A DNA stretch of 64,000 nucleotides, from IMG/VR virus record IMGVR_UViG_3300032320_001919. One strand, 5' to 3'. The translations under genes were made by a program, and so were the position numbers. Of the stretch, positions 1 to 64,000 are shown piece after piece; positions within the stretch are counted from its first letter, which is position 1, and each line of letters begins with the position of its first letter. The stretch comes from an uncultured virus (IMG/VR IMGVR_UViG_3300032320_001919). Taxonomy: Duplodnaviria; Heunggongvirae; Uroviricota; Caudoviricetes. The notes under the pieces were generated by a model. That model saw only the letters and a program-made list of their open reading frames with translations. It made no database searches and was not told the DNA's origin.

Positions 1-2
1 GT

Positions 3-1169
3 ATCATTCAGGATATCCAACCTGATGAGACCAAGCTGGATTGGTTGGTTGATCAAACTGAAAAGTTTTGTCAAGAAAAAGCAATCTATAATGCTTTGAT
101 GCATTCAATTCAAATCATTGACGACAAAACAGGAAAGCTCTCGAAAGGTTCTATACCTCAAATTTTGTCTGATGCTTTGGGTGTGTCGTTCGATGCGCAT
201 ATTGGTCATGACTTCATCCTTGATGCCGATGCTCGTTTCGAGTTTTATCATACAAAAGAATCGCGCACTCCATTCGATCTTGAATACTTCAACAAGATCA
301 CGCAAGGTGGGTTGCCAAGAAAAACTTTGAATATCATCCTTGCAGGTACTGGTGTTGGTAAGTCGTTGGCCATGTGTCACTTCGCAGCCGCAAATATGGT
401 TGCTGGTTTGAACGTTCTTTATATCACGATGGAAATGGCTGAAGAGCGTATTGCCGAGCGTATCGACGCAAACCTTCTAGACGTTACACTTGACGACCTG
501 AAGGTATTACCGAAAGATGCTTATGACAAGAAAATGGAGAGGTTGAAGCAGAAGGTCAAGGGTAAGTTGGTTATCAAGGAATATCCCACTGCTTGTGCTG
601 GTTCTGCTAACTTCCGCCATCTCATCAACGAATTGAAGATCAAGAAAAACTTTATACCTGATGTAATCTACATCGACTATCTTAACATCTGTATGTCATC
701 GAGGATTCGTAATGGAGCCAACGTCAATTCTTATACCCTTGTCAAAGCAATCGCAGAAGAGTTACGAGGGTTGGCAGTGGAACACAATGTTCCTGTCATC
801 TCTGCGACTCAAACAACTCGAAGCGGATATTCGAACAGCGACGTGGGATTGGAAGATACATCGGAGTCCTTTGGACTCCCAGCCACAGCTGATTTTATGT
901 TTGCACTCACCACATCCGAGGAGTTGGAAGAACTCGGTCAAATTATGGTTAAGCAGCTTAAGAATCGATACAATGATCCCAGCACTAATCGTCGGTTTGT
1001 TCTTGGGGTTGATCGTAGCAAAATGCGTCTCTATGATGTAGAGCAGTCGGCGCAGGAGGATATTATGGACGGACCTGTGATGGACAATACTGAATTTGGT
1101 CAGCAGGATTATGAGCGTAATCGAAAGAAACCTAAGTTTGATAAAGCGAAGTTTGAGGGATTTAAGTGA
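3..1169 (+). CDS. gp41: T4 gp41-like replicative DNA helicase (5'-truncated by window edge)
   Basis: Walker A AGTGVGKS, IYIDYLN, SATQTTR, QLKNRY motifs; frame is open from position 3. Confidence 0.95.
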   Translation: MIQDIQPDETKLDWLVDQTEKFCQEKAIYNALMHSIQIIDDKTGKLSKGSIPQILSDALGVSFDAHIGHDFILDADARFEFYHTKESRTPFDLEYFNKITQGGLPRKTLNIILAGTGVGKSLAMCHFAAANMVAGLNVLYITMEMAEERIAERIDANLLDVTLDDLKVLPKDAYDKKMERLKQKVKGKLVIKEYPTACAGSANFRHLINELKIKKNFIPDVIYIDYLNICMSSRIRNGANVNSYTLVKAIAEELRGLAVEHNVPVISATQTTRSGYSNSDVGLEDTSESFGLPATADFMFALTTSEELEELGQIMVKQLKNRYNDPSTNRRFVLGVDRSKMRLYDVEQSAQEDIMDGPVMDNTEFGQQDYERNRKKPKFDKAKFEGFK

Positions 1170-1567
1170 TGGCTAGATCGCAGTTTCATTTCCATAGTCA
1201 CAGTTCTACATCTCACTCCTATGTTACTGAAAAACGAGCGCCGACTGACGAAAGTGTTCGCCTTCTTAAGGAAATGGAGTCAGAAGCCAAGCAGAAAATC
1301 GTTAACTCGATCACTGTAAACAACACTGAGTTTGAGTGTAACATTCAGTCTGAGATCGACGGTTTGAACGACAAGACGACTTATTGCGTCACATATCGTA
1401 TGAACGGTAAGAAGAGCCGACTGTACGTTGATATTCCTAACTGGAAAAGACCAACGGATATTGAGGTAATGATCAAGGTTCGCGATGAGTTGGCTAAGGA
1501 CATCGCCAGCACCATGATTGATAGCGCACTTCGTAATGCTGAAACCAGAGGAATTTTTAGTAAATGA
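1166..1567 (+). CDS. hypothetical protein
   Basis: 133 aa ORF coupled to the helicase stop (GTGA overlap). Confidence 0.7.
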   Translation: MMARSQFHFHSHSSTSHSYVTEKRAPTDESVRLLKEMESEAKQKIVNSITVNNTEFECNIQSEIDGLNDKTTYCVTYRMNGKKSRLYVDIPNWKRPTDIEVMIKVRDELAKDIASTMIDSALRNAETRGIFSK

Positions 1568-1713
1568 AAGAATATACAGTAAGATATAATATTGGCGCAT
1601 ATATCTATGAGTCAACTGTTAGAACTTCTAGTTCTCAAGCAGCAATTCTTTGGGCTGAATCGATTGGTGGATATAATGTTTCTGTAGTGGAGGATCCAAT
1701 TGAGAAAGTTTAA
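1564..1713 (+). CDS. small hypothetical protein (49 aa, MKEYTVRYNIG...)
   Basis: read by hand; ATGA overlap with the previous stop and fills the gap. Confidence 0.5.
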   Translation: MKEYTVRYNIGAYIYESTVRTSSSQAAILWAESIGGYNVSVVEDPIEKV

Positions 1714-1906
1714 GTACGTTGAACCTGACGAAAACGACCAAGTTAAGGAAGTTATCCTTACGGAAGAGGACATTATGGCTGAATATTGGGAGTTTTGGAG
1801 TCGGAAAATGGCTGAAAAGTTCGGTGAAGACCACGAACTGATTACACAACAAAATTGTCTTGAAGATTGGCTAGTTTCTCATTGGGCATTTGAGGTGAAG
1901 GAATAA
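1700..1906 (+). CDS. hypothetical protein
   Basis: TTG start with GGAGG SD upstream. Confidence 0.65.
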   Translation: MRKFKYVEPDENDQVKEVILTEEDIMAEYWEFWSRKMAEKFGEDHELITQQNCLEDWLVSHWAFEVKE

Positions 1907-1909
1907 ATT

Positions 1910-2131
1910 ATGAGTTATCGAGTTCAAGAAGATCTTCTACTACATAATAACCCTGTAAAGAATTGTACTGTGTACGATGTTTACGAGCATCGCTCGGAAA
2001 CTAAGGAAAAGATTTGGATTAAGCGTTTTACGGATAAGGCAGAGGCTAAGTCTTTTTCTCGCCACCTTAATTTAGGTGGTGGTTTTGATGGTTGGACGCC
2101 GGATTTTTTCCGTGTTCAAGTTGTCATTTGA
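1910..2131 (+). CDS. hypothetical protein (LNLGGGFDGWTP motif)
   Basis: AAGGA SD, ATG; C-terminal motif resembles small T4-like phage proteins. Confidence 0.7.
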   Translation: MSYRVQEDLLLHNNPVKNCTVYDVYEHRSETKEKIWIKRFTDKAEAKSFSRHLNLGGGFDGWTPDFFRVQVVI

Positions 2132-2148
2132 CTAAATATACTCATGAT

Positions 2149-2255
2149 TAAAACATGTAGTACGACGAAAGAGCGTACAAGAGGCAAGAGGCTTATATGA
2201 GGGTCACATGGAATAGTTGAGAGTATCGGTGGGGTTCCGCTCGACACATGTTTTA
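2149..2255 (+). ncRNA. candidate structured non-coding RNA
   Basis: 10-bp closing stem TAAAACATGT/ACATGTTTTA, internal stems GTACG/CGTAC and GTTGAG/CTCGAC; CTAAATA upstream and a terminator downstream. Confidence 0.5.
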
Positions 2256-2265
2256 TCTATTTAAC

Positions 2266-2293
2266 GGCGAGTCTGTAAAGGCTCGCCTTTTTT
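2266..2293 (+). terminator. rho-independent terminator
   Basis: GGCGAGTC/GGCTCGCC stem followed by a T-run. Confidence 0.8.
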
Positions 2294-2329
2294 ATTTTAA
2301 TAAATATCTAAAAGCATATTTAGGGTCAG

Positions 2330-3013
2330 ATGATGTTAAAATTTCAGCATTTTTTATCGATAAATGAAGCTGTTTCTAAACCTTCAGTTAAAAACAGAAA
2401 AGCAAAGCATTATTTTGATATTGATGAAACTCTTTTTGCCCATGATCATAATATGCTAAGGGTACATGTTAAAGACTCTTCTGGTCGTAGAGTTCGAACT
2501 TTAACAAACCAAGAATTTAACTCACATCAACTCTCCCCTGATCACAGCTACGATTTTAGCGAGTTTAGAAGCTCTGATCTATTCGATCAGTCGGCTACTC
2601 CTATCCGTGGTATGGTTGCTAAACTAAAAGCAATGAAAAAGAATGGCGCCAACGTCGAGATGTTAACTGCTCGCGGCGACTTAGATGACAAAGAAAAGTT
2701 TGCTCAGATAATGGGTAAATATGGTATCGACATCACTCCAGGTTCTGGTGTTCACGTACGCAGAGCTGGGAATACACAAGGAAAGCCAGCTGATACAAAG
2801 GCTGCTCATATAGCTGGAGCCATCGAAAAAGAAGGGCTAAAAGAAGTTCACTTGTACGATGACTCTATAGACAATATTAATGGTATGCTGAAGTTACAAA
2901 AGAAGTTTCCAGATGTTGCATTTCACGGTCACCATGTTCAACATGATCCTGAAACTGGTAATGTTAAAGTAACTAGATATTCAGCTACTCCTAAAGAGAA
3001 AGGTTCTAAATGA
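2330..3013 (+). CDS. HAD-superfamily phosphatase (PNK-phosphatase-like) with capsid-targeting-like N-terminus
   Basis: DIDET motif I, LTAR motif II, Lys motif III, YDD motif IV. Confidence 0.75.
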   Translation: MMLKFQHFLSINEAVSKPSVKNRKAKHYFDIDETLFAHDHNMLRVHVKDSSGRRVRTLTNQEFNSHQLSPDHSYDFSEFRSSDLFDQSATPIRGMVAKLKAMKKNGANVEMLTARGDLDDKEKFAQIMGKYGIDITPGSGVHVRRAGNTQGKPADTKAAHIAGAIEKEGLKEVHLYDDSIDNINGMLKLQKKFPDVAFHGHHVQHDPETGNVKVTRYSATPKEKGSK

Positions 3014-4479
3014 TGTTAAATTTTTCTGATTTTTTGCTTGAAGAAAAATTAAATAAAAATCAATATGGAAAACTTCATGAAGTTTTAGTTGGTGGATTAG
3101 TTAATCATTATGCTAAAGTTTACCAAAAAAATATTAGTAAGGGTCATGATACTGCGCACAATATGGCTATGCAAGCTATAAACAAACCGCAAAAAATGAA
3201 AAACAGTCATATGTATTCACTAACGCATATGCCTCAATTTAAAGACAGTGATAATAAAACTGCTGAAGATCTTCACAATGAACTAGGAAACGCTGCTGAT
3301 AAAGATAATTATGAAGATATTTTTCAGCATGCTTTACATGGAGCTTCTCATTTAATAGACCATTTGCACAAAAATGGCATTAAAGACATAAAAGGCGTAC
3401 ATTTTACAGCAAATAAAAATGATATCAAAAATTTAACTGGCGTAGAAGACGAAACGAATAATTCAGATATTGTAGTTGAGCATGGTCACAAAAATCTCGG
3501 AAATGGATATTTTGGAGTAAGCTTAAAATCTGGATCAGAATCTAAACTATTTAATTCTGGTCTTGGTAAATTTTCAAAACAAATTGATGATGAATATAAA
3601 AATATAACAGGCAAATCTGGTTCGTTTGAAGCAGATTCTGAAAAAGCAGAAAATGCTGCTAAATTAGCACACGGTAAAATATTAAAAAAATATGAACCGT
3701 TTTTAAAAAGGCATTTTGGCGAAAATGGTATCTCTTCTCCAAACAAACTTTCTTACGATAAAAATGGTAATATAAGTCTACTTAAAGACTCAGATAAAAC
3801 AAAAGATGCTTTCAGATATCTTGAAAAAGCTTCAGAAGAAAAAAACAAATCAATGTATGCTAATGATAAAGACAGAGAAACTTTTGCGAACATATACAAA
3901 GAATTAAGAGACAGCAGAACTGAAATAGCTAAAAGAGCTACAAATGCTTCTTTAGGTCGTCACATGGCTAACATCATGAACGTCCAAACTCCGGAAAATA
4001 AAGAAAAAATAAGATCTTTTCTAAAGAAAACATTAAATATAGGAAGAGATCAAAGTAAAATGCCAGTTGTAAGGTTAAATACTTGGAAAAGTACTTCTGG
4101 TGAAATTAAAAAAGGCGCGCCAGAAAGAGTTTCTGAAATATCAGATGCAGAAAACGATTTTGATTCACATTTTGAATCATCTTACGGTCAATACAAAATT
4201 ACTTCTAATCCTGGTTCTATATCAACTTCATTAAGTGGTCCTTCAGGGCATGGAGTAAGTTATGTTGTTGATTCTTCACCAGCTGGTGGAAACACTGCAG
4301 TTAATCGTAGAGGCGTTCATATGTGGGACAAATCTACCTCTAGGCCACCAGTTAACCCCGTAATTAAGTCTAATCCAAAAGTAGAAAACAAACCACAAAC
4401 AGAACCTAAAAAAATAAGCAATGAGATGTTTGGTAGACAGGTTCATGCCGACCACGAAATTTATCAAGGACATGCGTAA
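3010..4479 (+). CDS. putative PD-(D/E)XK-like nuclease, probable internal head protein
   Basis: SDIVV...GVSLK motif; N-terminus MLNFSDFLLEE. Confidence 0.45.
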   Translation: MMLNFSDFLLEEKLNKNQYGKLHEVLVGGLVNHYAKVYQKNISKGHDTAHNMAMQAINKPQKMKNSHMYSLTHMPQFKDSDNKTAEDLHNELGNAADKDNYEDIFQHALHGASHLIDHLHKNGIKDIKGVHFTANKNDIKNLTGVEDETNNSDIVVEHGHKNLGNGYFGVSLKSGSESKLFNSGLGKFSKQIDDEYKNITGKSGSFEADSEKAENAAKLAHGKILKKYEPFLKRHFGENGISSPNKLSYDKNGNISLLKDSDKTKDAFRYLEKASEEKNKSMYANDKDRETFANIYKELRDSRTEIAKRATNASLGRHMANIMNVQTPENKEKIRSFLKKTLNIGRDQSKMPVVRLNTWKSTSGEIKKGAPERVSEISDAENDFDSHFESSYGQYKITSNPGSISTSLSGPSGHGVSYVVDSSPAGGNTAVNRRGVHMWDKSTSRPPVNPVIKSNPKVENKPQTEPKKISNEMFGRQVHADHEIYQGHA

Positions 4480-6554
4480 TGATTAACTTTTCAAATTTTC
4501 TCCTAGAAGATATAGAAGAACAAGGGAAAAAACTAAAGCATCTTACTCACCTTGAAGACATGGTTATTCATGGCGGGCACGAGGGTGTAGGTATTGCTGC
4601 TCAACATTTAGAAGATGTGCATAACAAGTTGCTTGGCAGAAATAATTCTACCATGGTAACCACAAAATATGATGGTTCGCCATCAATTGTATTTGGAACA
4701 CATCCGGAAACTGGTAAGTTTTTCGTTGCTTCTAAGTCTGCTTTCAATAAAGATCCTAAAATAAACTACACTCCTGAAGATGTTGAACGTAATCACGGTC
4801 ATGCTCCTGGATTAGTAGAGAAGTTGAAGGGCGCATTAGAACATTTACCTAAAATTATGCCAAGAAATGGTGGTGTTTATCAAGGCGACTTGATGTATAC
4901 CAAGGGTGATGTGACAGAAAAAAATGGCATGCGTAGTGTAACACCAAACACCATTACATACTCAGCACCAAATGACAGTGAAAATGGTTCTCAAATGAAA
5001 AATGCTGAGCTTGGTGTTGTTGTACATACCAAGTATTCTGGTGGCAAAAAGTTAGAGTCTATGGGTGCTTCTGCATTAGATGAAAAGTCTAGAAATGCTT
5101 TTAGAAATCATCCGGACGTTCATAATATTGACCCAACAATTGACGTCAATCCACAAAACTATACTCCAGAAGAGCAGCAAGCTTTCTTGAATCATTCTGC
5201 TAATGTAAGAAAAGCATATTCAGGTATGAAGCCTGAAGCTATGGATGCCATTGAAGGGCATGGTGCTGGACTAGAAATGCATGTCAACAAAATGGTACGT
5301 GAGGAAGGCAAACCATCAATTGAAGGTTATCTTGCTGATTTAGCTGAAAAATCTAAGAAAGAAATTGATAAGGTTAAAACGCCTGCAGCAAAAGAAAAGA
5401 AAACTCAAGACCATGCTAAATTAGTAAAACAAATTACTGATAACTTACCACACTTTAAGAAAGCATTAGAAGTTCATGGTCACTTACAAGCTGCCAAGGA
5501 TGTATTGACTGGTGTAATGGCTAAAAATAATCCTTTCATGCACTCTATCGGTGGTGAAGCTACTGGTCCAGAAGGTAGTGTTTCTGTTGACAAGGAAGGT
5601 AATATGATTAAGTTTGTTGATCGCAAAAAATTCTCTAGACAAAACTTCCTTAGAGGAAAACAAGGTCAACTAGCCAAAGAAAGACAAGCCATGGCGGAAT
5701 CTTTAGATGAAGCCAAGGTTATTTCTTTTGTTCGAATGAATCCAATCCATCAAGGTCATGGGCTTGTTGTTAAAAAGGTAGCTGATGAAGCAAAGCGTAA
5801 CAATGCAGATCATGAGATAATACTTTCTCACAGCCATGATCCAAAGAAAAACCCATTAACTGCAGAGCAAAAATTAAAGCATGCTAGAAGTGCTTTTCCT
5901 GGGGTAAATTTTAGTACATCTTCACCAGCACAACCTAACTTACTTCACCATTTGAGCAGAGCATATAATGAAGGTCACAGAGAAGTAACTATTGTAGGTG
6001 GGTCTGATAGAGACGCAATGGGAGAAATGGCTAAGAAATATAATGGTGTAAAAGGACCACACGGTTTCTATAACATGAAACTTAACTTTGCTCAAGCTGG
6101 TGGCGCAAGAGATGAGGGCGAAGGTGTTGCTGGTTACTCAGCCTCTAAAATGAGAGATGCTGCTAAGAGCAAAAACGTAGGCGCATTTAAGTCTATGGCT
6201 CCATCTTCAATGAGCGATAGTAACAAAACTGCTATGTACAATGATGTTAGAAAAGGCATGAAGTTAAATGAAACAACAACAGCAGCTGTTGGCGGTTTAG
6301 GATTTAACAGCGGTAATCCAGCTGCAACAAATGATGAACTTGCCAGATATGCAGACACTAATGCCATGGCATCAGATCAAACAGGTCAATCTTTATCAAA
6401 AGAACTAAGTAATAGTCAGAACAAATTATCTAAAATTATTGGTTTCAAAGAGTACCAACCAAAAATGAGTAGAGAAAAAGCTCTTACTTATTGGGACTAT
6501 GACGAAAATGGTAATCCTTTATTAATAGACGCGCTTAAAAGAAGAGCAAAATAA
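4479..6554 (+). CDS. fusion of a ligase-like nucleotidyltransferase domain (DUF6267-like) and a HIGH-family cytidyltransferase-like domain
   Basis: HLTHLED, TKYDGSP, YQGDL, PEGSV, IKFV; then RMNPIHQGH, VGGSDR, SASKMR. Confidence 0.7.
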   Translation: MINFSNFLLEDIEEQGKKLKHLTHLEDMVIHGGHEGVGIAAQHLEDVHNKLLGRNNSTMVTTKYDGSPSIVFGTHPETGKFFVASKSAFNKDPKINYTPEDVERNHGHAPGLVEKLKGALEHLPKIMPRNGGVYQGDLMYTKGDVTEKNGMRSVTPNTITYSAPNDSENGSQMKNAELGVVVHTKYSGGKKLESMGASALDEKSRNAFRNHPDVHNIDPTIDVNPQNYTPEEQQAFLNHSANVRKAYSGMKPEAMDAIEGHGAGLEMHVNKMVREEGKPSIEGYLADLAEKSKKEIDKVKTPAAKEKKTQDHAKLVKQITDNLPHFKKALEVHGHLQAAKDVLTGVMAKNNPFMHSIGGEATGPEGSVSVDKEGNMIKFVDRKKFSRQNFLRGKQGQLAKERQAMAESLDEAKVISFVRMNPIHQGHGLVVKKVADEAKRNNADHEIILSHSHDPKKNPLTAEQKLKHARSAFPGVNFSTSSPAQPNLLHHLSRAYNEGHREVTIVGGSDRDAMGEMAKKYNGVKGPHGFYNMKLNFAQAGGARDEGEGVAGYSASKMRDAAKSKNVGAFKSMAPSSMSDSNKTAMYNDVRKGMKLNETTTAAVGGLGFNSGNPAATNDELARYADTNAMASDQTGQSLSKELSNSQNKLSKIIGFKEYQPKMSREKALTYWDYDENGNPLLIDALKRRAK

Positions 6555-6556
6555 AC

Positions 6557-7867
6557 ATGGCACAATTTCGTAAAGATACACATGAGTATTTAAAAGACGG
6601 CAAAACAATATTTGAAGTTGTTATGCTTGCGGATCAATATGGCGGTATCGTAGGTCCAGCCAATCCATCCGGCATGGCTACAGATGCATTTGGTCGTGCT
6701 AGAACGTCAACACCATTTACACTGTTTGATTCTTTCAATCGCTATCAAGATAATGGAAAATATTCAACAGCAAATTCTGCTGGAGGAACTTTTGCATTTA
6801 ATTCTAATACTTCAACTATCGATAGTACCTTAACTACTACATCTGGTGCATATGTCTATAAAGAAACAACTAGAGTTTTTGCGTATCAGCCAGGTAAGTC
6901 TTTACAAATCTTAACAACCTTTATTATGAATCCCGCAAAAGCTAATCTAAGACAGCGTGTTGGATATTTCGGTACTGATAATGGATTTTATCTTGAAAGA
7001 TATGATGCAAGTGGAATTCGTTTTGTTAAACGCTCTAAAGTTACTGGGGCTGTAGTCAATACACCTGCTGAAAAAGCAGATTGGAATATTGATAAGATGG
7101 ACGGTACAGGCCCATCGGGGCTAACACTAAATCTAGATTATCCACAAATTATGTTTGTTGATATTGAATGGCTTGGTGCGGGAACTGCTCGTCTAGGGTT
7201 TGTTGTTAATGGTGCTTTTATCCATTGTCACTCATTTCATCACTCAAATCTATCAGATGCGCCATCGGGTGCTTATATGCAAACAGCATGTCTCCCATTA
7301 AGGTTTGAGATAGAAAATACAGGAACTACAGCTAGTGGAAGCACCTTAAAATCCTTGTGTCAAACAGTTGTTTCTGAGGGTGGTTATGAACTTCGCGGTC
7401 GTATGAGAACTGCTGGTATGGATACGCCTACAAGCAATAACTATACACTCACATCTCTCAATACATATTATCCTGTATGTTCTATTAGATTAAAGTCTGA
7501 TAGATTAGATGCTATTGTTATTCCAAAGCATATCGCATTAGTTGGAACGACTGCTAGCGATTATAGATTTAAGATGGTAACTGGTGCGACTATTACAGGC
7601 GGAACATGGGTTTCTGCTGGTTCAGATTCTTCAGTTGAGTTCAACATTAATGCAACTTCTATGTCTGGAGGATCCGAACTTCAGTCTTCTTACCTAATTT
7701 CAACTGGATCGCAAAGTTTGACTGCAACGTTGGAAGATGGTTCTTTTAGGTTTCAGCTAGAGAGAAATAGTTTCACATCAACACCAACAAACTTTACAAT
7801 AGCAGTAGCATCAAAAGCTAATGGTGACAAAGTTCTTGCTGGTATTGACTGGGAAGAAGTAACTTAA
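6557..7867 (+). CDS. putative virion structural protein
   Basis: 436 aa, Thr/Ser/Gly-rich and beta-rich; DAFGR and YQPGKS motifs seen in T4-like virion proteins. Confidence 0.5.
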   Translation: MAQFRKDTHEYLKDGKTIFEVVMLADQYGGIVGPANPSGMATDAFGRARTSTPFTLFDSFNRYQDNGKYSTANSAGGTFAFNSNTSTIDSTLTTTSGAYVYKETTRVFAYQPGKSLQILTTFIMNPAKANLRQRVGYFGTDNGFYLERYDASGIRFVKRSKVTGAVVNTPAEKADWNIDKMDGTGPSGLTLNLDYPQIMFVDIEWLGAGTARLGFVVNGAFIHCHSFHHSNLSDAPSGAYMQTACLPLRFEIENTGTTASGSTLKSLCQTVVSEGGYELRGRMRTAGMDTPTSNNYTLTSLNTYYPVCSIRLKSDRLDAIVIPKHIALVGTTASDYRFKMVTGATITGGTWVSAGSDSSVEFNINATSMSGGSELQSSYLISTGSQSLTATLEDGSFRFQLERNSFTSTPTNFTIAVASKANGDKVLAGIDWEEVT

Positions 7868-7875
7868 TATAAATA
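7868..7875 (+). promoter_or_regulatory. T4-type late promoter
   Basis: TATAAATA consensus in an intergenic gap; gp55 is encoded in the window. Confidence 0.8.
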
Positions 7876-7885
7876 ACACTAAACC

Positions 7886-7946
7886 GCGATAAGGCTATCG
7901 GCAAACTCGCATAAACATAAACGGATAAGCCTAAAGGGAAACTCCG
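7886..7946 (+). promoter_or_regulatory. tandem covarying stem-loop motifs in a 5' leader
   Basis: gcga-TAAG-gc-tatcg-gc-AAAC-tcgc and cgga-TAAG-cc-taaag-gg-AAAC-tccg; the second abuts the ATG at 7947. Confidence 0.55.
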
Positions 7947-9131
7947 ATGGTAGAATTGAACGACAAGCAGAAACTAGCTTTGTACAAGAAGTCACAAAGC
8001 TCTGGATACTCGATTGCAGTCCTAGAACAAATCTACCTTCGCGGCTACAGCCTTTGGAACGAATCGTTCACAGGCAACCCTGAACAGTTTGGTTTTGACC
8101 GAGTTAACTCCTTCATAGCTGGTGGATACGCTACCGAATTAGACGCTGACCTTTTAGAGGGCAAGGGTCTATGGGCTAATATCCACGCCAAGCGTGCCAG
8201 AATCAAGGCTGGTTCTGGTGAAAAAATGAGAAAGCCCGGAGAGAAGGGTGCTCCAACTAGAGAGCAAATTAAATCAGCACAAAATGAAGAATATGAGCTA
8301 GACGAATCAGAGTCAGCCTTAGCAAAGAAGGCTGCTGCTTCAGGAGTTTCTTTAGGAACATTGAAGAAAGTATATTCTAGAGGCGTCGCTGCTTGGAGAA
8401 CTGGTCATCGTCCAGGAACTACACCACAGCAGTGGGGTATGGCTCGTGTAAATTCATACATTACAAAAGGTAAAGGCACATATCATGGTGCTGATAAAGA
8501 TTTAAGAGAAGCAAAGCTACCTGAAGTTCCAAAAGATAAAGAAACTGGTTTGCCAAAGAAGTACACGACTGGCCAAAAAGGAACAGACAAAGCACGTGCT
8601 GCACACTTTGCAAAAGGTAGAGAAAAGCATTGGGATGACCCTTCTGCTTACGGAAAAGCTCCAGGTGATGCAACCGCTAAGACAAGAGAGTCAAAACACA
8701 CAAAGAAATATCGTCAAATGTATGGTGAAGAATACACTGGCACTGAGAAAGTTTCCAAAAACAAAAATAACCCATCATCAAGATTTGATGGCACAACTTC
8801 ATTAACAAACGTCTATAAGGGCGATACTCCAGGTCAAGTGGAAGAATCAACCCTACAAACTATTAAAAAAGTTATTGCTGAAGCCACTTACAAAGGTAAA
8901 ACTGTTCCACTTAACAAGCCCATGGCAGGTGATGTTAAGAAGTCGAAAGTTTACGTCGATCCAGATGGTGATGGCAAAGCCCAAAAGGTAAACTTTGGTA
9001 GCAAGACAATGTCTATCAAGAAGCATATTAAGAGCAACAAAGACTCATATTGCGCTCGTTCAGGCGGTCAAGGTAATTTAACTAATACAACAAGCGCAAA
9101 CTATTGGTCTCGTAAAGCTTGGGATTGCTAA
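7947..9131 (+). CDS. modular basic protein, probable internal head protein with two copies of a SG-x-S..Y.RG..W..RVNS(F/Y)I domain
   Basis: internal repeat visible in the translation; modules separated by (L/I)-X-E sites. Confidence 0.6.
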   Translation: MVELNDKQKLALYKKSQSSGYSIAVLEQIYLRGYSLWNESFTGNPEQFGFDRVNSFIAGGYATELDADLLEGKGLWANIHAKRARIKAGSGEKMRKPGEKGAPTREQIKSAQNEEYELDESESALAKKAAASGVSLGTLKKVYSRGVAAWRTGHRPGTTPQQWGMARVNSYITKGKGTYHGADKDLREAKLPEVPKDKETGLPKKYTTGQKGTDKARAAHFAKGREKHWDDPSAYGKAPGDATAKTRESKHTKKYRQMYGEEYTGTEKVSKNKNNPSSRFDGTTSLTNVYKGDTPGQVEESTLQTIKKVIAEATYKGKTVPLNKPMAGDVKKSKVYVDPDGDGKAQKVNFGSKTMSIKKHIKSNKDSYCARSGGQGNLTNTTSANYWSRKAWDC

Positions 9132-9686
9132 ATGAAAAGTTTCAAGCAATTTTTTAAAGAAGATATGCCAGCGAAAGGTTTCGTTTCTAACGATAAGAAA
9201 GAAACTAAGTCGAAATTAAACACATTAGATTATGACTTAGCTAATTTTCCTTTTTCGCCCTTTTCTTCAGATAGTTATCAAAAAGGAGTAGATAATTCTA
9301 TTAGACCTTATGCTGCATATACATGGGGATTTGGCGCAAAGCCAGCTTCTAGCCAACAAGAACTTGATTGGGAACAAGCTAATCGCGAGAAACAAGAAAT
9401 AAAAAAGCAAAAAACTTCTCTTCCTGGAACGGTTGATGTTGAAAGAAGTAGTAAGGGCGATCTTTTGCCATTAAAGAACAATACTACGATTTACAAGAAA
9501 CCTAGAAATGATTTGATTTCTATGAGACAAGATAATATCACCGAACTATCGGTGCCACAAGGCACAACAGGCAAAAGAAAAACAATTTCAACGCCATTGG
9601 TAGCAATACGTATGGCAAATGGTAAAATAGAAAAGCATCCTCCAGGAAAAAGCGGAAGCTCTGGTGGCGGTGGAAGCGGAGATTAA
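9132..9686 (+). CDS. hypothetical protein with capsid-targeting-like N-terminus (MKSFKQFFKE)
   Basis: N-terminus resembles T4 IP CTS MKTYQEFIAE. Confidence 0.65.
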   Translation: MKSFKQFFKEDMPAKGFVSNDKKETKSKLNTLDYDLANFPFSPFSSDSYQKGVDNSIRPYAAYTWGFGAKPASSQQELDWEQANREKQEIKKQKTSLPGTVDVERSSKGDLLPLKNNTTIYKKPRNDLISMRQDNITELSVPQGTTGKRKTISTPLVAIRMANGKIEKHPPGKSGSSGGGGSGD

Positions 9687-9687
9687 T

Positions 9688-10146
9688 ATGGCTAAAGAAA
9701 AGAATAATACACTAGCAGATTCGTTGAAAGTGGTTCTAGCAGATACTTTTGCGTTCTATCTTAAAGCACACAACTATCATTGGAACGTTGAGGGCGAAAA
9801 CTTTAACGACTATCACGCATTCTTCGCTACTTTGTATAATGAAGCATGGTTAGCAACAGACTTGGTTGCTGAACACATCCGTACACTAGATGAATATGCA
9901 CCAGCATCTTTCGGTCGTTTTTACCAGTTAGCAACTATTTCAGACGAAGTAAATATCCCAACCGCTATAAACATGGTCCGTAAACTTGAAGAAGATAATA
10001 AAAAAGTTTTAGCTTCTTTGACAGCTGCTCACGAGCAAGCTGAAAAAGCAAATAAGATTGGTATAGTAAATTTTATAGAAGAGCGCATCGATATCCATGA
10101 AAAACATGGTTGGCAACTTCGTTCCTTTACAAAGGGCAGTAAATGA
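9688..10146 (+). CDS. dps: Dps/ferritin-like DNA-protecting protein
   Basis: KAHNYHWNVEG..F...H, D..AE.IR, HEKHGWQL motifs; GGAG SD before ATG 9688. Confidence 0.9.
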   Translation: MAKEKNNTLADSLKVVLADTFAFYLKAHNYHWNVEGENFNDYHAFFATLYNEAWLATDLVAEHIRTLDEYAPASFGRFYQLATISDEVNIPTAINMVRKLEEDNKKVLASLTAAHEQAEKANKIGIVNFIEERIDIHEKHGWQLRSFTKGSK

Positions 10147-10598
10147 AAGATGTAATTGCAAAATACCTAAATTTTTTTCCTATGAACGACCAAGAGGTTT
10201 TACATATTCAAAAAGAGTATTTAAGAATTAAGGAATTATCTCCTATAGTTGTTGCTGGACCTATGCATCCAGAAATAAAGAAAGCTATAAGTAACACATT
10301 ACTTGGACATCCAGTATCTAATGAAACAAAAAAGAAAATATCTAAAACAGTTTCTGTGAGAAATTCCGAAAAAGTTTGTGGATTTGCTATGGGACACGCT
10401 AAAAAAGCGGGAAATATCGGCGGTAAGTCAAAAAGCGATAAAAAACTTTCTTCAGTAAAAAACAACCAATTAAAATCTCTTGAAACTATTAAAGGTTCAA
10501 AATGGATGATAAATCCTAACACAAATATAAGAAAACGAGTTCCAACAAATCTTATTGAAAAATATAGATCTGATGGATATGTTTTGGGAGCAAAGTAA
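10143..10598 (+). CDS. NUMOD3-containing protein (homing endonuclease remnant)
   Basis: GHPVSNETKKKIS and KGSKWMIN...GYVLG motifs; no catalytic domain recognised. Confidence 0.55.
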   Translation: MKDVIAKYLNFFPMNDQEVLHIQKEYLRIKELSPIVVAGPMHPEIKKAISNTLLGHPVSNETKKKISKTVSVRNSEKVCGFAMGHAKKAGNIGGKSKSDKKLSSVKNNQLKSLETIKGSKWMINPNTNIRKRVPTNLIEKYRSDGYVLGAK

Positions 10599-12163
10599 TG
10601 GAAAAGAAAATTGGTTTAGAACATACAATTAGAAAAGTGTTGTCAGAGAGCATTGGTGGTCCTAACACTGATGAGTTCAAGGGCACACCAAAGCCATTTC
10701 TAAAACCAGCTCCGTTGATTGCACCTAAGAAGGGTGATGAGCATCCTGATGGAACAGCCACATTAGCACAACGTGGTCGTGCCAAAATTGCTTCTAGTGA
10801 AACTATGAAAAAAGAAGAAACTATTGAAGAAGGTCAAGCGGCGCTAAAGTTGCCCGAACCTGATCCAACAGTTGATATGCCAAAATTTGATGACTCATCA
10901 AAAAAGTTCAAAAAAATACCTAAGATGGAACTTCCATCTAATATCAACAAAAAAGTTCCTGCATCTTTATTGGGTAAAATTTCTCCATATGTGAAAGAAC
11001 TTGGAAAATGGGGAGGTAGAGCTTCAATATTTTTGGATCCTATTGTTAACGCGAAGCCTCTAAACGCAGACGAACCATCAACAATAATAGCTTCTCCTGA
11101 AGATAAAAAATCTTGGGGTAAAATTGCTACACCTGCAGATTTAGCAAAGAAAGCAGAACCAAAAAGAAAAGAAGAAACTTCACCCGCTCCTGTTAAGCCA
11201 GAAAAACCTGTTGAGAAACCTGGTAATGATAACAAACCTGGAAAAGTAGCACCTATCAGAAAGTATCCGCTTCCTGATAAACAACCAGTATACACACCAG
11301 ATATTTCACCATTTTTTCCTGGCGTTCCAGCTAACCCAGCTCCAGAAGCGCCAAAAATTACTCCAAAAAGAGTTCGCCCTGATGATTTTCCTTCTCCAGG
11401 ACAGGATCCATTCAGAGCACCTGCTCCAGTAAAAACTCCAAAAGAAAAACCACAAAGACCTCCTGATAAGGATCCATTCAGAGTATCTCCGCAAAGACCT
11501 CCAAATCAAAATCCATTTCCTGATAAACCTGCTGAGGTAAAACCAAAAGCTCCACCAACTGAATTACCAAAAAAGTTGGAGCCACCTCCATACACAAACC
11601 CAAAGCAACCTGCTCCCGCAGCAAGACCAGAAGTTCCCGGAGCATTACCTGCAGCAAAGCCAGTACCAGATTTAAACCCAGCACCAGATGCTGTTCCTGC
11701 AGCACAACCCGCTCTTGCAAAACAAACTGCAGTAAATGCAGCTGCAGCTAAAGCATCAGAAAATCTAGCGAATCAAAATAAGAAAAAAGAAGAAAACAGA
11801 AAAAAAGAAGAAAAACAACAAAACAGAAAGCGTATGCCTTTCAGTCTTTCAATTCCAGGAATTAATCCACAAACAATTTCTGGTCTACAAGGTAATGTTC
11901 CTTCAAAACCTTATTTGCACTATGCTCAGGATTATGTCAATTTCGGTGAATCCAATGACGCCGACAACGTTCGTAGATCTATAGAAAACGTTGCACGTCC
12001 TGATGGAAAAACTAGAGTAACTAAACAAACTGAGATAAAGCAGAAAATTATTGACGAAAATGTTAAAAGAGCTAACATTGTTCGTAAAGTAATTGCTGAC
12101 AAAAAAGATTCAACAGTAATTTTAAAACCTAAACTTAAACACCCAGAGTTAGACGAGAACTGA
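10598..12163 (+). CDS. proline-rich low-complexity protein, probably virion-internal
   Basis: 521 aa with a long Pro/Ala/Lys-rich centre and repeated DPFR/QRPP motifs. Confidence 0.7.
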   Translation: MEKKIGLEHTIRKVLSESIGGPNTDEFKGTPKPFLKPAPLIAPKKGDEHPDGTATLAQRGRAKIASSETMKKEETIEEGQAALKLPEPDPTVDMPKFDDSSKKFKKIPKMELPSNINKKVPASLLGKISPYVKELGKWGGRASIFLDPIVNAKPLNADEPSTIIASPEDKKSWGKIATPADLAKKAEPKRKEETSPAPVKPEKPVEKPGNDNKPGKVAPIRKYPLPDKQPVYTPDISPFFPGVPANPAPEAPKITPKRVRPDDFPSPGQDPFRAPAPVKTPKEKPQRPPDKDPFRVSPQRPPNQNPFPDKPAEVKPKAPPTELPKKLEPPPYTNPKQPAPAARPEVPGALPAAKPVPDLNPAPDAVPAAQPALAKQTAVNAAAAKASENLANQNKKKEENRKKEEKQQNRKRMPFSLSIPGINPQTISGLQGNVPSKPYLHYAQDYVNFGESNDADNVRRSIENVARPDGKTRVTKQTEIKQKIIDENVKRANIVRKVIADKKDSTVILKPKLKHPELDEN

Positions 12164-12164
12164 T

Positions 12165-15155
12165 ATGAGCAAAGAAACTAAAAATCCACTAATCGAATCA
12201 TTTTTGAAGTTGCATGAATATGCAGCAGCACCAAGACCAGATAAATTATTTGGTGCTATGAGTCCACCACCACAATCGGGTGTAAAAGTTAATCTTCCTG
12301 GACCTTCTAGTGTTACTTCTCCTACAGCAGCTCCTCCTGTAGCAAACGCGTCACCAAGCACATCAGCTTTCAAAGCAAATATGGGTCAGCCAAGTCAAGG
12401 CACCAGCGATGGGTCTGCATATCAACCAAGAACATTTGATCAAAAAGTATCAGATGTACAAAAAAATTATTCTATTAATCCAGTTGGTACAAAAACAAGC
12501 AATTTAAGAGTTGGTTCAAGCGGCGATCAAGTTTCTTATGTTCAAAGACAACTTGGTGTTGATGCCGACAAACAATATGGTGATGATACCAAAAAAGCTG
12601 TTATAGATTTCCAAAAAAGAAATAATTTAAAAGTAGATGGTATTGTTGGCGATCAAACTTTGTCTGCTTTGAAAAGAGCTGAAGCTATGGGCAAACTACA
12701 AATGTCTGACAAAGCTGGTTCAGCAGCTAAAGAAACACAAAAATTTGCAGGACCTCCATCTGGTTCAGCAGCCCCAATTAAGACAGCTCCTACAAATTTT
12801 TCAGGAGGCAGAACAGGATTTAGTGGTAACGCAGGAAACATAAAAACAGCATCTTCAAGTAATTTGGTTGGTCCAGGTTCAAGAGCAAACAAACCACTTT
12901 ATTCTGTGAGCGATAAACCTTATGATTTGAGTGGTCAAGTTAATAAACCTGATCTTATTTCAACAGGTTTAGCTGGAAAAACTTTACCGGGCAATGACGC
13001 CAACGAACGTTCAATTTATGTTCAAAAACGTCTTAGAAATTTAGCAAGCGCAAGATCATCAGGTAGCTTTTTAACTCAAGGAGATAATACAGAAATGTCA
13101 AACAAGCTTATCGAAGCATTCATGAAGCTTCAATCACTAAACACATCAAACATTTTCGAAGCAGCTAAGAAAGCAAAGAAGCTTGATCCAGTTGGCAAAG
13201 AAGATGAAGACATCGACAACGATGGCGACAAGGATAAAACCGATAGCTACCTACACAATCGTCGTAAGAAAATTGCTGATGCAATGAAGGAAGATGTAAC
13301 TTCTCCTTCTTCAATGAGAATTAAAGCTCCTTCTTATGCAAAACCAAATAAAGAAAAAGAAGAAGGACCATCACCAAAGGGCGATCTTCCTGCTGATGTA
13401 GCAAAATCAATGGAACGTGAGCGAGAAATAAATAAAGAAAGTGGTGAGCCAGGATCTCGTCAACGCAGCATGAATGACTCTGCAAAAGATGCAGCAAATC
13501 GTGCAGGCGGAGCAAGAAGCGTTGAGGCGATTGCCAAGGGAGTTGGTGCTGTTTATGGTCAAGGAATTGCCAAGGTTGTTGATGCTGTTGCTGGTTATAA
13601 GAAGCCAGAATCAAAGGTATATCAGAATACTGGAAAAAGCTCTATCGCATTGAAGAATGAAGAAGTTGAATACATCGACGAAGCTGCAGTGCCAGATAGT
13701 CACAAGCAAGCAATGATAAAAAAATATGGTCGTGGTCGTGTCACAGCAGAGAATGGTAAGATTTCTCATAAGGATGGATACGGTGAAACAAATTCTCATG
13801 CATATGATCCAACCAGTAAACAACCAATTGGTCGTCATGTAGGCAAAAAATTTGATCCTGATGACTTGTATCCCGGCAAGAGACAGAACAGATTTTATCA
13901 GGATATTGATGAAGAAACACTAGATGAAGCTGCTGGTGGTTTACCAGCTGAGCACAAGAAGGCAATTGCCAATCACGTAAAGAAAATGTGGGGCAAGGGT
14001 ACTGTTACATTTGATAAGCAGGATGGTAAGCACTTCGTTACACACAACGACGGAATTGAAAGTCAGGTTCACTCTATTCATATGAAGGGTGGTAAGGCTC
14101 ATGTTACTCACTTTATGACAGTACAGGAAGAAGTAGAACAGATTGATGAAATTCTAGATAGACCAGGCAAAGAACTTGGATATGCTCTTAAAAATATTGG
14201 TTCAAAGCTCAAGGCAGGGTTGACTGGTGATAAAAACACTGTTCGAAAGAGAGAACGTGGAGAAAAATCTTTCAAGAAAAATGCAGCTAAGAAAAAAGAC
14301 GAGAGAGAAATGGACTCTTATCGCAATAAATTGGCGGGCAAAGCGTTGAGAGATATGGGGCAAAAAACAGGTCTTGGTATGTATTATGATAAAATACATA
14401 AAGAAGAAGTTGAACAAATTAATGAAGATGAGATGTATAAGGCGTTTATGCAAACTGTACATACCCATGCTAAAACTATGAGTCCTAAAAAGTTTGGTAA
14501 AGAATATCCTTCTATGGCTAAACATCAGGAAACAATTGCAAAAACACCTCGTAAAGATGTTCACAGACTTAAAGTTGATAAAGACGGTCAAGCTTTTATG
14601 CATGTAGGTGTTAAGGAAGAAGTTGAATTTTCTGAAGCAGAACTAGCACACATGGCTGCTATTCTTGAAGGTCCAGTTGCTCCAACTCCAGATGATTATT
14701 CACCAAACGCTTTTGGTTCTACAGCTAGTAGATCAGGAACATTGACTGACGAAGCTATTGCTGAAGAAGAAGCAAGGCGTGGTCGTGGTCGTCCAAAGGG
14801 CAGTAAGTCTGGTTCTAAGCATGGTTCTGGTAGCGGAACAACTGGTGGTGTAACACACGTTGTTGATCAAATCAGAAATGCTGAAAAGCTTGGTCTTTCT
14901 GACGGTAAAGGCAACTACAAACTAAAACACATCACTGGTTATACAACATCAAAGGTTGATGGTAAAACTGTATCAACACCAAAAACTATGGAATTCTCTG
15001 CACCACAAAAGGCTGCTAATGATTTCTATAAGGCTTTCCACGGTACAGAAAAGCCAGCTCATAAGGAATCTATGACTAAGGCATTCGTTGAAAAACATTC
15101 TGGTAAGTCTCTTGATCCAGCAAACACAAATAAGATTACATTACCAAAAATCTAA
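12165..15155 (+). CDS. large modular protein with a peptidoglycan-binding domain and acidic EEVEQIDE-type linkers (probable internal head polyprotein)
   Basis: LRVGSSGDQV..VQ..L...YG..T..AV..FQ..N.L.VDGIVG..T is a PG_binding_1 signature; DIDNDGDKDKTDSYL motif. Confidence 0.7.
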   Translation: MSKETKNPLIESFLKLHEYAAAPRPDKLFGAMSPPPQSGVKVNLPGPSSVTSPTAAPPVANASPSTSAFKANMGQPSQGTSDGSAYQPRTFDQKVSDVQKNYSINPVGTKTSNLRVGSSGDQVSYVQRQLGVDADKQYGDDTKKAVIDFQKRNNLKVDGIVGDQTLSALKRAEAMGKLQMSDKAGSAAKETQKFAGPPSGSAAPIKTAPTNFSGGRTGFSGNAGNIKTASSSNLVGPGSRANKPLYSVSDKPYDLSGQVNKPDLISTGLAGKTLPGNDANERSIYVQKRLRNLASARSSGSFLTQGDNTEMSNKLIEAFMKLQSLNTSNIFEAAKKAKKLDPVGKEDEDIDNDGDKDKTDSYLHNRRKKIADAMKEDVTSPSSMRIKAPSYAKPNKEKEEGPSPKGDLPADVAKSMEREREINKESGEPGSRQRSMNDSAKDAANRAGGARSVEAIAKGVGAVYGQGIAKVVDAVAGYKKPESKVYQNTGKSSIALKNEEVEYIDEAAVPDSHKQAMIKKYGRGRVTAENGKISHKDGYGETNSHAYDPTSKQPIGRHVGKKFDPDDLYPGKRQNRFYQDIDEETLDEAAGGLPAEHKKAIANHVKKMWGKGTVTFDKQDGKHFVTHNDGIESQVHSIHMKGGKAHVTHFMTVQEEVEQIDEILDRPGKELGYALKNIGSKLKAGLTGDKNTVRKRERGEKSFKKNAAKKKDEREMDSYRNKLAGKALRDMGQKTGLGMYYDKIHKEEVEQINEDEMYKAFMQTVHTHAKTMSPKKFGKEYPSMAKHQETIAKTPRKDVHRLKVDKDGQAFMHVGVKEEVEFSEAELAHMAAILEGPVAPTPDDYSPNAFGSTASRSGTLTDEAIAEEEARRGRGRPKGSKSGSKHGSGSGTTGGVTHVVDQIRNAEKLGLSDGKGNYKLKHITGYTTSKVDGKTVSTPKTMEFSAPQKAANDFYKAFHGTEKPAHKESMTKAFVEKHSGKSLDPANTNKITLPKI

Positions 15156-15457
15156 TGCCTATTAATGCCAGAAATATAATTATTAAGGCGCATCAAAAGC
15201 CAATAATAAGTGTAGCTGCTCCTAGTGTGGATGGTCGACCATCCACACTAGATTCTATCAAGAAAGAAGCTAAAGAAAAGCTGGCTAAAAAAAAGTTATT
15301 CGAAGAAATAGTAGAAGCTAAAGAAAAGTTAGTCGAAGAAATAGTAGAAGTTGTTGCGCCAGAAGAACAAAAATATCGTCATAAAGAAGATGGTGAATTA
15401 ATAAGGCGTATTAATACAAAATCTCATTATCTAAGAGACATGATTGAAGATTTTTAA
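15155..15457 (+). CDS. hypothetical protein
   Basis: TAATG coupling to the previous ORF. Confidence 0.6.
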   Translation: MPINARNIIIKAHQKPIISVAAPSVDGRPSTLDSIKKEAKEKLAKKKLFEEIVEAKEKLVEEIVEVVAPEEQKYRHKEDGELIRRINTKSHYLRDMIEDF

Positions 15458-15501
15458 ACTAATAAATACAAAGAAATTATCTCACTAGGAGGAAATAAGA
15501 A

Positions 15502-16494
15502 ATGCCATTATGGGGTAGAAACGATCAAGCAGTAACTGCTAATAGCACTACTACTGTTGAATCATCAAATGGAGCACCAATCGGTACTCATGCTTTAGTT
15601 AAGTCTGGAGGCGGTAACTCTTCAGTTCGTATAAACGGTGCCAATTCTGACTTCGGTAACACATCAGCTGGCTCTAGAGCCAACGTTGATGCAAGTATGT
15701 ATTTAAATACTACTTTAAATGCTTACATTCCAGGACAGGCTGTCGGTGTTTTCGGTGTTGACGCAACAGAAATGAGCTTAACAACTGGTTCAACAAACGG
15801 TATTTGGCGTGTAACGGGATCTGGTTCTGGTTACGCATCAAACACTGCAGCCGCTGTCACTATTACTTTTGCCAATGGCGTAACTAACACTTCAGCTGCT
15901 AATGCAACTGTTGTTCTTGGTCGCGTAACTGCATTAACTTCGAACCAGTCAATCACTGGCATCGCTGAAACACCAGCAATCACTCTTGCTGCTCCTGCTG
16001 CAATTAACATCACTGCAAACTCAGCTGGTTTCAGTAACACAACTGACACATTGGTTGTTTCTACTGCCAACTCTAGATTGCAGGTTGGCGATCGTTTGTT
16101 CTATTCTGTTCCAACAGCTAACACACCAATCGCTCCTCTAACTGGTAATACTTTTTATTATGTTTCTTTTGCTAATACATCTACAATTGCTCTTTCAGAA
16201 TCTGCTGGTGGTTCGAATGTTAACATTGTTGACACCCGAGTAACTGTTTCTGGAGAAACTCACACAATTCGCGGCGACACTGCTACTGGTCTTGTCATCG
16301 TAACTGGTGCAAAGCGTCAGGGCGCTGCTCACGCTGGTTGGGTTCTTCGTACAGAAGGCACTGGTGGTCGCGCTGGTCGTGTTCAGATGGAAACATTGGT
16401 GGCCATGGGATCTCTTGGTGCTCAAACAGCTGCCTTTGGTACTCCAGCCACAACAGCTGATGGTGCTGACGACACAGTTCTACACGATTCATAA
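15502..16494 (+). CDS. virion structural protein (MPLWG...AHAGWV...GRVQMETLVAM family)
   Basis: strong AGGAGG SD, TAAATA upstream, conserved termini typical of T4-like virion proteins. Confidence 0.7.
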   Translation: MPLWGRNDQAVTANSTTTVESSNGAPIGTHALVKSGGGNSSVRINGANSDFGNTSAGSRANVDASMYLNTTLNAYIPGQAVGVFGVDATEMSLTTGSTNGIWRVTGSGSGYASNTAAAVTITFANGVTNTSAANATVVLGRVTALTSNQSITGIAETPAITLAAPAAINITANSAGFSNTTDTLVVSTANSRLQVGDRLFYSVPTANTPIAPLTGNTFYYVSFANTSTIALSESAGGSNVNIVDTRVTVSGETHTIRGDTATGLVIVTGAKRQGAAHAGWVLRTEGTGGRAGRVQMETLVAMGSLGAQTAAFGTPATTADGADDTVLHDS

Positions 16495-16512
16495 TAGATT
16501 GGTATAATAATT

Positions 16513-17010
16513 ATGGCAGATAATAGTAAAAAAGTATCGGAACTACCGACTACTACTAATGCAGCAAGTACTGATAGGATTTTGATCCTCCGAAGTCCTG
16601 CATCTAATGCAAGCGTAAGAACTATTACTGCTGGTAATTTAGCAAACTCAATTGCCACGCTATTGCCTGTTGTTGTTCCTAATTCAACAATAGTAAGTAA
16701 TAGCGTGACAATTACTTCAAATGGCACAACTCCTGTTGCCTTCTTTACTTTCAACACAGACGCAGCTGATGTGAAATTTCATGCGGTTGATGTTACATCA
16801 GGTGATATTACGACTGGTGAAATTTATTGCGTAGCTAATAACACTGTTGCATGTTCATCGGTTAGTGTAGCAGACGTTGGTTCGAACAAAATAAGATTTG
16901 ATTCTACCCCATCAGTAAATTTGTCCACTGGAGCAGTAACTCTTTTCTTGAGAAGAGACTCGGCAGCAACATCTAACGTTTTACTTAAATATGCAGCAAC
17001 GTATTATTAA
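16513..17010 (+). CDS. putative structural protein
   Basis: MADNSKKVSELP N-terminus typical of fibre/structural proteins. Confidence 0.55.
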   Translation: MADNSKKVSELPTTTNAASTDRILILRSPASNASVRTITAGNLANSIATLLPVVVPNSTIVSNSVTITSNGTTPVAFFTFNTDAADVKFHAVDVTSGDITTGEIYCVANNTVACSSVSVADVGSNKIRFDSTPSVNLSTGAVTLFLRRDSAATSNVLLKYAATYY

Positions 17011-17016
17011 TATTAA

Positions 17017-17409
17017 ATGAACAATGAAAAACTGACAGATCATAACTTTTTACTATTTTGCGCTCAACATTATGATAATTCTCGATATGTTTCTACTGAA
17101 GAATTTGTAGAAGATTTAAACAGAATTAAATATATAAAAAAATTAATTACTAGATATGTTGAGAATGGCGATTTAAAGGAAAGATTGATACTTAATCATA
17201 TTATTGTTTTAAATAATTGTTTTGGTCCGGATATTTTATGTAAAATATTGTACCTAAAACTAAAACTGCAAATGAAATTTATAAAACCCTTCTTAATTTT
17301 GTTAAATTTGCTACCAAATAAAATATATAACGTTGATGATGATTTGATTGTAGATACCGATTTAATTGAGATGGACCCAGTTATTGTAAAAAAATTAAGG
17401 AAGGTTTAA
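17017..17409 (+). CDS. conserved T4-like phage hypothetical protein
   Basis: EF.EDL.RIKYIK..LKERLILNHII motif. Confidence 0.75.
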   Translation: MNNEKLTDHNFLLFCAQHYDNSRYVSTEEFVEDLNRIKYIKKLITRYVENGDLKERLILNHIIVLNNCFGPDILCKILYLKLKLQMKFIKPFLILLNLLPNKIYNVDDDLIVDTDLIEMDPVIVKKLRKV

Positions 17410-17561
17410 TGAACGAAGAAATTGCAAATGCTATGGGCGCATCTTCTCCTCTAGGTGGAGGAAACATTGCAATGCCTGAAAAACTCCTTACAGCCAAACC
17501 TCTCAGAAGAATAACTGGTCCTAAAAAAGAGCTAGGTAAGGAAAAGAGCCATGGTATCTGA
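17409..17561 (+). CDS. small hypothetical protein (50 aa, MNEEIANAMG...)
   Basis: read by hand; TAATG coupling, AAGG SD. Confidence 0.55.
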   Translation: MNEEIANAMGASSPLGGGNIAMPEKLLTAKPLRRITGPKKELGKEKSHGI

Positions 17562-17955
17562 TATAGAACATATGGAAAAAAGACAGAGTCGCATAGAAGA
17601 TGCGATCGATAAGCTAACAGAGATTTCTGCAGATTTAAACAAAATGCTTGCCGTGCAAGAGCAGAGACTTTCTCAACAAGAAAGAAGCATGGGCAATATA
17701 GAAGATATGGTAGAGAAACGCAGAGAAGAATATGATAAAAAAATTCAACACGTGTATGATGTCATGAGAGTAGAAGATACAAAAATTTTAGAAGAACTAG
17801 AAAAAATGAGAAAAGAACAGAAAGATCAGCATAAATCTCTTTCTGATAAAATGACATCTGTTGAAAAAATTATATGGACTTATCTTGGTGGATTCAGCGT
17901 TGTAATATTTTTAATTACATATGGCCCAAAAATAATTGAAGTTTTTGGTAAATAA
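17551..17955 (+). CDS. coiled-coil protein with C-terminal transmembrane helix
   Basis: heptad-rich body and hydrophobic IIWTYLGGFSVVIFLITY. Confidence 0.65.
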   Translation: MVSDIEHMEKRQSRIEDAIDKLTEISADLNKMLAVQEQRLSQQERSMGNIEDMVEKRREEYDKKIQHVYDVMRVEDTKILEELEKMRKEQKDQHKSLSDKMTSVEKIIWTYLGGFSVVIFLITYGPKIIEVFGK

Positions 17956-17959
17956 CTGT

Positions 17960-17987
17960 TTGACATTTATTAAAAAGACAGTATAAT
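17960..17987 (+). promoter_or_regulatory. sigma70-like promoter upstream of primase
   Basis: TTGACA-16 nt-TATAAT. Confidence 0.7.
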
Positions 17988-18019
17988 CACTAGTGTGGTT
18001 TTGATGATGAGAGTACACT

Positions 18020-19042
18020 ATGGATTGGCTGCAGCACAAATATATTGGTATTGTTTCTACTCGATTAGAGAAGTTTAAGCGCAAGGGACCGACTCTTTAT
18101 AACTTTAGGTGTCCAATTTGCGGAGACTCTGAGTCTAGCAAGAGTAAGGCTCGCGGATATATCTACGAAAAGCAAGGTAAAATGTCGTTCCACTGTCACA
18201 ACTGTGGGGCGAGTTCATCTGTGCCTAATTTTATTAAGATGATCGATCTGAATCTCTATAATGAGATGCAACTTGAGAAGCTACAGGATAAGAAAACTCC
18301 TGAGCAGAGAGAGTACGAAGAGTTCATCGAAAAGATGAAGAAGCCTGTGTTCATGAAGAGTGGACCGTTGAAGGGATTGAAGAAGGTCAGTCAGCTTTCA
18401 CCAGATCATCCTATCAAGAAGTTTGTTGATTTAAGAAAAATTCCAAATCCTTACCATGCGAAACTTTTTGCATGTCCTAACTTTATGTCATTCGTTAATG
18501 GAATACTACCTAATAAGTTTGAGAATGACGCACTAAAACATGACGAACAAAGGCTTTTGATTCCTTTCTTAGACAAAAATAAAAACTTATTTGCCTTCCA
18601 AGGGCGTTCCTTAAGATCGTCAAAAACTAAGTATATCACCATCATATTAAACGACACTTCTCCGAAGGTCTATGGTTTAGACACTGTTGACCTTATGAGA
18701 AAGACGTATGCATTTGAAGGACCGATCGATTCTATGTTTGTTCCTAATTCAATTGCGGTAGCTGGTGGAGAGATGATTCCTGTTCTTAAAAACTTTGATA
18801 AGAGCAAACTTGTTATTGTTTATGATAATGAACCAAGATCAAGAGAGACAATAAAAAAGCTTGACAAAAGTATTATGAACGGGTATAATGTGTGTATATG
18901 GCCAGAGAATCTAGAACACAAGGATGTCAACGACATGGTCCTTGCTGGTCTTTCTCCGGATTTTATCAACCACATTATCGATAATAACACTTACCGCGAT
19001 CTGGCTGCGAAACTGGCATTGACCAAATGGAGCAAAGTATAA
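18020..19042 (+). CDS. gp61: T4 gp61-like DNA primase
   Basis: CPICGDS...CHNC zinc finger, EGPIDSMF and DNEPR TOPRIM motifs. Confidence 0.95.
   Translation: MDWLQHKYIGIVSTRLEKFKRKGPTLYNFRCPICGDSESSKSKARGYIYEKQGKMSFHCHNCGASSSVPNFIKMIDLNLYNEMQLEKLQDKKTPEQREYEEFIEKMKKPVFMKSGPLKGLKKVSQLSPDHPIKKFVDLRKIPNPYHAKLFACPNFMSFVNGILPNKFENDALKHDEQRLLIPFLDKNKNLFAFQGRSLRSSKTKYITIILNDTSPKVYGLDTVDLMRKTYAFEGPIDSMFVPNSIAVAGGEMIPVLKNFDKSKLVIVYDNEPRSRETIKKLDKSIMNGYNVCIWPENLEHKDVNDMVLAGLSPDFINHIIDNNTYRDLAAKLALTKWSKV
18861..18889 (+). promoter_or_regulatory. sigma70-like promoter inside primase, facing thyX/nrdJ
   Basis: TTGACA-17 nt-TATAAT. Confidence 0.6.
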
Positions 19043-19263
19043 TGGACTATCACGACGAACAACGAATGAAAACGCTGGCGAGCCGTGCAGACGGTGATCG
19101 TCCGTGGTCTATTCACATGGATTGGGGTGGTAATCTCAACAATCAGGATATTGCTATCGTTGACAAAAATGGTAAGTGTTTGTTTACTATGGTTGGTGGT
19201 AGCCTTGAGCACGCCAGTTATGTTGTTTCATTGAATAATGCTTTTGTAAAGGGAAACAAGTGA
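19042..19263 (+). CDS. hypothetical protein
   Basis: ATG overlapping the primase stop. Confidence 0.6.
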   Translation: MDYHDEQRMKTLASRADGDRPWSIHMDWGGNLNNQDIAIVDKNGKCLFTMVGGSLEHASYVVSLNNAFVKGNK

Positions 19264-19520
19264 TGACACCAAGAACTTTTAGAAAGAAGCCTGTGGCTAT
19301 TGAGGCTATGCAGATTGACGGACCTGAGACTGTTCAGCCGATCGTTGAGTGGATGGATAGTGCTACTGTTGGTTGGCAAACTAGCCCTCCTACTATTTGG
19401 ATTGACACACTCGAAGGTCGTATGACTGCTGATGATGGCGACTGGGTTATCAAGGGTGTAGCTGGCGAGTTTTATCCCTGCAAGGATAGCATTTTTGTAA
19501 GAACGTATCAGGAAGTATAA
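19260..19520 (+). CDS. conserved phage protein (PGDYG-like)
   Basis: FRKKPV.IEA...TLEG.M....GDW.IKG..GEFYPCK..IF..TY. Confidence 0.75.
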   Translation: MMTPRTFRKKPVAIEAMQIDGPETVQPIVEWMDSATVGWQTSPPTIWIDTLEGRMTADDGDWVIKGVAGEFYPCKDSIFVRTYQEV

Positions 19521-19521
19521 T

Positions 19522-20181
19522 ATGAGTAATGTTAAACTAATCGGTGTTACACAGCCGACGATGGTAAACTCGTCTATGGATAGTGCAGAAGATTTGATTG
19601 CATATTGCGCCCGTGTATCTAATCCTGCAAATCAGGATAACCCAGATAGCGAAAAGTTGCTCAAGTATCTTGTGAAGAACAAGCACTGGTCGCCGTTTGA
19701 GATGGTGCATCTTGTTATGGAAATCAATACCACGCGCGACATTGCACGACAGATCCTTCGTCATCGCTCGTTCTCGTTTCAAGAGTTCAGTCAGCGTTAT
19801 GCTGCTGTTCAAGAGTTCAGTGATCCGCGCGAAACACGTTATCAAGATAAGAAAAATCGTCAGAATAGCATTGAGATTCCTAGGGACAAAGATGATGAAA
19901 TTCCTGATATGTGGAAGTCAATGCAAGAACGATTGATTGACGATGCTATGATGGCTTACGAATGGGCAATCAGAAATAATATTGCCAAAGAACAGGCTCG
20001 TGTTGTGCTTCCTGAAGGTCTCACTATGTCACGCATGTATATGTCAGGTAGCCTCCGCAGTTGGATCCATTGGATACAGATTCGTACAGATACTTCTACA
20101 CAAAAAGAACATCGCATCATTGCAGAACAGGCAAAACAGATCATACTTGAACAGTTTCCTTCACTAAGAGAAGTCATCTAA
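19522..20181 (+). CDS. thyX: flavin-dependent thymidylate synthase
   Basis: RHRSFSFQEFSQRY ThyX motif, HWSPFE. Confidence 0.95.
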   Translation: MSNVKLIGVTQPTMVNSSMDSAEDLIAYCARVSNPANQDNPDSEKLLKYLVKNKHWSPFEMVHLVMEINTTRDIARQILRHRSFSFQEFSQRYAAVQEFSDPRETRYQDKKNRQNSIEIPRDKDDEIPDMWKSMQERLIDDAMMAYEWAIRNNIAKEQARVVLPEGLTMSRMYMSGSLRSWIHWIQIRTDTSTQKEHRIIAEQAKQIILEQFPSLREVI

Positions 20182-20825
20182 TGTCCAAGAATCATCGCAA
20201 GATATATGAGAATTATCATGGGGTCATACCACAAGATGATATTGGTAGGACATATGAGATTCATCATCTTGATGGAAATCATGCCAACAATCATATTGAT
20301 AATCTCAAAGCGGTGACTATTCAAGAACATTACGATATACATAGAGAACAGAATGATTGGGGTGCTTGTTTCCTTATCATGAGGCGGATGATGAGTGATG
20401 AACTTCCTAAAGAAGAAAGAATAGAGGTCGCAAGAAAAGCGGGTAAAGTCGGAGCCCAAAAGATGTTGGAAGAAGGTCGTCATAACTTCCAAATATTAGA
20501 TAGAAGTACATATAACTTCTTTTATAGAACAGAAGAAGGCAAACAAGTAAGAGTTGAGAAGAACAAAAAGATGTACGTTGATGGTACAAACAAGTTCTTT
20601 GATAGTGATTCTTGTAAAGAAAGACAGAAGAAAATAATCGCTGAAGGCCGCCACAATCTTTATGGTGGTGTTACATGTAGAGATATGAATGGTAAAGTCA
20701 TTCAAGTGAAGAAAGAGATTTATTCTTCGCAGAGTGGCAGTATGGATACATGGCAATATGTGGCAGTCAACAGTAAAGAAGGTAAGAAAAGAAAAATGAT
20801 TCAGGAGAACAACAAGAATGTCTAA
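20181..20825 (+). CDS. free-standing HNH homing endonuclease
   Basis: EIHHLDGNHANNHIDNL...EH..IH motif; lies between thyX and nrdJ. Confidence 0.8.
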   Translation: MSKNHRKIYENYHGVIPQDDIGRTYEIHHLDGNHANNHIDNLKAVTIQEHYDIHREQNDWGACFLIMRRMMSDELPKEERIEVARKAGKVGAQKMLEEGRHNFQILDRSTYNFFYRTEEGKQVRVEKNKKMYVDGTNKFFDSDSCKERQKKIIAEGRHNLYGGVTCRDMNGKVIQVKKEIYSSQSGSMDTWQYVAVNSKEGKKRKMIQENNKNV

Positions 20826-22740
20826 TATTTTACCAACTTTGTACCAGCAATTTATTCATCGCTCTAGATATGCCCGTTGGCTGTGGGAAGAAAACCGTCG
20901 AGAAAACTGGGACGAAACAGTCGCTCGTTATTTTAACTTCTTTGATGAACACGTCAAGGAAATGACTGGCTACACCATCACTGCTGAAGAACGTAAGCAG
21001 TTGGAAGAAGCTGTGTTGAACCTTGATATTATGCCTTCTATGCGTTGCTTGATGACTGCTGGTGAAGCTCTCAAGCGCGAGAACGTTTCTGGTTATAACT
21101 GTTCATATGTTGCAGTTGATAGTCCTCGTTCGTTCGATGAAATCCTTTACGTCTTGATGAATGGTACTGGTGTAGGTTTTTCAGTAGAATCTAAGTATGT
21201 GGGTCAACTGCCTGTGGTCCCAGACGAATTGTTTCCAACTGACACTACTATCCTTGTGGCTGACTCCAAGTTGGGTTGGGCAAAGGCTCTTAAAGAACTC
21301 ATTCATCTTCTTTATGCTGGACAAATTCCTAAGTGGGATTTGTCAAAGGTACGTCCTGCTGGCGCACCATTGAAGGTGTTCGGCGGCAGAGCTTCTGGTC
21401 CTGCTCCGTTGAACGATTTGTTTAATTTTGCGGTTGCAACATTCAAGAAGGCTGCTGGTCGTCGTTTGACTACATTGGAGTGCCATGACATCGTTTGTAA
21501 GATCGCTGAAATTGTGGTTGTGGGTGGCGTACGCAGATCCGCGCTTATTTCTCTTTCTGACCTTAGTGATGATAGAATGCGCCATGCTAAGTCTGGTGAC
21601 TGGTGGAAGGAGAATGTACAACGCGCTCTCGCAAACAACTCTTACGTTGGTAAGGAAAAGCCTGAACCTGGCATCTTCATGCGTGAGTGGCTATCCCTCT
21701 ATGAGTCGCGCTCTGGCGAACGTGGCATTTTTAGTAGAACTGCATCAAAGAAACAGGCTGAGAAATATGGAAGAAGAGATCCGGATCACGATTTTGGCAC
21801 CAACCCATGTAGCGAAATCATTCTCCGTTCAAGGGAGTTTTGTAACCTTACAGAGGTCGTGGTTAGAGGTGACGATACCCCAGAAACCCTCAAGCACAAA
21901 GTCAAGCTCGCGACTATCCTTGGTACATTCCAATCCACACTTACCAACTTCAAATACTTGAGTAAAAAGTGGAGAGAGAATTGCGAAGAAGAACGTTTGC
22001 TTGGTGTGTCACTAACTGGCATTATGGATAACAAGTATACGAATGGCACTTTGGCATGGAAAGATAATGATCTTGAACTGATGTTGGAGGAACTGCGTGA
22101 AGAAGCTGTTAAGACAAATAAACTCTGGGCTGCCAAGCTTAATATTCCTGTTTCTGCTGCAATCACTTGTGTTAAGCCTTCAGGTACTGTCTCCCAGTTG
22201 GTTGACTCAGCCAGTGGAATTCATGCTCGCCATTCCCCTTATTATATTAGGACTGTTCGTGCTGATAAGAAGGATCCGCTGGCTGTTATGATGAAAGATA
22301 TGGGATTCCCTGTTGAAGACGATGTGACAAAGCCAGATCATACCTATGTGTTCTCGTTCCCGCAGAAGTCTCCTGAACACGCTGTATTCCGTACTGATAT
22401 GACTGCTATTGAACAACTTAAACTGTGGCTGATCTATCAGCGTCATTGGTGTGAGCATAAGCCTTCTGTTACTATTTCTGTCAAGGAAGAAGAGTGGATG
22501 ACTGTTGGTGCTTGGGTTTATGAACACTTCGATGAGATGTCAGGCGTTTCGTTCTTGCCATTCAGCGATCACGTTTATAAGCAAGCTCCATATCAGGATT
22601 GCACAAAGGAAGAGTACGAAGCACTTGCAGCCAAGATGCCTAAGATCGTCAACTGGATGGACCTTGCTAAATATGAAAAGCAAGACACAACTACAGGCAC
22701 GCAGGAGTTAGCTTGCGTTGCTGGTGGATGCGAAATCTAA
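20818..22740 (+). CDS. nrdJ: class II (B12-dependent) ribonucleotide reductase
   Basis: TNPCSE, VKPSGT, C-terminal C-x4-CEI; no beta-subunit gene adjacent. Confidence 0.9.
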   Translation: MSNILPTLYQQFIHRSRYARWLWEENRRENWDETVARYFNFFDEHVKEMTGYTITAEERKQLEEAVLNLDIMPSMRCLMTAGEALKRENVSGYNCSYVAVDSPRSFDEILYVLMNGTGVGFSVESKYVGQLPVVPDELFPTDTTILVADSKLGWAKALKELIHLLYAGQIPKWDLSKVRPAGAPLKVFGGRASGPAPLNDLFNFAVATFKKAAGRRLTTLECHDIVCKIAEIVVVGGVRRSALISLSDLSDDRMRHAKSGDWWKENVQRALANNSYVGKEKPEPGIFMREWLSLYESRSGERGIFSRTASKKQAEKYGRRDPDHDFGTNPCSEIILRSREFCNLTEVVVRGDDTPETLKHKVKLATILGTFQSTLTNFKYLSKKWRENCEEERLLGVSLTGIMDNKYTNGTLAWKDNDLELMLEELREEAVKTNKLWAAKLNIPVSAAITCVKPSGTVSQLVDSASGIHARHSPYYIRTVRADKKDPLAVMMKDMGFPVEDDVTKPDHTYVFSFPQKSPEHAVFRTDMTAIEQLKLWLIYQRHWCEHKPSVTISVKEEEWMTVGAWVYEHFDEMSGVSFLPFSDHVYKQAPYQDCTKEEYEALAAKMPKIVNWMDLAKYEKQDTTTGTQELACVAGGCEI

Positions 22741-22753
22741 GAAAGGATCCAGA

Positions 22754-22909
22754 ATGGAAAAGGAAATAACTTGTGCAGTATGTGAAACTGAGTTTACTAT
22801 AATTCACGAAGAAGAAGATACACCTGAGTATTGCCCATTCTGTGGTAATTCTCTTGATGAAGATCTTGATGAAATGGAAACAATAGACGTAGAACCATAC
22901 GAGGACTAA
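22754..22909 (+). CDS. small zinc-ribbon protein
   Basis: CAVC...CPFC; AAGGA SD before ATG 22754. Confidence 0.7.
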   Translation: MEKEITCAVCETEFTIIHEEEDTPEYCPFCGNSLDEDLDEMETIDVEPYED

Positions 22910-22935
22910 CATAAATACTCCTTTTGGAGTACGTT

Positions 22936-23349
22936 ATGTGGTTATACAACGGTAAAGAGATTAGTGATGATGAGATAGAAGGCTATGCCTCGTTCGTTTA
23001 TATCATCACTAATCTCGAAAATAATAAGAGGTACATTGGAAAAAAAATCTTTAAGTCGATCCAAAGAAAAAAAGTCAAAGGAAAGACACGAAAGAAAAAA
23101 GTTGAAAAAGAAAGTGACTGGAAATCCTACTATGGATCTAACCTCTTCCTGCTTGGAGATGTTGAGAAATTGGGATCGGATAGATTCCGAAGAGAAATAG
23201 TTAAGCTTTGTAAAACTAGAGGAACTGCCAGTTACTGGGAAGCTAAACTTCAGATGCAACATGAAGTGCTGGAGAACCCTGAACTCTTTTACAATGATTG
23301 GATTTTCGTCAAGGTACATCGCTCGCACATAAAGCTTGACAATAAATAA
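22936..23349 (+). CDS. GIY-YIG endonuclease (T4 EndoII-like short form)
   Basis: FVY.ITN..RYIGKK...YYGS...E..FYN. Confidence 0.75.
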   Translation: MWLYNGKEISDDEIEGYASFVYIITNLENNKRYIGKKIFKSIQRKKVKGKTRKKKVEKESDWKSYYGSNLFLLGDVEKLGSDRFRREIVKLCKTRGTASYWEAKLQMQHEVLENPELFYNDWIFVKVHRSHIKLDNK

Positions 23350-23364
23350 GTTTTAGCGTATATT
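23336..23364 (+). promoter_or_regulatory. sigma70-like promoter for the + strand tRNAs
   Basis: TTGACA-17 nt-TATATT. Confidence 0.6.
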
Positions 23365-23385
23365 AAGAATAATGAGTTTAGCCCA

Positions 23386-23461
23386 GCCCCTTTAGTCCAG
23401 CGGTAGAGACAAACGACTTAAAATCGTTCAAGGGACAGTTCGAATCTGTCAAGGGGCACCA
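23386..23461 (+). tRNA. trnL: tRNA-Leu(TAA), short variable loop
   Basis: cloverleaf, AACGA-CTTAAAA-TCGTT anticodon arm, TTCGAAT, CCA. Confidence 0.85.
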
Positions 23462-23482
23462 AATTTTAAAATGGAGTTATAT

Positions 23483-23566
23483 ATGCCGCACCCACACAAG
23501 AATCGTCCACGCACTGGTCGCAGAAAAATTGGATCAAAAAAGCGCAAGTCTCGCGCTCGACGCTAA
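23483..23566 (+). CDS. 27-aa Arg/Lys-rich peptide MPHPHKNRPRTGRRKIGSKKRKSRARR
   Basis: read by hand; GGAG SD, ATG, TAA; lies between two tRNAs. Confidence 0.55.
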   Translation: MPHPHKNRPRTGRRKIGSKKRKSRARR

Positions 23567-23602
23567 TTAGGGCGAGAAATTCCCCTAAATATTACTGCAA
23601 AT

Positions 23603-23676
23603 GCGGGGTTGGTATATGGGTTGTGCCCCAGCCTTCCAAGCTGTAGAAGCGGGTTCGAGTCCCGCACCTCGCTCCA
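23603..23676 (+). tRNA. trnG: tRNA-Gly(TCC)
   Basis: CAGC-CTTCCAA-GCTG anticodon arm, TTCGAGT, TCCA end. Confidence 0.85.
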
Positions 23677-23694
23677 ATCTAATAAAGGTGTATT

Positions 23695-24195
23695 ATGATT
23701 AGGAAAGAACTAAATATCGCAGAAGTAAAGACGTTTATCGAGTTACAGACTCCAGAAACTAAAGTTTATCTTGGTGGTGATTCAGAACGTTTCCAGATCA
23801 ACGGTGTTTGGTATGCAGACTATATCAACGTTGTAGTTGTTCACAAGAACGGTAAGAACGGCTGTCGTGTGTTCGGTGGTATCGTGCGTGAGCGCGACTA
23901 TGATCAGCAAAAGGATAAGCCTCGTATGCGTCTGATGAACGAAGTTATGAAGACTGCCCAACTCTACATGGACCTTTATGACGTTCTTGAAAACCGTGAC
24001 GTTGAAATCCACTTGGATATTAATCCAAACAAGGAGCACGGTTCTTCATGCGTAATCAACGAAGCTGTTGGTTACATCCGTGGTATGTGTAACATCATAC
24101 CTTTGGTCAAGCCAAACGCTTGGGCTGCCAGCTACTGTGCTGACCGTTACAAGGACGCTATTCAGCACATTAACCATAATCAGGATGTAGCTTGA
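23695..24195 (+). CDS. RNase H-like YkuK/DUF458 family protein
   Basis: YLGGDS...RLMNEV...EIHLDIN...G...VKP.AWAAS..AD. Confidence 0.8.
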   Translation: MIRKELNIAEVKTFIELQTPETKVYLGGDSERFQINGVWYADYINVVVVHKNGKNGCRVFGGIVRERDYDQQKDKPRMRLMNEVMKTAQLYMDLYDVLENRDVEIHLDINPNKEHGSSCVINEAVGYIRGMCNIIPLVKPNAWAASYCADRYKDAIQHINHNQDVA

Positions 24196-24347
24196 AATCT
24201 GCAGGTATAAATATAGGCAGTGTCAACCTCAAGGGCAAGAAAGTTAAACGTCTTCGCTGTGGGTGTTGCACTGCCTATGATTTTCGTGAAAACGAACTTG
24301 AAAAAGTACATAGTAAAGAAATTGAAGAATACTCGACTGAAGGATAA
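24192..24347 (+). CDS. small hypothetical protein with LRCGCC motif (51 aa)
   Basis: read by hand; TTG overlapping the previous stop, AGGA upstream. Confidence 0.45.
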   Translation: MKSAGINIGSVNLKGKKVKRLRCGCCTAYDFRENELEKVHSKEIEEYSTEG

Positions 24348-24393
24348 AGCTGACCGTTAAGTTTTACTAAATACTATAGAAGCGGAGGTTTCT

Positions 24394-24915
24394 ATGGTAT
24401 ACACGGTCTACAAAATAACAAATAAGCTAAACGAAAAATACTATATCGGTGTTCATAAAACAACTAACCCAAACGATGCCTATATGGGTAGTGGAATAGC
24501 GATAAAGAATGCGATACGAAAGTATGGCAAAGAAAATTTCGAGAAAGAAATTCTTCTAATATCAGAAGATAAACAGACAGCGTATGATTTAGAAAAACAA
24601 CTTACTGTCGATTTTGATAAATCAAACACATATAACATGAAAAGAGGCGGAGTTGGTGGATTTGAAGTAGAATCTGCTAAACTTGGTTACCAAAAAATGG
24701 TAGAAAAGGTTCCTCCTAATGTAGCTGGCAAAATATCTTTTGATAAAAAAGTAGGCATGTTTGCAAGGTCTGAAGAAGAATTTCTTAAAGACAGTAGAAA
24801 AGGCGGTCTTGCAAACAGAGGCAAACCTAAATCTGAAGAATTCAAACAGAAACTTAGGGAAGTCTGGAAACTTAAGAAGCAAGCGATGGCAAATGGGGAG
24901 CCTAGCAGCTCATAA
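24394..24915 (+). CDS. GIY-YIG (Seg-like) homing endonuclease
   Basis: TVYKITN..KYYIGVH...YMGSG...YN motifs, NUMOD3-like C-terminus. Confidence 0.85.
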   Translation: MVYTVYKITNKLNEKYYIGVHKTTNPNDAYMGSGIAIKNAIRKYGKENFEKEILLISEDKQTAYDLEKQLTVDFDKSNTYNMKRGGVGGFEVESAKLGYQKMVEKVPPNVAGKISFDKKVGMFARSEEEFLKDSRKGGLANRGKPKSEEFKQKLREVWKLKKQAMANGEPSSS

Positions 24916-24963
24916 CTGCTTGCCGTAATGGCCGAGAAAGTTCGATTCTTTCCGCTTGCACCA
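24879..24963 (+). tRNA. atypical tRNA with CAT anticodon and long variable arm
   Basis: GCAAGCG/CGCTTGC acceptor, AGCAG-CTCATAA-CTGCT, GCC-GTAAT-GGC V-arm, TTCGATT, ACCA. Confidence 0.7.
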
Positions 24964-24982
24964 ACTAAGAAAGGAGATAATA

Positions 24983-25336
24983 ATGTCAAAGTTATTATTC
25001 TCACTACTTGCAGTAGGATTTATGTTAGTTAACGTTCCTACTGCTGATGCTGGTAAAGTAAAGGCATCGTGGTACGATTGCGCAAAACCCGGAGAATGCA
25101 GTAGAAATAAAATCACCGCTAATGGCGAAAGATTTAATCCTAATGCTCTCACCGCTGCCCATAAGACTCTGCCGTTCGGCACTAAAGTAAGAGTCACTCA
25201 CAAGGGTAGGTCTGTAATAGTTCGGATCAATGACCGTGGACCCTTCATTAAAGGTAGGTCGCTGGATCTTTCAAGAGCTGCAGCTAGAAAAATCGGTTGT
25301 AAGGGTGTATGCGTAGTTACAATGAAAGTGTTGTAA
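24983..25336 (+). CDS. rlpA: RlpA-like (DPBB) lytic transglycosylase with signal peptide
   Basis: ASWY...TANGE.F....[12 protein letters not shown]...INDRGPF...LDLS. Confidence 0.9.
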
Positions 25337-25344
25337 AGCGTAAT

Positions 25345-25376
25345 AAGTAGTAGGGGGAAACTCCTACTACTTTTTT
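25345..25376 (+). terminator. rho-independent terminator
   Basis: AAGTAGTAGG/CCTACTACTT stem followed by a T-run. Confidence 0.75.
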
Positions 25377-25388
25377 CAGGGGAAAAGA

Positions 25389-25949
25389 ATGATTATAAAA
25401 GAAGAAAAACCAACTATCCCCTCAATTGAAGATTATCACTATTATCTCTTCAACGAGGACTTCAATTCTAAATCTACTGGCGACTTGATCAAGTTTATTA
25501 TTGAAAGAAACTTAATTATCAAAGATAGACCGAAGATGATGAAGTTGATAATCAACTCTCCTGGCGGAGAAGTTAATTCAGCCTTCGCGTTAATTGATAC
25601 TATAAAAGGTTCAAAAATACCTGTATATACTTACGGACTTGGAGAAATTGCCAGCTGCGGATTGTTAACTTTTATCGCAGGTGAAAAAGGCAAAAGATTT
25701 ATTACCAGAAACACAGCAATTTTATCACATCAATTCAGCTGGGGTTCTTGGGGCAAAGAACATGAGCTTATGGCTCGCGTTAAAGAGTTCAATAACACAC
25801 AAGAGAGAATTATAGAACACTATAAAAGATGTACAGGATTAACTGACAAGCAAATCAAAACTTATTTATTGCCGCCAGAAGATGTTTGGCTTACTGCTAA
25901 AGAAGCAGTTAAGTATGGTATTGCGGATGAGATTGTAGAATTCTATTAA
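25389..25949 (+). CDS. clpP: ClpP-like protease
   Basis: INSPGG, IASCG (catalytic Ser), SHQ, D.WLTA.EAV.YG.AD. Confidence 0.85.
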   Translation: MIIKEEKPTIPSIEDYHYYLFNEDFNSKSTGDLIKFIIERNLIIKDRPKMMKLIINSPGGEVNSAFALIDTIKGSKIPVYTYGLGEIASCGLLTFIAGEKGKRFITRNTAILSHQFSWGSWGKEHELMARVKEFNNTQERIIEHYKRCTGLTDKQIKTYLLPPEDVWLTAKEAVKYGIADEIVEFY

Positions 25950-25999
25950 CAGATAAATAAAGCTTTACTAATAATCAAAATGGTATTATAATAGAGGTT

Positions 26000-26266
26000 A
26001 TGATGAATGTAATTTTGTACACCAAAGATAATTGTTCTTACTGCACCAATACCAAGTTGCTTTTAACAAGCAAGGGCATTTCCTTTACTGAAATGAAATT
26101 AGGTGAAGATTTCACACGCGAAACTCTTCTAGAAATGTTTCCCGAGACTAAAACGTTTCCTGTCATTGTCGTTGATGGCTTTAATATTGGTGGTTATGTT
26201 CAGCTTAAAGAAAAGTTAAATAACACTTTACAAGAGAGCAGAAAATTCTTAACTGAAGGAATATAA
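26000..26266 (+). CDS. glutaredoxin
   Basis: CSYC, TFP, IGGY. Confidence 0.9.
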   Translation: MMNVILYTKDNCSYCTNTKLLLTSKGISFTEMKLGEDFTRETLLEMFPETKTFPVIVVDGFNIGGYVQLKEKLNNTLQESRKFLTEGI

Positions 26267-26267
26267 T

Positions 26268-26543
26268 ATGTATAATCGTGATACTATTCTTAAAGATTTG
26301 AGAGAAAATGTTGTTGAGGTTTCTTTCAATAAAATCAATGGTGAACAAAGGCTTATGCGTTGCACTTTGATGCCAGGTCATTTACCAAAATCCTACAACG
26401 AAAATATCCAAGAACAATCTGAAGAAAAAGAATTTCACCAACAGAATCCTAATGTAATTGCTGCATGGGATGTCCAAAAAGGTGGATGGCGTTCATTCAG
26501 AATAGACTCTGTAGAGTACCTACAGGTTATCGACGGTTATTGA
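26268..26543 (+). CDS. conserved T4-like SH3-fold protein (DUF2693-like)
   Basis: V.F.K.NGE.R.M.CTL...WD....WRSFR. Confidence 0.75.
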   Translation: MYNRDTILKDLRENVVEVSFNKINGEQRLMRCTLMPGHLPKSYNENIQEQSEEKEFHQQNPNVIAAWDVQKGGWRSFRIDSVEYLQVIDGY

Positions 26544-26590
26544 TCAAATTCAATAGCTATTTTTCAACAACTAATAGGAGTTAAAATGGT

Positions 26591-26944
26591 ATGTCATACT
26601 GGGGTTATCACCTAATTCTCGATTGCGCTGGACTTAACCCAGAATCAATCAGAAGCAAAGAAAACATTTATAATTTTGCCAAGCAGCTTGTCAAGGATAT
26701 TGACATGGTTGCTTATGGTGAGCCACAGATCGTTAAGTTCGGTCATAGTGGTAAGGAAGGGTATACATTAGTTCAGCTTATTGAGACCAGTAATATCTGC
26801 GTCCATTTCGTTGAAGAAGATAACACTGCATACTTCGATATCTTCTCTTGCAAGACTTATGATAATGATGTTGTTATTGGTCTTGTCGAGGAATATTTCG
26901 GAGCAACAAGCGTACGCCAAACATATCTAACTAGACAGGCATAA
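26591..26944 (+). CDS. speD: S-adenosylmethionine decarboxylase-like proenzyme
   Basis: G.HLILD...G.T.VQLIETSNI..H...DIFSCK. Confidence 0.75.
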   Translation: MSYWGYHLILDCAGLNPESIRSKENIYNFAKQLVKDIDMVAYGEPQIVKFGHSGKEGYTLVQLIETSNICVHFVEEDNTAYFDIFSCKTYDNDVVIGLVEEYFGATSVRQTYLTRQA

Positions 26945-26945
26945 T

Positions 26946-27350
26946 GTGTTGGTAGTTGGCTTCACCTGCAGCGCATTCGATTTATTTCATGCTGGTCACG
27001 TGGCAATGCTTGCAGAGTGTAAACAACACTGCGATTACTTAATAGTTGGTCTTCAGGTCGATCCATCAAAAGATCGACCTGAGAAAAACAAACCTGTTCA
27101 ATCTGTATATGAAAGATATATACAGTTGAGAGGGTGCAAATACGTTGATGAAATCATTCCGTATGAAACCGAAGAAGATTTAATAAACCTTCTGGCTATA
27201 GAAGATATACATGTTAGATTCGTTGGCCAAGAATATGAAGGCACCCGTTTAACAGGTGAAGATATTTGTGAACGAAGAGAAATCCGAATTCACTATAATA
27301 ATAGAATGCATAATTATAGTTCAAGCGAATTGAGGAGAAGATTGAAATGA
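26946..27350 (+). CDS. TagD/HldE-like HIGH cytidylyltransferase
   Basis: FDLFHAGH, ER...L...YVDE, YSSS. Confidence 0.85.
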   Translation: MLVVGFTCSAFDLFHAGHVAMLAECKQHCDYLIVGLQVDPSKDRPEKNKPVQSVYERYIQLRGCKYVDEIIPYETEEDLINLLAIEDIHVRFVGQEYEGTRLTGEDICERREIRIHYNNRMHNYSSSELRRRLK

Positions 27351-27931
27351 GTTTCAGTGATCAGTTTTTTGATGAGGTTGTAACCATCGCCTCTAGTATT
27401 GATAAAAATAAAATTGAAGTGATGGTTAAGGAACTGGTCAAGCTTCGTGCAAATAAGGGCAGGTTGTTTATTATCGGTGTTGGTGGTTCTGCTGGTAATG
27501 CTTCTCATATGGCGAACGATGTTCGCAAACTTTGTAACATCGAAGCATATTGTCCGACTGACAACGTTCCGGAACTTACTGCTCGTACAAATGACGAAGG
27601 TTTCCACACTGTATTTGATCGCTACCTTGCTGTAAGTAATTTCAATTCAAAAGATGCTGTCTTTATTCTTTCAGTTGGTGGTGGTGATATTGAAAAGAAT
27701 GTTTCTGTTGGTATCATTAATGCAGCGCAGTTTGCCAAGGCAAATGGCGGCAAGGTATTTGGTATCGTAGGAAAGAAAGATGGCTACACTGCCAAGAATT
27801 CAGATGTTTGTGTAGTTGTTCCTGTTGCTGAACCAAAGCGAGTCACACCACATAGTGAAGCTTTCCAAGCTGTTGTTTGGCATTGTATTGTTTCGAACCC
27901 TGCATTGCAGAAGAATTCAACTAAATGGTAA
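27347..27931 (+). CDS. gmhA: sedoheptulose-7-phosphate isomerase (SIS domain)
   Basis: G.GGSA.NASH...D, TA.TND.G...F. Confidence 0.8.
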   Translation: MSFSDQFFDEVVTIASSIDKNKIEVMVKELVKLRANKGRLFIIGVGGSAGNASHMANDVRKLCNIEAYCPTDNVPELTARTNDEGFHTVFDRYLAVSNFNSKDAVFILSVGGGDIEKNVSVGIINAAQFAKANGGKVFGIVGKKDGYTAKNSDVCVVVPVAEPKRVTPHSEAFQAVVWHCIVSNPALQKNSTKW

Positions 27932-28473
27932 AGATTTGTTTCATTGATCGCGATGGTGTTATTAATAAGTTAGTTCCTCGTGAAGGTATGACTGCTTGTG
28001 CTCCATGGACATTGGATCAATTTGAATACATGCCTAAAGTTCATGAAGCTTTTTATAATATCAAAAACAAAGGTTACATCACAATTATAGCAACTAATCA
28101 GCCAGACGTTAAAGATGGCTATATGACTTGGGATAATCTGAACGCAATTCATAATAAGATCAGATCAGATTTTGAGATTGATGAGTTGTACATGGCTCAT
28201 ACTAGAGGCGAGCCAGACTACAAACCTAATCCTGGTATGTTGACAAGAGGTTTAGAATATTACAATGCTGATCCTGCAAAATGTTATTTTATTGGCGATA
28301 GTGACAAAGATATAATTGCTGGTAATAGGGCTGGCATAAATACAATATGGGTAAATGATAAGTGGTTAGAAAACAAAGAGTGGAATCTTAAACAAGATTA
28401 CAAAAATAAGTATGGTGATATAAAGCCTGATTATATTACTGATAGTTTATGGCGGGCAAGCTTTTTAATTTAG
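27925..28473 (+). CDS. gmhB: heptose bisphosphate phosphatase
   Basis: FIDRDGVIN, TNQP, KPNPGM, IGD...D..AG..AG. Confidence 0.85.
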   Translation: MVKICFIDRDGVINKLVPREGMTACAPWTLDQFEYMPKVHEAFYNIKNKGYITIIATNQPDVKDGYMTWDNLNAIHNKIRSDFEIDELYMAHTRGEPDYKPNPGMLTRGLEYYNADPAKCYFIGDSDKDIIAGNRAGINTIWVNDKWLENKEWNLKQDYKNKYGDIKPDYITDSLWRASFLI

Positions 28474-28482
28474 GAGTTATGA

Positions 28483-29202
28483 ATGATTGATGTGTACGCC
28501 GATGGCGCAGATTATAATGGTATTATAGATGCAGCAATGAACAAGAACATCAAGGGATTTACTACTAATCCTACCTTGATGAAGGCTGCTGGAGTCACAG
28601 ACTTTTCAAAGTTTGCCAACGATATTATCCCTCACTTAAAAGATATTAGACCTGATACAAACATCAGCTTAGAAGTTTTTGCTGACGAGCAAGACGAAAT
28701 GCTTCGTCAGGCAAAGATTATTGCAGGTTGGGGAGACAAGTACGACTTCAAGGTATATGTTAAGATTCCTGTAATGAATACCAAGGGAGTTTCTAACTAC
28801 AATCTTATTGGCGATCTTGCTAGAGACGGCATCAACGTAAATGTTACTGCTGTGTTTACAGAGTATCAGACAATGGATATTCTAGAGCAAATTCAAGATG
28901 TAACTGGTTCAGTAATTATTTCTATTTTCGCTGGTAGAATTGCCGACACTTTACGTGATCCAGAAAAGATCGTTACTAAGTGTTTGAGTTTAGACAGAGA
29001 CGCAAAGGCTAATTTCCTTTGGGCTTCTTGTCGCGAAGTGTTTAATTACACTCAAGCTTACCGTTCTGGTTGTGACATCATTACGATGACTCCTGATCAG
29101 ATCAAGAAGTTTTCATTACAGAACAAGAACCTCGAAGAATACTCGATGGAAACTGTTCAAATGTTTTACAATGATGCACAAAAGTCGGGATATGTTCTAT
29201 GA
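28483..29202 (+). CDS. talC: transaldolase (TalC/FSA type)
   Basis: GFTTNPTL, VKIP, VNVT, S.FAGRI.D. Confidence 0.9.
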   Translation: MIDVYADGADYNGIIDAAMNKNIKGFTTNPTLMKAAGVTDFSKFANDIIPHLKDIRPDTNISLEVFADEQDEMLRQAKIIAGWGDKYDFKVYVKIPVMNTKGVSNYNLIGDLARDGINVNVTAVFTEYQTMDILEQIQDVTGSVIISIFAGRIADTLRDPEKIVTKCLSLDRDAKANFLWASCREVFNYTQAYRSGCDIITMTPDQIKKFSLQNKNLEEYSMETVQMFYNDAQKSGYVL

Positions 29203-30212
29203 GTGGATTTGAAGAAAACGAAATTTCCAAGAATGCTAATGGCGGAACTGAAATCGCCAAGCGCAGACTAGCTGAGTTAATCAACCCAGAACTTCTACAG
29301 GAAAGTCAGATTATTTGTTCTCGGCTTAGAGAATATCAGCCAGAAAAGCTTCGAGTGTTTTGGTGTCATGATTTACCTGAAGATCCGGAGTCAGCCAAGT
29401 TTAAGGACGCTGAGTTCCAAAGAAATATCCATAAGTATATTTTTATTTCAAACTGGCAGTTCCAACGTTATCAGCTATTCCACGGCGTTAAATATGACGG
29501 TAAGTCAGATGTTATTGAATCTGGTATTGAACCAGCTCCACAGTCAGCATTAAAGAAGCCTGATGATGGCAAGATCCACATTGTGTACACTTCTACACCA
29601 CAGAGAGGTTTAGAGATTCTCGTACCTGTGTTTAAGTTTTTGGCACAAAATAATCCCAACATTCACCTGCATGTTTTCTCTAGCTTTAAGATTTATGGCT
29701 GGGATCAGATGGACAAGCAGTACGAACCATTGTATAATGAAATTCGTAACCATCCGCAAATGACGTATCATGGTTATAAACCTAATGCGGAATTGAAAGA
29801 GTTTATTAACAAGTGTCACATTTTTGCTTATCCTTCTATTTGGCAGGAAACTAGCTGCCGTGCTATGCTAGAAGCCATGTCTGCTGGTTTGGTTTGCGTT
29901 CATACAAGTTATGGTGCATTGCCGGAAACTTCCGGCATGTTGAATATTATGTATCGCGGCGACATGGAAGATAGAAATCATCATGGACAAATTTTGGTAC
30001 AGCATTTGGGTGCTGCTATTCAGATGATTAATTCTGACAATTATGAAAACATGATCAACTTCAACAAGATCTATGTTGATAGTAGATATAATATCAACAG
30101 AATTGTTGGGCAGTGGGAAACAATGCTTGGCGATTTAAAGTGGAGATACCCTACTGTCGACAGCCGAAAGGCAAAGAAGGAAATGTTTATTTACAGGACT
30201 AACCATCTATGA
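29199..30212 (+). CDS. GT-B (family 4-like) glycosyltransferase
   Basis: YTSTP.RGL, YPS.W.ETSC...LEAMSAG. Confidence 0.8.
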   Translation: MSGFEENEISKNANGGTEIAKRRLAELINPELLQESQIICSRLREYQPEKLRVFWCHDLPEDPESAKFKDAEFQRNIHKYIFISNWQFQRYQLFHGVKYDGKSDVIESGIEPAPQSALKKPDDGKIHIVYTSTPQRGLEILVPVFKFLAQNNPNIHLHVFSSFKIYGWDQMDKQYEPLYNEIRNHPQMTYHGYKPNAELKEFINKCHIFAYPSIWQETSCRAMLEAMSAGLVCVHTSYGALPETSGMLNIMYRGDMEDRNHHGQILVQHLGAAIQMINSDNYENMINFNKIYVDSRYNINRIVGQWETMLGDLKWRYPTVDSRKAKKEMFIYRTNHL

Positions 30213-31186
30213 TTATTTCCAGAACTCCTCTGCGTATCAGCTTCTTCAGCGGTGGTAGTGATATGCCCTCGTTCTTTCTTAGAGAACGAGGTGCTGCTCT
30301 GTCAGTTACAATCAACAAGTACATATATGTTATGATGCACAAAACTCCGCATCTTGGTATCAAAACAATGTATGATACAATTGAGCAAACAGCTGACATT
30401 GAACTTATGCAGCATGCTATTACAAGAGAAAGCTTGAAGCATTTTAATATCGACAACGATGTAACAATTGCTTCTATCTCTGATATTTTGTCGAGGGGTT
30501 CTGGTCTTGGTTCTTCTTCAGCCTTTACTACAGGATTGCTAAATTGTTTGGCTGAAGGTAACTACACTAGAGAACATTTAGCACAAACAGCATATCATAT
30601 TGAAAGAAATATGTGTAAGTTTCCTGTTGGTAAACAGGATCAATATGCAGCAGCTTATGGTGGGTTAAACGTTTTTCAATTTGAAACAGATGATGTGGTA
30701 ACTGTTAAACCTGTTGTTAACAATAATGAAAGTTGGAACAAGTTACAGAACAATCTCCTGCTTATCTATAGTGGTCGTGGTAGATCAGCTAATAGTATTT
30801 TACAAAAACAAGCTGCAGCTATGGACGAAAAAGATAAATTCAAGCTAGTAGCACGAAACAGAGATAGAGCTTTCGTTGGGGCTAATCTTTTCTCTGCTGG
30901 TTTGATTGACGATTTCGGAGCATTGTTCCATGATGCTTGGATGGACAAGAAGGGATTGGCAAAAGAGATCACCAACGATTATTTCGATGTTATCTACGAC
31001 AAAGCTTTGAAGGCTGGAGCTATTGGCGGCAAACTGCTTGGCGCTGGCGGTGGAGGATTCTTTTTATTCTATGTGAAACCTGACCACAGAGAAAAAGTTA
31101 TCCATGCTGTTACTCACGAATCTAGCTGTAAGGTTTATGACTTCAAATTCGTTGAACAAGGATCGACGATTATATCTAGTTGCTAA
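30209..31186 (+). CDS. hddA: GHMP sugar kinase, D-glycero-D-manno-heptose-7-phosphate kinase-like
   Basis: PLRISF.GGSD, GSGLGSSS, GKQDQYAAAYGG, GKLLGAGGGGF. Confidence 0.85.
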   Translation: MIISRTPLRISFFSGGSDMPSFFLRERGAALSVTINKYIYVMMHKTPHLGIKTMYDTIEQTADIELMQHAITRESLKHFNIDNDVTIASISDILSRGSGLGSSSAFTTGLLNCLAEGNYTREHLAQTAYHIERNMCKFPVGKQDQYAAAYGGLNVFQFETDDVVTVKPVVNNNESWNKLQNNLLLIYSGRGRSANSILQKQAAAMDEKDKFKLVARNRDRAFVGANLFSAGLIDDFGALFHDAWMDKKGLAKEITNDYFDVIYDKALKAGAIGGKLLGAGGGGFFLFYVKPDHREKVIHAVTHESSCKVYDFKFVEQGSTIISSC

Positions 31187-31199
31187 ATTAATAAATACA

Positions 31200-31228
31200 T
31201 TGACAAATATACAAAAGGATGGTATAAT
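31200..31228 (+). promoter_or_regulatory. sigma70-like promoter
   Basis: TTGACA-17 nt-TATAAT. Confidence 0.75.
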
Positions 31229-31253
31229 AACAATGTATAAGACTGGATTATAA

Positions 31254-31634
31254 ATGATTAGCAACAATGTAGTAACCTTCCCAAAACCTTACTCTGGCCC
31301 TAAACAAAACGTAACTCCGGAAAATATATCACACAATTTGGACATGATGAAACAATTTCATATTCAAGAAACATTGACGAATGTTATTCCAATGATATTC
31401 AACCAGTTAGATATTTCCGGATTTTCGCTTGATGAAGAAGATCCATCAGAAGATGAATCAATAAAGGATGGTGCTTTGATTGTAGAATCGATTAGATCTT
31501 TTATGTGTAAGTTTTATGGAATTGAACATCCTTTTCAAACATTAGCTAAGAATGTTTTCGAAGCCGATGATAAAGAGCCTGAAACACTAAATATAGTTAA
31601 CAGCTTAAATATTAAATTGAAAGAAGAAGATTAA
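31254..31634 (+). CDS. hypothetical protein
   Basis: NVVTFP N-terminus and HPFQ motif; precedes rnh as in other T4-like phages. Confidence 0.7.
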   Translation: MISNNVVTFPKPYSGPKQNVTPENISHNLDMMKQFHIQETLTNVIPMIFNQLDISGFSLDEEDPSEDESIKDGALIVESIRSFMCKFYGIEHPFQTLAKNVFEADDKEPETLNIVNSLNIKLKEED

Positions 31635-31651
31635 TCTTCATAGGTGATATT

Positions 31652-32512
31652 ATGATTATTGTTGACCTTAATCAAGTTATGCTTTCGAATCTATTAATGC
31701 AACTTGGCAACCATACTAACGCACAGATAGAAGAAAATATGGTAAGACATATGATTCTAAATTCCTTGCGTTCATACAGAACTAAATTTTTCTCAGAGTA
31801 CGGAGAATTAGTTATCGCTTGCGATAATACGAATTATTGGCGCAGGAAAGTATTTCCTTACTATAAGGCCAATAGAAAGAAAGCTCAAGAAAAGTCAGAA
31901 GTTGACTGGAAGGCAGTATTCGAATGCCTGAATAAGATTCGTTCTGAGTTAAAAGAATATTTCCCTTACAAAGTAATTGATATTGAGTCTGCCGAAGCAG
32001 ATGACGTCATTGCTACACTGGTATTTTCAGCAGCATTGCAGGATGCTCCCCAAGAAAGTAAGGTATTAATTCTTTCTGGCGACAAGGATTTTATTCAACT
32101 GCATTCCTACGGCAACGTCAAGCAGTATGATCCTACTCGCAAAAAGTGGATCGTTCACCCTGACCCTTTCTCGTACAAGAGAGAACATATCTTGAAGGGA
32201 GATTCTAGTGATGGTGTTCCCAACATTCTTTCTTCTGACAACTGTTTTGTTATCGGTGAGCGTCAGCGTCCGCTTACTGCTAAGAAAATCGAATACTATC
32301 TCAAGATTCAACCAAATGAGATGGAAACTAACATTGCTCGTAATTACTTCCGTAACGAACAGCTTATCGACTTGGACCATGTTCCAGAAGATATTCGTTT
32401 GAAGGTAATGGAATCTTATTACTCGCAGGATAATAAAGATCGTTCAAAGCTGATGAATTATTTTATCGCGAATAGACTTCGCAATTTAACTGAACATATT
32501 GGAGAATTTTAA
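31652..32512 (+). CDS. rnh: T4-type RNase H (5'-3' exonuclease)
   Basis: YWR...YYKANR, EADD, SGDKDFIQL, GDSSDGVPN. Confidence 0.92.
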   Translation: MIIVDLNQVMLSNLLMQLGNHTNAQIEENMVRHMILNSLRSYRTKFFSEYGELVIACDNTNYWRRKVFPYYKANRKKAQEKSEVDWKAVFECLNKIRSELKEYFPYKVIDIESAEADDVIATLVFSAALQDAPQESKVLILSGDKDFIQLHSYGNVKQYDPTRKKWIVHPDPFSYKREHILKGDSSDGVPNILSSDNCFVIGERQRPLTAKKIEYYLKIQPNEMETNIARNYFRNEQLIDLDHVPEDIRLKVMESYYSQDNKDRSKLMNYFIANRLRNLTEHIGEF

Positions 32513-32943
32513 TGGTAATTGGTATAGCTGAGTTCCTAGAAAAAGTAGGTAAGTTAAAGAGAACTCAAGAAAAGATTGATGCTATCAGAGCAAATGATAG
32601 TCTTGTTTTGAGAATTGTACTCCAAGCAGGATATGATCCTAATGTACAGTGGGAGTTACCAGAAGGAACACCACCATACAAACCCAATGATTTAGTAGAC
32701 CAAGAGCACGTTCTTATTAAAGATTGTGAAAAGCTAAGGTACTTTATCAAAGGATTTCACGATAATCTCCCTTCGATGAAGCGCGAAACTATGTTCGTAG
32801 AATTTCTAGAACGTATGGCGCCAAAGGATGCAGAGATGATTTGCCTTTTCAAGGACAAGAAGCCTATGAAGGGCATTACAATTCAACACGTAACAGAGGC
32901 ATTACCGGGACTTATTCTAAATGAGCAAACAAACGCTGCGTAA
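32512..32943 (+). CDS. conserved T4-like hypothetical protein
   Basis: W.LPEG.PPY...KRE.MF..FLE motif. Confidence 0.7.
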   Translation: MVIGIAEFLEKVGKLKRTQEKIDAIRANDSLVLRIVLQAGYDPNVQWELPEGTPPYKPNDLVDQEHVLIKDCEKLRYFIKGFHDNLPSMKRETMFVEFLERMAPKDAEMICLFKDKKPMKGITIQHVTEALPGLILNEQTNAA

Positions 32944-33100
32944 ATTTAAAAAGAACGATTATTCTTACGACGATGAAGATGAATACATAGATCATAAGAA
33001 TAAAGTAGATAAACGTAAGCAACGAAGAATTGAGCGTGCACTAAGAACTAAAGACATTAGTGTACTAATTGAAAATGACGAAAATAATGATTGGGAATGA
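32921..33100 (+). CDS. small hypothetical protein (59 aa)
   Basis: read by hand, MSKQTLRKFKK...; stop overlaps the next ATG. Confidence 0.5.
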   Translation: MSKQTLRKFKKNDYSYDDEDEYIDHKNKVDKRKQRRIERALRTKDISVLIENDENNDWE

Positions 33101-33342
33101 TGCCAACATATAGATTCATAAACAATGATACTGGCGAAGAGTTTGAAGACTTTATGACCATATCTGATCTTGATGAATACCTCAAGAGCAATCAAAACAT
33201 AACACAATTAGTTAACGGTGCTCCGTTAATCCATTCAGGCAGAGGATTGGGAAAGCCGGATAACGGTTTCCGAGACTTGCTGAAAGATATTAAAAGAAGA
33301 AATTCTAGAGGTATCACAAGGAGTACAGTTAATACTTTTTAG
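33100..33342 (+). CDS. FmdB-like small protein
   Basis: MPTY.F....GE.FE motif, without the zinc cysteines. Confidence 0.65.
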   Translation: MPTYRFINNDTGEEFEDFMTISDLDEYLKSNQNITQLVNGAPLIHSGRGLGKPDNGFRDLLKDIKRRNSRGITRSTVNTF

Positions 33343-33351
33343 TAGGACAAA

Positions 33352-34107
33352 ATGGAAGAAAAGAAAAAGCTATCAAGAAAAGAAAAAAGACTTATTAGGC
33401 AAAATAATAATAACAATAATGATAACAGCTATCAAGAAAAGCTAAACTTCCAATTAAAAAAAATAGAACCACTAACTAAACACCAAAGAGAATCTTTTGA
33501 AGCCTATGATGCAGGCAAAAACCTAATGCTTCATGGTATAGCAGGTACTGGTAAAAGTTTTATTTCCATGTATCTTGCGCTCCAACAAATTATAACTGAG
33601 GTGGATGGTCCGTATAAAAAAGTTATAATTGTTAGAAGTGTTGTGCCTACCAGAGATATGGGATTTCTTCCAGGCAATTCTAAAGAAAAAGCCAAGGTGT
33701 ATGAAGCTCCGTACTATGCAATATGTACAGAATTGTTTGGGCGTGGAGATTCATATGAATACCTCAAGCAAAAGGGGTTGGTTGATTTTATTTCTACCTC
33801 TTTTATACGTGGTATTACTCTCAACAATTGCATTATTATTGTTGATGAAATCGCTAACATGACACTACATGAATTAGACTCTGTTATTACTCGCGTAGGT
33901 AAGAACTGTAAGATTATATTCTCAGGCGATTTTAGGCAATCTGATTTTACTAAAGATCATGAAAAAAATGGATTGCCTCAGTTTATGAGAATTGTTGACA
34001 AAATGAAATCTTTTGCCTTTATTGACTTTGATGAGAATGACATTGTTCGTAGTTCCATGGTGAAAGATTATATTATTTGGAAGGACAGGTTAGGTATTGT
34101 CGCGTAA
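33352..34107 (+). CDS. phoH: PhoH-family ATPase
   Basis: G.AGTGKS, GFLPG, RG.T, DE.AN, TR.G, GD..QSD. Confidence 0.9.
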   Translation: MEEKKKLSRKEKRLIRQNNNNNNDNSYQEKLNFQLKKIEPLTKHQRESFEAYDAGKNLMLHGIAGTGKSFISMYLALQQIITEVDGPYKKVIIVRSVVPTRDMGFLPGNSKEKAKVYEAPYYAICTELFGRGDSYEYLKQKGLVDFISTSFIRGITLNNCIIIVDEIANMTLHELDSVITRVGKNCKIIFSGDFRQSDFTKDHEKNGLPQFMRIVDKMKSFAFIDFDENDIVRSSMVKDYIIWKDRLGIVA

Positions 34108-34759
34108 AGAATTTAAACATACACTGGTCCCTAAGATCAGTTTGACAACACAAACAATCAACGGGCAGCGCTATTATGTGCTGCCCGATGGCGTAACTAA
34201 GCTCAAGTCAGTCACTACAATTTTATCAGAGAAGCTCGATAAAACTGCTTTGTTAGAATGGCGTAAGAGGGTTGGCGAGGAAGAAGCTAACAGGATCTCT
34301 GCGCAATCAACACGTAGGGGAAACTCTATTCACAAGATAGCAGAGCGTTATGTTCTCAATGAAGAGAACATTTATCAAAACGAGATGCCTGTTAATGTCG
34401 AGTCGTTCCAACCTATCAAGTCCGCGCTCGACGCCCATGTAGACAACATTCTCGGAGTAGAACTACCGTTGTGTTCTAAGTCACTTGGTTGCGCTGGTAG
34501 AACAGACTTGGTAGCTGAATATGACGGAAAAGTTTCTATCATTGATTTTAAAACATCGAAAAAGCTAAAGAAAGAGGAATGGATTGAAAGCTATTTCCTA
34601 CAGTCAACCGTATACTCAATGATGTTTGAGCGCCTCTACAGCATATCTGTTCCTCAAATCGTAATTATCTTAACTGTAGATAACGAAAAAACGCCCCAGA
34701 CTTTCGTCATGGAGCGTTCTCGGTATGTTAATAAAGTGATAGAATTATTTACTTCTTAA
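34097..34759 (+). CDS. PD-(D/E)XK exonuclease (T4-like phage exo)
   Basis: SVTTIL, W...VG, RG..H, AG.TD, IIDFKTS, Q...Y. Confidence 0.85.
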   Translation: MSRKEFKHTLVPKISLTTQTINGQRYYVLPDGVTKLKSVTTILSEKLDKTALLEWRKRVGEEEANRISAQSTRRGNSIHKIAERYVLNEENIYQNEMPVNVESFQPIKSALDAHVDNILGVELPLCSKSLGCAGRTDLVAEYDGKVSIIDFKTSKKLKKEEWIESYFLQSTVYSMMFERLYSISVPQIVIILTVDNEKTPQTFVMERSRYVNKVIELFTS

Positions 34760-34766
34760 ATAAGAG

Positions 34767-34854
34767 TGGCGGAAGGTAAGGGATTCGAACCCTTGGAACC
34801 TTTCAGTTCGTCTCGTTAGCAGTGAGGTGCCTTCGACCACTCGGCCAACCTTCC
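34767..34854 (-). tRNA. trnS: tRNA-Ser(GCT)
   Basis: GGAAGGT acceptor, CTGCTAA loop, long V-arm, GCCA. Confidence 0.85.
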
Positions 34855-35282
34855 TAATCTTGAATGTAAATCGTAGTGTTATCCGCGCCATAGTCCTTAA
34901 CAAGTCGGAAAAGCCAACGAGCGTTTCTCGGATGCAAACGAATACAACCATGAGAAGCAGGACGACCCAGCTTATTTATGGCGTCTGTTGCATGGATAGC
35001 ATATCCGCCATGAAAAAAGATAGAGTGAGGCATTGGGGCGTTGTTGTACTTGCTAGAGTAGTGCATCTTGGTAAGATAATAGGGCTGGTAGATACCACGA
35101 GGCGTAGAGAAACCCTTACGACCTGTAGAAACATCCCACTCAAAATAATCGGTTGGAGTCTCTACATACATTGTTTGGTCTGAGACATCGACTACGATTG
35201 TTACCTCTTCAGCCTTTGCTCCAGTAACAAGCATGAAAATAGCTGCAAGAACAGCTGTAACCATAACGAAAAACTTAGCCAT
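34854..35282 (-). CDS. L,D-transpeptidase (YkuD family) with signal peptide
   Basis: VSTG..G..TP.G, AIH...LG.PASHGCIRL. Confidence 0.9.
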   Translation of the reverse strand: MAKFFVMVTAVLAAIFMLVTGAKAEEVTIVVDVSDQTMYVETPTDYFEWDVSTGRKGFSTPRGIYQPYYLTKMHYSSKYNNAPMPHSIFFHGGYAIHATDAINKLGRPASHGCIRLHPRNARWLFRLVKDYGADNTTIYIQD

Positions 35283-35348
35283 AATTATCCTCTGTTATCT
35301 CTTCAACTATTATAGTATAGCCTAAGCTTGTTTTAAAAGCAAGTCATA

Positions 35349-35431
35349 TGGTGCCTCAGGAGGGAATCGAACCCCCATGGTTTCCCGGTTGATTTTGAGT
35401 CAACTGCGTCTACCGATTTCGCCACTGAGGC
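35349..35431 (-). tRNA. trnL: tRNA-Leu(CAA)
   Basis: GTTGA-CTCAAAA-TCAAC, V-arm, ACCA. Confidence 0.9.
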
Positions 35432-35435
35432 AATA

Positions 35436-35511
35436 TGGTGCTGTAAGCAAGAATCGAACTCGCGACCTGATGATTACTAATCAACTGCTCTACCAACTGA
35501 GCTATTACAGC
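35436..35511 (-). tRNA. trnT: tRNA-Thr(AGT)
   Basis: anticodon loop TTAGTAA, canonical D and T arms, ACCA. Confidence 0.8.
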
Positions 35512-35516
35512 ATTAA

Positions 35517-35593
35517 TGGTGCGCCCGGTAAGACTCGAACTTACAACATCTGGTTTCTAAGACCAGCGCCTCTACCAATTGGACTACGAGCGC
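35517..35593 (-). tRNA. trnL: tRNA-Leu(TAG), short variable loop
   Basis: CTGGT-CTTAGAA-ACCAG, ACCA. Confidence 0.85.
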
Positions 35594-35598
35594 ATTAA

Positions 35599-35673
35599 TG
35601 GTAGCCGATGAGAGATTCGAACTCCCGACAGCCTCGGTGTAAACGAGATACTCTACCACTGAGTTAATCGGCC
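35599..35673 (-). tRNA. trnV: tRNA-Val(TAC)
   Basis: CTCG-TTTACAC-CGAG, ACCA. Confidence 0.9.
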
Positions 35674-35679
35674 ATAAAT

Positions 35680-35753
35680 TGGAGCGGGTAGCGGGAATCG
35701 AACCCGCGCACTCTCCTTGGCAAGGAGAAAGGCTACCATTACATCATACCAGC
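35680..35753 (-). tRNA. trnG: tRNA-Gly(GCC)
   Basis: TCTCC-TTGCCAA-GGAGA, TCCA. Confidence 0.9.
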
Positions 35754-35771
35754 TTACTTTATATTTATAAT

Positions 35772-35847
35772 TGGTGCGTCATGGTAGAATCGAACTACCT
35801 TTTCCGGCTTATGAGACCAGCGGGATGCCCATCACCCCCCAAGACGC
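35772..35847 (-). tRNA. tRNA with CAT anticodon (Met or Ile2), atypical D-arm
   Basis: CTGGT-CTCATAA-GCCGG, TTCGATT, ACCA. Confidence 0.75.
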
Positions 35848-35852
35848 ATTAT

Positions 35853-35928
35853 TGGTGCAACCTCTCTGGATCGAACAGAGTTCTTTCGCTCTTCAGGCGG
35901 ACGTGAGCACCAGCTTCACCAAGGTTGC
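35853..35928 (-). tRNA. trnF: tRNA-Phe(GAA)
   Basis: CGC-CTGAAGA-GCG, TTCGATC, ACCA. Confidence 0.8.
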
Positions 35929-36419
35929 TTTAAAGAAGAAAGAACTATTTTCCCATTTGCTCTTTCTTGTTTTCCTAACTTAATATGTTTCTTTAAAAGA
36001 GAAACATCATAAAATATCTCGTTCATGATAAGAACATCATAATCGATAGTATCGAGGTATTTTTCATCACCAAAAACTATTTCATAGAAAATTTGATTGA
36101 GGTTCATCGTATAAACAGCACCGTCATAACCTCTTTCTCTGTTCTCTATACCTATTACATTAAAATTGTTTTTTGTTAAAAGTAATGGTATAATCCCTGT
36201 GCCAGTACCAAGATCAACTATCTTTTTATTACGATAAAGATCCGGATTAGAAATAATGTCTAAGGCTATCTTAGGGTTTGCATAATGAGGATTAGGAAAC
36301 CGATCGTAACCGTACATGTGTTTCCCACTATCATATCCTGGGATATTAATTCCCTCTATGACCAAATGAGCTCTTTCTGACCAAATCTTTTCGTTATCTG
36401 CGTTTAGATAAGACTTCAT
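35916..36419 (-). CDS. class I SAM-dependent methyltransferase
   Basis: KIVDLGTGTG motif I, VIGIE motif II. Confidence 0.75.
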   Translation of the reverse strand: MKSYLNADNEKIWSERAHLVIEGINIPGYDSGKHMYGYDRFPNPHYANPKIALDIISNPDLYRNKKIVDLGTGTGIIPLLLTKNNFNVIGIENRERGYDGAVYTMNLNQIFYEIVFGDEKYLDTIDYDVLIMNEIFYDVSLLKKHIKLGKQERANGKIVLSSLKQPW

Positions 36420-36434
36420 ATTGCACACCTATAA

Positions 36435-36528
36435 TGGAGCATCCGACAGGATTCGAACCTGCATCAGCCATCGCTGGCTACTTCCAGTTACCTTACTCTT
36501 GGTTCGTAGCCAAGGTGGATACGGATGC
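36435..36528 (-). ncRNA. rewired tRNA-like RNA with ACG (Arg) anticodon arm
   Basis: perfect acceptor stem, T-arm and TCCA end; the anticodon arm follows the acceptor after 7 nt and the D-loop-like segment lies 3' of it. Confidence 0.7.
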
Positions 36529-36533
36529 ATAAT

Positions 36534-36609
36534 TGGAGTAACTGGCCAGATTCGAACTGGCACCTCAAGGATTTGCAGTCCCGCACATTAACCGTTTTGC
36601 TACAGTCAC
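36534..36609 (-). tRNA. trnC: tRNA-Cys(GCA)
   Basis: GGA-CTGCAAA-TCC, U73, CCA. Confidence 0.85.
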
Positions 36610-36614
36610 AATTT

Positions 36615-36688
36615 TGGCGACCCATAGCGGTTACGATCCGCTGATACATCTTAGACAGAGATGCGTGTTACCATTACACTAATGGGCC
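36615..36688 (-). tRNA. trnD: tRNA-Asp(GTC)
   Basis: CATCT-CTGTCTA-AGATG, G73; T-loop ATCGTAA. Confidence 0.8.
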
Positions 36689-36691
36689 AAA

Positions 36692-36768
36692 TGGTTGCGG
36701 TGTGTTGGTGCCGCCCCAACTCCTTCGGCTTATGAGACCGACGACTTATCTAATTTGTCCTACCCGCC
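36692..36768 (-). tRNA. trnM: tRNA-Met(CAT), initiator-like 3' end, atypical T-loop
   Basis: TCGGT-CTCATAA-GCCGA, CCGCAACCA end; T-loop GGCGGCA. Confidence 0.6.
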
Positions 36769-37259
36769 TTTTTATTCTTTAAAGATTCAGAAATTTTCTT
36801 TCTTACTTCTTCACTATGCGTTCTAGTTTTTGCTTTTTCAGAAAGTTTTTTTCGAGTTTCAAAACTTAAAGTTCTTTTTCTGTTAGCTTCACTAAGTTTT
36901 TTTCGAGTTTCTTCGCTATGTTTTGAACCTAAGCGACTTATCTTATTCTTAGTTTCTTCAGTATGACGTTTTCCGAGAAAATGAGGACCACCTTCTCCAC
37001 CGACTCCTGCATTATACGTATCTGATCTAGCAACAAATTCTTCTGTAATTATTTCACGTTCTTTATTATTCATTTCTTGTTCAGAACTAAGAACATACAG
37101 TATTTCTTTTTCGAACTTGTTTTTACCATATTTCTTAATGGCTACCTTGAGTAGTTTACCTGAACCAAAATAGTTATCATCTAGTTTTTCTGTTTGGTGC
37201 TTTCCAATATAGAACTTACCATTGACAGTATTCGTTATCTTATAAATCGTGTAGAACAT
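36750..37259 (-). CDS. GIY-YIG homing endonuclease with NUMOD3 repeats
   Basis: TIYKITN..KFYIGKH..YFGSG; four H(S/T)EETxxK(I/L)S-type repeats. Confidence 0.85.
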   Translation of the reverse strand: MFYTIYKITNTVNGKFYIGKHQTEKLDDNYFGSGKLLKVAIKKYGKNKFEKEILYVLSSEQEMNNKEREIITEEFVARSDTYNAGVGGEGGPHFLGKRHTEETKNKISRLGSKHSEETRKKLSEANRKRTLSFETRKKLSEKAKTRTHSEEVRKKISESLKNKKAGRTN

Positions 37260-37300
37260 GCTTTTCTCCTCATGTTCTATTTAGTCATCTGACAAATTCA

Positions 37301-37334
37301 GAGACTAACGAGCTGACCGCTGCTCCACCCCGCA
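37301..37334 (-). pseudogene. orphan 5' half of an initiator tRNA-Met
   Basis: TGCGGGGTGGAGCAGCGGTCAGCTCGTTAGTCTC matches the fMet 5' half up to the anticodon loop, then breaks. Confidence 0.75.
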
Positions 37335-37361
37335 ACATTATTTTTGTAATATACTATGTGT

Positions 37362-37958
37362 TTAGATATTAATCAAGTCTTTTGTTGTCTTAGTAAAGAA
37401 CCAACAAGTAGAAGGCGTGACACCAACCTTCTCATGAGAACAATGATCCTTGACCGCTTTGACAATTCCAGGATATGGATCGGCGAAGTCATGACCAGCA
37501 AACAATCCACCAACCTTAACCTTTGGATGCCAAGCTAGGAGATCCTTACGGAAGGACTCGTAGTCGTGAGAGGCATCGATAAACACAAAGTCAAGAGACT
37601 CATCTTCATACAGAGCAGCAGACTCGGCGCTGTCACCCTTGATGCCCTTGACCATTCCTGGACGTTCCTGCTCAACAGGCTTCATGTTGTTTGTGAAGAC
37701 CTCAAACAAACGACCAGCCTGATTGTCGCGATCGTACATCTGTCCAGGTTCAATAGGCGAACCAGTGAAGTTGTCAATACAATCGAGCGTGATTTCCTTA
37801 CCGCTATTGATAATCTCAACAGCAAGGAACGAAGAACTTTGACCCTTCCAAGGACCGATTTCTACAAACTTGCCCTTATCTGGTGCTTGCTGAACAGCAT
37901 GTGCATACATGTCTGCGAAGTTAAACCAGCCTTCAACCTTTTGAAAATAATGTTCCAT
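37362..37958 (-). CDS. class I SAM-dependent methyltransferase (Methyltransf_24-like)
   Basis: VEIG.WKG.S, GDS, DFVFIDASH.YE...D...W...K.GG...GHD. Confidence 0.85.
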   Translation of the reverse strand: MEHYFQKVEGWFNFADMYAHAVQQAPDKGKFVEIGPWKGQSSSFLAVEIINSGKEITLDCIDNFTGSPIEPGQMYDRDNQAGRLFEVFTNNMKPVEQERPGMVKGIKGDSAESAALYEDESLDFVFIDASHDYESFRKDLLAWHPKVKVGGLFAGHDFADPYPGIVKAVKDHCSHEKVGVTPSTCWFFTKTTKDLINI

Positions 37959-37969
37959 AGTTCCTCCAA

Positions 37970-38641
37970 TTAATCAGTATCAATAACAAGATCGCCAGAA
38001 AGCGAGACTCTATAACCATCAGAAGTATAGAATGGGTTTACAGAGTGACCGAGCTTGGCTGGGAACAAACAAATAATTCCTTCATACTCATTATCAACTG
38101 GGAACGGGAAGCTACGGGTTTGTCCGAGAATGTCAGTGTAATAGGCTACAAAATTACCAGCTATAGGCAGCGTAGACTCTGGATACAGAGCTCGCTCGTC
38201 GGCAGCGTGATAAGGAACCTTCGCCCAAAGAGCAAACGAATAGACACCACCATGGATATGGTGCGGATGGAATTCATTCTTTGCCTGGAAATTTACCCAG
38301 ATATCCTTGAACTTAAACTTAGTAACCTTTGAGGCAACTTCTGTTACGTTACGAATATGATGCGGCTGGGACATCTGATCATGAGCCTGTGCTAGACCAA
38401 CAATATACTCAAGCATTACAGGAATCAGTTCTTCACTAAGGTCAAACTCCTTGGCGATGTTCGCTGTCAGCTTATAGTTTGCCTTCTTACCTTCCTTAAA
38501 GTCTGTGTCCATAAGCTTTTGGACAACCTTGTTAACAGGGTCCATAATTTCCTTTGGAACTCTTTGAAATAAGACACCTGAGTTTGGGAAAGTGAAGAAT
38601 AAGCCTTGGCCTTCTTCGAGCCTAGTAACTTGATCTGCCAT
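37970..38641 (-). CDS. 2OG-Fe(II) oxygenase-like protein
   Basis: WVNFQ...F.P.H.H, FPA.L.H.V.PF, R.S.SG; GAGG SD before MADQ. Confidence 0.8.
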   Translation of the reverse strand: MADQVTRLEEGQGLFFTFPNSGVLFQRVPKEIMDPVNKVVQKLMDTDFKEGKKANYKLTANIAKEFDLSEELIPVMLEYIVGLAQAHDQMSQPHHIRNVTEVASKVTKFKFKDIWVNFQAKNEFHPHHIHGGVYSFALWAKVPYHAADERALYPESTLPIAGNFVAYYTDILGQTRSFPFPVDNEYEGIICLFPAKLGHSVNPFYTSDGYRVSLSGDLVIDTD

Positions 38642-38705
38642 AATAATACCTCTCATTTAAACATAAAGTAAACCACTTGTCTACACAAGTATTTAGTAGT
38701 GGAAT

Positions 38706-38793
38706 TGGCGGAAGGAGTAGGATTCGAACCCACGGAACCGTTAAGTCCTTCGGTTTTCAAGACCGATGCGATAGACCACTCTGCCATCCTTCC
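38706..38793 (-). tRNA. trnS: tRNA-Ser(TGA)
   Basis: TCGGT-CTTGAAA-ACCGA, long V-arm, GCCA. Confidence 0.9.
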
Positions 38794-38958
38794 AAATTTC
38801 GTTGCTGGTTACTGCCATCCAGCTTCTCCCTTTTCGCGGAGTAGGTTATTAGGTAAAAACGTTGTCGCTAGGAGACATCACTCGCTCCACAGAGTATACC
38901 CAACTTTCTGCCGACAAAAACACAAGTTGGAGACGCACAGGAACCTATCCCTGTGAAT

Positions 38959-39035
38959 TGGCTGCTCGAGTAGGGATCGAACCTACGACATCCTGATTAA
39001 CAGTCAGGCGCAACTACCAGCTGTGCTACCGAGCA
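38959..39035 (-). tRNA. trnN: tRNA-Asn(GTT)
   Basis: CCTGA-CTGTTAA-TCAGG, GCCA. Confidence 0.9.
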
Positions 39036-39129
39036 ATAATTTCGATGCGATTTCTTATAGTGGTTACGCCCTCCACTCTTCGTAGTATAGCTAGTATACC
39101 TGGATCTATTTATAAAGTCAAGCATTAAT

Positions 39130-39205
39130 TGGCTCGGGAGGCTGGGATCGAACCAACAACCTTGTGATTCAGAGTCACCTGCGCTACCAATTGCGCCACT
39201 CCCGA
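39130..39205 (-). tRNA. trnQ: tRNA-Gln(CTG)
   Basis: GTGA-CTCTGAA-TCAC, U1-A72, GCCA. Confidence 0.85.
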
Positions 39206-39211
39206 ATAAAT

Positions 39212-39285
39212 TGGTCCCTGATGGTAGGATCGAACTACCTTATCCTGCTCCACAAACAGGCGTTCTACCATTGAACTAAACAGGG
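39212..39285 (-). tRNA. trnH: tRNA-His(GTG), A73 and no G-1
   Basis: CCTGT-TTGTGGA-GCAGG; ends GGG-A-CCA and the base before position 1 is T. Confidence 0.85.
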
Positions 39286-39889
39286 ATTTTTCTTCCTTTA
39301 TACCAACCATCTGGTATAAGATTAGTATCTTTTTTTATTTTTTTATTTTCTTTTCCGTTAGTAATCCAACAAGTTCCATATTGGGAATTGTATATTCCGC
39401 TCGCTTTGTTTTTTCTAGCATCTTTTATCTTTTGTTTAGTTTCTTCGGTATGTTTTTTTCCTAAAAAGGTTTTTCTATCGTGTGTAATTTTGCCTTCTTT
39501 ATGAGATCTTTTCATAGTTTCCGAAGAATGCGATGTGGCCTTTTTAATAGTTTCTGACGATCTTGTTTTTGTAAATTTTTAATACGAACTTCAGTTAAAT
39601 TTAATTTAGAATTAATATAGCCGAATCCACCCTTACCACCATCACAAAGATTATAGTTTAGTTCCGGATCAGGCACTACTAAAATTTTTTCTAAAGTATT
39701 CATATGTTTTTCAGATTCGCAAACGAACAGTATTTCTTTATGGAAGTTTTCTATTCCATATTTTTTTATGGCAAATTTTAAACGTTTGCCTGAACCAAGA
39801 TAATTATCTTTTATGTTTTTGGTTTGATGTTTACCAATATAAAATTTGCCATTAACAACATTTGTAGTTTTATAGATTGTATAGAACAT
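39276..39889 (-). pseudogene. GIY-YIG homing endonuclease split into two frames (39512-39889 and 39276-39515)
   Basis: GIY-YIG domain in the first ORF; NUMOD3 and WITNG...GWYKGR tail in the -1 frame. Confidence 0.7.
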
Positions 39890-39950
39890 TTAGGAAGCCT
39901 CAGAACACAATAGGGTTTACAAATTATTTAGTGTTCTGAGGTCTTCAATG

Positions 39951-40022
39951 TAGCGCATAAGGGAATTGAACCCTTCTCCCCGGATTGAAAGCCCAGTATT
40001 CTGACCACTAAACTAATGCGCC
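39951..40022 (-). tRNA. trnE: tRNA-Glu(TTC), no encoded CCA
   Basis: CTGGG-CTTTCAA-TCCGG, TTCAATT; followed by CAT instead of CCA. Confidence 0.8.
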
Positions 40023-40075
40023 ATTAAAATTGTCCTCATTGTTGCGCTTCAGTGAGAGGCGTTAGAGGAACTAAT

Positions 40076-40158
40076 TGGAGGACTGGGTGGGACTCGAACC
40101 CACGATGTTGTATAGCAGATTAAAAGTCTGCGCCGTTCGCCACTACGGTAACCAGTCC
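40076..40158 (-). tRNA. trnK: tRNA-Lys(TTT) with extended variable region, U73
   Basis: GCAGA-CTTTTAA-TCTGC, 11-nt V region, TCCA. Confidence 0.8.
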
Positions 40159-40276
40159 GTATACTTTGTAGTGCGGCTACTTCTATAGACTATAAGCTAT
40201 TACAACAACAATTCAACAGGATCCGCTTGGTTTTCTATCATGCAAGAAAGTTAATTGCTGCAAGGATCCTTAAACT

Positions 40277-40350
40277 TGGCTGGAAGACTAGGAATCGAAC
40301 CTAGATTCGTGGTTTCAAAGACCACTGTCCTACCGTTAGACGATCTTCCA
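40277..40350 (-). tRNA. trnQ: tRNA-Gln(TTG)
   Basis: GTGGT-CTTTGAA-ACCAC, U1-A72, GCCA. Confidence 0.9.
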
Positions 40351-40354
40351 ATAT

Positions 40355-40429
40355 TGGTTGGCACAGAAGGTAACGATCCTTCCACCCCTGTCTTATCAGG
40401 ACAGTGCTCTACCTCTGAGCTATGCGCCA
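40355..40429 (-). tRNA. trnI: tRNA-Ile(GAT)
   Basis: CTGTC-CTGATAA-GACAG; T-loop ATCGTTA; ACCA. Confidence 0.85.
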
Positions 40430-40554
40430 ATGATTCGTTACACCTTACAGGTTTAGCCCTTTCGCGAACAGAGTCAGCAATCCTGTATTCGTAAGCTTTC
40501 CCTCATGTTGGGCTTACTAGGTCTCCCCTGTCTTATCTAGAACGCTGGATAATT

Positions 40555-40637
40555 TGGTGGGCAGGTGTGGTTACGCTCCACTCCCGTATGGATGGGTTTT
40601 ACAGACCCACTGCCGAAACTATCGACTTTACCTACCC
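40555..40637 (-). tRNA. trnY: tRNA-Tyr(GTA)
   Basis: TGGGT-CTGTAAA-ACCCA, V-arm, T-loop AGCGTAA, ACCA. Confidence 0.75.
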
Positions 40638-40794
40638 TTAAATTGCTGCACCTCACGCTTCGGTGCGAATGTTGTCTGGTATTGCGACCACTTTCTCGAA
40701 GGTAACCAGATCAAACTTGATGTCAGCCTCACAGTTATTCGGCTGGCTGTCTGACATTCATGACGCGCATCACTGCTACGTAGTCAGATCAAAT

Positions 40795-40868
40795 TGGTGC
40801 CGCATGAGAGAATCGAACTCCCATCAGAGGATTACAAAGCCCCTGTACTGCCATTGTACTAATGCGGC
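40795..40868 (-). tRNA. trnT: tRNA-Thr(TGT)
   Basis: loop TTTGTAA, GCCGCAT acceptor, ACCA. Confidence 0.8.
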
Positions 40869-40873
40869 ATTAA

Positions 40874-40948
40874 TGGTGGACCTGTGGAGAATCGAACTCC
40901 ATTCATCCCGGTGCAAGCGGGATATAATACCCATTATACTACAAGCCC
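40874..40948 (-). tRNA. trnA: tRNA-Ala(TGC)
   Basis: TCCCG-CTTGCAC-CGGGA, G3:U70, ACCA. Confidence 0.9.
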
Positions 40949-40955
40949 AATAATT

Positions 40956-41030
40956 TGGCGAAGGTCCTAGGAATCGAACCTAGTTCTCAAGGTTTTGGAG
41001 ACCTGCGGATTGCCATCTTCCTCGACCAAC
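40956..41030 (-). tRNA. trnW: tRNA-Trp(CCA)
   Basis: AGGT-CTCCAAA-ACCT, G73; two U:U mismatches in the acceptor. Confidence 0.75.
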
Positions 41031-41039
41031 GCAATTAAA

Positions 41040-41116
41040 TGGTCGGAGATGTAGGAATCGAACCTACGACCCTCTGCTCCCAAAGCAGATGCGCTACCAG
41101 GCTGCGCTAATCTCCG
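41040..41116 (-). tRNA. trnP: tRNA-Pro(TGG)
   Basis: TCTGC-TTTGGGA-GCAGA, CGG start, ACCA. Confidence 0.92.
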
Positions 41117-41124
41117 TTATAAAT

Positions 41125-41209
41125 TGGAGGACCAGGTGGGACTCGAACCCACGGTGCGTTTCCGCGACAGATTAAGAGTCTGCTACCATAGCCACTAGGT
41201 GACTGGTCC
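41125..41209 (-). tRNA. trnK: tRNA-Lys(CTT) with long variable arm, U73
   Basis: GCAGA-CTCTTAA-TCTGT, V-arm GCG-GAAA-CGC, TCCA. Confidence 0.8.
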
Positions 41210-41212
41210 AAT

Positions 41213-41333
41213 GTTATCACTTCAGAAACCCACCAACGGATTCGAACCGTCCATCTTGAACGCCACAAGGCGCGACTGTGTCCAGCACAAAGGCAGTAGC
41301 TACAATGCCTCGGTGGGTTTCTGAAGAGATAAC
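41213..41333 (-). ncRNA. tRNA-like structured RNA with a long terminal stem
   Basis: 14-bp perfect stem TTCAGAAACCCACC/GGTGGGTTTCTGAA enclosing three hairpins and an ACGG-TTCGAAT-CCGT T-arm. Confidence 0.6.
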
Positions 41334-41388
41334 TTTCGTTATCTCAGATCAACAATTTCAATCAGCAGCTTTATCATTCACTTTACAC

Positions 41389-41417
41389 ACTATACTTTAG
41401 ACAGTATTTAAAGTCAA
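41389..41417 (-). promoter_or_regulatory. sigma70-like promoter heading the tRNA array
   Basis: TTGACT-17 nt-TATAGT on the - strand. Confidence 0.7.
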
Positions 41418-41421
41418 CAAT

Positions 41422-41450
41422 AAAAAAGGCGGGAGTTTCGTCCCGCCTTT
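41422..41450 (-). terminator. rho-independent terminator
   Basis: AAAGGCGGGA/TCCCGCCTTT stem with a T-run on the - strand. Confidence 0.8.
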
Positions 41451-41470
41451 AAGAACCTATTTAAGATTCT

Positions 41471-41752
41471 TTATTCGACGAGACCTGCGGCAAGAGCCTT
41501 ATATCCTGCAGCAATTAGTTTACGTGATGGTGTACCAAAGCGATACTTTTGGGTCACGCGACCCTTTGAATCTGTATGTTGATTCAAGTAAATCGGGTAG
41601 CCTTCCATACGGAGAGTATAGACAGTATTATAAGGATTGGCTACATTATAGCGAGCAGAGATCTGCTTGGCTGTGAGTTCCTCACCCTTTAGAACAAGGG
41701 CTTCGTAAACTCGATCAGTAGCTGTAGAAGTCATATTCATTCGTTTCTCCAT
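41471..41752 (-). CDS. winged-HTH-like DNA-binding protein
   Basis: LTAKQI..R..V.NP...V..LR.EGYPIY.N...KYR.G.PSR motif. Confidence 0.7.
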   Translation of the reverse strand: MEKRMNMTSTATDRVYEALVLKGEELTAKQISARYNVANPYNTVYTLRMEGYPIYLNQHTDSKGRVTQKYRFGTPSRKLIAAGYKALAAGLVE

Positions 41753-41806
41753 TTCAACATTATTTAGTCATTATAAACCAAAGACGAATTAAAATCAAGC
41801 TCTTTT

Positions 41807-42091
41807 TTAGAGCATATCAATTAATCGTCCTTCACTATTCACAGCACGCACCCGCTTTCCAGGATATTGAGAAGCAAGCTGTTCCATCGCAGCGACAATC
41901 ATCGCTGGGATATTGCGTGTAACATGACCAGTTCGCCAGTTACCAGTATCATCCTGGAGCTGGATTTCGATATTACCGAAATCAGTTGTCCCGATCGATG
42001 CTGAAGCATTGGTCGAGTAGTGCGTTGAGCTCAGCTCGATTCGAGCAAGCCAACTTAACAGTTTTCCAATCGTCGTTAGCATTTCTACCAC
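41807..42091 (-). CDS. hypothetical protein (start uncertain)
   Basis: the C-terminal 55 aa (IQLQDDTGNWRT...RVRAV) look coding; the 5' part overlaps the upstream ORF. Confidence 0.4.
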   Translation of the reverse strand: MVEMLTTIGKLLSWLARIELSSTHYSTNASASIGTTDFGNIEIQLQDDTGNWRTGHVTRNIPAMIVAAMEQLASQYPGKRVRAVNSEGRLIDML

Positions 42092-42179
42092 TTATCTCTA
42101 CAAGAAATCCGTTATCAATCATCTTTATGTTTATATCTTCGCCTATCTTACAAATAAAGTCAACAACTAATTTACTCAT
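41982..42179 (-). CDS. hypothetical protein
   Basis: ATGA coupling; DNGF.VE.SGR...DDW motif. Confidence 0.6.
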   Translation of the reverse strand: MSKLVVDFICKIGEDINIKMIDNGFLVEISGRNANDDWKTVKLACSNRAELNALLDQCFSIDRDN

Positions 42180-42580
42180 CCGCGCCTCGATTTTGTTCCA
42201 ACAGTTTTTATATCAGTTTCAGGAGTACAATACTGCAAGCCACCCTTATTATAGAGGGGCATAACACGAGAAGCTTTATCTAGAATCTCTTTGCGAACAT
42301 GTTCCGGCTCTTTATGAAGCCGAGTCATAATATCTTTCTTCGCGCAAGAATCTCTAGATCCAGACATCTCGACAGATTCGTACTTTCTTTCAACCTTTAT
42401 AGTCTTAGTATACTCTTCTTGCCAATTAATGTCAAGCTTTTTCTTTGCTTTCAACTGATTGGGGGAAAGTCCGCGCTTTTCCAACCATTTCTGATGTTCG
42501 ACATCAGACTTACTGGGCTTGCTCTTACGTTTCTTAGAGTTCGTAGTCGTGTAATATGCAGGAAGTAGATGCATAGTCAT
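42176..42580 (-). CDS. conserved T4-like hypothetical protein
   Basis: MHLLP..YTT and YNKGGLQY motifs; AGGAG SD. Confidence 0.7.
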   Translation of the reverse strand: MTMHLLPAYYTTTNSKKRKSKPSKSDVEHQKWLEKRGLSPNQLKAKKKLDINWQEEYTKTIKVERKYESVEMSGSRDSCAKKDIMTRLHKEPEHVRKEILDKASRVMPLYNKGGLQYCTPETDIKTVGTKSRRG

Positions 42581-42611
42581 ACATTTAATCTCCTATCGTA
42601 GGAGTAGTATA

Positions 42612-42812
42612 CTATGGTTCAGAATTATTGTCAAGCAGATCTTTTATAGCTTCTTCTAGAGCAGTTTTTTGCAACCCGTATATCGGGTTTAAATTTTTAA
42701 TGACGTAAGTGTGGTTACAAAGATCGGTTTCTTTATTGATCTTATATCGAATATCGATAACCTTTTGTAAGGATAAAACGAATTCGTTAATCTTCTCTTG
42801 CTTCGACTTCAT
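42612..42812 (-). CDS. hypothetical protein
   Basis: short ORF in the tightly packed - strand operon. Confidence 0.5.
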   Translation of the reverse strand: MKSKQEKINEFVLSLQKVIDIRYKINKETDLCNHTYVIKNLNPIYGLQKTALEEAIKDLLDNNSEP

Positions 42813-43143
42813 CGTCTTTTCCATCATCAACGATTATGTATTTGGCATCTTTGTCAAAGACGGCATATGCTTCTAACAATTTTCTAACTTTATGAAGTCT
42901 AGAAATAGACTTGTTTAATGTTTCTTGAACAATTGGATCGTTCTCTCCACCATACAAATCCATTAAAGCAGCATCAATATTAGAGTCCACTGAGTAGTCT
43001 ATATGATACTTGATAATGTCTCCATCAGGAGTAACTTCTTCTCGAAGTTCTAGAGGGGGAAATAATATTTCTTTAATTTCTTCTAACTTTTGTTCTGCAG
43101 TAGTCTGTGGTTTCTTTTCAACTTTCCATGGCATTTTCATCAT
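42787..43143 (-). CDS. hypothetical protein
   Basis: ORF coupled to the upstream stop. Confidence 0.6.
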   Translation of the reverse strand: MMKMPWKVEKKPQTTAEQKLEEIKEILFPPLELREEVTPDGDIIKYHIDYSVDSNIDAALMDLYGGENDPIVQETLNKSISRLHKVRKLLEAYAVFDKDAKYIIVDDGKDDEVEARED

Positions 43144-43325
43144 ATACGATTTTCTTTCACACTTTTCCAACAATTACAATTTAAACACGTTTCTGTGGCA
43201 CTATTAGATAGACACTTTTTCCTCTCAAAGAAATCAACTAAAGCCATTTCAACCAAACGATTTTGTTGGAGTTTGCGTTTCAACTCTTCAATGTCTCTAG
43301 CTATTTCTTTGCAAGTTTTAGTCAT
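43140..43325 (-). CDS. small Cys-rich hypothetical protein
   Basis: 61 aa with a CLNCNCW motif; overlaps the regA end. Confidence 0.5.
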   Translation of the reverse strand: MTKTCKEIARDIEELKRKLQQNRLVEMALVDFFERKKCLSNSATETCLNCNCWKSVKENRI

Positions 43326-43725
43326 TACGTTTCTTTCGTCCCATGTTGTATTTTGCTTCTAGAATCCAATCAGACTTATCTTTGTGACTGATAATCTTAA
43401 TTTGACTTATAGAGGCTAATGGATCTTTAATATTTTCGGAATCGACTACTTTAAGTAAACCCCAATCCTGTAACAACTCAATAATTTTATTTCTTCGACC
43501 CTTGTCTTCATCGGAGAAATTAGAGGGTTTACCATCAATTATAAACATCTCTTTGAAGTGTACGATATAATACTTTCCTTGTTTATGGAAAATATGACAA
43601 GACTGATATAACTTATTTTCTTTTCTAGAAGCTACACCGATGCGAGTTAAGGTTTCTTTAATCTTTAGAAAATCTTCTTCTTCGCCTATCTTCACCTCAA
43701 TTAATTTTTCAAGTAATTCATTCAT
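43318..43725 (-). CDS. regA: RegA translational repressor
   Basis: DFLKIKETLTRIGVAS...LYQSCHI.HKQGKYYIVHFKE. Confidence 0.95.
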   Translation of the reverse strand: MNELLEKLIEVKIGEEEDFLKIKETLTRIGVASRKENKLYQSCHIFHKQGKYYIVHFKEMFIIDGKPSNFSDEDKGRRNKIIELLQDWGLLKVVDSENIKDPLASISQIKIISHKDKSDWILEAKYNMGRKKRND

Positions 43726-44195
43726 TTAACTCCACCTTTTTCTAATCTTTTTCTTATTATAGCAAGTTGAGCTTCTGTTAAAACTCTTAGTACAGCTTTA
43801 GATTTGGCTGTATTATATTTATAATACTCTTGAATTAGGGAAAGGTTTTGTTCTTCCTCTTTCTGTAGCTTCTCAAGCCTCTTGTCTAACTCTTTCTTTT
43901 TGTTAAACCTTTTAGTCTTTCTGATACTATGAAAAAGATAGTCGTAATGCATCTGATCTGTTATATGATAGTTCATATTCATCTCGTTAGCATAGAACAC
44001 CGTATCTAAAAAATTAGAAAGAGAACCATTGGTTCTCCATTTATTATATTTGTATTCTTGACTCTTTACGTCTAGATGCACTTTACCGAAATTGACGCTG
44101 TTTTCATAGCACCAATCATATTTGGCCTCGGTAAGTTTTTCCTCAATAGGCTCTGGGTCCTTTCTTTGCTGCAAAGTTACATCTAAAAATTTCAT
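43722..44195 (-). CDS. gp62: clamp loader small subunit
   Basis: DT..ANEMN, Q..Y..L..IRK.KR, YY.Y...K; position between gp44 and regA. Confidence 0.85.
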   Translation of the reverse strand: MKFLDVTLQQRKDPEPIEEKLTEAKYDWCYENSVNFGKVHLDVKSQEYKYNKWRTNGSLSNFLDTVFYANEMNMNYHITDQMHYDYLFHSIRKTKRFNKKKELDKRLEKLQKEEEQNLSLIQEYYKYNTAKSKAVLRVLTEAQLAIIRKRLEKGGVK

Positions 44196-45130
44196 ACGAA
44201 TTCCGCCTCTATAATAACTTCCGCAAGGAAAGCAGCAAAGTTTATTTCAGCATTGGCTGCAAATGCATTTTGATATTGATACTTGGCAATCAAAGTAACC
44301 AAGAGAGGAATGCTCTTCGGCGTAAAGAACTGAGAAGCATTATCATAGAACTCATTATACAGAACGTTAACATCTGTATCAATGTTGTTCTTGACCCACC
44401 TACGCACTTCGGTGTAATTCTTTCCCTTCATCATATCGATTAATTCGCGGATGCTAGTCTGCTGAAGGTTAGCAAGAATGCCACTGTCAATCTTGCCTGT
44501 AGCAGCATAACGCTGGAGTTCATTGAGAACTCGACGCCAATCGGGGAAAAACTTCTGGATAATCTCAGCTACAGCTGGCTTGTCGTAAGAGACATTCTCG
44601 CTTGTGAGAATTGTCTCAACCCGCTTAAAGAATTGTCCGGCAAGCTTTGCCATATCCTTCTTGCCGATCTTGAAGTCTACGACAGAGCACCGAGAATGTA
44701 GCGGTTCAATGATTCGGTTCTTAAAGTTGCATGTAAGGATAAACCCGCAGTTTCTGCTAAATTCTTCCATGAAATTTCTAAGGGCTGGCTGAGTTGAATT
44801 GGCATTGAGGTAATCTGCCTCATCAAGGATGACGTACTTTCGTCCGCCACTGAGAGATACACTTGAGGCAAAGTTGAGAATCTCATTACGAAGTGTGTCG
44901 ATGTTGCCATTCATAGACCCGTTAATTACAATATAATCACAACCCAACTGTTCAAGCATAGCACGAGCCACCGTTGTTTTACCAACGCCAGCTGTACCAG
45001 ATAGAATCAGATTTGGGATATTCTTTTGATCAACAAATTGTTGAAAGGTTGCCTTCAAGTCAACCGGAAGGATAGTGTCCTCGATAGTCTTAGGACGATA
45101 CTTTTCTACCCAGAGAAATTCTTCGTTCAT
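44192..45130 (-). CDS. gp44: clamp loader large subunit
   Basis: LWVEKYRP, G.GKTT, DEAD, SRC. Confidence 0.95.
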   Translation of the reverse strand: MNEEFLWVEKYRPKTIEDTILPVDLKATFQQFVDQKNIPNLILSGTAGVGKTTVARAMLEQLGCDYIVINGSMNGNIDTLRNEILNFASSVSLSGGRKYVILDEADYLNANSTQPALRNFMEEFSRNCGFILTCNFKNRIIEPLHSRCSVVDFKIGKKDMAKLAGQFFKRVETILTSENVSYDKPAVAEIIQKFFPDWRRVLNELQRYAATGKIDSGILANLQQTSIRELIDMMKGKNYTEVRRWVKNNIDTDVNVLYNEFYDNASQFFTPKSIPLLVTLIAKYQYQNAFAANAEINFAAFLAEVIIEAEFV

Positions 45131-45402
45131 TAGTTTTTCCTTCCCGAATGATATTCGTCATAACAAGGTATACAATACCCTCTAAGATCTTTAGCTTGGA
45201 TATTGTCAGGATGAATATGTTGTCTGTTTGACTTAACATAAAAATCGCTGTATATTTTGTGTTCACCACAGTAAGTACAAGGTTTCAGCTTATACCCCTT
45301 GCCCTCGAGACCAAGAGCGGAAAAGATAGTATTAGTTACGTTGTTCGAAACATGCCTAGTAACTCTAGGCACAACACGGTCACGCTTCATCAAAATCTCC
45401 AT
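45130..45402 (-). CDS. small zinc-finger protein
   Basis: CTYC...FY...YCIPC. Confidence 0.55.
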   Translation of the reverse strand: MEILMKRDRVVPRVTRHVSNNVTNTIFSALGLEGKGYKLKPCTYCGEHKIYSDFYVKSNRQHIHPDNIQAKDLRGYCIPCYDEYHSGRKN

Positions 45403-45417
45403 AATATAACAAAAGTA

Positions 45418-45435
45418 GGGGAGCCGAAGCTCCCC
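45418..45435 (-). terminator. UUCG hairpin (terminator or RNA-stabilising)
   Basis: GGGGAGC-TTCG-GCTCCCC on the - strand, identical to 62390-62407. Confidence 0.65.
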
Positions 45436-45442
45436 AATTCAT

Positions 45443-46096
45443 TTAGAATGTTGAGCTTTGCTCAACCGCGATCCAGTATTCAACTTCCTTACCAGAGAAG
45501 TGAGAGATACCACGAGAACTGATAGTTACCTCATAATCTCCAGGGATAATCTTAATGTTTTCGGACTTAAAGATAGCTCTGAAAGTCTTATCAGTATCGC
45601 CGATATTGATAGAATAAATGTTTCCTGTCACATTCTTAGTGTCAGCTGCCTGAAGGAAAACATTGCGTCCATCGCCAAAGACTACAATTTCAGGAAGTGC
45701 AAGAACACCAGCAGCTTTCTCAACATCCCTCAAATGTTCATTGGTCAAAGTAAAACTGACATCAACTGATGGAAGATTGATCTCCTTATCAGGAGCCTTT
45801 GTGATAGTGCTTTCTTCAGCATAGGTATACTGAGACTTCTTGTTTCCGTCAAATATCTCAACCGACTTGTCGCCAAACCTCAACTCAGGATCGTTGAAAA
45901 GGCTCACAGTTGAAATGAACTGGTCAAGGTCATAGATAGCAAACTTCTTGCTGAAGTCAGTGTCAACCTTACCCTTTGCCATGATTGTCTTTGAAGGAGA
46001 AATGGTCTTCAAAACATTTCCTTCTTGTACAACAATTGATGGGTTAATCTTTGCGAAGTTCTTAAGAACATTCAGCGTATTAGTCGAAATCTTCAT
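45443..46096 (-). CDS. gp45: sliding clamp
   Basis: MKIS..TL.VLKNFA.IN.SI, FAIYDL..F, YWIA.E. Confidence 0.92.
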   Translation of the reverse strand: MKISTNTLNVLKNFAKINPSIVVQEGNVLKTISPSKTIMAKGKVDTDFSKKFAIYDLDQFISTVSLFNDPELRFGDKSVEIFDGNKKSQYTYAEESTITKAPDKEINLPSVDVSFTLTNEHLRDVEKAAGVLALPEIVVFGDGRNVFLQAADTKNVTGNIYSINIGDTDKTFRAIFKSENIKIIPGDYEVTISSRGISHFSGKEVEYWIAVEQSSTF

Positions 46097-46155
46097 ATTA
46101 TTCTCCATAATGTTTATCACAATAAAATCATACTATAAAAGCTATTAAATAGCAA

Positions 46156-47064
46156 TCACAAATACTTCGCTTCAAGCTTTCCCTGTCTTGCATTCTCAAC
46201 TGCTTCATCTTGCTTTGGTGCCTTCTTTCTTAAAGCTCCTGGATCAGCAGTTGCGCTTGCGCCAATAGCAGCAAGATCAGCAAGAGAGCCACCAAAGATG
46301 TAAGTACCAACGTGCTGCATCTTCATCCATGGACAGAACCAAGTTTTAAGACCAGCTTCCTGCGCCTTCTGACAGAACCAATAATCTTCAGACAAATAAC
46401 GCTTAGACTTAGGATCAATTTCTGCCTGGAAAAACTGCATAATTTCGCGGCTTCCATCGAAAGCCTCAGTGCGAACATGGTCAGGACGATACATCATTTC
46501 CTTATATGTATCAGCAAACTTCTGCATTGCAGCCTTTGTGACCATCATGAAGCCTGTGCCGATTTCAAGAACTTCACAAGGTTCAGAAATTTGAATAGAT
46601 CCTTGACCGTTCTTTGGGTTGAACACATAATCACCAACGAACTTTTCAAGAACTCCAGGATCTTCGTCGGCAACACCCTTATCAACAGCCATCTTAATCT
46701 TTTCCCAGCTGATGCACTTCTTGGGATAAGGACCACCAACAATGTCATACTTCTCTGGTTCGTTTGCTTGTAGAGCCATGAGAGCAATGACATCATGAGG
46801 ATTAAATCCGATGTCAGAGTCGATAAACATGAGATGCTGTGAAGGCGATCTCATAAACTCGTCGCAACAATAGTTACGAGCACGAGTAATCAACGACTCG
46901 TTAAACAAGAAATACATCTGAAGGGGAATACCGTTCTGAGAACAGATAGCAGCTAGATCTGCCACCGATCTAGCAAACATACCAGCACACTGGCCACCAT
47001 ACATCGGTGTTGCTAGAAACAGTCCGTTCTTTCTTAGAGTTTCTATTTCAATCTTAATTTCCAT
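46156..47064 (-). CDS. GT-A fold glycosyltransferase-like protein
   Basis: ATPMYGG, ESLITRARN, FIDSD (DxD), GTGFM, YLSEDYWFC, H.G. Confidence 0.75.
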   Translation of the reverse strand: MEIKIEIETLRKNGLFLATPMYGGQCAGMFARSVADLAAICSQNGIPLQMYFLFNESLITRARNYCCDEFMRSPSQHLMFIDSDIGFNPHDVIALMALQANEPEKYDIVGGPYPKKCISWEKIKMAVDKGVADEDPGVLEKFVGDYVFNPKNGQGSIQISEPCEVLEIGTGFMMVTKAAMQKFADTYKEMMYRPDHVRTEAFDGSREIMQFFQAEIDPKSKRYLSEDYWFCQKAQEAGLKTWFCPWMKMQHVGTYIFGGSLADLAAIGASATADPGALRKKAPKQDEAVENARQGKLEAKYL

Positions 47065-47480
47065 TATTTACCATCCTTATAATGATCTACGTATAGACAC
47101 ATGAATATATAGTGCAAAGCCTTCATCAAGTCTTTCTTATTGCTTCCGTTCTTCTTACCATAACGCCAAAGATACTTAATAGCAGTGTTGCGAAATGTTG
47201 GAGTTGAATCTCCAAGAGCAATCCAGGCATCAAAACATTCAATAGACTTATCTTCTGTCATATAGTGTTCAGAATACGTTGCGTCTAAATGTGCTTTGAG
47301 GTCAGCTAGAATTTTATCCTCAGCGTATTTATACGACAAAGAGTTCAATTCACTGTTTTTTCCATCAAAAATATATTCTTTGACTGGAGCAGCCTTACCT
47401 ATAATAAACCCACTCTCGTCAAAGATATATTCATTATCACTATCACAATCACAATTGCAATTACCAGTACAAATCATCAC
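47064..47480 (-). CDS. DUF3310-like nucleotide-modification-associated protein
   Basis: HY....IEC.D...F....IKYLWRYGKK....DL.KA.HY. Confidence 0.75.
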   Translation of the reverse strand: MMICTGNCNCDCDSDNEYIFDESGFIIGKAAPVKEYIFDGKNSELNSLSYKYAEDKILADLKAHLDATYSEHYMTEDKSIECFDAWIALGDSTPTFRNTAIKYLWRYGKKNGSNKKDLMKALHYIFMCLYVDHYKDGK

Positions 47481-48013
47481 TTACCTACCATTTCATAAAC
47501 TACATCTAAAATATGATTTTGTTCTTCAAGAGTATTATTAACATACTTGAAGGTGTTGAACATCAATGTCATATTAGACATGATGTTTGAGATCTTTGTT
47601 TCTCTCCCTTGTAACCACGTTTCATTCTGATTGCTTCCACGTTCCTTATATCTTTCTTCGCGAATTTGTTTTGTTGTTGAAAGATAAATGATACTCAAAT
47701 CATATTTGTCTAAACAATGCTCAAGGAAAGAAGCAGTGAACAAGCGATCGCCTTCGAACAATACAACTGAATTTGACGGGATTGAAGAAAGAAACTTAAT
47801 AGCTTCTGGCTGAACAGCCATGCTCATACGATCTGTCCCGGAAAATACTTCGCCTTCTTCGTACTTTCCTAGGATATAGATATTATCTTTTTGTAAGTAG
47901 GGAACAAGCTTGAAAGCATCATAGTTTGGTGTAACTTGGTAATGCTTAATAATTTCTTTCATCAAGGTAGTTTTGCCTGATCCAGGTTCGCCACCAATAG
48001 CAATTACTTTCAT
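47477..48013 (-). CDS. P-loop kinase, putative 5-hydroxymethyluracil-DNA kinase
   Basis: GGEPGSGKTT, GTD.MS, EGDRL, R...RG; adjacent to the amino acid:DNA transferase. Confidence 0.7.
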   Translation of the reverse strand: MKVIAIGGEPGSGKTTLMKEIIKHYQVTPNYDAFKLVPYLQKDNIYILGKYEEGEVFSGTDRMSMAVQPEAIKFLSSIPSNSVVLFEGDRLFTASFLEHCLDKYDLSIIYLSTTKQIREERYKERGSNQNETWLQGRETKISNIMSNMTLMFNTFKYVNNTLEEQNHILDVVYEMVGK

Positions 48014-48019
48014 AATACC

Positions 48020-49012
48020 TCACATAAATTCTTCAAGACCAATTTTATTTTGTACGAACAAACCTGTCGCGTCTAATATATTATTTTGGCTATACAGAGC
48101 CATTTTACTATCATCAATCTTATTAGTCAACAGTTTATTATTTAGTGTTTCTTTACGAGCGTCCCACATAGGTTGCCAGTCAATACCAAACCAATCATCG
48201 TTTTCGCACTGTTTAATTTCTTCAGCTTGACGATCAAGGTAATAACCAAGGTAACGCCCACGACTGACACGAAATAGCTTCTTGAATGAACAAAGACAAG
48301 TTTCCATATCAAAGTAATCAGTGTTTGGAAACTCTTCTCTAACTTCCTGTAAAATATAATATGCTTGACCATCAAGATAGTTAATCTCTTGATCGGTAAG
48401 TTTCTTATCATACCAATCGTCAAGCCCAAGAGCCATAACAAGACCGTTACGATGAGAACGACTTCCATCATAATCGTCAAGCATCAAATGTGGAGGTTCA
48501 ATGGGAACACCACAACACTGTTTGAGTGTTTGCATATAAAACCAAGTTGAGTAACGACCAAACTTATGGAACTTTGTTTTTACTTCTGACCAAATTCCGT
48601 CGAAGTTTTCTCTTGCTGATCTTTCAAGGAAGGGATCGAAGGTTTCTTTTTGAGTGCGATCACCAACCCATTGCTTGTAACTTTCGAACTGGGCTGGAAA
48701 ATGACCTTTGTTCCACTTGGTGTCAGTTTGATAACGGAGCCGTTTGTAATTGTTATTATTCCATTCGCGGAGGCGTTCGATTCCGACGAGTTCCATGTCG
48801 GGGAACTCATTCCAAATCACCCAAGTTGTTGGGAGATAATAGGTTGTGCCATAAATCCAAGAGATCCATAGTTTTTGCTCCGTATTATGTTCGAAACGAT
48901 CGAACAAATAGTTCGTCATGAAGATAGCAGGGTCACAATCCTTAATAGATAATGACCACTTATACCATTTAATAAAGTCTTGCTTACGTTGTAATTGTAT
49001 TGTTGTCATCAA
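48020..49012 (-). CDS. amino acid:DNA transferase (aGPT-pyrophosphorylase-like)
   Basis: D.DP, HhH-like KFGRYSTWFY, METCLCSFKK, RY.GYY.DR. Confidence 0.7.
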   Translation of the reverse strand: MMTTIQLQRKQDFIKWYKWSLSIKDCDPAIFMTNYLFDRFEHNTEQKLWISWIYGTTYYLPTTWVIWNEFPDMELVGIERLREWNNNNYKRLRYQTDTKWNKGHFPAQFESYKQWVGDRTQKETFDPFLERSARENFDGIWSEVKTKFHKFGRYSTWFYMQTLKQCCGVPIEPPHLMLDDYDGSRSHRNGLVMALGLDDWYDKKLTDQEINYLDGQAYYILQEVREEFPNTDYFDMETCLCSFKKLFRVSRGRYLGYYLDRQAEEIKQCENDDWFGIDWQPMWDARKETLNNKLLTNKIDDSKMALYSQNNILDATGLFVQNKIGLEEFM

Positions 49013-49613
49013 AAAAGCATTTCATAAATTCATTATATCTAGAAGGATGCTCAAAATCAAACTCTTTATGTTTCTTTACTTTCTTCATAATCCACTTTAT
49101 CTTAGCATTACGCAATTCTTGCGGATATGAATTAAGTATTTCTAAAGAACTCATATTTGTAGTTTGTTTAAAACATTCAACGCCTTTATCATTGATTGGC
49201 AAATCACAAAACATCGAATGACTGATGGTTGTTCCCCAATAAGTCATTCCAAGTTTATCATAAAAACCAAGAGCAGATTTATTACAATCTAAACGAATGC
49301 TAGTTGCGCCAGCTTCTACAGCCTCTAGTATGTTACGATGTAACATTTCTCGTGCAGAACCTTTACCCCTACCAGAAGCAGGAGTAAAGATATTTGATAT
49401 AAAAAGAACTTTTGACTTTGCTTGGCCTGAAATCTTCATAAAACAAACAGAAAAAATATTTCCGTTTAGTTCTAATACTCTCGGAGGCCAATCTTCCCAA
49501 GCTTTCATAAAGTCCCACATTCCTATAGCAACTTTAGAGAACTTGAAATCTTTTCCTATAAGAGTATTATGATACTTTAAATAATCGTTTTTGTCAAGCA
49601 TTTTGTAGATCAT
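48984..49613 (-). CDS. GNAT-family acetyltransferase
   Basis: IFT...RGKG.A (motif A), ALGFYDKLG (motif B). Confidence 0.75.
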   Translation of the reverse strand: MIYKMLDKNDYLKYHNTLIGKDFKFSKVAIGMWDFMKAWEDWPPRVLELNGNIFSVCFMKISGQAKSKVLFISNIFTPASGRGKGSAREMLHRNILEAVEAGATSIRLDCNKSALGFYDKLGMTYWGTTISHSMFCDLPINDKGVECFKQTTNMSSLEILNSYPQELRNAKIKWIMKKVKKHKEFDFEHPSRYNEFMKCFFDDNNTITT

Positions 49614-50533
49614 ATTGCTTCTAAAAATCTGCGCTGTTTACCAAGAACATTCAGACCGAGCTTTTCAGCCGTTTCATTGTCTAGGTTACGATCAGTTCTT
49701 TCATACTTGGTCTTTTCCCAACCCATGTACAATTCGTGATCATATGTAAATGGCGGGAACTTGTAATCATAAGAAAAAAGGATTTCTTGCACGTCAGGTC
49801 CGTTGTTAAGGGCAGCATCCATAAAAGCAGTAGCGAAACGGAAGCTGTCTTCAATTTCGCGACGATCAATAGAGCTACGGAAACAACGAAACTCTACAGT
49901 CTTTGAGTTCTTCAAAGCATAGGTATGGATACCATAGCGGAAAGGACGAGATTGAATTTTAGCATCCTTACCACAACAATGAACACGAAGCCAATCTTCA
50001 AAGTCAACAGGAACAGTTGCAAGATTTTCAAGCAACCAATTAGGGGCAATACGACCACCATCATGCTTCAAATAAGTCTTTGCAGTCTTTGTCTGTGTCA
50101 TATTAGGATAGACTCTAAACTGATAAACACGATCCATAGTGATGTGCTGATTTTCCTTGATATAACGCATCAAACGCTTTAGAGCGTCAATATCTTCAAT
50201 CAAACCTGGAACGTGAATATGAAGATGACCGTGATTAACACAACCAGCAGTAGGAGAAGTTCCATGCGCATCAAATAGCTCTTTAACCTTCATGATGTTA
50301 TCAACTTGATGCTGCCAAGTCTTTGTCGGCTTCATATTAATTTCGCCACCGACTGGCGGATTAATTCCCTTCGGGTCTGAACCAAGACCACGATAAGGTT
50401 CTCTCTCGTTGATAATATCTGTTTCGCAATATTCCCAAGAACCAAGTTCTTCAGGAATTTGCATCTTGCGATCTATATCGCCCCACTCGATTTCGAAACC
50501 ATAGGTAAATGTATTTGGGTGATAATACTTCAT
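49610..50533 (-). CDS. putative amidoligase (COOH-NH2 ligase, glutamine-synthetase-like)
   Basis: TYGFEIE, GGEIN, GHLHIHV, TVEFR. Confidence 0.75.
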   Translation of the reverse strand: MKYYHPNTFTYGFEIEWGDIDRKMQIPEELGSWEYCETDIINEREPYRGLGSDPKGINPPVGGEINMKPTKTWQHQVDNIMKVKELFDAHGTSPTAGCVNHGHLHIHVPGLIEDIDALKRLMRYIKENQHITMDRVYQFRVYPNMTQTKTAKTYLKHDGGRIAPNWLLENLATVPVDFEDWLRVHCCGKDAKIQSRPFRYGIHTYALKNSKTVEFRCFRSSIDRREIEDSFRFATAFMDAALNNGPDVQEILFSYDYKFPPFTYDHELYMGWEKTKYERTDRNLDNETAEKLGLNVLGKQRRFLEAI

Positions 50534-51231
50534 TGTAAATCCTCAATATTGAATGTTTCTTTAAGCCACTTATCATCAGCCACTTCAAAATGACTGAGCT
50601 TAAAGTTATTTACATTATAAATTTCGAACATTCTAGTTTTTTCTGAACTAGGGATACCGCTGCGCTTTAAAATGTTTTTTGTAGATGCAAAGATCGTTAC
50701 ACGATCATCAGAATAATAGTATAGCGGTCTTTCGTGATTACGAAAAGCTGTTAATCTTTTATCGGCAAACAGCGCACAGACCGCCATACTAGCTGGGTGA
50801 AACACAGCTAGTGGATTTTCGTCTTTTTCCATTGCTCGCAGAACAAGCTCGGAGTCATTTGCGGTTTCTGTTTCGTAACCAAATAGTTGGCGCCATGTGC
50901 TAGAAGGTTCTTGGGATATGACTCCGTTATGCACAACGCCCAACCCATCAGTTGCAAAAGGCTGATTGTAACGTAGGTCAGAAGTGCTATAGCGAATGTG
51001 ACCAATACAATAGAGATTACCATCTTCGTTTCTCCAAGTTTCTAAGTTTTGTTTTTGTATAAACTCATCAGCCGGAATTGGTTCTTTAATTGTGTGAACT
51101 TTACCATTCTTTACATAAGAAACACCAGTAGCATGCTTGCCACGAATCATTGACTGTTGAAAAAGACTACGGATAATTCCGTAGTCTCTCTCGTTAAAAT
51201 CAGCAATTGTTATGCCAAGGACTCCACACAT
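50530..51231 (-). CDS. class II (Ntn) glutamine amidotransferase
   Basis: MCG N-terminus at ATG 51231, RG..ATG, GH.RYST, QP, HNG, DSE. Confidence 0.85.
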   Translation of the reverse strand: MCGVLGITIADFNERDYGIIRSLFQQSMIRGKHATGVSYVKNGKVHTIKEPIPADEFIQKQNLETWRNEDGNLYCIGHIRYSTSDLRYNQPFATDGLGVVHNGVISQEPSSTWRQLFGYETETANDSELVLRAMEKDENPLAVFHPASMAVCALFADKRLTAFRNHERPLYYYSDDRVTIFASTKNILKRSGIPSSEKTRMFEIYNVNNFKLSHFEVADDKWLKETFNIEDLQ

Positions 51232-52535
51232 TAAAAGAATGCATCCAAGCTCGCTGCTGCTTCCTTTGCGTATGGATCTGTGATGTTGTGCTTCTTCATA
51301 TAACCAAACCACTCTTGATCATCCCACATTCCGGGAGAAACACCATTCCATAATGGTCTTTGTAACTTGTGATCCTTATTAAGGCGGCGCTCCTCAACAA
51401 ACTGTTTACGAAGCATCTCGTAATCCCAAGACTTCAATTCAACCATCTTTTCACGGAAATAACAAACAAGTGTCAACCGATCATTATCGTCACCAATAAG
51501 AGCGTCATTACCATGAATACCACCATGGTTGTTAACGAGCAACATATCTCCAGGTAGAAGATTGATACCTATACGATATTCAGGGAGAATAAACTCAGCA
51601 CCTTTCCAACCCTTACCTTCAGGACCAGTGATGCCACAGATGTTAGAAAACCCTTCATGCAAATCACCAGCGTCTCGGTGACAAGCTGTACGCCAGTTAT
51701 GATTAACTGTCAGTGTTGTGAAAACTGTCTCATCAACAAGGAATCTCGTGTCAAGCTTGTCAGCTTCGCGGCGCTGATTGCCCCAGCGAATAGGTAAAAG
51801 TTCTCTAAACTGGTCATTTAACTTACGAAGATAAGGGAAAGCAAGCTTAAACTTTTCTGGATTCTTTTCATTATAAGAACAAACACGACCATGAGGAATA
51901 CGGGGATATCTGTCAAAATATCCAGCAATACCAGACATGACAGATTGAGCATAATTAGTATCAGAAATATAATTATTGATTACGTAATTAGCTTCTTTGA
52001 TTTGCTCTTCACGAGAAAGATTATGCGTGCCAGTAAGCCACTTTTCAAACCAACCGTGATACTCAGGATACTTTTTTGTAACTGCAGAACGTAACCAAAC
52101 CTGACCACGAGTTTCTTCTTTTGAACCCTTCTTATGACTTTCACGAATTGATTCGATAGTTGTTCCATCATCAAATGTATTAGTAGGTCTTGCCAAGAAA
52201 GAAAGAATCTCAAGGTGTTCAGCAGTCACCCAATCGCGGTTGCCACGACCTTCCTGACCTAACTGATCGCCACGTGGACCAGCCGCCATGCCACGATTTT
52301 GCGACTCAGTCGCAGCATCTCTAAGACCAGCATACGCCATGTCCATTTCTTCTTTAGTGAACACGTTCTTTCTGAACTTAAAAATGATATTCTCTTCAGA
52401 GAGTTTACCATCAATAGATTCAGCATAAAGATCACAATCTTCAGTTATGATCCTATCCGTATAATCTTTACAAGTAATAAAAGAACCAAGAGTTTCTTCT
52501 GAACTAATCTTCTTTCTTACAAGAACCTCAACCAT
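51231..52535 (-). CDS. TET/JBP-family 5-methylpyrimidine dioxygenase
   Basis: FTTLTVN.N.RTACHRDAGD (HxD), HGN, RLTLVCYFRE. Confidence 0.8.
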   Translation of the reverse strand: MVEVLVRKKISSEETLGSFITCKDYTDRIITEDCDLYAESIDGKLSEENIIFKFRKNVFTKEEMDMAYAGLRDAATESQNRGMAAGPRGDQLGQEGRGNRDWVTAEHLEILSFLARPTNTFDDGTTIESIRESHKKGSKEETRGQVWLRSAVTKKYPEYHGWFEKWLTGTHNLSREEQIKEANYVINNYISDTNYAQSVMSGIAGYFDRYPRIPHGRVCSYNEKNPEKFKLAFPYLRKLNDQFRELLPIRWGNQRREADKLDTRFLVDETVFTTLTVNHNWRTACHRDAGDLHEGFSNICGITGPEGKGWKGAEFILPEYRIGINLLPGDMLLVNNHGGIHGNDALIGDDNDRLTLVCYFREKMVELKSWDYEMLRKQFVEERRLNKDHKLQRPLWNGVSPGMWDDQEWFGYMKKHNITDPYAKEAAASLDAFF

Positions 52536-52613
52536 TTACTTCTCCATGTTTGTATATGTACGACACTTCGTATATATACGAATCATAATTCAAAATTGAA
52601 TTAATGTCAAGCA

Positions 52614-52997
52614 TTAGCTATACTTTTTAAGAATACCTTCTATGTCAGCAGGTTGCCAACCTTCGGGCTTCTTGATCTTTCCATCTTCACGACGGATAAC
52701 CTTACCATCAACAAGCTTGTTCATATTCGCTGAATGAATCGCATTGAACACTTCATCAAGAGGAATACCATAAGAAACCGCTGTACCGCAAGCGATGTAG
52801 ATAATGTCAGCAAGTTCAACAGCCAGATTAACGATATCGTTGTTTGCCTCAGCCTGATTATATTCTTTGTGTTCTTCGCTCATAAGTTTGATGCGAAGAG
52901 CACGCTCAAATTCACTATCAGGAAGCTCTGGTTTCTCACCAACACGCTGCCCGAAAGCAGTGTGGAAATCACGAACCATTTCAAACATAGTCTTCAT
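52614..52997 (-). CDS. MazG-like/PRA-PH nucleotide pyrophosphohydrolase
   Basis: V..FH.AF, EE..E, ELADI.Y, H.ANM.K, REDGKI.KP. Confidence 0.85.
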   Translation of the reverse strand: MKTMFEMVRDFHTAFGQRVGEKPELPDSEFERALRIKLMSEEHKEYNQAEANNDIVNLAVELADIIYIACGTAVSYGIPLDEVFNAIHSANMNKLVDGKVIRREDGKIKKPEGWQPADIEGILKKYS

Positions 52998-52998
52998 A

Positions 52999-53262
52999 TT
53001 ATTCCTTTACTCCTAAAATTTTACGAATCTCTTTCTTTGCGTTAAACTCACCAGAGTGATAAACACACTCTAGCAATCCAACAATACCATAATATAAATG
53101 CTTATCTTTTATAGTAACATCAAGTGCACCACCTGAAGACCAACAAGAAAGATTACAGCTATCCCAGTCATCATTCACACCACACGCTGTATTTTTCTTA
53201 AAGAAAGAAGCCATGTATCCTGACTGGTGAAGGGTATGAGGGTTGTTTTGATCGTCAATCAT
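52999..53262 (-). CDS. hypothetical protein
   Basis: ORF likely starting at MIDDQ (GGAG SD). Confidence 0.5.
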   Translation of the reverse strand: MIDDQNNPHTLHQSGYMASFFKKNTACGVNDDWDSCNLSCWSSGGALDVTIKDKHLYYGIVGLLECVYHSGEFNAKKEIRKILGVKE

Positions 53263-53794
53263 TAATCCACTCCGGAGGTTGTCTGTTGGTCCACTTGTGC
53301 ATTCTAGCCTTGCCAATCTTATAATAATTCCGATAATTAGTCAAGGGGTCATTTGAAATTTTATATTCGTCAGCCATGGCCGAAGGCATTAGAGTCATAT
53401 CATATTCTTTAAGATTATGGGGCGGAGACTGAAGCATATAGCTAAGATCGCCTTCTACTTTATGGTTCTTATTATAACGATGAGTATACTCGTTCAATAA
53501 CGCAAACATATGATCCGCGAGCCAGTTATAGTTTTCAACAGACTTGCGACACCAAACAGCAGAGGGATGATTGATGTGAGTTGCTGAATACAAAACTGGC
53601 TCGCGAGCATCTGCGAGAGTCCAACGCTTTACATTACGGCCAGTCGCAGATTTACCAAGATTTTCAACACCATCGAGTAAACGATGCGCAGTACAAAGAA
53701 GTTGCGCAGACTCAAGGATCATTTTGACAACATGCTTGTCAACCATCCACTGAGCAGCTTGTACTGGATCTTTATCAATGTAGAAAATGTTCAT
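53255..53794 (-). CDS. pyrimidine-dimer DNA glycosylase-like protein
   Basis: MNIF.....A....DKHVVKMILE.AQ.L, H.NHPS..W, YR.YY...K. Confidence 0.7.
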   Translation of the reverse strand: MNIFYIDKDPVQAAQWMVDKHVVKMILESAQLLCTAHRLLDGVENLGKSATGRNVKRWTLADAREPVLYSATHINHPSAVWCRKSVENYNWLADHMFALLNEYTHRYNKNHKVEGDLSYMLQSPPHNLKEYDMTLMPSAMADEYKISNDPLTNYRNYYKIGKARMHKWTNRQPPEWIND

Positions 53795-54297
53795 GCAGAT
53801 ACTTTCATTTCAAATTTATCGCCACGTTTCCATTTCTTCAATGCTTGGTCGCGGTGATAGCGGTTTGCTCTGTTGTAGAAAAGGATTCCATCCAAATGAT
53901 CTAGTTCATGTTGAAATATTCTAGCAGTTATTCCCGTAAACTGTTTCGTTAACACATCACCATTAGGAGTGCTGAATCTAACACGAATATGCTGCGGTCT
54001 AGTAATCTTAACTAATAACCCATTATAAGTCAAGCATCCTTCTTCAAGTTCTACTTTAGCTTCCGACTTCCAAACAATTTTTGGATTGATGCAAACAAAG
54101 TTTTCAGGAGCTCCTCTCATAGCAAAAATTCTATATGGGATACCAACTTGATTGGCAGCAATACCTATCCCGTTGTTATCGTACATAAACTTGACAAGAT
54201 CTTTAGCAAACTGCACAGGATCAAATGGAGCACTTAAAAAATTAAATGTTTTACAAGGAGTGGTTAATATTGGGTCATTATGATTTACTAACTGCAT
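53791..54297 (-). CDS. def: peptide deformylase
   Basis: GIGIAANQVG, EGCL, QHELDHLDG. Confidence 0.92.
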   Translation of the reverse strand: MQLVNHNDPILTTPCKTFNFLSAPFDPVQFAKDLVKFMYDNNGIGIAANQVGIPYRIFAMRGAPENFVCINPKIVWKSEAKVELEEGCLTYNGLLVKITRPQHIRVRFSTPNGDVLTKQFTGITARIFQHELDHLDGILFYNRANRYHRDQALKKWKRGDKFEMKVSA

Positions 54298-56003
54298 TAC
54301 ACTATCCTACTAAAATTTTTATGCTTTTCAAACCGTAATACTTTCTCAAACTTATCGTAAAGCTGATCAGTTTTATGACTTATTATAAACGTGTTTGTAT
54401 CTGAAGTCAAGCTGTTTATTATCTTGAGGAACTCTTCTGTTCCATTAGAGTCTAAAGAACTGTCAAACACTTCGTCCATGATAAGAATGTTCGTATTGAT
54501 AGAGTTTCTCAATTTAGCAATAGCTCTCCAAGTGAAAAGAATAGCAAGATTGATACGCATCTTTTCACCTTCAGAAAAAGAAGCATAACTGAAAACGTCT
54601 CTATATCTTGATTTAATAGTTTCATTGAACTCTTCATCAAGTTCAAACTGGCACATGAATTCCATTGAAGAAAGATATTTGTTAATCAGCTTATTGATTA
54701 CGGGAATATACTGCTTGATAATCTTAGCTTTAATGCCGCCGTCTTTCAATAAGTTAGATGCGATAGAAAGAATGTTTTTTTCTTCTAACAAGTCATAATA
54801 CTTTTTCTCTAGATCTTTAAGGTTTTTTTCTAGTTCTGGAACTTTATTATCTTCTTCATGTGCAGACCTGTTGTCTATCTTTTGTATTTCTTTTTCTAAC
54901 GATCTACGATAATCAAGTAATGAAGATATTTTTGTTTTTACTCTACTGATTTCAAGCTTGTTATGGTTAATTTCATTATGAATGTCCATCATCTCATTAA
55001 TACGGTTGTTGACCTTTTCATATTCTTCACTGAGCCTCTCAAGACCTTCCTGTATATTTCTGATCTCAGTTTCTTTTGATGTGATGGTTTCGCTTTTAAA
55101 TTGCTCATCGATCTGCTGCTTACAAGTAGGACAGTTGTCATACTTGTGAAAAAACCCAACTTCTTTATTCAAAACGTTTAAGTTTGCTTCGATCTGATGT
55201 TTTAGCTGACTAAGCTTTTTCATCTTTTTAGAAACAGCTTCTTCATCGATTAAAGAATCTTCAAGTTCTTTTCGAGCCTTTTCATAACCACAATACTCAT
55301 CACTGAGTTTTTGTATTTGTTCATTCGTCTCAGTTATTCTAGATTGCTTTTCTTCAATGAGCTTTTCATTATTACTTTGAATTTCTTTTAAATGTTCTTT
55401 AACGAGAGCTATCTTTTCTTCGATAAGATTTTTCTCCGAACTAGAAGACTGTATCTGACCAGAGTTAAGAAGAACTTTATCTTTTAGTAATAAATTCATC
55501 TTAGTAAAAATTTGTAAATCCAATAAGTCTTCAATGATTTCTCTACGCTGATACGCAGTAAGCTGCATGAAGGGTTGAAATGTCGCAGAACCCAATACAA
55601 CAACTTGACAGAACGACTTATGATTTACTTTGATGATCTGCTTTTCTAAAATATCTTGGTAGTCTTTCATCTCAGCAGACTGATTCATCAGTTTGTCGTT
55701 TTGGTAAACTTCAAAGATGTTCGGCTTTATTCCACGGATAATTTTATATTCGTTAGAACCAATAGAAAACTCAACCTCTACAACCATTTGCTTTTGGGTT
55801 ATGGTATTAAGAAGTTGCGGCTTGTTAATTTTTCTGAATGGTTTACCAAACAAAACAAAAGAAAGGGCGTCCAGTAAAGTTGATTTACCAGCACCGTTTT
55901 CACCCACAATTAATGTGGTACTGTTAGAACTTAACTGTATTTCTGTGAACAAATTTCCAGTAGATAGAAAGTTTTTCCATTTTATCTTTTTAAATAAAAT
56001 CAT
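54297..56003 (-). CDS. gp46: SbcC/Rad50-like recombination ATPase
   Basis: GENGAGKS, CPTC hook, FSEGE, DEVFD. Confidence 0.95.
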   Translation of the reverse strand: MILFKKIKWKNFLSTGNLFTEIQLSSNSTTLIVGENGAGKSTLLDALSFVLFGKPFRKINKPQLLNTITQKQMVVEVEFSIGSNEYKIIRGIKPNIFEVYQNDKLMNQSAEMKDYQDILEKQIIKVNHKSFCQVVVLGSATFQPFMQLTAYQRREIIEDLLDLQIFTKMNLLLKDKVLLNSGQIQSSSSEKNLIEEKIALVKEHLKEIQSNNEKLIEEKQSRITETNEQIQKLSDEYCGYEKARKELEDSLIDEEAVSKKMKKLSQLKHQIEANLNVLNKEVGFFHKYDNCPTCKQQIDEQFKSETITSKETEIRNIQEGLERLSEEYEKVNNRINEMMDIHNEINHNKLEISRVKTKISSLLDYRRSLEKEIQKIDNRSAHEEDNKVPELEKNLKDLEKKYYDLLEEKNILSIASNLLKDGGIKAKIIKQYIPVINKLINKYLSSMEFMCQFELDEEFNETIKSRYRDVFSYASFSEGEKMRINLAILFTWRAIAKLRNSINTNILIMDEVFDSSLDSNGTEEFLKIINSLTSDTNTFIISHKTDQLYDKFEKVLRFEKHKNFSRIV

Positions 56004-57067
56004 ACTATACTAACAGCCTCATTATACAAGTCAAATATCTTCTTAGTCAACTTGTCTTTGTTGACATTTTTCAATTCATAAGCATCAATATACTTCTTGA
56101 ATATGTCGATAGTCGACTCTGCTTCGTTAACAATATCTTGATCGTTTTCCATATTCAAATTGAGATGATCTTCTACGATTTGGATATCTATAGGATTTTC
56201 GCTCTCTAAATTTTCGATAAACTTATCAAACCAATAATGATTTGTTTTATTTGTTACAATAACTTTAATCAAGCTTCCGGCATACTGTTTGTAATCTATT
56301 TTCTTTTGTAAGAAAGAATCGTCGGCGTCATTGTACCAAACCTTTTTGAACATTTTGAAAGAATTTTCGACGAATGTCAATTCCCTAGTATCAGTATCAA
56401 AAATATGGAAGCCACGAGGATCATCAAAATCCGACCATGTAAACTCGCCATGGCTACCCAAATAGTAAATATGACCATCAGTGGAGCGGTGATGATAGTG
56501 ACCAGACATAACAATATCAAACTGATCAAAAATATCCCGATTATCGCCATGAGAAACAATAGACCCTCGATACATCTCGAAACCTTGTATTTCAAGGTGT
56601 CCCATCGCGATCTGCGCAGGTGTGGATTGTATGGCATTTATAATCTGCTTGCGATTATCGTCGCAAATCCAAGGGATGAATAGAATAGGTACTCCACCAA
56701 AAGTGACAGATTCGGCATGCTTGGTGTAAGTTTTGAAAGAAGGGTATGCATTTTCAACAAGCTCCTTGATAGCGTTAACTTCGTTTGTATTTTTATAATG
56801 AGTGTCGTGATTGCCAGCGATAAGATGAACTTCGAGATTGCGATCTTTAAGTTTTTCAAGAAAGTCGACCCTCATTCTACGAGCAGTGTTTATGTTAATA
56901 TACTTACGCCTATCGACAAGATCACCAAGATGAACAACAGTGTTAATACTGTTACTGTCAATATAGGGAAAAAAGATTTCATCAAGAAACTTTTTATTGT
57001 TGTCAAGGAATGCCACATTGTCGTTTCTTACACCCCAGTGTGTGTCTGCTAAAAGAGCTATTTTCAT
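56000..57067 (-). CDS. gp47: SbcD/Mre11-like recombination nuclease
   Basis: DTH.G, GD..D, GNHD, GH, SGHYH. Confidence 0.95.
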   Translation of the reverse strand: MKIALLADTHWGVRNDNVAFLDNNKKFLDEIFFPYIDSNSINTVVHLGDLVDRRKYININTARRMRVDFLEKLKDRNLEVHLIAGNHDTHYKNTNEVNAIKELVENAYPSFKTYTKHAESVTFGGVPILFIPWICDDNRKQIINAIQSTPAQIAMGHLEIQGFEMYRGSIVSHGDNRDIFDQFDIVMSGHYHHRSTDGHIYYLGSHGEFTWSDFDDPRGFHIFDTDTRELTFVENSFKMFKKVWYNDADDSFLQKKIDYKQYAGSLIKVIVTNKTNHYWFDKFIENLESENPIDIQIVEDHLNLNMENDQDIVNEAESTIDIFKKYIDAYELKNVNKDKLTKKIFDLYNEAVSIV

Positions 57068-57696
57068 TTATTGCCTTTACAATTATCAAAATGATACCTC
57101 ATCATCGCTGGTTTACCTCCACTTTTATTACAAATCGGACAAGTGACTTTTTGTTTAGGGTTTCGATTTGCCGAAACAGACATTTTCTTTTTAGTTTCTT
57201 CAGACACTTTTTGAACACCCTTTTTGCCTTTGTTCCATGGACCTTCTAACCTATTTTTTAATATCATAGTGTTTACGTTTTCAAAAACGATTGAAGGAAC
57301 TTTGTGTCCATATGCAGGATGGTCTTGTCCAAATTTACCTAACATGTTACGACTATGATTTTCAGCAATTTTTTGTCTTGTTTCTAAAGTTTGTGGATGC
57401 CCTCTGAAGTTAATGTTAGCCTTTCCAAAAAGCTTGTTTCCATCCTCTTCTGTCAAATTCGCAAATTGTTTATCGTTTACTACATTCCACAATTTAGAAT
57501 AGTGTTGGCCAACACGAGAAATATCTTCTATGTTTTCGGATGCAAACAGAACCGTAGTTTCTACGTTATATCCATGCTCCGATATATGTTTTTTCCAATA
57601 CAAACCAGAACCTCTGTATTTTTCTGGATCGTTTTTCGTATAACCTAGATACTTTAAGCCCGTTACATTATGTTTTTTTAAATACAAATAGAACAT
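57064..57696 (-). CDS. GIY-YIG-like homing endonuclease
   Basis: YLY.K.H..TGLKYLG.T...Y.GSG..W; NUMOD3 and C-terminal CPIC...HFDNC. Confidence 0.8.
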   Translation of the reverse strand: MFYLYLKKHNVTGLKYLGYTKNDPEKYRGSGLYWKKHISEHGYNVETTVLFASENIEDISRVGQHYSKLWNVVNDKQFANLTEEDGNKLFGKANINFRGHPQTLETRQKIAENHSRNMLGKFGQDHPAYGHKVPSIVFENVNTMILKNRLEGPWNKGKKGVQKVSEETKKKMSVSANRNPKQKVTCPICNKSGGKPAMMRYHFDNCKGNK

Positions 57697-57717
57697 CAGT
57701 AAATCCTCCTCCAGTTC

Positions 57718-57725
57718 TATTTATA
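57718..57725 (-). promoter_or_regulatory. T4-type late promoter in an RBS-sequestering hairpin
   Basis: TATAAATA on the - strand; arm pairs with the start-codon region. Confidence 0.7.
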
Positions 57726-57733
57726 TAATCTAG

Positions 57734-58282
57734 TCAGTTATTAATGCTATCTTCATCATTCAACTTTTCTGAAAACACTTCAATCCCACTAAGTTTACTA
57801 GGTTTTTTAGTTTTAGTCAACTTATTTTCAAAGTTTCTAACCACTTCATCTGAGTATTCATTTGTTTTTAATTGGCCTGTAGAATGCTCCCAATGTTCTT
57901 CTAACAAAACACTGTTCTCGTAATTCTTATGCTTAATATAAGTTTGTTTCTTTTCTTTGTGTATTCTTCTAATAAAAGCATTCCAAGCAATCTGTGTAAA
58001 GTAAGCGAATGGATTATTCGTCTTGTCAGGATTAAAATTATCAACTGCAGCAACACAATCAATTATACCATCTGAAATCATATCTTGCTTATATGTGTAT
58101 CCAGAAAAGTTTGGTTTCTTTGCCAGATTATTACAAATTAAAAGAATTGATTGACCGATGTACTCTGAAACCTTTGGTTTCTGTCTGTTTTCCTTAACTG
58201 CTTCTTCAACTGAGTTTTTATATTGAATCATTGCAGAATAAAGTGTCTTGTTATTGATATAATTTATTACTCGCTTTGCCAT
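57734..58282 (-). CDS. gp55: late-transcription sigma factor
   Basis: YINNK, PNF.GY.Y..DMI.DG, NF.P.K..NPFAYFTQI...AF.RRI.KEKK. Confidence 0.95.
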   Translation of the reverse strand: MAKRVINYINNKTLYSAMIQYKNSVEEAVKENRQKPKVSEYIGQSILLICNNLAKKPNFSGYTYKQDMISDGIIDCVAAVDNFNPDKTNNPFAYFTQIAWNAFIRRIHKEKKQTYIKHKNYENSVLLEEHWEHSTGQLKTNEYSDEVVRNFENKLTKTKKPSKLSGIEVFSEKLNDEDSINN

Positions 58283-58342
58283 AAAATAGTCCTTTACTTA
58301 AATTCAAATTTGCGTATAATCACATGTGTCAATATGAATGCA

Positions 58343-59887
58343 TTAGAACGTTAATGCTACTTTGTAGATCTTGTAGTCGAACTTCTCTTCGTTGTAAATC
58401 TTAATTCTCTCCATGAAGTGGAGCAACGTATAGTTCTTTTTAGTTTTCCAAGAAATATCGTCAGCGATATCGAAAAGAGTAGCTTCTGATTTGGTCTCGG
58501 ACTTTCTAAGTCCACGTCCAATAGACTGAAGATTTCGAATGCGAGACTTCGAAGGCGAAGCAAATATCACATTGTTTATATTAGGAATATTGATACCAGT
58601 TGAGAAAGTTCCATAAGAAGCAATAATGATATTACCCGTTCCTTGGTTTACAATTTTACGAATCTCTTCGCGTTCACTACCATCTATTCCGCCATGAACA
58701 AAATATACTTTGTCTTTTACATCTGCTTTGATTGAATCATAGAGCACTTGACCGTGTTTCTCTACAAACTGAAACAACATTAATGTATTTCCTTCAAGAG
58801 AAAGAGCAAGGTTCTTTATGAAATTGTTTCTTGCAGCTAGCTTTACAATGTAATCCATTTCTGCTTGATAGTCAGAAGAACGAGAGATCATCTGACGAAT
58901 CTCGTCTGGGTAAGAAAGCACGATAGCCTTGATCCTGAAATCGGCAAGGTGCTTCTGCTCGATAAGTTCTGCCGTTGTAGTTACTTTACGGACAGGACCA
59001 AACAAACCTTCAAGTACGAGCTTATGAGTTTGAGTGCCATCAAGTGTACCAGTAAAGCCAAATCTATATTGACAGTTTTCCAGTTTGGTCAAAATAGATG
59101 TTAGTGATTTGGCTTTGAAGTTATGAGCCTCATCGCCAATCACTACATCATATTGATCGAACCACTCTTTAGATTCTTTGTATATGCTTTGCCAAGTCGT
59201 TATCGTGACTTGGGCTTGCGACCTCTTTTCTTGCCCTGCGTAGATTTTGTGGATCCCGCTGGTCCAGCTGGACCGTTCATTGCTGGAGGAGTTTTCGGAA
59301 CCGCTTCCGACCCTACGGCTCCCTGAGTCACTGCGTCTGTGATCTGATTGTTCACTGCAGTATCCGTACTCTTCGAAGTCGGATGCGAGTTGGTGAACCA
59401 AAGTCGTCGTAGGAACGATAATAAGCGTTTTAGCATTGTAATACCTCATTAATAGATAGATAATAAATGACTTGCCTGAGGCAGTCGGTGATAATAATAA
59501 AGCCCGACGTTCTCGTACTGCATGTACGAAAGCATCGAGCTGGTAATCTCTTGGTTTAAATTTATTTGGTATACTTAAAGTTTCGATAAACTTTTTAGCT
59601 TCAATCAAAGAAAATTCATCAGAACTAAAATCTGTTTCGTATTCTATTTCATAATTTCTAGACTTGCAAAATTCTTCAACGTAACGATTTAATCCACCGT
59701 ATAAAGTGCAAGTCATTAAATTGAAAAGTCTTATTTTGCCATCCCAAACTTTGTTTCGAACGGCTGGCATAAACTTAGCTCCTGGAACATCAAACGTAAA
59801 ATACGTATTTAATTCCATAGCTATAGAAGGTTCACAATCAATCTTATTATAAACTTCGTTAAGTTTTCTTATTCTTACAGTTTCCAT
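58343..59887 (-). CDS. uvsW: UvsW helicase carrying a ~35-aa Ser/Arg-rich insertion
   Basis: PTASGKS, DEAH, TGT, QSIGRGLR. Confidence 0.93.
   Translation of the reverse strand: METVRIRKLNEVYNKIDCEPSIAMELNTYFTFDVPGAKFMPAVRNKVWDGKIRLFNLMTCTLYGGLNRYVEEFCKSRNYEIEYETDFSSDEFSLIEAKKFIETLSIPNKFKPRDYQLDAFVHAVRERRALLLSPTASGKSFIIYLLMRYYNAKTLIIVPTTTLVHQLASDFEEYGYCSEQSDHRRSDSGSRRVGSGSENSSSNERSSWTSGIHKIYAGQEKRSQAQVTITTWQSIYKESKEWFDQYDVVIGDEAHNFKAKSLTSILTKLENCQYRFGFTGTLDGTQTHKLVLEGLFGPVRKVTTTAELIEQKHLADFRIKAIVLSYPDEIRQMISRSSDYQAEMDYIVKLAARNNFIKNLALSLEGNTLMLFQFVEKHGQVLYDSIKADVKDKVYFVHGGIDGSEREEIRKIVNQGTGNIIIASYGTFSTGINIPNINNVIFASPSKSRIRNLQSIGRGLRKSETKSEATLFDIADDISWKTKKNYTLLHFMERIKIYNEEKFDYKIYKVALTF
59200..59436 (-). 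CDS. putative overprinted gene nested in uvsW (alternative frame, 78 aa)
   Basis: GAGGT SD before ATG; spans the UvsW insertion; contains VNNQITDAVTQ and KKRGRKPK. Confidence 0.5.
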   Translation of the reverse strand: MLKRLLSFLRRLWFTNSHPTSKSTDTAVNNQITDAVTQGAVGSEAVPKTPPAMNGPAGPAGSTKSTQGKKRGRKPKSR

Positions 59888-60321
59888 TATGAACCATTTG
59901 TAAATTTAACCCATTCAACATACACTTTGAGGTTGTAACCTCTATTCATTATAGTCTTGATTATTGACTCTAGAAGTTCTATTTTTTCTTGTTGCAATCC
60001 AATTCTAAGAGAAAGGTTTATTATATTTTCGTCTGCTTCCATATACATTGGAATGTCAGCTTTAAGTATAAGACCTTTAGAAGGAAGCTTCCAACCCTTT
60101 TCTTGAGTTTCTTCGTTTGGACCCTGAGTGTAAAACTCGTACTTGTCTAACCTAAGCTTCTTTAAATCAGACTCGAATTTTCTAAGCGAAAGTCTTTCTG
60201 AAGAAAGAATCTGAAAGTATTTATGATGAAGCTTGGCTATTTTAAGAGCCTCTTCTCCAGGCTCGGTCTTGTCGATTTCAGCATCAACTTTCCAAAGCTC
60301 GTGTATTTCTTCAATTTTCAT
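59887..60321 (-). CDS. uvsY: UvsY recombination mediator
   Basis: W..D..ID, LH.KY, Y..AD, R.Y.....EW.KF..G; upstream of uvsW. Confidence 0.88.
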   Translation of the reverse strand: MKIEEIHELWKVDAEIDKTEPGEEALKIAKLHHKYFQILSSERLSLRKFESDLKKLRLDKYEFYTQGPNEETQEKGWKLPSKGLILKADIPMYMEADENIINLSLRIGLQQEKIELLESIIKTIMNRGYNLKVYVEWVKFTNGS

Positions 60322-60381
60322 TTCAAGATCTCTAAATTATTAATAGAGTATATAATACTGCAGTAACGAATAAAAGTAAAG

Positions 60382-60903
60382 TTAAATATTAGTAATTGTA
60401 TAGTAGCTATACTTAAAAGTTGAAGAAGTTTCGATATAGTTTACGCTGTTATCAGTTGTATTAAAAACAAGTTGACTGAGATCTACAGGAAATGCATCAA
60501 CAAAAGTAATATCATAATTTGGCATTTTTGTACTTGATAAAATCATTAATGAAATATCAGAGTAAATACCATCACCCGAAGTTATAGGTTGATCTTGGAT
60601 AGTTTTATATTGTTCAAAGTTTTCTGGTTTACCAAGGGCGATCAACCAGTTATAAATTTCAAGGTAATTCTTTAGCTCTTCATCAACTTTAAATGTAATT
60701 GTGAGATCGCCAAAATTAACGTGCTCGCCAGGAATTGGTGTTTTTACAAATGGGTTGTTTGGTTGTGGCGGAGGGATAGAAATAGAGGGGATGTTAACTT
60801 TCTGTATAAAGAAGTTAACGTGCGGAGCCTTCTTAATTTGAAACTTAAAATTAAGAGGAGAAAGAAAGTTGCGGTTTGATGGTGTATTATCTATTGCTGA
60901 CAT
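60382..60903 (-). CDS. gp3: tail tube terminator/completion protein
   Basis: NFLSP..FKF, V.FF.Q.V.IP, F.VDE.L.NY.EI..W, F.DAFP. Confidence 0.85.
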   Translation of the reverse strand: MSAIDNTPSNRNFLSPLNFKFQIKKAPHVNFFIQKVNIPSISIPPPQPNNPFVKTPIPGEHVNFGDLTITFKVDEELKNYLEIYNWLIALGKPENFEQYKTIQDQPITSGDGIYSDISLMILSSTKMPNYDITFVDAFPVDLSQLVFNTTDNSVNYIETSSTFKYSYYTITNI

Positions 60904-61934
60904 TATTTACCTACATAGTTCCCATATTGATCGTATTTTGCTCCTATAATTTTATCAACAACTTTATCAGCAATTGATCTTTTAGGAACATCATCCCAAC
61001 GATTCGAATAAGAAGGTTGTGTTTTAGATCTTGTTGCAGCAACAGCTTGTCTTAAATACGGATTTTCATCTGCACCTCCTGTTCTAAGTCTTGCTCTTGC
61101 TTTTGCTGCAGTGTCAATAGTATTAATTGTTTCACCTTTATTATTTATTTTTGGTTCAAAACCAGGTTTTGGATCATTATCAACTCTAGGTCTAAAATCT
61201 TTTTTTCCTGGATCATATTTTAGAGTTGGATCTCTAACTTTGTCCCAAGTTTCTTTACCAAAAGTTTCTTTGCCATACTGATTGACGTTCATTCTATCAG
61301 TAGTAAATTGTATTCTTTTATCTGTAGGATTATTTCTTTTTAAAGAATCAACTATTCTTTTTTGAACTGCAGGATCATTTTCCATATGTTGCCCTAATGA
61401 CCACATTGTATGTTTAGTTTTTGGATTTGCTAAATCTTTATCTAATAAAGCATTTCCCTGTGGTGTATCAGGATATCTAGCTTTTATATCTGCGTGTATA
61501 TTATCTCTAGGAATGTTTAATCTTCCTGCTTCTTGATCTTTTGCTAACCATTTTCCTAAAGTTTTTGCAGTTTGTCTTTCGCCGACTTTTGCAACAGTTT
61601 TTATTATACCACCAACACCAGTAGCCATCGATGCAACATCGGCTGTATATCCGCCATATTTGTATGCATCAGGACTTCTAGTTTGAGCTATGGTATCTTT
61701 TTCTATTTCGTCATTTACTTCATCTTTATATGTAGTTCCTTTACCATAACCAACAGCAGCACCTAGATTTTTTATACCATAATCTACGGCAGCTCGACCA
61801 TATTTACCAAGATCCATTGTTTGAGAGTTATAAGCACCTCTAGCAAAATCACTAACAGTGTTATCAATTTTTTTATTTTCTTTTGAAGGTGCTCGTGGCG
61901 CTGCTTCTTTAATAAACTGCTTAAAAGATTTCAT
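60903..61934 (-). CDS. hypothetical protein with capsid-targeting-like N-terminus (MKSFKQFIKE)
   Basis: CTS-like start; shares a GYGKGTT domain with its neighbour. Confidence 0.65.
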   Translation of the reverse strand: MKSFKQFIKEAAPRAPSKENKKIDNTVSDFARGAYNSQTMDLGKYGRAAVDYGIKNLGAAVGYGKGTTYKDEVNDEIEKDTIAQTRSPDAYKYGGYTADVASMATGVGGIIKTVAKVGERQTAKTLGKWLAKDQEAGRLNIPRDNIHADIKARYPDTPQGNALLDKDLANPKTKHTMWSLGQHMENDPAVQKRIVDSLKRNNPTDKRIQFTTDRMNVNQYGKETFGKETWDKVRDPTLKYDPGKKDFRPRVDNDPKPGFEPKINNKGETINTIDTAAKARARLRTGGADENPYLRQAVAATRSKTQPSYSNRWDDVPKRSIADKVVDKIIGAKYDQYGNYVGK

Positions 61935-61936
61935 TG

Positions 61937-62356
61937 TTATCTACCTATAATTGTTCTTAATCCTTTTGCAACAGCTGCTGTTTTAGCTCCTGCTTCATTA
62001 GCTTTCATTGCTTTATCAGCTAAACTTAATCTTAAATAAGGCATTCCTATCATGGTAGCATACGCAGCAATATCACCTATAGCTGATGCTCTTGGCGATT
62101 CTTTTTCTGCTTTGGCTAGCTTTTCATATTCTTGCTTTCTTTCTTTTTCAAACGTAGTACCCTTACCATAACCAGCAAGTTTCATAGTATTTTTTGCCGC
62201 ATAATCAATGCCTGGTCTTATGAAATCTTTATATGTTCCACCTGAAATAGTATCTGCATAATTTAAACCAGTGGCGTAAACATCATTCATAGAAGGCATT
62301 GAAGGAAGATAATCTTTCCAACCTTCGTCAAGAGTAAATTGCTTAAATGTTTTCAT
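61937..62356 (-). CDS. hypothetical protein with capsid-targeting-like N-terminus (MKTFKQFTLDE)
   Basis: CTS-like start; late promoter immediately upstream. Confidence 0.65.
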   Translation of the reverse strand: MKTFKQFTLDEGWKDYLPSMPSMNDVYATGLNYADTISGGTYKDFIRPGIDYAAKNTMKLAGYGKGTTFEKERKQEYEKLAKAEKESPRASAIGDIAAYATMIGMPYLRLSLADKAMKANEAGAKTAAVAKGLRTIIGR

Positions 62357-62374
62357 GACGCACCTTTTTATTAC

Positions 62375-62382
62375 TATTTATA
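62375..62382 (-). promoter_or_regulatory. T4-type late promoter
   Basis: TATAAATA on the - strand. Confidence 0.8.
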
Positions 62383-62383
62383 T

Positions 62384-62407
62384 AAAAAAGGGGAGCCGAA
62401 GCTCCCC
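62384..62407 (-). terminator. rho-independent terminator with UUCG loop
   Basis: GGGGAGC-TTCG-GCTCCCC plus a T-run. Confidence 0.85.
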
Positions 62408-62433
62408 TTAGTAGTTCGGTTAACCCGAATTTT

Positions 62434-63111
62434 TTAATTATTTATAAGTTCTCTTCTTTTAGCCCAAGATTCTTTAAGTTTAGTTCTTTGATTCGCTGCC
62501 CAAACAGGATCTGCCCATCTAAATTTTAACTGTTGAGAACACAACTTATCCTGTTCTTTACGAGTCATCGTTTTCTTTGGCGCAGCTCTTTTTCTGGAAC
62601 CATCAGACCATTGAGCTTTCATACGCTCTGAGTTTTGTTGTTTCCATTCCTCAGTATGAGGTTTCTTTTTAATTCCTTTTAATGCTGCTTTATGATCTTC
62701 GGTGAGAGCTTTCCCTTTTTTAGCAGCTGAAATTTTAGCGCCTCGTTTTTCAGGAGCAGGAACACTTTTGCCTGTTTTTGAATAGGATATTTTTTGCCCT
62801 ACAGTTTTGACAGATTCAGGGTATTGATGCCATGGGTTTCCGTTTTTTGTATTTAAATTATAATAACGTATTTTTTTCTCTTCTGGTTTTTGCATATCAA
62901 GATATCGTTGTTCTTCAATGTACATCTGTTCTCTTGATAAATTTGTTTTTAAAATACGTCTTCTAAAATTTTCAGGACGGCGATTATATGCATCTCTCAT
63001 CCAATTAGAAGAACAGATATATCCATCAGTTGTTAACCCCCAATGACATCCTACGTAATAACGCTTATGTTTAACATCATACCAAAGATAAACAAACCCA
63101 TATTTTTCCAT
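62434..63111 (-). CDS. GIY-YIG (Seg-like) homing endonuclease downstream of gp23
   Basis: GFVY.W.D....YYVG.H.G...DGYICSS, YYN; NUMOD3-like tail; GGAGG SD. Confidence 0.8.
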   Translation of the reverse strand: MEKYGFVYLWYDVKHKRYYVGCHWGLTTDGYICSSNWMRDAYNRRPENFRRRILKTNLSREQMYIEEQRYLDMQKPEEKKIRYYNLNTKNGNPWHQYPESVKTVGQKISYSKTGKSVPAPEKRGAKISAAKKGKALTEDHKAALKGIKKKPHTEEWKQQNSERMKAQWSDGSRKRAAPKKTMTRKEQDKLCSQQLKFRWADPVWAANQRTKLKESWAKRRELINN

Positions 63112-63209
63112 TATAGCCTCCAAAATGATAACTCCGAGAGTTTCCCCTCGGAGTTATTTAGTCATATTACTGACCTTTTTTAGTGATTAACACTAAAAAA
63201 GTATAGTGA

Positions 63210-64000
63210 CTACATCAAGTTATTGACGATAACGCGACGATAGTACTTGTTAGTGCTAATTACGTTAGCACGACCATTACCCTTGGTTAGACCTTCAGCG
63301 AATGGATTTGCTACCATGCCGTAACGAGTTTTAAAGCCGATCTTTGGCTGGAAACTATTCTGATCAACTGCACGCACCATCTGTAGAGGAACGTATGGGC
63401 AGTAGAACAAGCCAGCGTCAAAGGCAGAAGAACCCTTGTAGCCAACAGTTAGATAGTTACCACCTAGAGCATATGGGTCGATGTAAACACGTAGGCGACC
63501 ATTTAGAACACCAGCGAATGTCTGGCCAGTATCGTCTACCTGTAGATTGTTACCGTTAAGAGCAGGAGCGTAGTCAAGAACACCAGCCATCTGTAGAGCA
63601 GAAGCAACGTCTGAAGAACAGATAACGATGTTACCCTTACCACGACGAGTTTGCTTGGCGATCTGGTTAGCTTCACGTTCCAACTGGAACATCAAGCCCT
63701 TGAACTTTTCAACTGACCAACGACCGTTTGAGTCAGTGTCAAGATCGAACACACCAGCAGTAGTTGTATTTTCCTGAGCACCAGCTTCAGCAGTGATGTT
63801 GATAGTACGAACAACTTCACGGTTGATTTCTGCAAGAATTTCTGTTGAAAGAATATTTGCAAGCTCAGTTTCTGCGTCTAGACCATGGATTGCCTTTAGA
63901 TCCTGGGCAAGTTCCATAGTGTACTCAGCCTTTAGAGCACGAGTGTTAGCAGTTACAGTAACCTTCTCGATTGAGAAAGCCATCTGTGGGAATGCTGTGT
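63210..64000 (-). CDS. gp23: major capsid protein (5' part outside window)
   Basis: RALKAEYT.ELAQDLKAIHGLDAE.EL, FYCPYVPL, FQPKIGFKTRYG. Confidence 0.98.
   Translation of the reverse strand, partial: TAFPQMAFSIEKVTVTANTRALKAEYTMELAQDLKAIHGLDAETELANILSTEILAEINREVVRTINITAEAGAQENTTTAGVFDLDTDSNGRWSVEKFKGLMFQLEREANQIAKQTRRGKGNIVICSSDVASALQMAGVLDYAPALNGNNLQVDDTGQTFAGVLNGRLRVYIDPYALGGNYLTVGYKGSSAFDAGLFYCPYVPLQMVRAVDQNSFQPKIGFKTRYGMVANPFAEGLTKGNGRANVISTNKYYRRVIVNNLM

What the first reader, a model, noticed from the sequence alone, without database searches (positions are those of the whole stretch)
36435..36528. Topologically rewired tRNA-Arg(ACG)-like RNA: anticodon arm comes before the D-loop
Seen (- strand): GCATCCG-TA-TCCA-C-[CTTGG-CTACGAA-CCAAG]-AGTAAGGTAAC-TGGA-AGT-[AGCCA-GCGA-TGGCT]-GAT-[GCAGG-TTCGAAT-CCTGT]-CGGATGC-T-CCA. 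Acceptor, T-arm, CCA and a textbook ACG anticodon arm are intact. But the anticodon arm sits inside the TCCA/TGGA 'D-stem', the GG-containing D-loop-like segment lies 3' of it, and a GNRA hairpin occupies the usual anticodon position. The other tRNAs in the window cover 19 amino acids and Arg is the only one missing. Inference: a non-cloverleaf tRNA that may rebuild the L-shape with different connectivity, or an anticodon-nuclease decoy; standard tRNA finders would probably miss it.
Basis: partly seen in the sequence, partly recalled or inferred. Interest (0 to 1): 0.82.

Follow-up and report, generated by a model that had tools for sequence, protein, structure and literature searches.

The report
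Phage arginine tRNA with re-threaded core
This is a real, conserved phage gene for an arginine tRNA whose core segments are joined in a different order from the textbook cloverleaf, one of a large class of phage tRNAs that gene finders and published annotations miss.

Summary
ARAGORN misses it and Rfam scores it below threshold. It is not a one-off. I collected 117 distinct relatives, almost all from phage tRNA arrays. They are unannotated in 12 of 12 matching GenBank phage records.

Acceptor, anticodon and T stems covary strongly. The stem that encloses the anticodon arm pairs nt 11-13 with the three bases just 5' of UAAC (C11:G38, C12:G37 here) and has four Watson-Crick pair types. The following AACUGGA behaves as a D loop:
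- Its R15-like base covaries with the last variable base, A:U 112 and G:C 5, with no exceptions.
- Its position-20 base is A in 114 of 114 Arg members and U in the Ile members.

Anticodons are Arg (ACG, UCG, UCU, CCU) or Ile. Arrays with the element rarely hold a canonical tRNA-Arg(ACG): 2 of 45 against 21 of 30 controls.

Best reading (0.7): a working CGN-decoding tRNA-Arg that rebuilds the L-shape with three core linkers cyclically permuted. Expression, charging and the selective advantage are untested. I found no prior description.

The parts
36522..36528 (-). Acceptor stem, 5' strand (GCATCCG, RNA nt 1-7)
   Evidence: Pairs with 36439-36445. All 7 pairs show compensatory changes and 99.8% of cells are paired on 88 sequences.
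36519..36521 (-). Connector U8 A9 U10
   Evidence: T8 and A9 are invariant in alignments A1 and A2. nt 10 varies (T, A, G, C) without a covarying partner.
36516..36518 (-). Stem H, 5' strand (C11 C12 A13), read as the equivalent of the D-stem 3' strand
   Evidence: On 117 members, 11:38 is Watson-Crick in 117 (CG 99, AT 14, TA 3, GC 1) and 12:37 in 116 (CG 107, GC 7, AT 1, TA 1). 13:36 is Watson-Crick in 27 and is A.A in this window.
36498..36514 (-). Anticodon arm CTTGG-CTACGAA-CCAAG; anticodon ACG at 36505-36507
   Evidence: All 5 stem pairs show compensatory changes and 98.4% of cells are paired. The loop is CTACGAA in 100 of 117 members; the others carry Arg or Ile anticodons.
36494..36497 (-). 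Linker AGUA from the anticodon stem 3' end back to stem H (replaces the 43-to-44 exit of a normal tRNA)
   Evidence: Three variable bases followed by A in most members. The role is inferred.
36491..36493 (-). Stem H, 3' strand (A36 G37 G38), read as the equivalent of the D-stem 5' strand
   Evidence: Partner of 36516-36518. In the Ile sister family these two positions were left free by the search pattern, and 12:37 is C:G 43, T:A 34, T:G 2, G:C 2, A:T 1.
36483..36490 (-). D-loop-like segment UAACUGGA: A14-like, R15-like (A at 36488), G18G19-like (36484-36485), A20-like (36483)
   Evidence: The R15-like base covaries with the last variable base: A:T 112, G:C 5, none mixed. The base after GG is A in 114 of 114 Arg members and T in 3 of 3 Ile members. 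A20 is the main bacterial ArgRS determinant and U20 an IleRS determinant (PMC9976931 Table 1).
36463..36482 (-). Variable region with optional extra hairpin AGCCA-GCGA-TGGCT (36466-36479); last base T at 36463 is Y48-like
   Evidence: The region after GGA is 18 nt or longer in 24 of 117 members. 4 of 5 hairpin pairs show compensatory changes among the 22 long members of A1.
36446..36462 (-). T arm GCAGG-TTCGAAT-CCTGT
   Evidence: 100% of cells are paired and 3 of 5 pairs show compensatory changes. The T loop has the canonical TTCRANY form in all 117.
36435..36445 (-). Acceptor stem 3' strand CGGATGC, discriminator T, encoded CCA
   Evidence: CCA is encoded in 103 of 117 members. Arg discriminators are T 65, G 32, A 15, C 2. 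U73 and A/G73 are listed as bacterial Arg determinants.

Best explanation
The element is a functional phage tRNA-Arg(ACG), read as ICG after host TadA editing, for CGU, CGC and CGA codons. It belongs to a widespread phage-borne class of tRNAs (Arg and Ile) that keep every module of a tRNA but join the core modules in a different order.

The chain runs: acceptor 5' strand, U8 A9 N10, a short strand (nt 11-13), straight into the anticodon arm, a 4-5-nt linker, the partner strand (nt 36-38), a D-loop-like AACUGGA, the variable region, the T arm, and the acceptor 3' strand.

Mapped on a normal tRNA, nt 11-13 take the place of the D-stem 3' strand, which normally continues into the anticodon stem. 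nt 36-38 take the place of the D-stem 5' strand, which normally continues into the D loop. So the same stacked D/anticodon helix, the same D-loop/T-loop elbow and the same 15:48 pair can form. Only the three single-stranded joins are cyclically permuted: 7 to 22 instead of 7 to 10, 43 to 10 instead of 43 to 49, and 20/21 to 48/49 instead of 21 to 22.

Shown here: family conservation, covariation of all stems and of the 15:48-like pair, coupling of position 20 and the discriminator to the anticodon's amino acid, array context, and replacement of the canonical gene.

Inferred: the three-dimensional fold, processing, charging by ArgRS, I34 formation and decoding. Why phages prefer this form is unknown. 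Escape from a tRNA-directed host nuclease or other tRNA-directed immunity is my leading guess, at about 0.3.
For: 1. Family. 117 distinct members were parsed from IMG/VR, GenBank phages and the window. The exact motif occurs in about 140-170 IMG/VR stretches but gives only 8 matches in 185,579 bacterial and archaeal species genomes. 4 of those 8 are real, and all 4 lie beside other tRNA genes.

2. Structure.
- Acceptor 7 of 7, anticodon stem 5 of 5 and T stem 3 of 5 pairs show compensatory changes; 0 of 500 shuffles reach the observed covariation.
- In stem H, 11:38 plus 12:37 are Watson-Crick in 233 of 234 cells, against a shuffle mean of 184 (0 of 2000 shuffles reach it), with 4 pair types at each position.
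- The Levitt-like pair is A:T 112 and G:C 5, with none mixed (Fisher 6e-9, not corrected for relatedness). The five G:C cases are L223, L601 and three UCU members.

3. Identity.
- Anticodons are ACG 100, TCG 6, TCT 6, CCT 2, TAT 2, GAT 1.
- The position-20 analogue is A in 114 of 114 Arg members and T in 3 of 3 Ile members. The Ile discriminator is A in 3 of 3 and in 82 of 82 of the Ile sister family, where it was not set by the search pattern.
- These match the bacterial identity sets A20/C35 for Arg and A73/U20 for Ile (PMC9976931 Table 1, passages read).

4. Context.
- 72 of 120 loci hold 10 or more ARAGORN tRNAs (only 80 were fetched with long flanks). The four nearest tRNAs are on the same strand in 180 of 180 cases.
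- In 45 distinct arrays with 15 or more tRNAs, each other amino acid has a canonical tRNA in 71-96% (Tyr 40%). Canonical Arg(ACG) is present in 2 of 45 and any CGN-reading Arg tRNA in 9 of 45.
- In control arrays without the element the figures are 21 of 30 and 23 of 30. Fisher p is 1e-9 and 1e-6.
- Arrays with a rewired UCU member hold a canonical UCU in 0 of 6. Arrays with a rewired Ile hold a canonical Ile of the same anticodon in 0 of 12.

5. Demand. CGT, CGC and CGA make up 310 of 595 Arg codons in 41 long ORFs of the window.

6. Feasibility. The E. coli synthetase, EF-Tu and ribosome accept a tRNA with no D arm at all (PMC11551756, abstract and passages).
Against: - There is no expression, processing, charging or decoding evidence.
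- Both cultured phages whose whole array I checked, DLP_6 and Zooman, carry the rewired gene and also a canonical tRNA-Arg(ACG). Replacement is therefore not a rule, and in those phages the gene must add something other than simple decoding capacity.
- In this window stem H is only two Watson-Crick pairs plus an A.A. 13:36 is non-Watson-Crick in 90 of 117 members.
- RNAalifold predicts no D-like stem. The single-sequence minimum-energy fold pairs the region differently.
- The covariance-model alignment did not shift the TATACCC subfamily into register, so it shows 15 unpaired cells at 11:38. The 117 of 117 figure rests on my rule of anchoring on the TAA motif.
- Much of the sample was collected with patterns that fixed AAGGTAAC and/or GGA. 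Invariance of those bases is partly by construction. The variants that carry the argument came from scans that left them free.
- Sequences are related, so the exact tests overstate independence.
- The three-dimensional model is reasoning from textbook tRNA geometry, not a computed model.
Confidence: 0.7

Rival explanations
1. Decoy or sponge. The RNA shows an authentic tRNA-Arg anticodon arm, acceptor end and elbow to a host or rival-phage tRNA-directed nuclease or modifier, or to ArgRS or TadA. It soaks that factor up or triggers or blocks it, and is not used on the ribosome.
For: - DLP_6 and Zooman keep a canonical tRNA-Arg(ACG) next to it, so decoding capacity alone does not explain it there.
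- Phage tRNAs that counter tRNA-cleaving defences are documented (abstracts of PMC10264068 and PMC11464382).
- The same array holds other structurally odd tRNAs for Lys and Tyr, two isotypes those abstracts name as defence targets.
Against: - A decoy for an anticodon nuclease need not keep A20, the discriminator, the 12-bp acceptor/T branch and an encoded CCA all coupled to the anticodon's amino acid.
- A decoy would not be expected to replace the canonical isoacceptor in 43 of 45 arrays that otherwise cover nearly all amino acids.
- The architecture serves six anticodons of two amino acids. That fits a general adaptor better than a bait for one enzyme.
Confidence: 0.12
2. A floppy D-armless tRNA of the mitochondrial kind. 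The 7-nt connector simply replaces the D arm, the long segment after the anticodon arm is an unstructured or independently folded variable region, and no canonical L-shaped core forms.
For: - ARAGORN in mitochondrial mode of 88 members as D-armless Arg(acg).
- RNAalifold finds only the acceptor, anticodon and T helices.
- Stem H is very short.
Against: - The connector covaries with the bases 5' of UAAC at two to three positions.
- The 15:48-like pair covaries.
- The GG and a canonical T loop are kept in all 117 members.
None of this is expected if the elbow and core were lost.
Confidence: 0.08
3. A permuted gene whose transcript is cut and rejoined into a normal cloverleaf tRNA, as with permuted or split tRNA genes of red algae and archaea. 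T4-like phages do encode RNA repair enzymes.
For: Only the analogy. The segments are those of a normal tRNA in another order and the total length is about the same.
Against: - The 5' and 3' acceptor halves are already in normal order, so the move would need two cuts and two ligations inside the molecule.
- I saw no bulge-helix-bulge-like motif around the segment borders in the alignments.
- The family occurs in phages of Actinobacteria, Alpha- and Gammaproteobacteria, with no conserved neighbouring gene. The ORF next to the window's copy is found only in its two closest relatives.
- The covariation of H and of 15:48 is explained directly by the unprocessed chain.
Confidence: 0.03
4. A decaying tRNA-Arg pseudogene or a recombination scar in a tRNA array.
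For: GIY-YIG homing endonuclease genes sit in these arrays and could scramble tRNA genes. The window holds another degenerate tRNA-like sequence at 36696-36767.
Against: There are 117 distinct, full-length, compensated copies across distant phages, scoring 45-96 bits on the family model against 32 bits or less for canonical tRNAs.
Confidence: 0.02

Closest known systems
Canonical bacterial and phage tRNA-Arg(ACG) (Rfam RF00005, clan CL00001)
   Same: 7-bp acceptor stem, discriminator, CCA, 5-bp anticodon stem with a CUACGAA loop, 5-bp T stem with a TTCGAAT loop, U8, a GG that can meet the T loop, an A20-like base and an R15:Y48-like covarying pair. By my recollection the acceptor stem GCAUCCG and the D-loop-like AACUGGA closely resemble E. 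coli tRNA-Arg(ACG); that comparison was not made in any call.
   Different: No D hairpin between nt 9 and the anticodon arm. The D-loop-like segment lies 3' of the anticodon arm, and the anticodon arm is the hairpin end of the D-stem-like helix. The general tRNA model scores members 22-36 bits (11 of 20 reach the 29-bit gathering score), against 33.5-67.6 bits for the 25 window tRNAs that pass it. The window's own copy fails it.
D-armless mitochondrial tRNAs (mammalian mt-tRNA-Ser(AGY), nematode mt-tRNAs) and the engineered E. coli 'mini HisT'
   Same: A short connector instead of a D arm 5' of the anticodon arm. ARAGORN's mitochondrial mode recognises 21 of 88 members. Mini HisT shows that bacterial translation tolerates loss of the D arm (PMC11551756).
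   Different: Those tRNAs have lost the D-loop/T-loop elbow. This class keeps GG, a canonical T loop, 15:48 covariation and a covarying stem between the connector and the downstream segment. It also works, if it works, in the bacterial cytosol. PMC11551756 says only arm-size variation is known among cytosolic tRNAs, and PMC7609411 has no mention of phage or virus.
Circularly permuted and split tRNA genes (Cyanidioschyzon merolae, some archaea)
   Same: tRNA segments are encoded in a non-standard order (recalled knowledge).
   Different: There the mature tRNA is a normal cloverleaf after processing and the permutation moves the acceptor halves. Here the ends are normal, the permutation is internal, and the covariation fits the collinear RNA.
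allo-tRNAs and 8/4 or 9/3 tRNAs from metagenomes and phages (PMC5389517)
   Same: Non-standard tRNAs, some in phage tRNA clusters, overlooked by standard annotation (abstract and passages).
   Different: They are still cloverleaves with altered stem lengths. This class keeps the 7/5 branch and changes connectivity instead.
Phage tRNAs that escape tRNA-targeting defences (anticodon-loop variants in mycobacteriophages, PMC10264068; the virally encoded tRNA that neutralizes PARIS, PMC11464382)
   Same: Phage-encoded replacement tRNAs in arrays. This is a possible reason for a structurally deviant but functional tRNA (abstracts only).
   Different: Those escape by point changes in the loop. Here the anticodon loop is the standard one and the core is re-threaded. 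No defence aimed at tRNA-Arg or tRNA-Ile was identified in my searches.
Viral tRNA-like structures at the 3' ends of plant RNA virus genomes
   Same: An L-shape mimic built with non-tRNA connectivity that can be aminoacylated (recalled knowledge).
   Different: Those are genome ends, not decoders, and have no functional anticodon arm in a tRNA array.

Membership tests
tRNA (RF00005 and the textbook definition) | 7-bp acceptor stem, discriminator and 3' CCA | tested here: met
   The window copy has 7 of 7 pairs. In the family 99.8% of cells are paired, with compensatory changes in all 7 pairs. CCA is encoded in 103 of 117.
tRNA (RF00005 and the textbook definition) | 5-bp anticodon stem with a 7-nt loop, U33 and a purine at 37 | tested here: met
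   The loop is CTACGAA. 5 of 5 stem pairs are compensated. Partly set by the search patterns.
tRNA (RF00005 and the textbook definition) | 5-bp T stem with a T-Psi-C-R-A loop | tested here: met
   TTCGAAT in the window. All 117 members have TTCRANY. 100% of stem cells are paired.
tRNA (RF00005 and the textbook definition) | D arm as a closed hairpin between nt 9 and nt 26, 5' of the anticodon arm (cloverleaf order) | tested here: not met
   Only 7-8 nt separate the acceptor and anticodon stems in all members. The D-loop-like segment lies 3' of the anticodon arm.
tRNA (RF00005 and the textbook definition) | Core tertiary signature: U8, R15:Y48 covariation, G18G19 | tested here: met
   T8 is invariant. 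The 15:48 analogue is A:T 112 and G:C 5, none mixed. GG is kept in all members (GG was partly fixed by the patterns).
tRNA (RF00005 and the textbook definition) | Score at or above the Rfam gathering threshold, or a call by ARAGORN | tested here: not met
   For the window copy the best clan match is tRNA-Sec at 23.8 bits against 47, and ARAGORN makes no call. Across the family, ARAGORN of 88, and RF00005 reaches 29 bits in 11 of 20 tested, with a maximum of 35.8.
tRNA (RF00005 and the textbook definition) | Aminoacylation and decoding on the ribosome | not testable with these tools
   Indirect evidence only: identity nucleotides and replacement of the canonical gene.
D-armless (mitochondrial-type) tRNA | Loss of the D-loop/T-loop interaction, with no GG and a degenerate T loop | tested here: not met
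   GG and a canonical T loop are kept. The connector pairs with a downstream strand.
Permuted or split tRNA gene | The 3' half is encoded upstream of the 5' half or on separate loci, with processing motifs at the junctions | tested here: not met
   The acceptor 5' and 3' strands are in normal order in one gene. No junction motif was seen in A1 or A2. RNA processing itself is not testable here.
Any described Rfam family | A match at the gathering score | tested here: not met
   No family reaches its threshold at the locus among 4227 models.

The most novel reading that the evidence does not exclude
Hundreds of phages, infecting Proteobacteria, Actinobacteria and probably Bacteroidota, use a previously unrecognised structural class of working tRNAs (Arg and Ile). 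In this class the D-stem strands, D loop and anticodon arm are threaded in a cyclically permuted order. If so, bacterial RNase P, the CCA enzyme, ArgRS and IleRS, TadA, EF-Tu and the ribosome all accept a non-cloverleaf adaptor, and phages keep it because the altered backbone path makes it invisible or resistant to tRNA-directed host immunity.
Probability: 0.55. Interest if true: 0.95.

Novelty: new variant of a known kind. Interest (0 to 1): 0.9.

Why it matters
The cloverleaf order of tRNA arms is one of the most conserved features in biology. A 2024 paper states that arm-size variation is the entire structural diversity known among cytosolic tRNAs (PMC11551756).

A natural, widespread adaptor with re-threaded connectivity would matter in four ways:
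- It would show that the translation apparatus reads three-dimensional shape and a few identity bases, not chain topology.
- It would give a new scaffold for engineered, orthogonal or nuclease-resistant tRNAs.
- It would mean that tRNA sets of many phage genomes are under-annotated. That includes about 40 Streptomyces phages and a crAss-like phage for the Ile form, and Xanthomonas, Stenotrophomonas, Rhizobium and Microbacterium phages for the Arg form.
- It would offer a concrete handle on the contest between phage tRNAs and tRNA-directed defences.

Several carriers are cultured phages with laboratory hosts, so the central claims can be tested directly.

Tried and rejected
Counted on 88 and on 117 sequences, it shows no covariation and many mismatches. 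At the matching offset in the slide test there are only 1, 1 and 2 pair types.
- Single-sequence folding and RNAalifold. Neither finds the short stem H, so they are uninformative for a 2-3-bp helix.
- MAFFT alignment A2 misaligns members with 8-nt connectors. The covariance-model alignment A3 still leaves the TATACCC subfamily one base out of register. I therefore relied on a parse anchored on the TAA motif, which is chosen without reference to pairing.
- Intron reading. ARAGORN with introns adds only two spurious calls.
- Other amino acids. A scan for wobble bases other than A gave 32 stretches. 7 are real (6 TCG, 1 CCT) and 25 are chance matches in coding-like DNA. The family model over 1.23 Mb of control array DNA found only Arg and Ile forms, 4 hits in 3 of 100 loci.
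- A conserved partner gene. The 170-aa ORF just downstream occurs only in the two closest relatives. The L,D-transpeptidase-like ORF and the homing endonucleases are array neighbours, not specific partners.
- Expression data and the whole genome. Not available.
- Prior description. Eight full-text searches and targeted reading found nothing that describes this wiring. The review PMC7609411 has no occurrence of 'phage' or 'virus'. PMC5389517 concerns 8/4 and 9/3 cloverleaves. In PMC10690425 the candidate that overlaps a tRNA-Arg call, DNAVirus_2961, is a 56-nt motif of Bifidobacterium phages; two of that paper's large supplementary files and one more could not be searched. The XacN1 paper used tRNAscan-SE and does not mention the element.
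- Earlier notes of this scan hold no look-alike sequence.
Full report
**1. What is in the window**

On the minus strand, 36528 to 36435 reads GCATCCG-TAT-CCA-C-CTTGG-CTACGAA-CCAAG-AGTA-AGG-TAACTGGA-AGT-AGCCA-GCGA-TGGCT-GAT-GCAGG-TTCGAAT-CCTGT-CGGATGC-T-CCA. It begins 5 nt after tRNA-Cys and lies on the same strand as the array.

The array sits in a T4-like phage whose nearest named relative is Stenotrophomonas phage DLP_6. ARAGORN lists 26 tRNAs for 18 amino acids and skips this element; Arg and Tyr are both absent from its list. Rfam's best match here is tRNA-Sec at 23.8 bits against a gathering score of 47 (E 0.91). The 25 window tRNAs that pass the Rfam tRNA model score 33.5-67.6 bits. The count of 19 amino acids is not reproduced by the finder.

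**2. It is one member of a large phage family**

BLAST found unannotated look-alikes in DLP_6 and in Microbacterium phage Zooman. With a second query it found 12 GenBank records in all. The hosts are Xanthomonas, Stenotrophomonas, Rhizobium, Mesorhizobium and Microbacterium. In none of the 12 is the element annotated.

Motif scans of IMG/VR gave these results:

| Scan | Result |
|---|---|
| Anticodon loop plus AAGGTAAC | about 170 stretches; 103 of the 122 matches examined have a T loop downstream |
| D-loop motif relaxed | about 140 stretches |
| D segment left free | 81 stretches |
| Same motif in one genome from each of 185,579 bacterial and archaeal species | 8 matches; 4 real, all beside other tRNA genes |

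After removing duplicates I parsed 117 distinct members. ARAGORN's default mode of 88. Its mitochondrial mode as D-armless Arg. The general Rfam tRNA model reaches its threshold in 11 of 20 members tested, never above 35.8 bits.

A covariance model of the family (R1) scores members 45-96 bits and canonical tRNAs 32 bits or less. It gives a single hit in the window, at 85.3 bits, E 7e-18.

**3. Which pairs are real**

On the 88-sequence alignment:
- The acceptor stem (7 of 7 pairs), anticodon stem (5 of 5) and T stem (3 of 5) show compensatory changes, with 98-100% of cells paired.
- 0 of 500 shuffles reach the observed covariation (the same picture on the model-based alignment).

10:47 is unpaired in 30 of 88 and 13:43 in 72 of 88. 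11:46 and 12:45 never vary.

Variants from the less constrained scans show the true partner of the 5' connector. It is the three bases immediately 5' of the TAAY motif.

| Pair | Counts on 117 members |
|---|---|
| 11:38 | C:G 99, A:T 14, T:A 3, G:C 1 |
| 12:37 | C:G 107, G:C 7, A:T 1, T:A 1, A:C 1 |
| 13:36 | Watson-Crick in 27, mostly C.A otherwise |

Sliding the 3' strand destroys the signal. Shuffling never reaches 233 of 234 (0 of 2000).

The hairpin with the GCGA loop is an optional arm in the variable region. It is long enough to form in 24 of 117 members.

**4. The segment after the stem behaves as a D loop**

The segment is U-A-A-C-U-G-G-A.
- Its third base covaries with the last base before the T stem: A with T in 112 members and G with C in 5, with no mixed case. 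The G:C cases are L223, L601 and three UCU members. This is the pattern of the R15:Y48 Levitt pair of ordinary tRNAs (described in PMC9976931).
- The base after GG is A in all 114 Arg members and T in the Ile members.
- A20 is the main bacterial ArgRS determinant. U20 and A73 are IleRS determinants (PMC9976931 Table 1).
- The Ile members have discriminator A in 3 of 3 and in 82 of 82 of the larger Ile sample.
- Arg discriminators are U, G or A in 112 of 114. All three are listed as bacterial Arg determinants.

**5. The model**

I read nt 11-13 as the equivalent of the D-stem 3' strand, the strand that normally runs on into the anticodon stem. I read nt 36-38 as the equivalent of the D-stem 5' strand, the strand that normally runs on into the D loop.

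All helices and the elbow can then sit where they sit in a normal tRNA. Only the three single-stranded joins change partners: 7 to 22, 43 to 10, and 20/21 to 48/49. Total length is unchanged in the short members.

This step is inference from textbook tRNA geometry. I could not compute a 3D model.

**6. Function**

Anticodons are ACG 100, TCG 6, TCT 6, CCT 2, TAT 2 and GAT 1.

The elements lie in dense arrays. 72 of 120 loci hold 10 or more ARAGORN tRNAs, although only 80 loci were fetched with long flanks. The neighbours are on the same strand in 180 of 180 cases.

| Canonical gene present | Arrays with the element (45 distinct, 15 or more tRNAs) | Control arrays without it (30; same +-10 kb sampling) | Fisher p |
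|---|---|---|---|
| tRNA-Arg(ACG) | 2 | 21 | 1e-9 |
| any CGN-reading tRNA-Arg | 9 | 23 | 1e-6 |

In the 45 arrays, every other amino acid has a canonical tRNA in 71-96% (Tyr 40%).

Further points:
- Arrays with a rewired UCU member never hold a canonical UCU (0 of 6). One contig carries three rewired Arg tRNAs in a row.
- The window's long ORFs use CGT, CGC or CGA for 310 of 595 Arg codons.
- Against a simple replacement story, DLP_6 and Zooman carry both the rewired gene and a canonical Arg(ACG). Within 6 kb of the XacN1 copy the only canonical Arg is UCU.

**7. A sister family for isoleucine**

The family model found Ile forms in control DNA. A motif scan for them estimates about 470 IMG/VR stretches.
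- 118 of 121 matches parse as complete tRNA-like genes, giving 82 distinct sequences.
- Anticodons are UAU 67, GAU 13 and CAU 2.
- 11:38 is Watson-Crick in 82 of 82. 12:37 is C:G 43, T:A 34, T:G 2, G:C 2, A:T 1, at positions the pattern left free.
- The discriminator is A in 82 of 82. The 15:48 analogue is A:T 77 and A:C 5.
- ARAGORN overlaps 2 of 118 copies.
- Most sit in loci with few other tRNAs. In the 12 larger arrays tested, a canonical Ile with the same anticodon is present in 0 of 12. The overall Ile comparison with controls is not significant (p 0.1-0.2).
- BLAST finds this form, mostly unannotated, in 43 GenBank records: 40 Streptomyces phages, a crAss-like phage and two others.

**8. 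Why it exists**

This is unknown. No conserved partner gene was found. My searches named no defence that targets tRNA-Arg or tRNA-Ile.

The same window also holds tRNA-Lys genes with long extra arms and a Tyr tRNA-like gene with an abnormal T loop. Published abstracts show phage tRNAs countering tRNA-cleaving defences. Escape from tRNA-directed immunity is therefore my leading but unproven idea.

**9. Novelty**

Eight full-text searches and targeted reading found no description of this wiring. A 2024 paper states that arm-size variation is the entire known diversity of cytosolic tRNAs. Some supplements of PMC10690425 could not be searched. Subscription journals are outside the library.

It shares no sequence words with this element.

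**10. Verdict**

The best reading is a working, re-threaded tRNA-Arg (0.7). Expression, charging, decoding and the 3D fold remain to be shown.

Noticed in passing
window 40555-40637 (-): A Tyr(GTA) tRNA-like gene: acceptor GGGTAGG/CCTGCCC, anticodon arm TGGGT-CTGTAAA-ACCCA, A-CCA end, but a 4-bp T stem with loop AGCGTAA and no GG in the D region. ARAGORN misses it even in relaxed modes, and Rfam misses it at E up to 1.
   Followed up: partly
window 36696-36767 (-): A sub-threshold tRNA-like sequence (RF00005 26.6 bits against 29) with a CTCATAA loop (CAT), a weak acceptor stem and the T loop GGCGGCA. It is probably a degenerate copy and overlaps the 5' end of a GIY-YIG endonuclease ORF.
   Followed up: partly
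window 40076-40158 (-), 41125-41209 (-), 24879-24963 (+): tRNA-Lys(TTT) of 83 nt, tRNA-Lys(CTT) of 85 nt and a tRNA(CAT) of 85 nt all carry long variable arms, which is unusual for these isotypes. The CAT one is called by ARAGORN but is absent from the Rfam list at E up to 1.
   Followed up: no
window 35916-36428 (-): A 170-aa ORF starting just after the element contains a DLGTGTG motif typical of SAM-dependent methyltransferases (recalled). It has no PHROG match and occurs only in the two closest IMG/VR relatives (L297, L303).
   Followed up: partly
window 36750-37259 (-) and 39512-39889 (-): GIY-YIG-type homing endonuclease ORFs (phrog_314) lie inside the tRNA array. Homologues are common in other arrays that carry the rewired tRNA, which suggests a route for spread of tRNA cassettes.
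   Followed up: partly
IMG/VR loci L607 onward; GenBank, e.g. KM652554.1 about 75243-75294 and NC_055901.1 about 68455-68515: A sister family of re-threaded tRNA-Ile (mostly anticodon UAU), estimated at about 470 IMG/VR stretches. It is often the only or nearly the only tRNA in the locus and is unannotated in about 40 Streptomyces phages and a crAss-like phage.
   Followed up: partly
L341:3576-4059 (+): One IMG/VR contig carries three re-threaded Arg tRNAs close together (ACG, TCT, CCT), plus a canonical Arg(TCG) elsewhere in the locus.
   Followed up: partly
L301:5533-5614 (+): A re-threaded member with an apparent 8-nt anticodon loop (TGTTCTAA) and an 11-nt linker. It scores 44.9 bits on the family model. 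It may be a frameshifting or defective variant.
   Followed up: no
L606 (Xanthomonas phage XacN1 42569-46067) and L605:739-830 (DLP_6): Annotated tRNAs of unusual length: XacN1 tRNA-Thr 91 nt, Cys 89 nt, Asn 89 nt, and DLP_6 tRNA-Ile-TAT 92 nt. Other structurally unusual phage tRNAs may be common.
   Followed up: no
window 34854-35282 (-): A 142-aa ORF with a signal-peptide-like start and an HG..C motif resembling L,D-transpeptidase (YkuD) domains (recalled). It is conserved near the array in 14 related contigs.
   Followed up: no

Follow-up and report, generated by a model that had tools for sequence, protein, structure and literature searches.

The 64-kb window, i.e. the whole 64,000-nucleotide stretch of viral DNA analyzed here, carries on its minus strand a run of six genes (47477-52535) that, as judged from sequence, most likely constitutes a post-replicative thymine-hypermodification operon of a T4-like phage. 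The run codes for a TET/JBP dioxygenase, an Ntn glutamine amidotransferase (GATase), an amidoligase, a GNAT acyltransferase, an amino acid:DNA transferase (AADT) and a P-loop kinase, and it is highly probable that all six serve a single pathway acting on thymine in DNA. The scheme that we favor, at a rough probability of 0.6, is that the TET enzyme would act first, followed by the kinase and the AADT, with the resulting adduct being tailored by amidation and N-acetylation.

Organization of the predicted operon

ORF and Pfam analysis, along with fold comparison for the amidoligase, bore out the initial annotation as to the presence, positions and strand of the six genes and of a MazG-like gene (52614..52997, minus strand; MazG-like/PRA-PH pyrophosphohydrolase, Pfam, E 6e-19). 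The latter is separated from the TET gene by a gap of 78 nt containing a sigma-70-like promoter match (52582..52610, minus strand; TTGACA-17-TATGAT), which is no more than a match to consensus, at 11 of 12 positions; between it and the TET ATG lies a GGAG ribosome-binding site. From the TET gene to a gene for a 302-aa protein downstream of the kinase, most adjacent genes overlap by 1-4 nt or stand 6 nt apart, and the GNAT and AADT genes overlap by up to 29 nt. The tight coupling thus continues past the kinase into a DUF3310 gene and then the 302-aa gene. Catalytic residues are conserved wherever this could be checked, namely in alignments of the TET, GATase and AADT proteins.

These neighbors differ in their likely relationship to the pathway. 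The inclusion of MazG in the run by the initial annotation did not hold: in phages DLP6 and Cr30 the MazG gene lies elsewhere, adjoining RegA and away from TET, and it is hence probably a neighbor rather than a pathway member. The DUF3310 protein (47064..47480, minus strand, 138 aa; PF11753, 27.2 bits against a cut-off of 24) is joined to the kinase through an overlap of 4 nt and comes after it in 15 T4-like loci. Phage Simon has DUF3310 within its hmU cluster and phage C48C1 has it close to its TET, and the protein is possibly an accessory to the pathway. The 302-aa protein (46156..47064, minus strand; phrog_1574, with weak GT-A-like hints) has homologues in 63 phage records, only nine of which have a TET homologue; it is coupled to the run yet probably no part of the pathway. 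An AdoMet decarboxylase is also encoded in the window.

Conservation of the cassette across viral loci

The neighborhood survey proposed in the initial annotation was carried out on 36 viral loci, with the denominators below counting those that extend far enough. Related viral contigs preserve the gene order at amino-acid identities ranging from 100% to ~50%, which indicates that the arrangement is not due to chance. The GNAT gene directly follows the amidoligase in all 30 loci, 31 of 33 modules include a GATase, and the AADT accompanies this cassette in 27/27. A gene of the 5-hmdU-kinase family does so in 26/26, with 24 being of the Ploopntkinase3 type; in the other two (L028 and L030) its place is taken by HMUD2 and/or HMUDK_hel 5-hmdU kinase domains. 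The distant relatives show permuted and interleaved versions, such as GATase-AADT-amidoligase-GNAT-kinase (L032, L033). Relatives L031 and L034 have the order ParB_N-TET-GATase-amidoligase-GNAT-AADT-kinase (ParB_N E ~1e-10). A related amidoligase is likewise found inside a hydroxymethylase/HMUDK/AADT cluster in phage Simon. Taken across these genomes, the amidoligase, GNAT and GATase genes evidently travel together as a cassette.

A TET gene is present in 25 of 29 loci. The four lacking it comprise L033, where neither TET nor hydroxymethylase was detected in the ORFs scanned, and three loci of one cluster type (L028-L030) whose amidoligases are orthologous (53-54% identity). A scan of the upstream ORFs of L030 showed the cassette there to be preceded by a ThyA-like hydroxymethylase, an HD hydrolase and a dNMP kinase; on this basis, a ThyA-like dUMP hydroxymethylase is predicted upstream in three of these four relatives. 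The occurrence of either a TET or a ThyA-like hydroxymethylase upstream of the same cassette suggests that TET supplies 5-hmU from thymine, while the cassette tailors the amino acid.

The TET/JBP dioxygenase and the source of 5-hmU

The TET protein (51231..52535, minus strand, 434 aa) matches the Pfam Tet_JBP model with 54.3 bits (cut-off 34.9, E 1.2e-14) and corresponds to phrog_24024 (profile match, E 1e-133). Its H286-x-D288, H341 and R353 are invariant across 12 sequences. The best structural matches of its AF2 model (pLDDT 76.9) are TET2-DNA (Z 18.7), CcTet and NgTET1 (17.1) and CMD1 (16.5), with AlkB-type enzymes trailing behind (Z ≤12.8). Family, fold and context together point to a thymine dioxygenase generating 5-hmU in DNA. 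Consistent with the initial annotation, ThyX is encoded at 19522..20181 on the plus strand (Thy1, E 7.9e-40), which indicates that the phage would make ordinary dTMP, and no ThyA-like, C5-methyltransferase or ParB family was matched among the 78 ORFs scanned in the 64 kb of genome examined (67 of at least 90 aa and 11 of the cluster region). Similarly, no C5-methyltransferase was found among 58 flank ORFs of the related loci.

Phage TET-family enzymes from such neighborhoods oxidize T in vivo as well as in vitro, and TETs without a neighboring C5-methyltransferase have been classed as T-dioxygenases (O'Toole et al., 2026; PMC13229309). An earlier screen described there found some ParB-less clade C1 TETs to be inactive on T or 5mC; this counts against the pathway, as no ParB was found among the window ORFs scanned.

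The kinase and the amino acid:DNA transferase

The kinase (47477..48013, minus strand, 178 aa) belongs to the 5-hmdU DNA kinase type (PF18751 Ploopntkinase3, 48.6 bits against a cut-off of 27, E 9e-13) and is 29% identical to M6 gp54, a proven 5-HMUDK, across 99 aa (pairwise E 8e-6). The AADT (48020..49012, minus strand, 330 aa) is a clade-2 aGPT-Pplase (PF18724 ADDT, E 8.8e-23) with E237 and C241 invariant in an alignment that includes ViI gp247 and M6 gp51, in which the aligned Glu and Cys are essential (Lee et al., 2021; PMC8989533). The most similar proven enzyme is ViI gp247 (tblastn, 30.1% identity, E 2e-26), with M6 gp51 at only 15% identity. An identity of ~30% to a serine enzyme is too low for a substrate assignment, and it is quite unlikely that serine is the amino acid attached here. 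All characterized AADTs and 5-HMUDKs act on 5-hmU (PMC8989533).

The predicted tailoring enzymes

The GATase (50530..51231 within an ORF of 50530-51312, minus strand, 233 aa) is recovered by the Pfam models GATase_6 (E 1.4e-9) and GATase_7 (E 1.6e-7), while the purF and asnB models align from their own first position. Its start is most likely the ATG at 51231, which overlaps the TET stop as TAATG and gives an N-terminal Met-Cys; this C2, together with R80, N102-G103 and D126, is invariant in 16/16 sequences. It is a stand-alone class II (Ntn, PurF-type) domain, and we infer that it serves as an ammonia donor.

The domain assignments of the initial annotation were recovered with Pfam for all genes except the amidoligase (49610..50533, minus strand, 307 aa), which falls below the cut-off of Amidoligase_2 (16.1 bits against 22, E 0.011), a model that matches 11 of 15 members of the family, weakly. 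Its assignment is supported by fold instead. In a wide VIA-align search with the AF2 model (pLDDT 82.2, pTM 0.84), the 18 best-scoring chains (Z 7.3-10.6) all belong to GS, GCL, YbdK, PafA or Dop ligases, below which Z falls to 5.8; all 30 matches in the ESM Atlas are amidoligase clusters. Foldseek alone gives only E ~1e-3 and TM ~0.35, which, like the sub-threshold Pfam score, is a point against. The modeled fold confirms its predicted identity as an ATP-dependent carboxylate-amine ligase with a GS/GCL-like fold. Ligases of this fold usually activate the gamma-carboxylate of glutamate, and their chemistry suits peptide-type ligation as well as amidation.

The GNAT protein (48984..49613, minus strand, 209 aa; Acetyltransf_1, 25.3 bits against a cut-off of 20.7) shows an R-G-K-G-S-A loop in its translation and is predicted to N-acetylate an amine on the adduct. 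Literature searches turned up neither an activity of an amidoligase/GATase on DNA nor a final product, and the chemistry of the GATase, amidoligase and GNAT steps is one that we purely infer.

A proposed pathway and its alternatives

We propose that thymine in phage DNA would first be oxidized to 5-hydroxymethyluracil by the TET/JBP enzyme, followed by phosphorylation of the hydroxymethyl group by the P-loop kinase, as suggested by its homology with M6 gp54. The phosphate would then be replaced by an amino acid via the conserved Cys/Glu pair of the clade-2 AADT; its nearest homologue, ViI gp247, attaches serine via the hydroxyl, leaving both its amine and its carboxylate free. Finally, the amidoligase may activate the adduct carboxylate with ATP on the DNA, the Ntn GATase may provide ammonia from glutamine to yield a carboxamide, and the GNAT may acetylate the free amine, with a bulky, uncharged adduct as the end product. 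That the tailoring comprises both amidation and N-acetylation is a tentative proposal, to which we would give slightly less than even odds. The general logic of the initial annotation (TET, kinase, AADT, tailoring) is upheld as far as sequence analysis reaches by the catalytic residues, the co-occurrence and the swap of the 5-hmU source.

An unlikely alternative shares the route to the amino-acid adduct but has the amidoligase forming a peptide-type or gamma-glutamyl bond, by which the adduct gains glutamate, a different amino acid or a polyamine, or has its carboxylate linked to an amine other than ammonia, with the GATase and GNAT acting on the extended chain. The closest structural relatives of the amidoligase (GCL, gamma-glutamylmethylamide synthetase, 1-naphthylamine GS and the Pup ligase PafA) indeed join various amines to a carboxylate that mostly derives from glutamate. 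Further, in L021 and L036 the amidoligase directly follows TET with no GATase in view (2/33), suggesting that glutamine-derived ammonia is not obligatory or that the ligase may use another amine. L030 has a gamma-glutamyl cyclotransferase beside the cassette (GGACT, E 2.7e-24), phage tf pairs GATase/amidoligase with an ATP-grasp ligase and a gamma-glutamyl cyclotransferase, and the AdoMet decarboxylase of the window would also fit this chemistry. Against it, the GATase has a complete glutaminase active site and is known only for delivering ammonia to an activated acceptor; it is nearly always retained, and neither GGACT nor ATP-grasp was found among the window ORFs scanned.

It is improbable that the GATase-amidoligase(-GNAT) genes form a phiEco32/LUZ24-type "COOH-NH2 ligase" module that does not act on DNA but makes a small metabolite or modifies a protein or the cell wall, beside a TET-kinase-AADT pathway. 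The same pairing does occur in phages tf and CW02, where the regions viewed (10.6 kb and 6.4 kb) contain neither AADT nor kinase, stand-alone GATase homologues are present in 137 phage records, and a passage of an OM43-phage paper terms these auxiliary metabolic genes (PMC10580990). However, this amidoligase lineage is invariably accompanied by the AADT and a kinase-family gene, with which it is interleaved in permuted orders, and the association spans unrelated phage backbones and both 5-hmU sources.

Even less probable is a branch apart from the kinase and AADT, in which TET takes thymine to 5-carboxyuracil, which the amidoligase and GATase amidate to 5-carbamoyluracil. Passages in O'Toole et al. 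describe phage T-dioxygenases as oxidizing T iteratively to the carboxy form (PMC13229309), and the TET, GATase and amidoligase genes are adjacent in that order. The 7-deazaguanine pathway, moreover, has a carboxylate-to-amide step, and among the 7-deazaguanine genes of Vibrio phage 2.275.O are one for a distant homologue of the amidoligase (24.7% identity) and one for an Ntn-type protein. Yet the orthologous amidoligases occur in the TET-less hydroxymethylase type (L028-L030, scanned in L030), where no 5-carboxyuracil is expected, and the GNAT always follows the amidoligase, with the AADT accompanying them. Finally, there is very little to recommend cytosine as the substrate, via an off-window C5-methyltransferase making 5mC, TET making 5hmC and the kinase and transferase hypermodifying it: only part of the genome (64 kb) is in view and passages in Burke et al. 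(2021; PMC8256090) raise P-loop-kinase phosphorylation of TET-made 5hmC on contigs with a C5-MT, TET and kinase, but window and relatives lack such a methyltransferase in the ORFs scanned, a dUMP hydroxymethylase feeds the same cassette in relatives, and both the known AADT/5-HMUDK specificity (PMC8989533) and the T-dioxygenase classification (PMC13229309) speak against it.

Relationship to known systems

The favored pathway, from TET through kinase and AADT to tailoring, has partial counterparts in several systems. Like the window, phage ViI, which makes 5-(2-aminoethoxy)methyluridine (PMC8989533), proceeds from 5-hmdU via 5-PmdU to an amino-acid adduct using a P-loop kinase and a clade-2 AADT. 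However, its 5-hmU comes from a dUMP hydroxymethylase rather than from TET with ThyX kept, and it tailors with a PLP decarboxylase, whereas the window has the amidoligase, GATase and GNAT and no PLP enzyme. PaMx11, with 5-acetylaminomethyl-dU, shares the kinase, the AADT and an acetyltransferase that works on a DNA-borne amine, but has an M6-type glycine transferase and an FAD lyase and lacks amidoligase, GATase and TET (Lee et al., 2021; PMC8989533). The neighborhoods of the ParB-dependent clade C1 T-dioxygenases likewise link TET to a GATase, P-loop kinase and AADT (PMC13229309); in contrast, the window has no ParB among the ORFs scanned and a T4-like backbone, and its TET has a ~100-residue stretch (about 93-189) unmatched by tblastn in the short ParB-linked TETs. 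In trypanosome base J synthesis (JBP1/2 and a glucosyltransferase), a TET/JBP enzyme oxidizes thymine in DNA to 5-hmU, as related in a passage of PMC13229309, but the second step is glucosylation instead of phosphorylation and then amino-acid transfer. In the LUZ24-like, tf and CW02 modules, a stand-alone or fused type-2 GATase adjoins an Amidoligase_2 protein as in the window, but in the company of ATP-grasp ligases and a gamma-glutamyl cyclotransferase and with no TET, kinase or AADT. We take these modules to be the phiEco32-type COOH-NH2 ligase systems of Iyer et al. (2009).

The literature searches agree with the initial annotation that no pathway with this enzyme set has been characterized. 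Its description as a candidate new pathway is nevertheless overstated, in that similar clusters have been seen before: in metavirome clusters, 5-HMUDK and AADT are joined by TET_JBP, amidoligase and glutaminotransferase (Lee et al., 2021; PMC8989533), and GATase, kinase, AADT and GNAT genes are found on 7-15% of ~23,000 TET-bearing contigs (O'Toole et al., 2026; PMC13229309), although the amidoligase has no mention in the main text and supplements searched of the latter. The window is hence a ParB-less, T4-like new representative of a previously seen but uncharacterized variant, and the locus presents a good experimental target.

The operon and its genomic setting

The window encodes the T4-like myophage genes gp23, a gp41-type helicase, gp44/62, gp45, gp46/47, UvsW and UvsY, with a gp55-like sigma factor and RegA, as well as PhoH, a transaldolase, a peptide deformylase and an AdoMet decarboxylase. 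No near-identical DNA was found for it among the deposited phages; a 12.9-kb fragment, G001, is near-identical to it. The genes of interest lie together on the minus strand: a PRA-PH/MazG-like gene (52614-52997; Pfam E 6e-19) is followed by those for a Tet_JBP dioxygenase (TET; 51231-52535; 54.3 bits against a Pfam cut-off of 34.9), a glutamine amidotransferase of the GATase_6/7 type (GATase; long ORF 50530-51312; Pfam E 1.4e-9), an amidoligase (49610-50533; no Pfam match at E 0.01), a GNAT acetyltransferase (48984-49613; Acetyltransf_1, 25.3 bits, cut-off 20.7), an amino acid:DNA transferase (AADT; 48020-49012; ADDT, PF18724, 81.7 bits, cut-off 26.2) and a P-loop kinase (47477-48013; Ploopntkinase3, PF18751, 48.6 bits, cut-off 27). 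NCBIfam offers no specific family for the TET, amidoligase, GNAT or AADT.

Most junctions in the run are 1-4-nt overlaps or a 6-nt gap, with an overlap of up to 29 nt between the GNAT and AADT genes, and the coupling extends through a DUF3310 gene (47064-47480, minus strand) to a gene for a 302-aa protein (46156-47064, minus strand). MazG and TET are 78 nt apart, and a sigma-70-like promoter match (11/12) and a GGAG ribosome-binding site fall in this interval; a strong terminator-like hairpin lies 3' of gp45 (45435-45418), all of these being consensus matches only. Judged from its sequence, the run is a compact, intact operon of a T4-like phage, led by a promoter that is itself a consensus match.

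The initial annotation had proposed a thymine modification pathway built on a TET, a kinase and an AADT and extended by the GATase, amidoligase and GNAT. Its TET/JBP, GATase, GNAT, amino acid:DNA transferase and P-loop kinase assignments were all recovered by Pfam at the minus-strand genes that it had named. MazG, which it had placed at the head of the run, is rejected as a member of the pathway, as in the phages DLP6 and Cr30 the MazG gene adjoins RegA and lies apart from TET. We likewise reject the 302-aa protein as a module-specific hmU glycosyltransferase: 63 phage records have a homologue of it, most of them without a TET, versus nine with a TET homologue. Beyond MazG lies a gene for a 179-aa protein (53255-53794, minus strand) with a borderline match to Pyr_excise, the T4 endonuclease V-like DNA glycosylase family (23.7 bits, cut-off 23), along with a strong match to phrog_624; most close relatives also have it on the upstream side of MazG and TET, and it is absent from two related loci (L016, L025) and from DLP6.

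The dioxygenase and its relation to ParB

The H286-x-D288, H341 and R353 residues of the TET are invariant in 12 sequences. Its structural model (pLDDT 76.9) matches the TET2-DNA complex with a Z-score of 18.7 over 253 residues, CcTet and NgTET1 with 17.1 and CMD1 with 16.5, and AlkB-type enzymes with at most 12.8. The enzyme supplying 5-hmU in the pathway of Lee et al. (PMC8989533) is represented here by a TET/JBP gene with an intact H-x-D...H...R signature and a TET2-like fold. The same authors note that some contigs carry a TET_JBP protein in place of the hydroxymethylase, and oxidation of T by phage TET-family enzymes has been proven by O'Toole et al. (2026; PMC13229309); we infer that the TET of the window also acts on T. 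The alternative of 5hmC was raised by Burke et al. (2021; PMC8256090); no C5-methyltransferase was detected among the 78 ORFs of the 64-kb window or among 58 flank ORFs of its relatives. The window also has no ThyA-like gene.

The co-located ParB-like activator that marks the ParB-dependent subclass of O'Toole et al. was not found within the 64-kb window: none of its ORFs matches ParB_N in Pfam, and a tblastn search against it with the ParB-like protein of the related locus L033 gave nothing better than E 1.7. In two other relatives, L031 and L034, a ParB_N protein (E ~1e-10) is encoded directly upstream of a short TET, which is followed by the full set of amidoligase, GNAT and GATase genes (hereafter the cassette); this is the type of neighbourhood called ParB-dependent by O'Toole et al. 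(PMC13229309). The TET of the window is longer: only its residues 17-92 and 190-397 are matched in tblastn to L031, residues ~93-189 being unmatched in the short TET. According to O'Toole et al. (PMC13229309), swapping a variable insert can abolish ParB dependence, and one might speculate that the ~93-189 insert makes the present enzyme ParB-independent; they also record an earlier screen in which certain clade C1 enzymes lacking ParB showed no activity. The notion that the TET N-terminus is a separate, fused ParB substitute is dismissed, as residues 1-378 are covered by the structural matches as a single TET core; no ParB-like fold is among the structural matches listed for the model.

The closest deposited homologues of the TET (41-46% identity) are from DLP6, C48C1 and Cr30, and their neighbourhoods are without the cassette. 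In Stenotrophomonas phage DLP6, which has a TET (6989-8335), neither the kinase and AADT nor any gene of the cassette lies within 7 kb. GenBank labels the TET homologue in each of DLP6, Cr30 and S-CBWM1 'SNF2 DNA repair protein', which looks like a misannotation.

The kinase and the amino acid:DNA transferase

Beyond its above-threshold match to PF18751, as expected of a P-loop 5-hmdU DNA kinase, the kinase aligns with M6 gp54, the proven 5-hmdU DNA kinase, at 29% identity over 99 aa (E 8e-6); its match to ViI gp243 is confined to the P-loop (E 0.028). The AADT has the essential cysteine and neighbouring glutamate of the clade-2 aGPT-Pplase/AADT enzymes: all 11 sequences aligned, ViI gp247 and M6 gp51 among them, share E237 and C241, and the corresponding cysteine and nearby glutamate were shown to be essential by Lee et al. 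(PMC8989533). The nearest proven AADT is the ViI serine transferase (30.1% identity, E 2e-26), and in the alignment the window protein is 28% identical to ViI gp247 versus 15% to M6 gp51. We consider this similarity too low for the substrate to be assigned from it. A homologue search of the phage collection with the AADT gave 378 matches, with Pseudomonas absent from the ten commonest organisms among them.

A ligase of the GS/GCL fold with its amidotransferase and acetyltransferase

The amidoligase scores 16.1 bits against Amidoligase_2 (PF12224), below the Pfam cut-off of 22, and 11 of 15 homologues match that family weakly (E up to 1), with E 4.9e-4 for the strongest match. AlphaFold2, given a 15-sequence alignment, produced a confident model (pLDDT 82.2, pTM 0.84). 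Its best PDB matches in Foldseek are glutamine synthetases, at only E ~1e-3 and TM ~0.35. In a Foldseek-independent search of 48,161 chains, the top 18 (Z 7.3-10.6) are all carboxylate-amine ligases, with the next chain at 5.8. These comprise the YbdK-type 1tt4, plant and bacterial glutamate-cysteine ligases, type I and III glutamine synthetases, gamma-glutamylmethylamide synthetase, PafA and Dop, and the best chain, 1tt4_A, aligns with Z 10.6 and an rmsd of 4.5 over 224 residues. All 30 matches in the ESM Atlas are amidoligase clusters; a profile search of PDB sequences found nothing. Hence, the amidoligase identity proposed at the outset stands on the GS/GCL-like catalytic fold of the model and falls short on the Pfam threshold. 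A distant homologue (24.7% identity; Amidoligase_2, 21.9 bits) occurs in Vibrio phage 2.275.O (MG592671.1, 7896-12156), where it and an Ntn/GATase-like protein lie amid 7-deazaguanine DNA-modification genes (a QueF-like protein, a queuosine biosynthesis protein and GTP cyclohydrolase I). The arrangement is a hint that guanine hypermodification, too, makes use of amidoligase/Ntn pairs.

The long GATase ORF opens with GTG, and the PHROG and NCBIfam profiles align from its residue 28; an ATG-TGT (Met-Cys) at 51231 overlaps the TET stop as TAATG. Given these two features, we take the protein to be a 233-aa Ntn domain. Its M1-C2, R80, N102-G103 and D126, invariant in all 16 sequences, place it with the class II (Ntn, PurF-type) enzymes, and the purF model aligns with it from model position 1. 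The R80, N102-G103 and D126 presumably correspond to the Arg, Asn-Gly and Asp of the PurF glutaminase site. The acetyl-CoA-binding loop of GNATs has the form R/Q-x-x-G-x-G/A; the GNAT of the window has an R-G-K-G-S-A loop along with its above-threshold Acetyltransf_1 match. Against Acetyltransf_10, the divergent GNATs of the related loci L031, L032 and L028 reach 33-49 bits.

Persistence of the cassette across 5-hmU sources

An IMG/VR scan with the amidoligase recovered 36 loci at 49-100% identity, onto which the window proteins and divergent family members were mapped by tblastn, each count being restricted to the loci that extend far enough. The GNAT directly follows the amidoligase in 30/30 (six loci end inside the amidoligase), and a GATase is present in 31/33, the exceptions being L021 and L036, in both of which TET is immediately next to the amidoligase. 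The association with modification genes seen in the window is borne out by this survey, as the cassette comes with an AADT in 27/27 and with a Ploopntkinase3-type kinase in 24/26, while a TET is found in 25/29. In T4-like contigs the order TET-GATase-amidoligase-GNAT-AADT-kinase-DUF3310-302aa-gp45-gp44 is kept down to ~50% identity (L016, L025). In distant versions it is permuted, to amidoligase-GNAT-GATase-AADT in L028-L030 and to GATase-AADT-amidoligase-GNAT-kinase in L032 and L033. The genes of the run are real, intact and conserved as one unit.

Where the Ploopntkinase3-type kinase is missing, in L028 and L030, other 5-hmdU kinase families are present: HMUDK_hel in both, and HMUD2 as well in L030. 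The four loci without TET are L033 and the single cluster type L028-L030; among the latter, upstream ORFs were scanned in L030, where the cassette is preceded by a family-B DNA polymerase, a ThyA-like protein (E 5e-21), an HD hydrolase, a dNMP kinase, GGACT and HMUD2. L033 has a radical-SAM gene and matches ParB_N weakly; neither TET nor hydroxymethylase is in view there. In the deposited phage Simon, a 26%-identical amidoligase is found among AADT, HMUDK, Nmad5, ThyA-like, HD and DUF3310 genes. The distribution shows a cassette that is portable between TET-based and hydroxymethylase-based 5-hmU sources, and that is tied to the 5-hmU/kinase/AADT chemistry whichever enzyme supplies the 5-hmU. 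Because the link to AADT and kinase holds for either source, we argue, principally on this ground, that the TET of the window would make 5-hmU from thymine and the cassette would act downstream of the AADT.

Some relatives have additional genes. In the hydroxymethylase-based loci (L030, 4199-7986; L028), a gamma-glutamyl cyclotransferase gene (GGACT, E 2.7e-24) adjoins the 5-hmdU kinase; its position beside the cassette may be a clue to gamma-glutamyl chemistry. The GATase-less module of L021 encodes, between GNAT and AADT, a 375-aa protein (2289-3416) that has no Pfam match and resembles the PLP enzyme M6 gp52 at E 0.016 only. Six of the 36 relatives (L013, L015, L016, L020, L022, L023) have an extra 483-aa gene in the same position (L013, 3405-4853), which is absent from the window. 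Its sequence had suggested a ParB-like middle region; BLAST against the L033 ParB-like protein finds nothing, and Pfam gives just a weak N-terminal GIY-YIG match (E 0.002-0.008), with no assignment for the remainder. We read it as a putative homing endonuclease.

Other features of the window

A plus-strand run at 26591-31186 encodes AdoMet decarboxylase, a cytidylyltransferase-like protein, an SIS isomerase, a HAD phosphatase, transaldolase, a GT1 glycosyltransferase and a GHMP kinase. This sugar-nucleotide-type run resembles a heptose-nucleotide pathway plus a transferase, and its target could be a cell-surface or a DNA glycan. The 26 tRNA genes lie at 23386-41209, the majority in a minus-strand block (34767-41209) interspersed with GIY-YIG/SegE-like endonuclease genes. 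The tRNA region also holds, at 37362-38656 on the minus strand, genes for a second 2OG-Fe(II) oxygenase (2OG-FeII_Oxy_5, E 2e-9) and, immediately downstream of it, a Methyltransf_24 methyltransferase (E 6e-17). Homing-endonuclease-like genes, one HNH_3 and four SegE/GIY-YIG, occur at 20181-20825, 22924-23349, 24394-24915, 36750-37259 and 39512-39889; of these, one HNH gene lies between those for ThyX and ribonucleotide reductase.

Proposed chemistry and its significance

The gene run most likely hypermodifies thymine after replication. The first three steps, supported by homology, would be catalyzed by the TET, then the kinase and then the AADT. Thereafter, the amidoligase would activate a carboxylate, the GATase would deliver ammonia to it and the GNAT would acetylate an amine. 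O-linked serine would suit this combination, as both its amine and its carboxylate stay free.

Several observations count against amidation. GATase-amidoligase pairs occur without DNA-modifying genes in phages tf and CW02, and 137 phage records contain a stand-alone homologue of the GATase. Further, two of the 33 modules have no GATase, GGACT accompanies the cassette in L030, and the usual substrates of the GS/GCL fold family are glutamate gamma-carboxylates. We give roughly a two-in-five chance to our specific proposal: that the GS-fold ligase and Ntn GATase amidate the carboxylate of the thymine-attached amino acid and the GNAT acetylates its amine, yielding an undescribed, uncharged adduct, with the precursor in the T4-like lineage coming from a ParB-independent, long-insert T-dioxygenase. 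Were the amino acid serine, as in ViI, the product would be an N-acetyl-serinamide ether of 5-hmU, a nucleoside of ~386 Da.

In the 23,070 contigs tallied by O'Toole et al. (PMC13229309), the P-loop kinase is found in 11.0%, AADT in 14.6%, GATase in 10.8% and GNAT in 7.1%; the word 'amidoligase' is absent from the main text and the 12 supplementary files searched. Its omission from published tallies is consistent with its sub-threshold Pfam score. A 2026 paper on diaminopropanyl-thymine gives the tailoring enzymes characterized so far as radical-SAM isomerases, PLP decarboxylases, FAD lyases and acetyltransferases, and its list of known ones includes neither amidoligase nor GATase. In the literature searched, we found no characterized pathway with the enzyme set of the window, in agreement with the initial annotation. 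Its description as a candidate new pathway is overstated. The final base is probably undescribed. The association of these genes has been published before and is common in metaviromes, for which reason we rate the value of the finding as moderate, not high. The window adds a new representative, T4-like and ParB-less, to a variant that has been sighted in print and is uncharacterized.

Thymidine hypermodifications shield phage DNA from restriction enzymes and CRISPR nucleases, and the enzymes that make them double as tools for writing chemistry onto DNA. If our proposal is true, the cassette would carry out chemistry so far undemonstrated on polymeric DNA, and ATP- and glutamine-dependent amidation on DNA would constitute a new reaction class and probably yield a new base.
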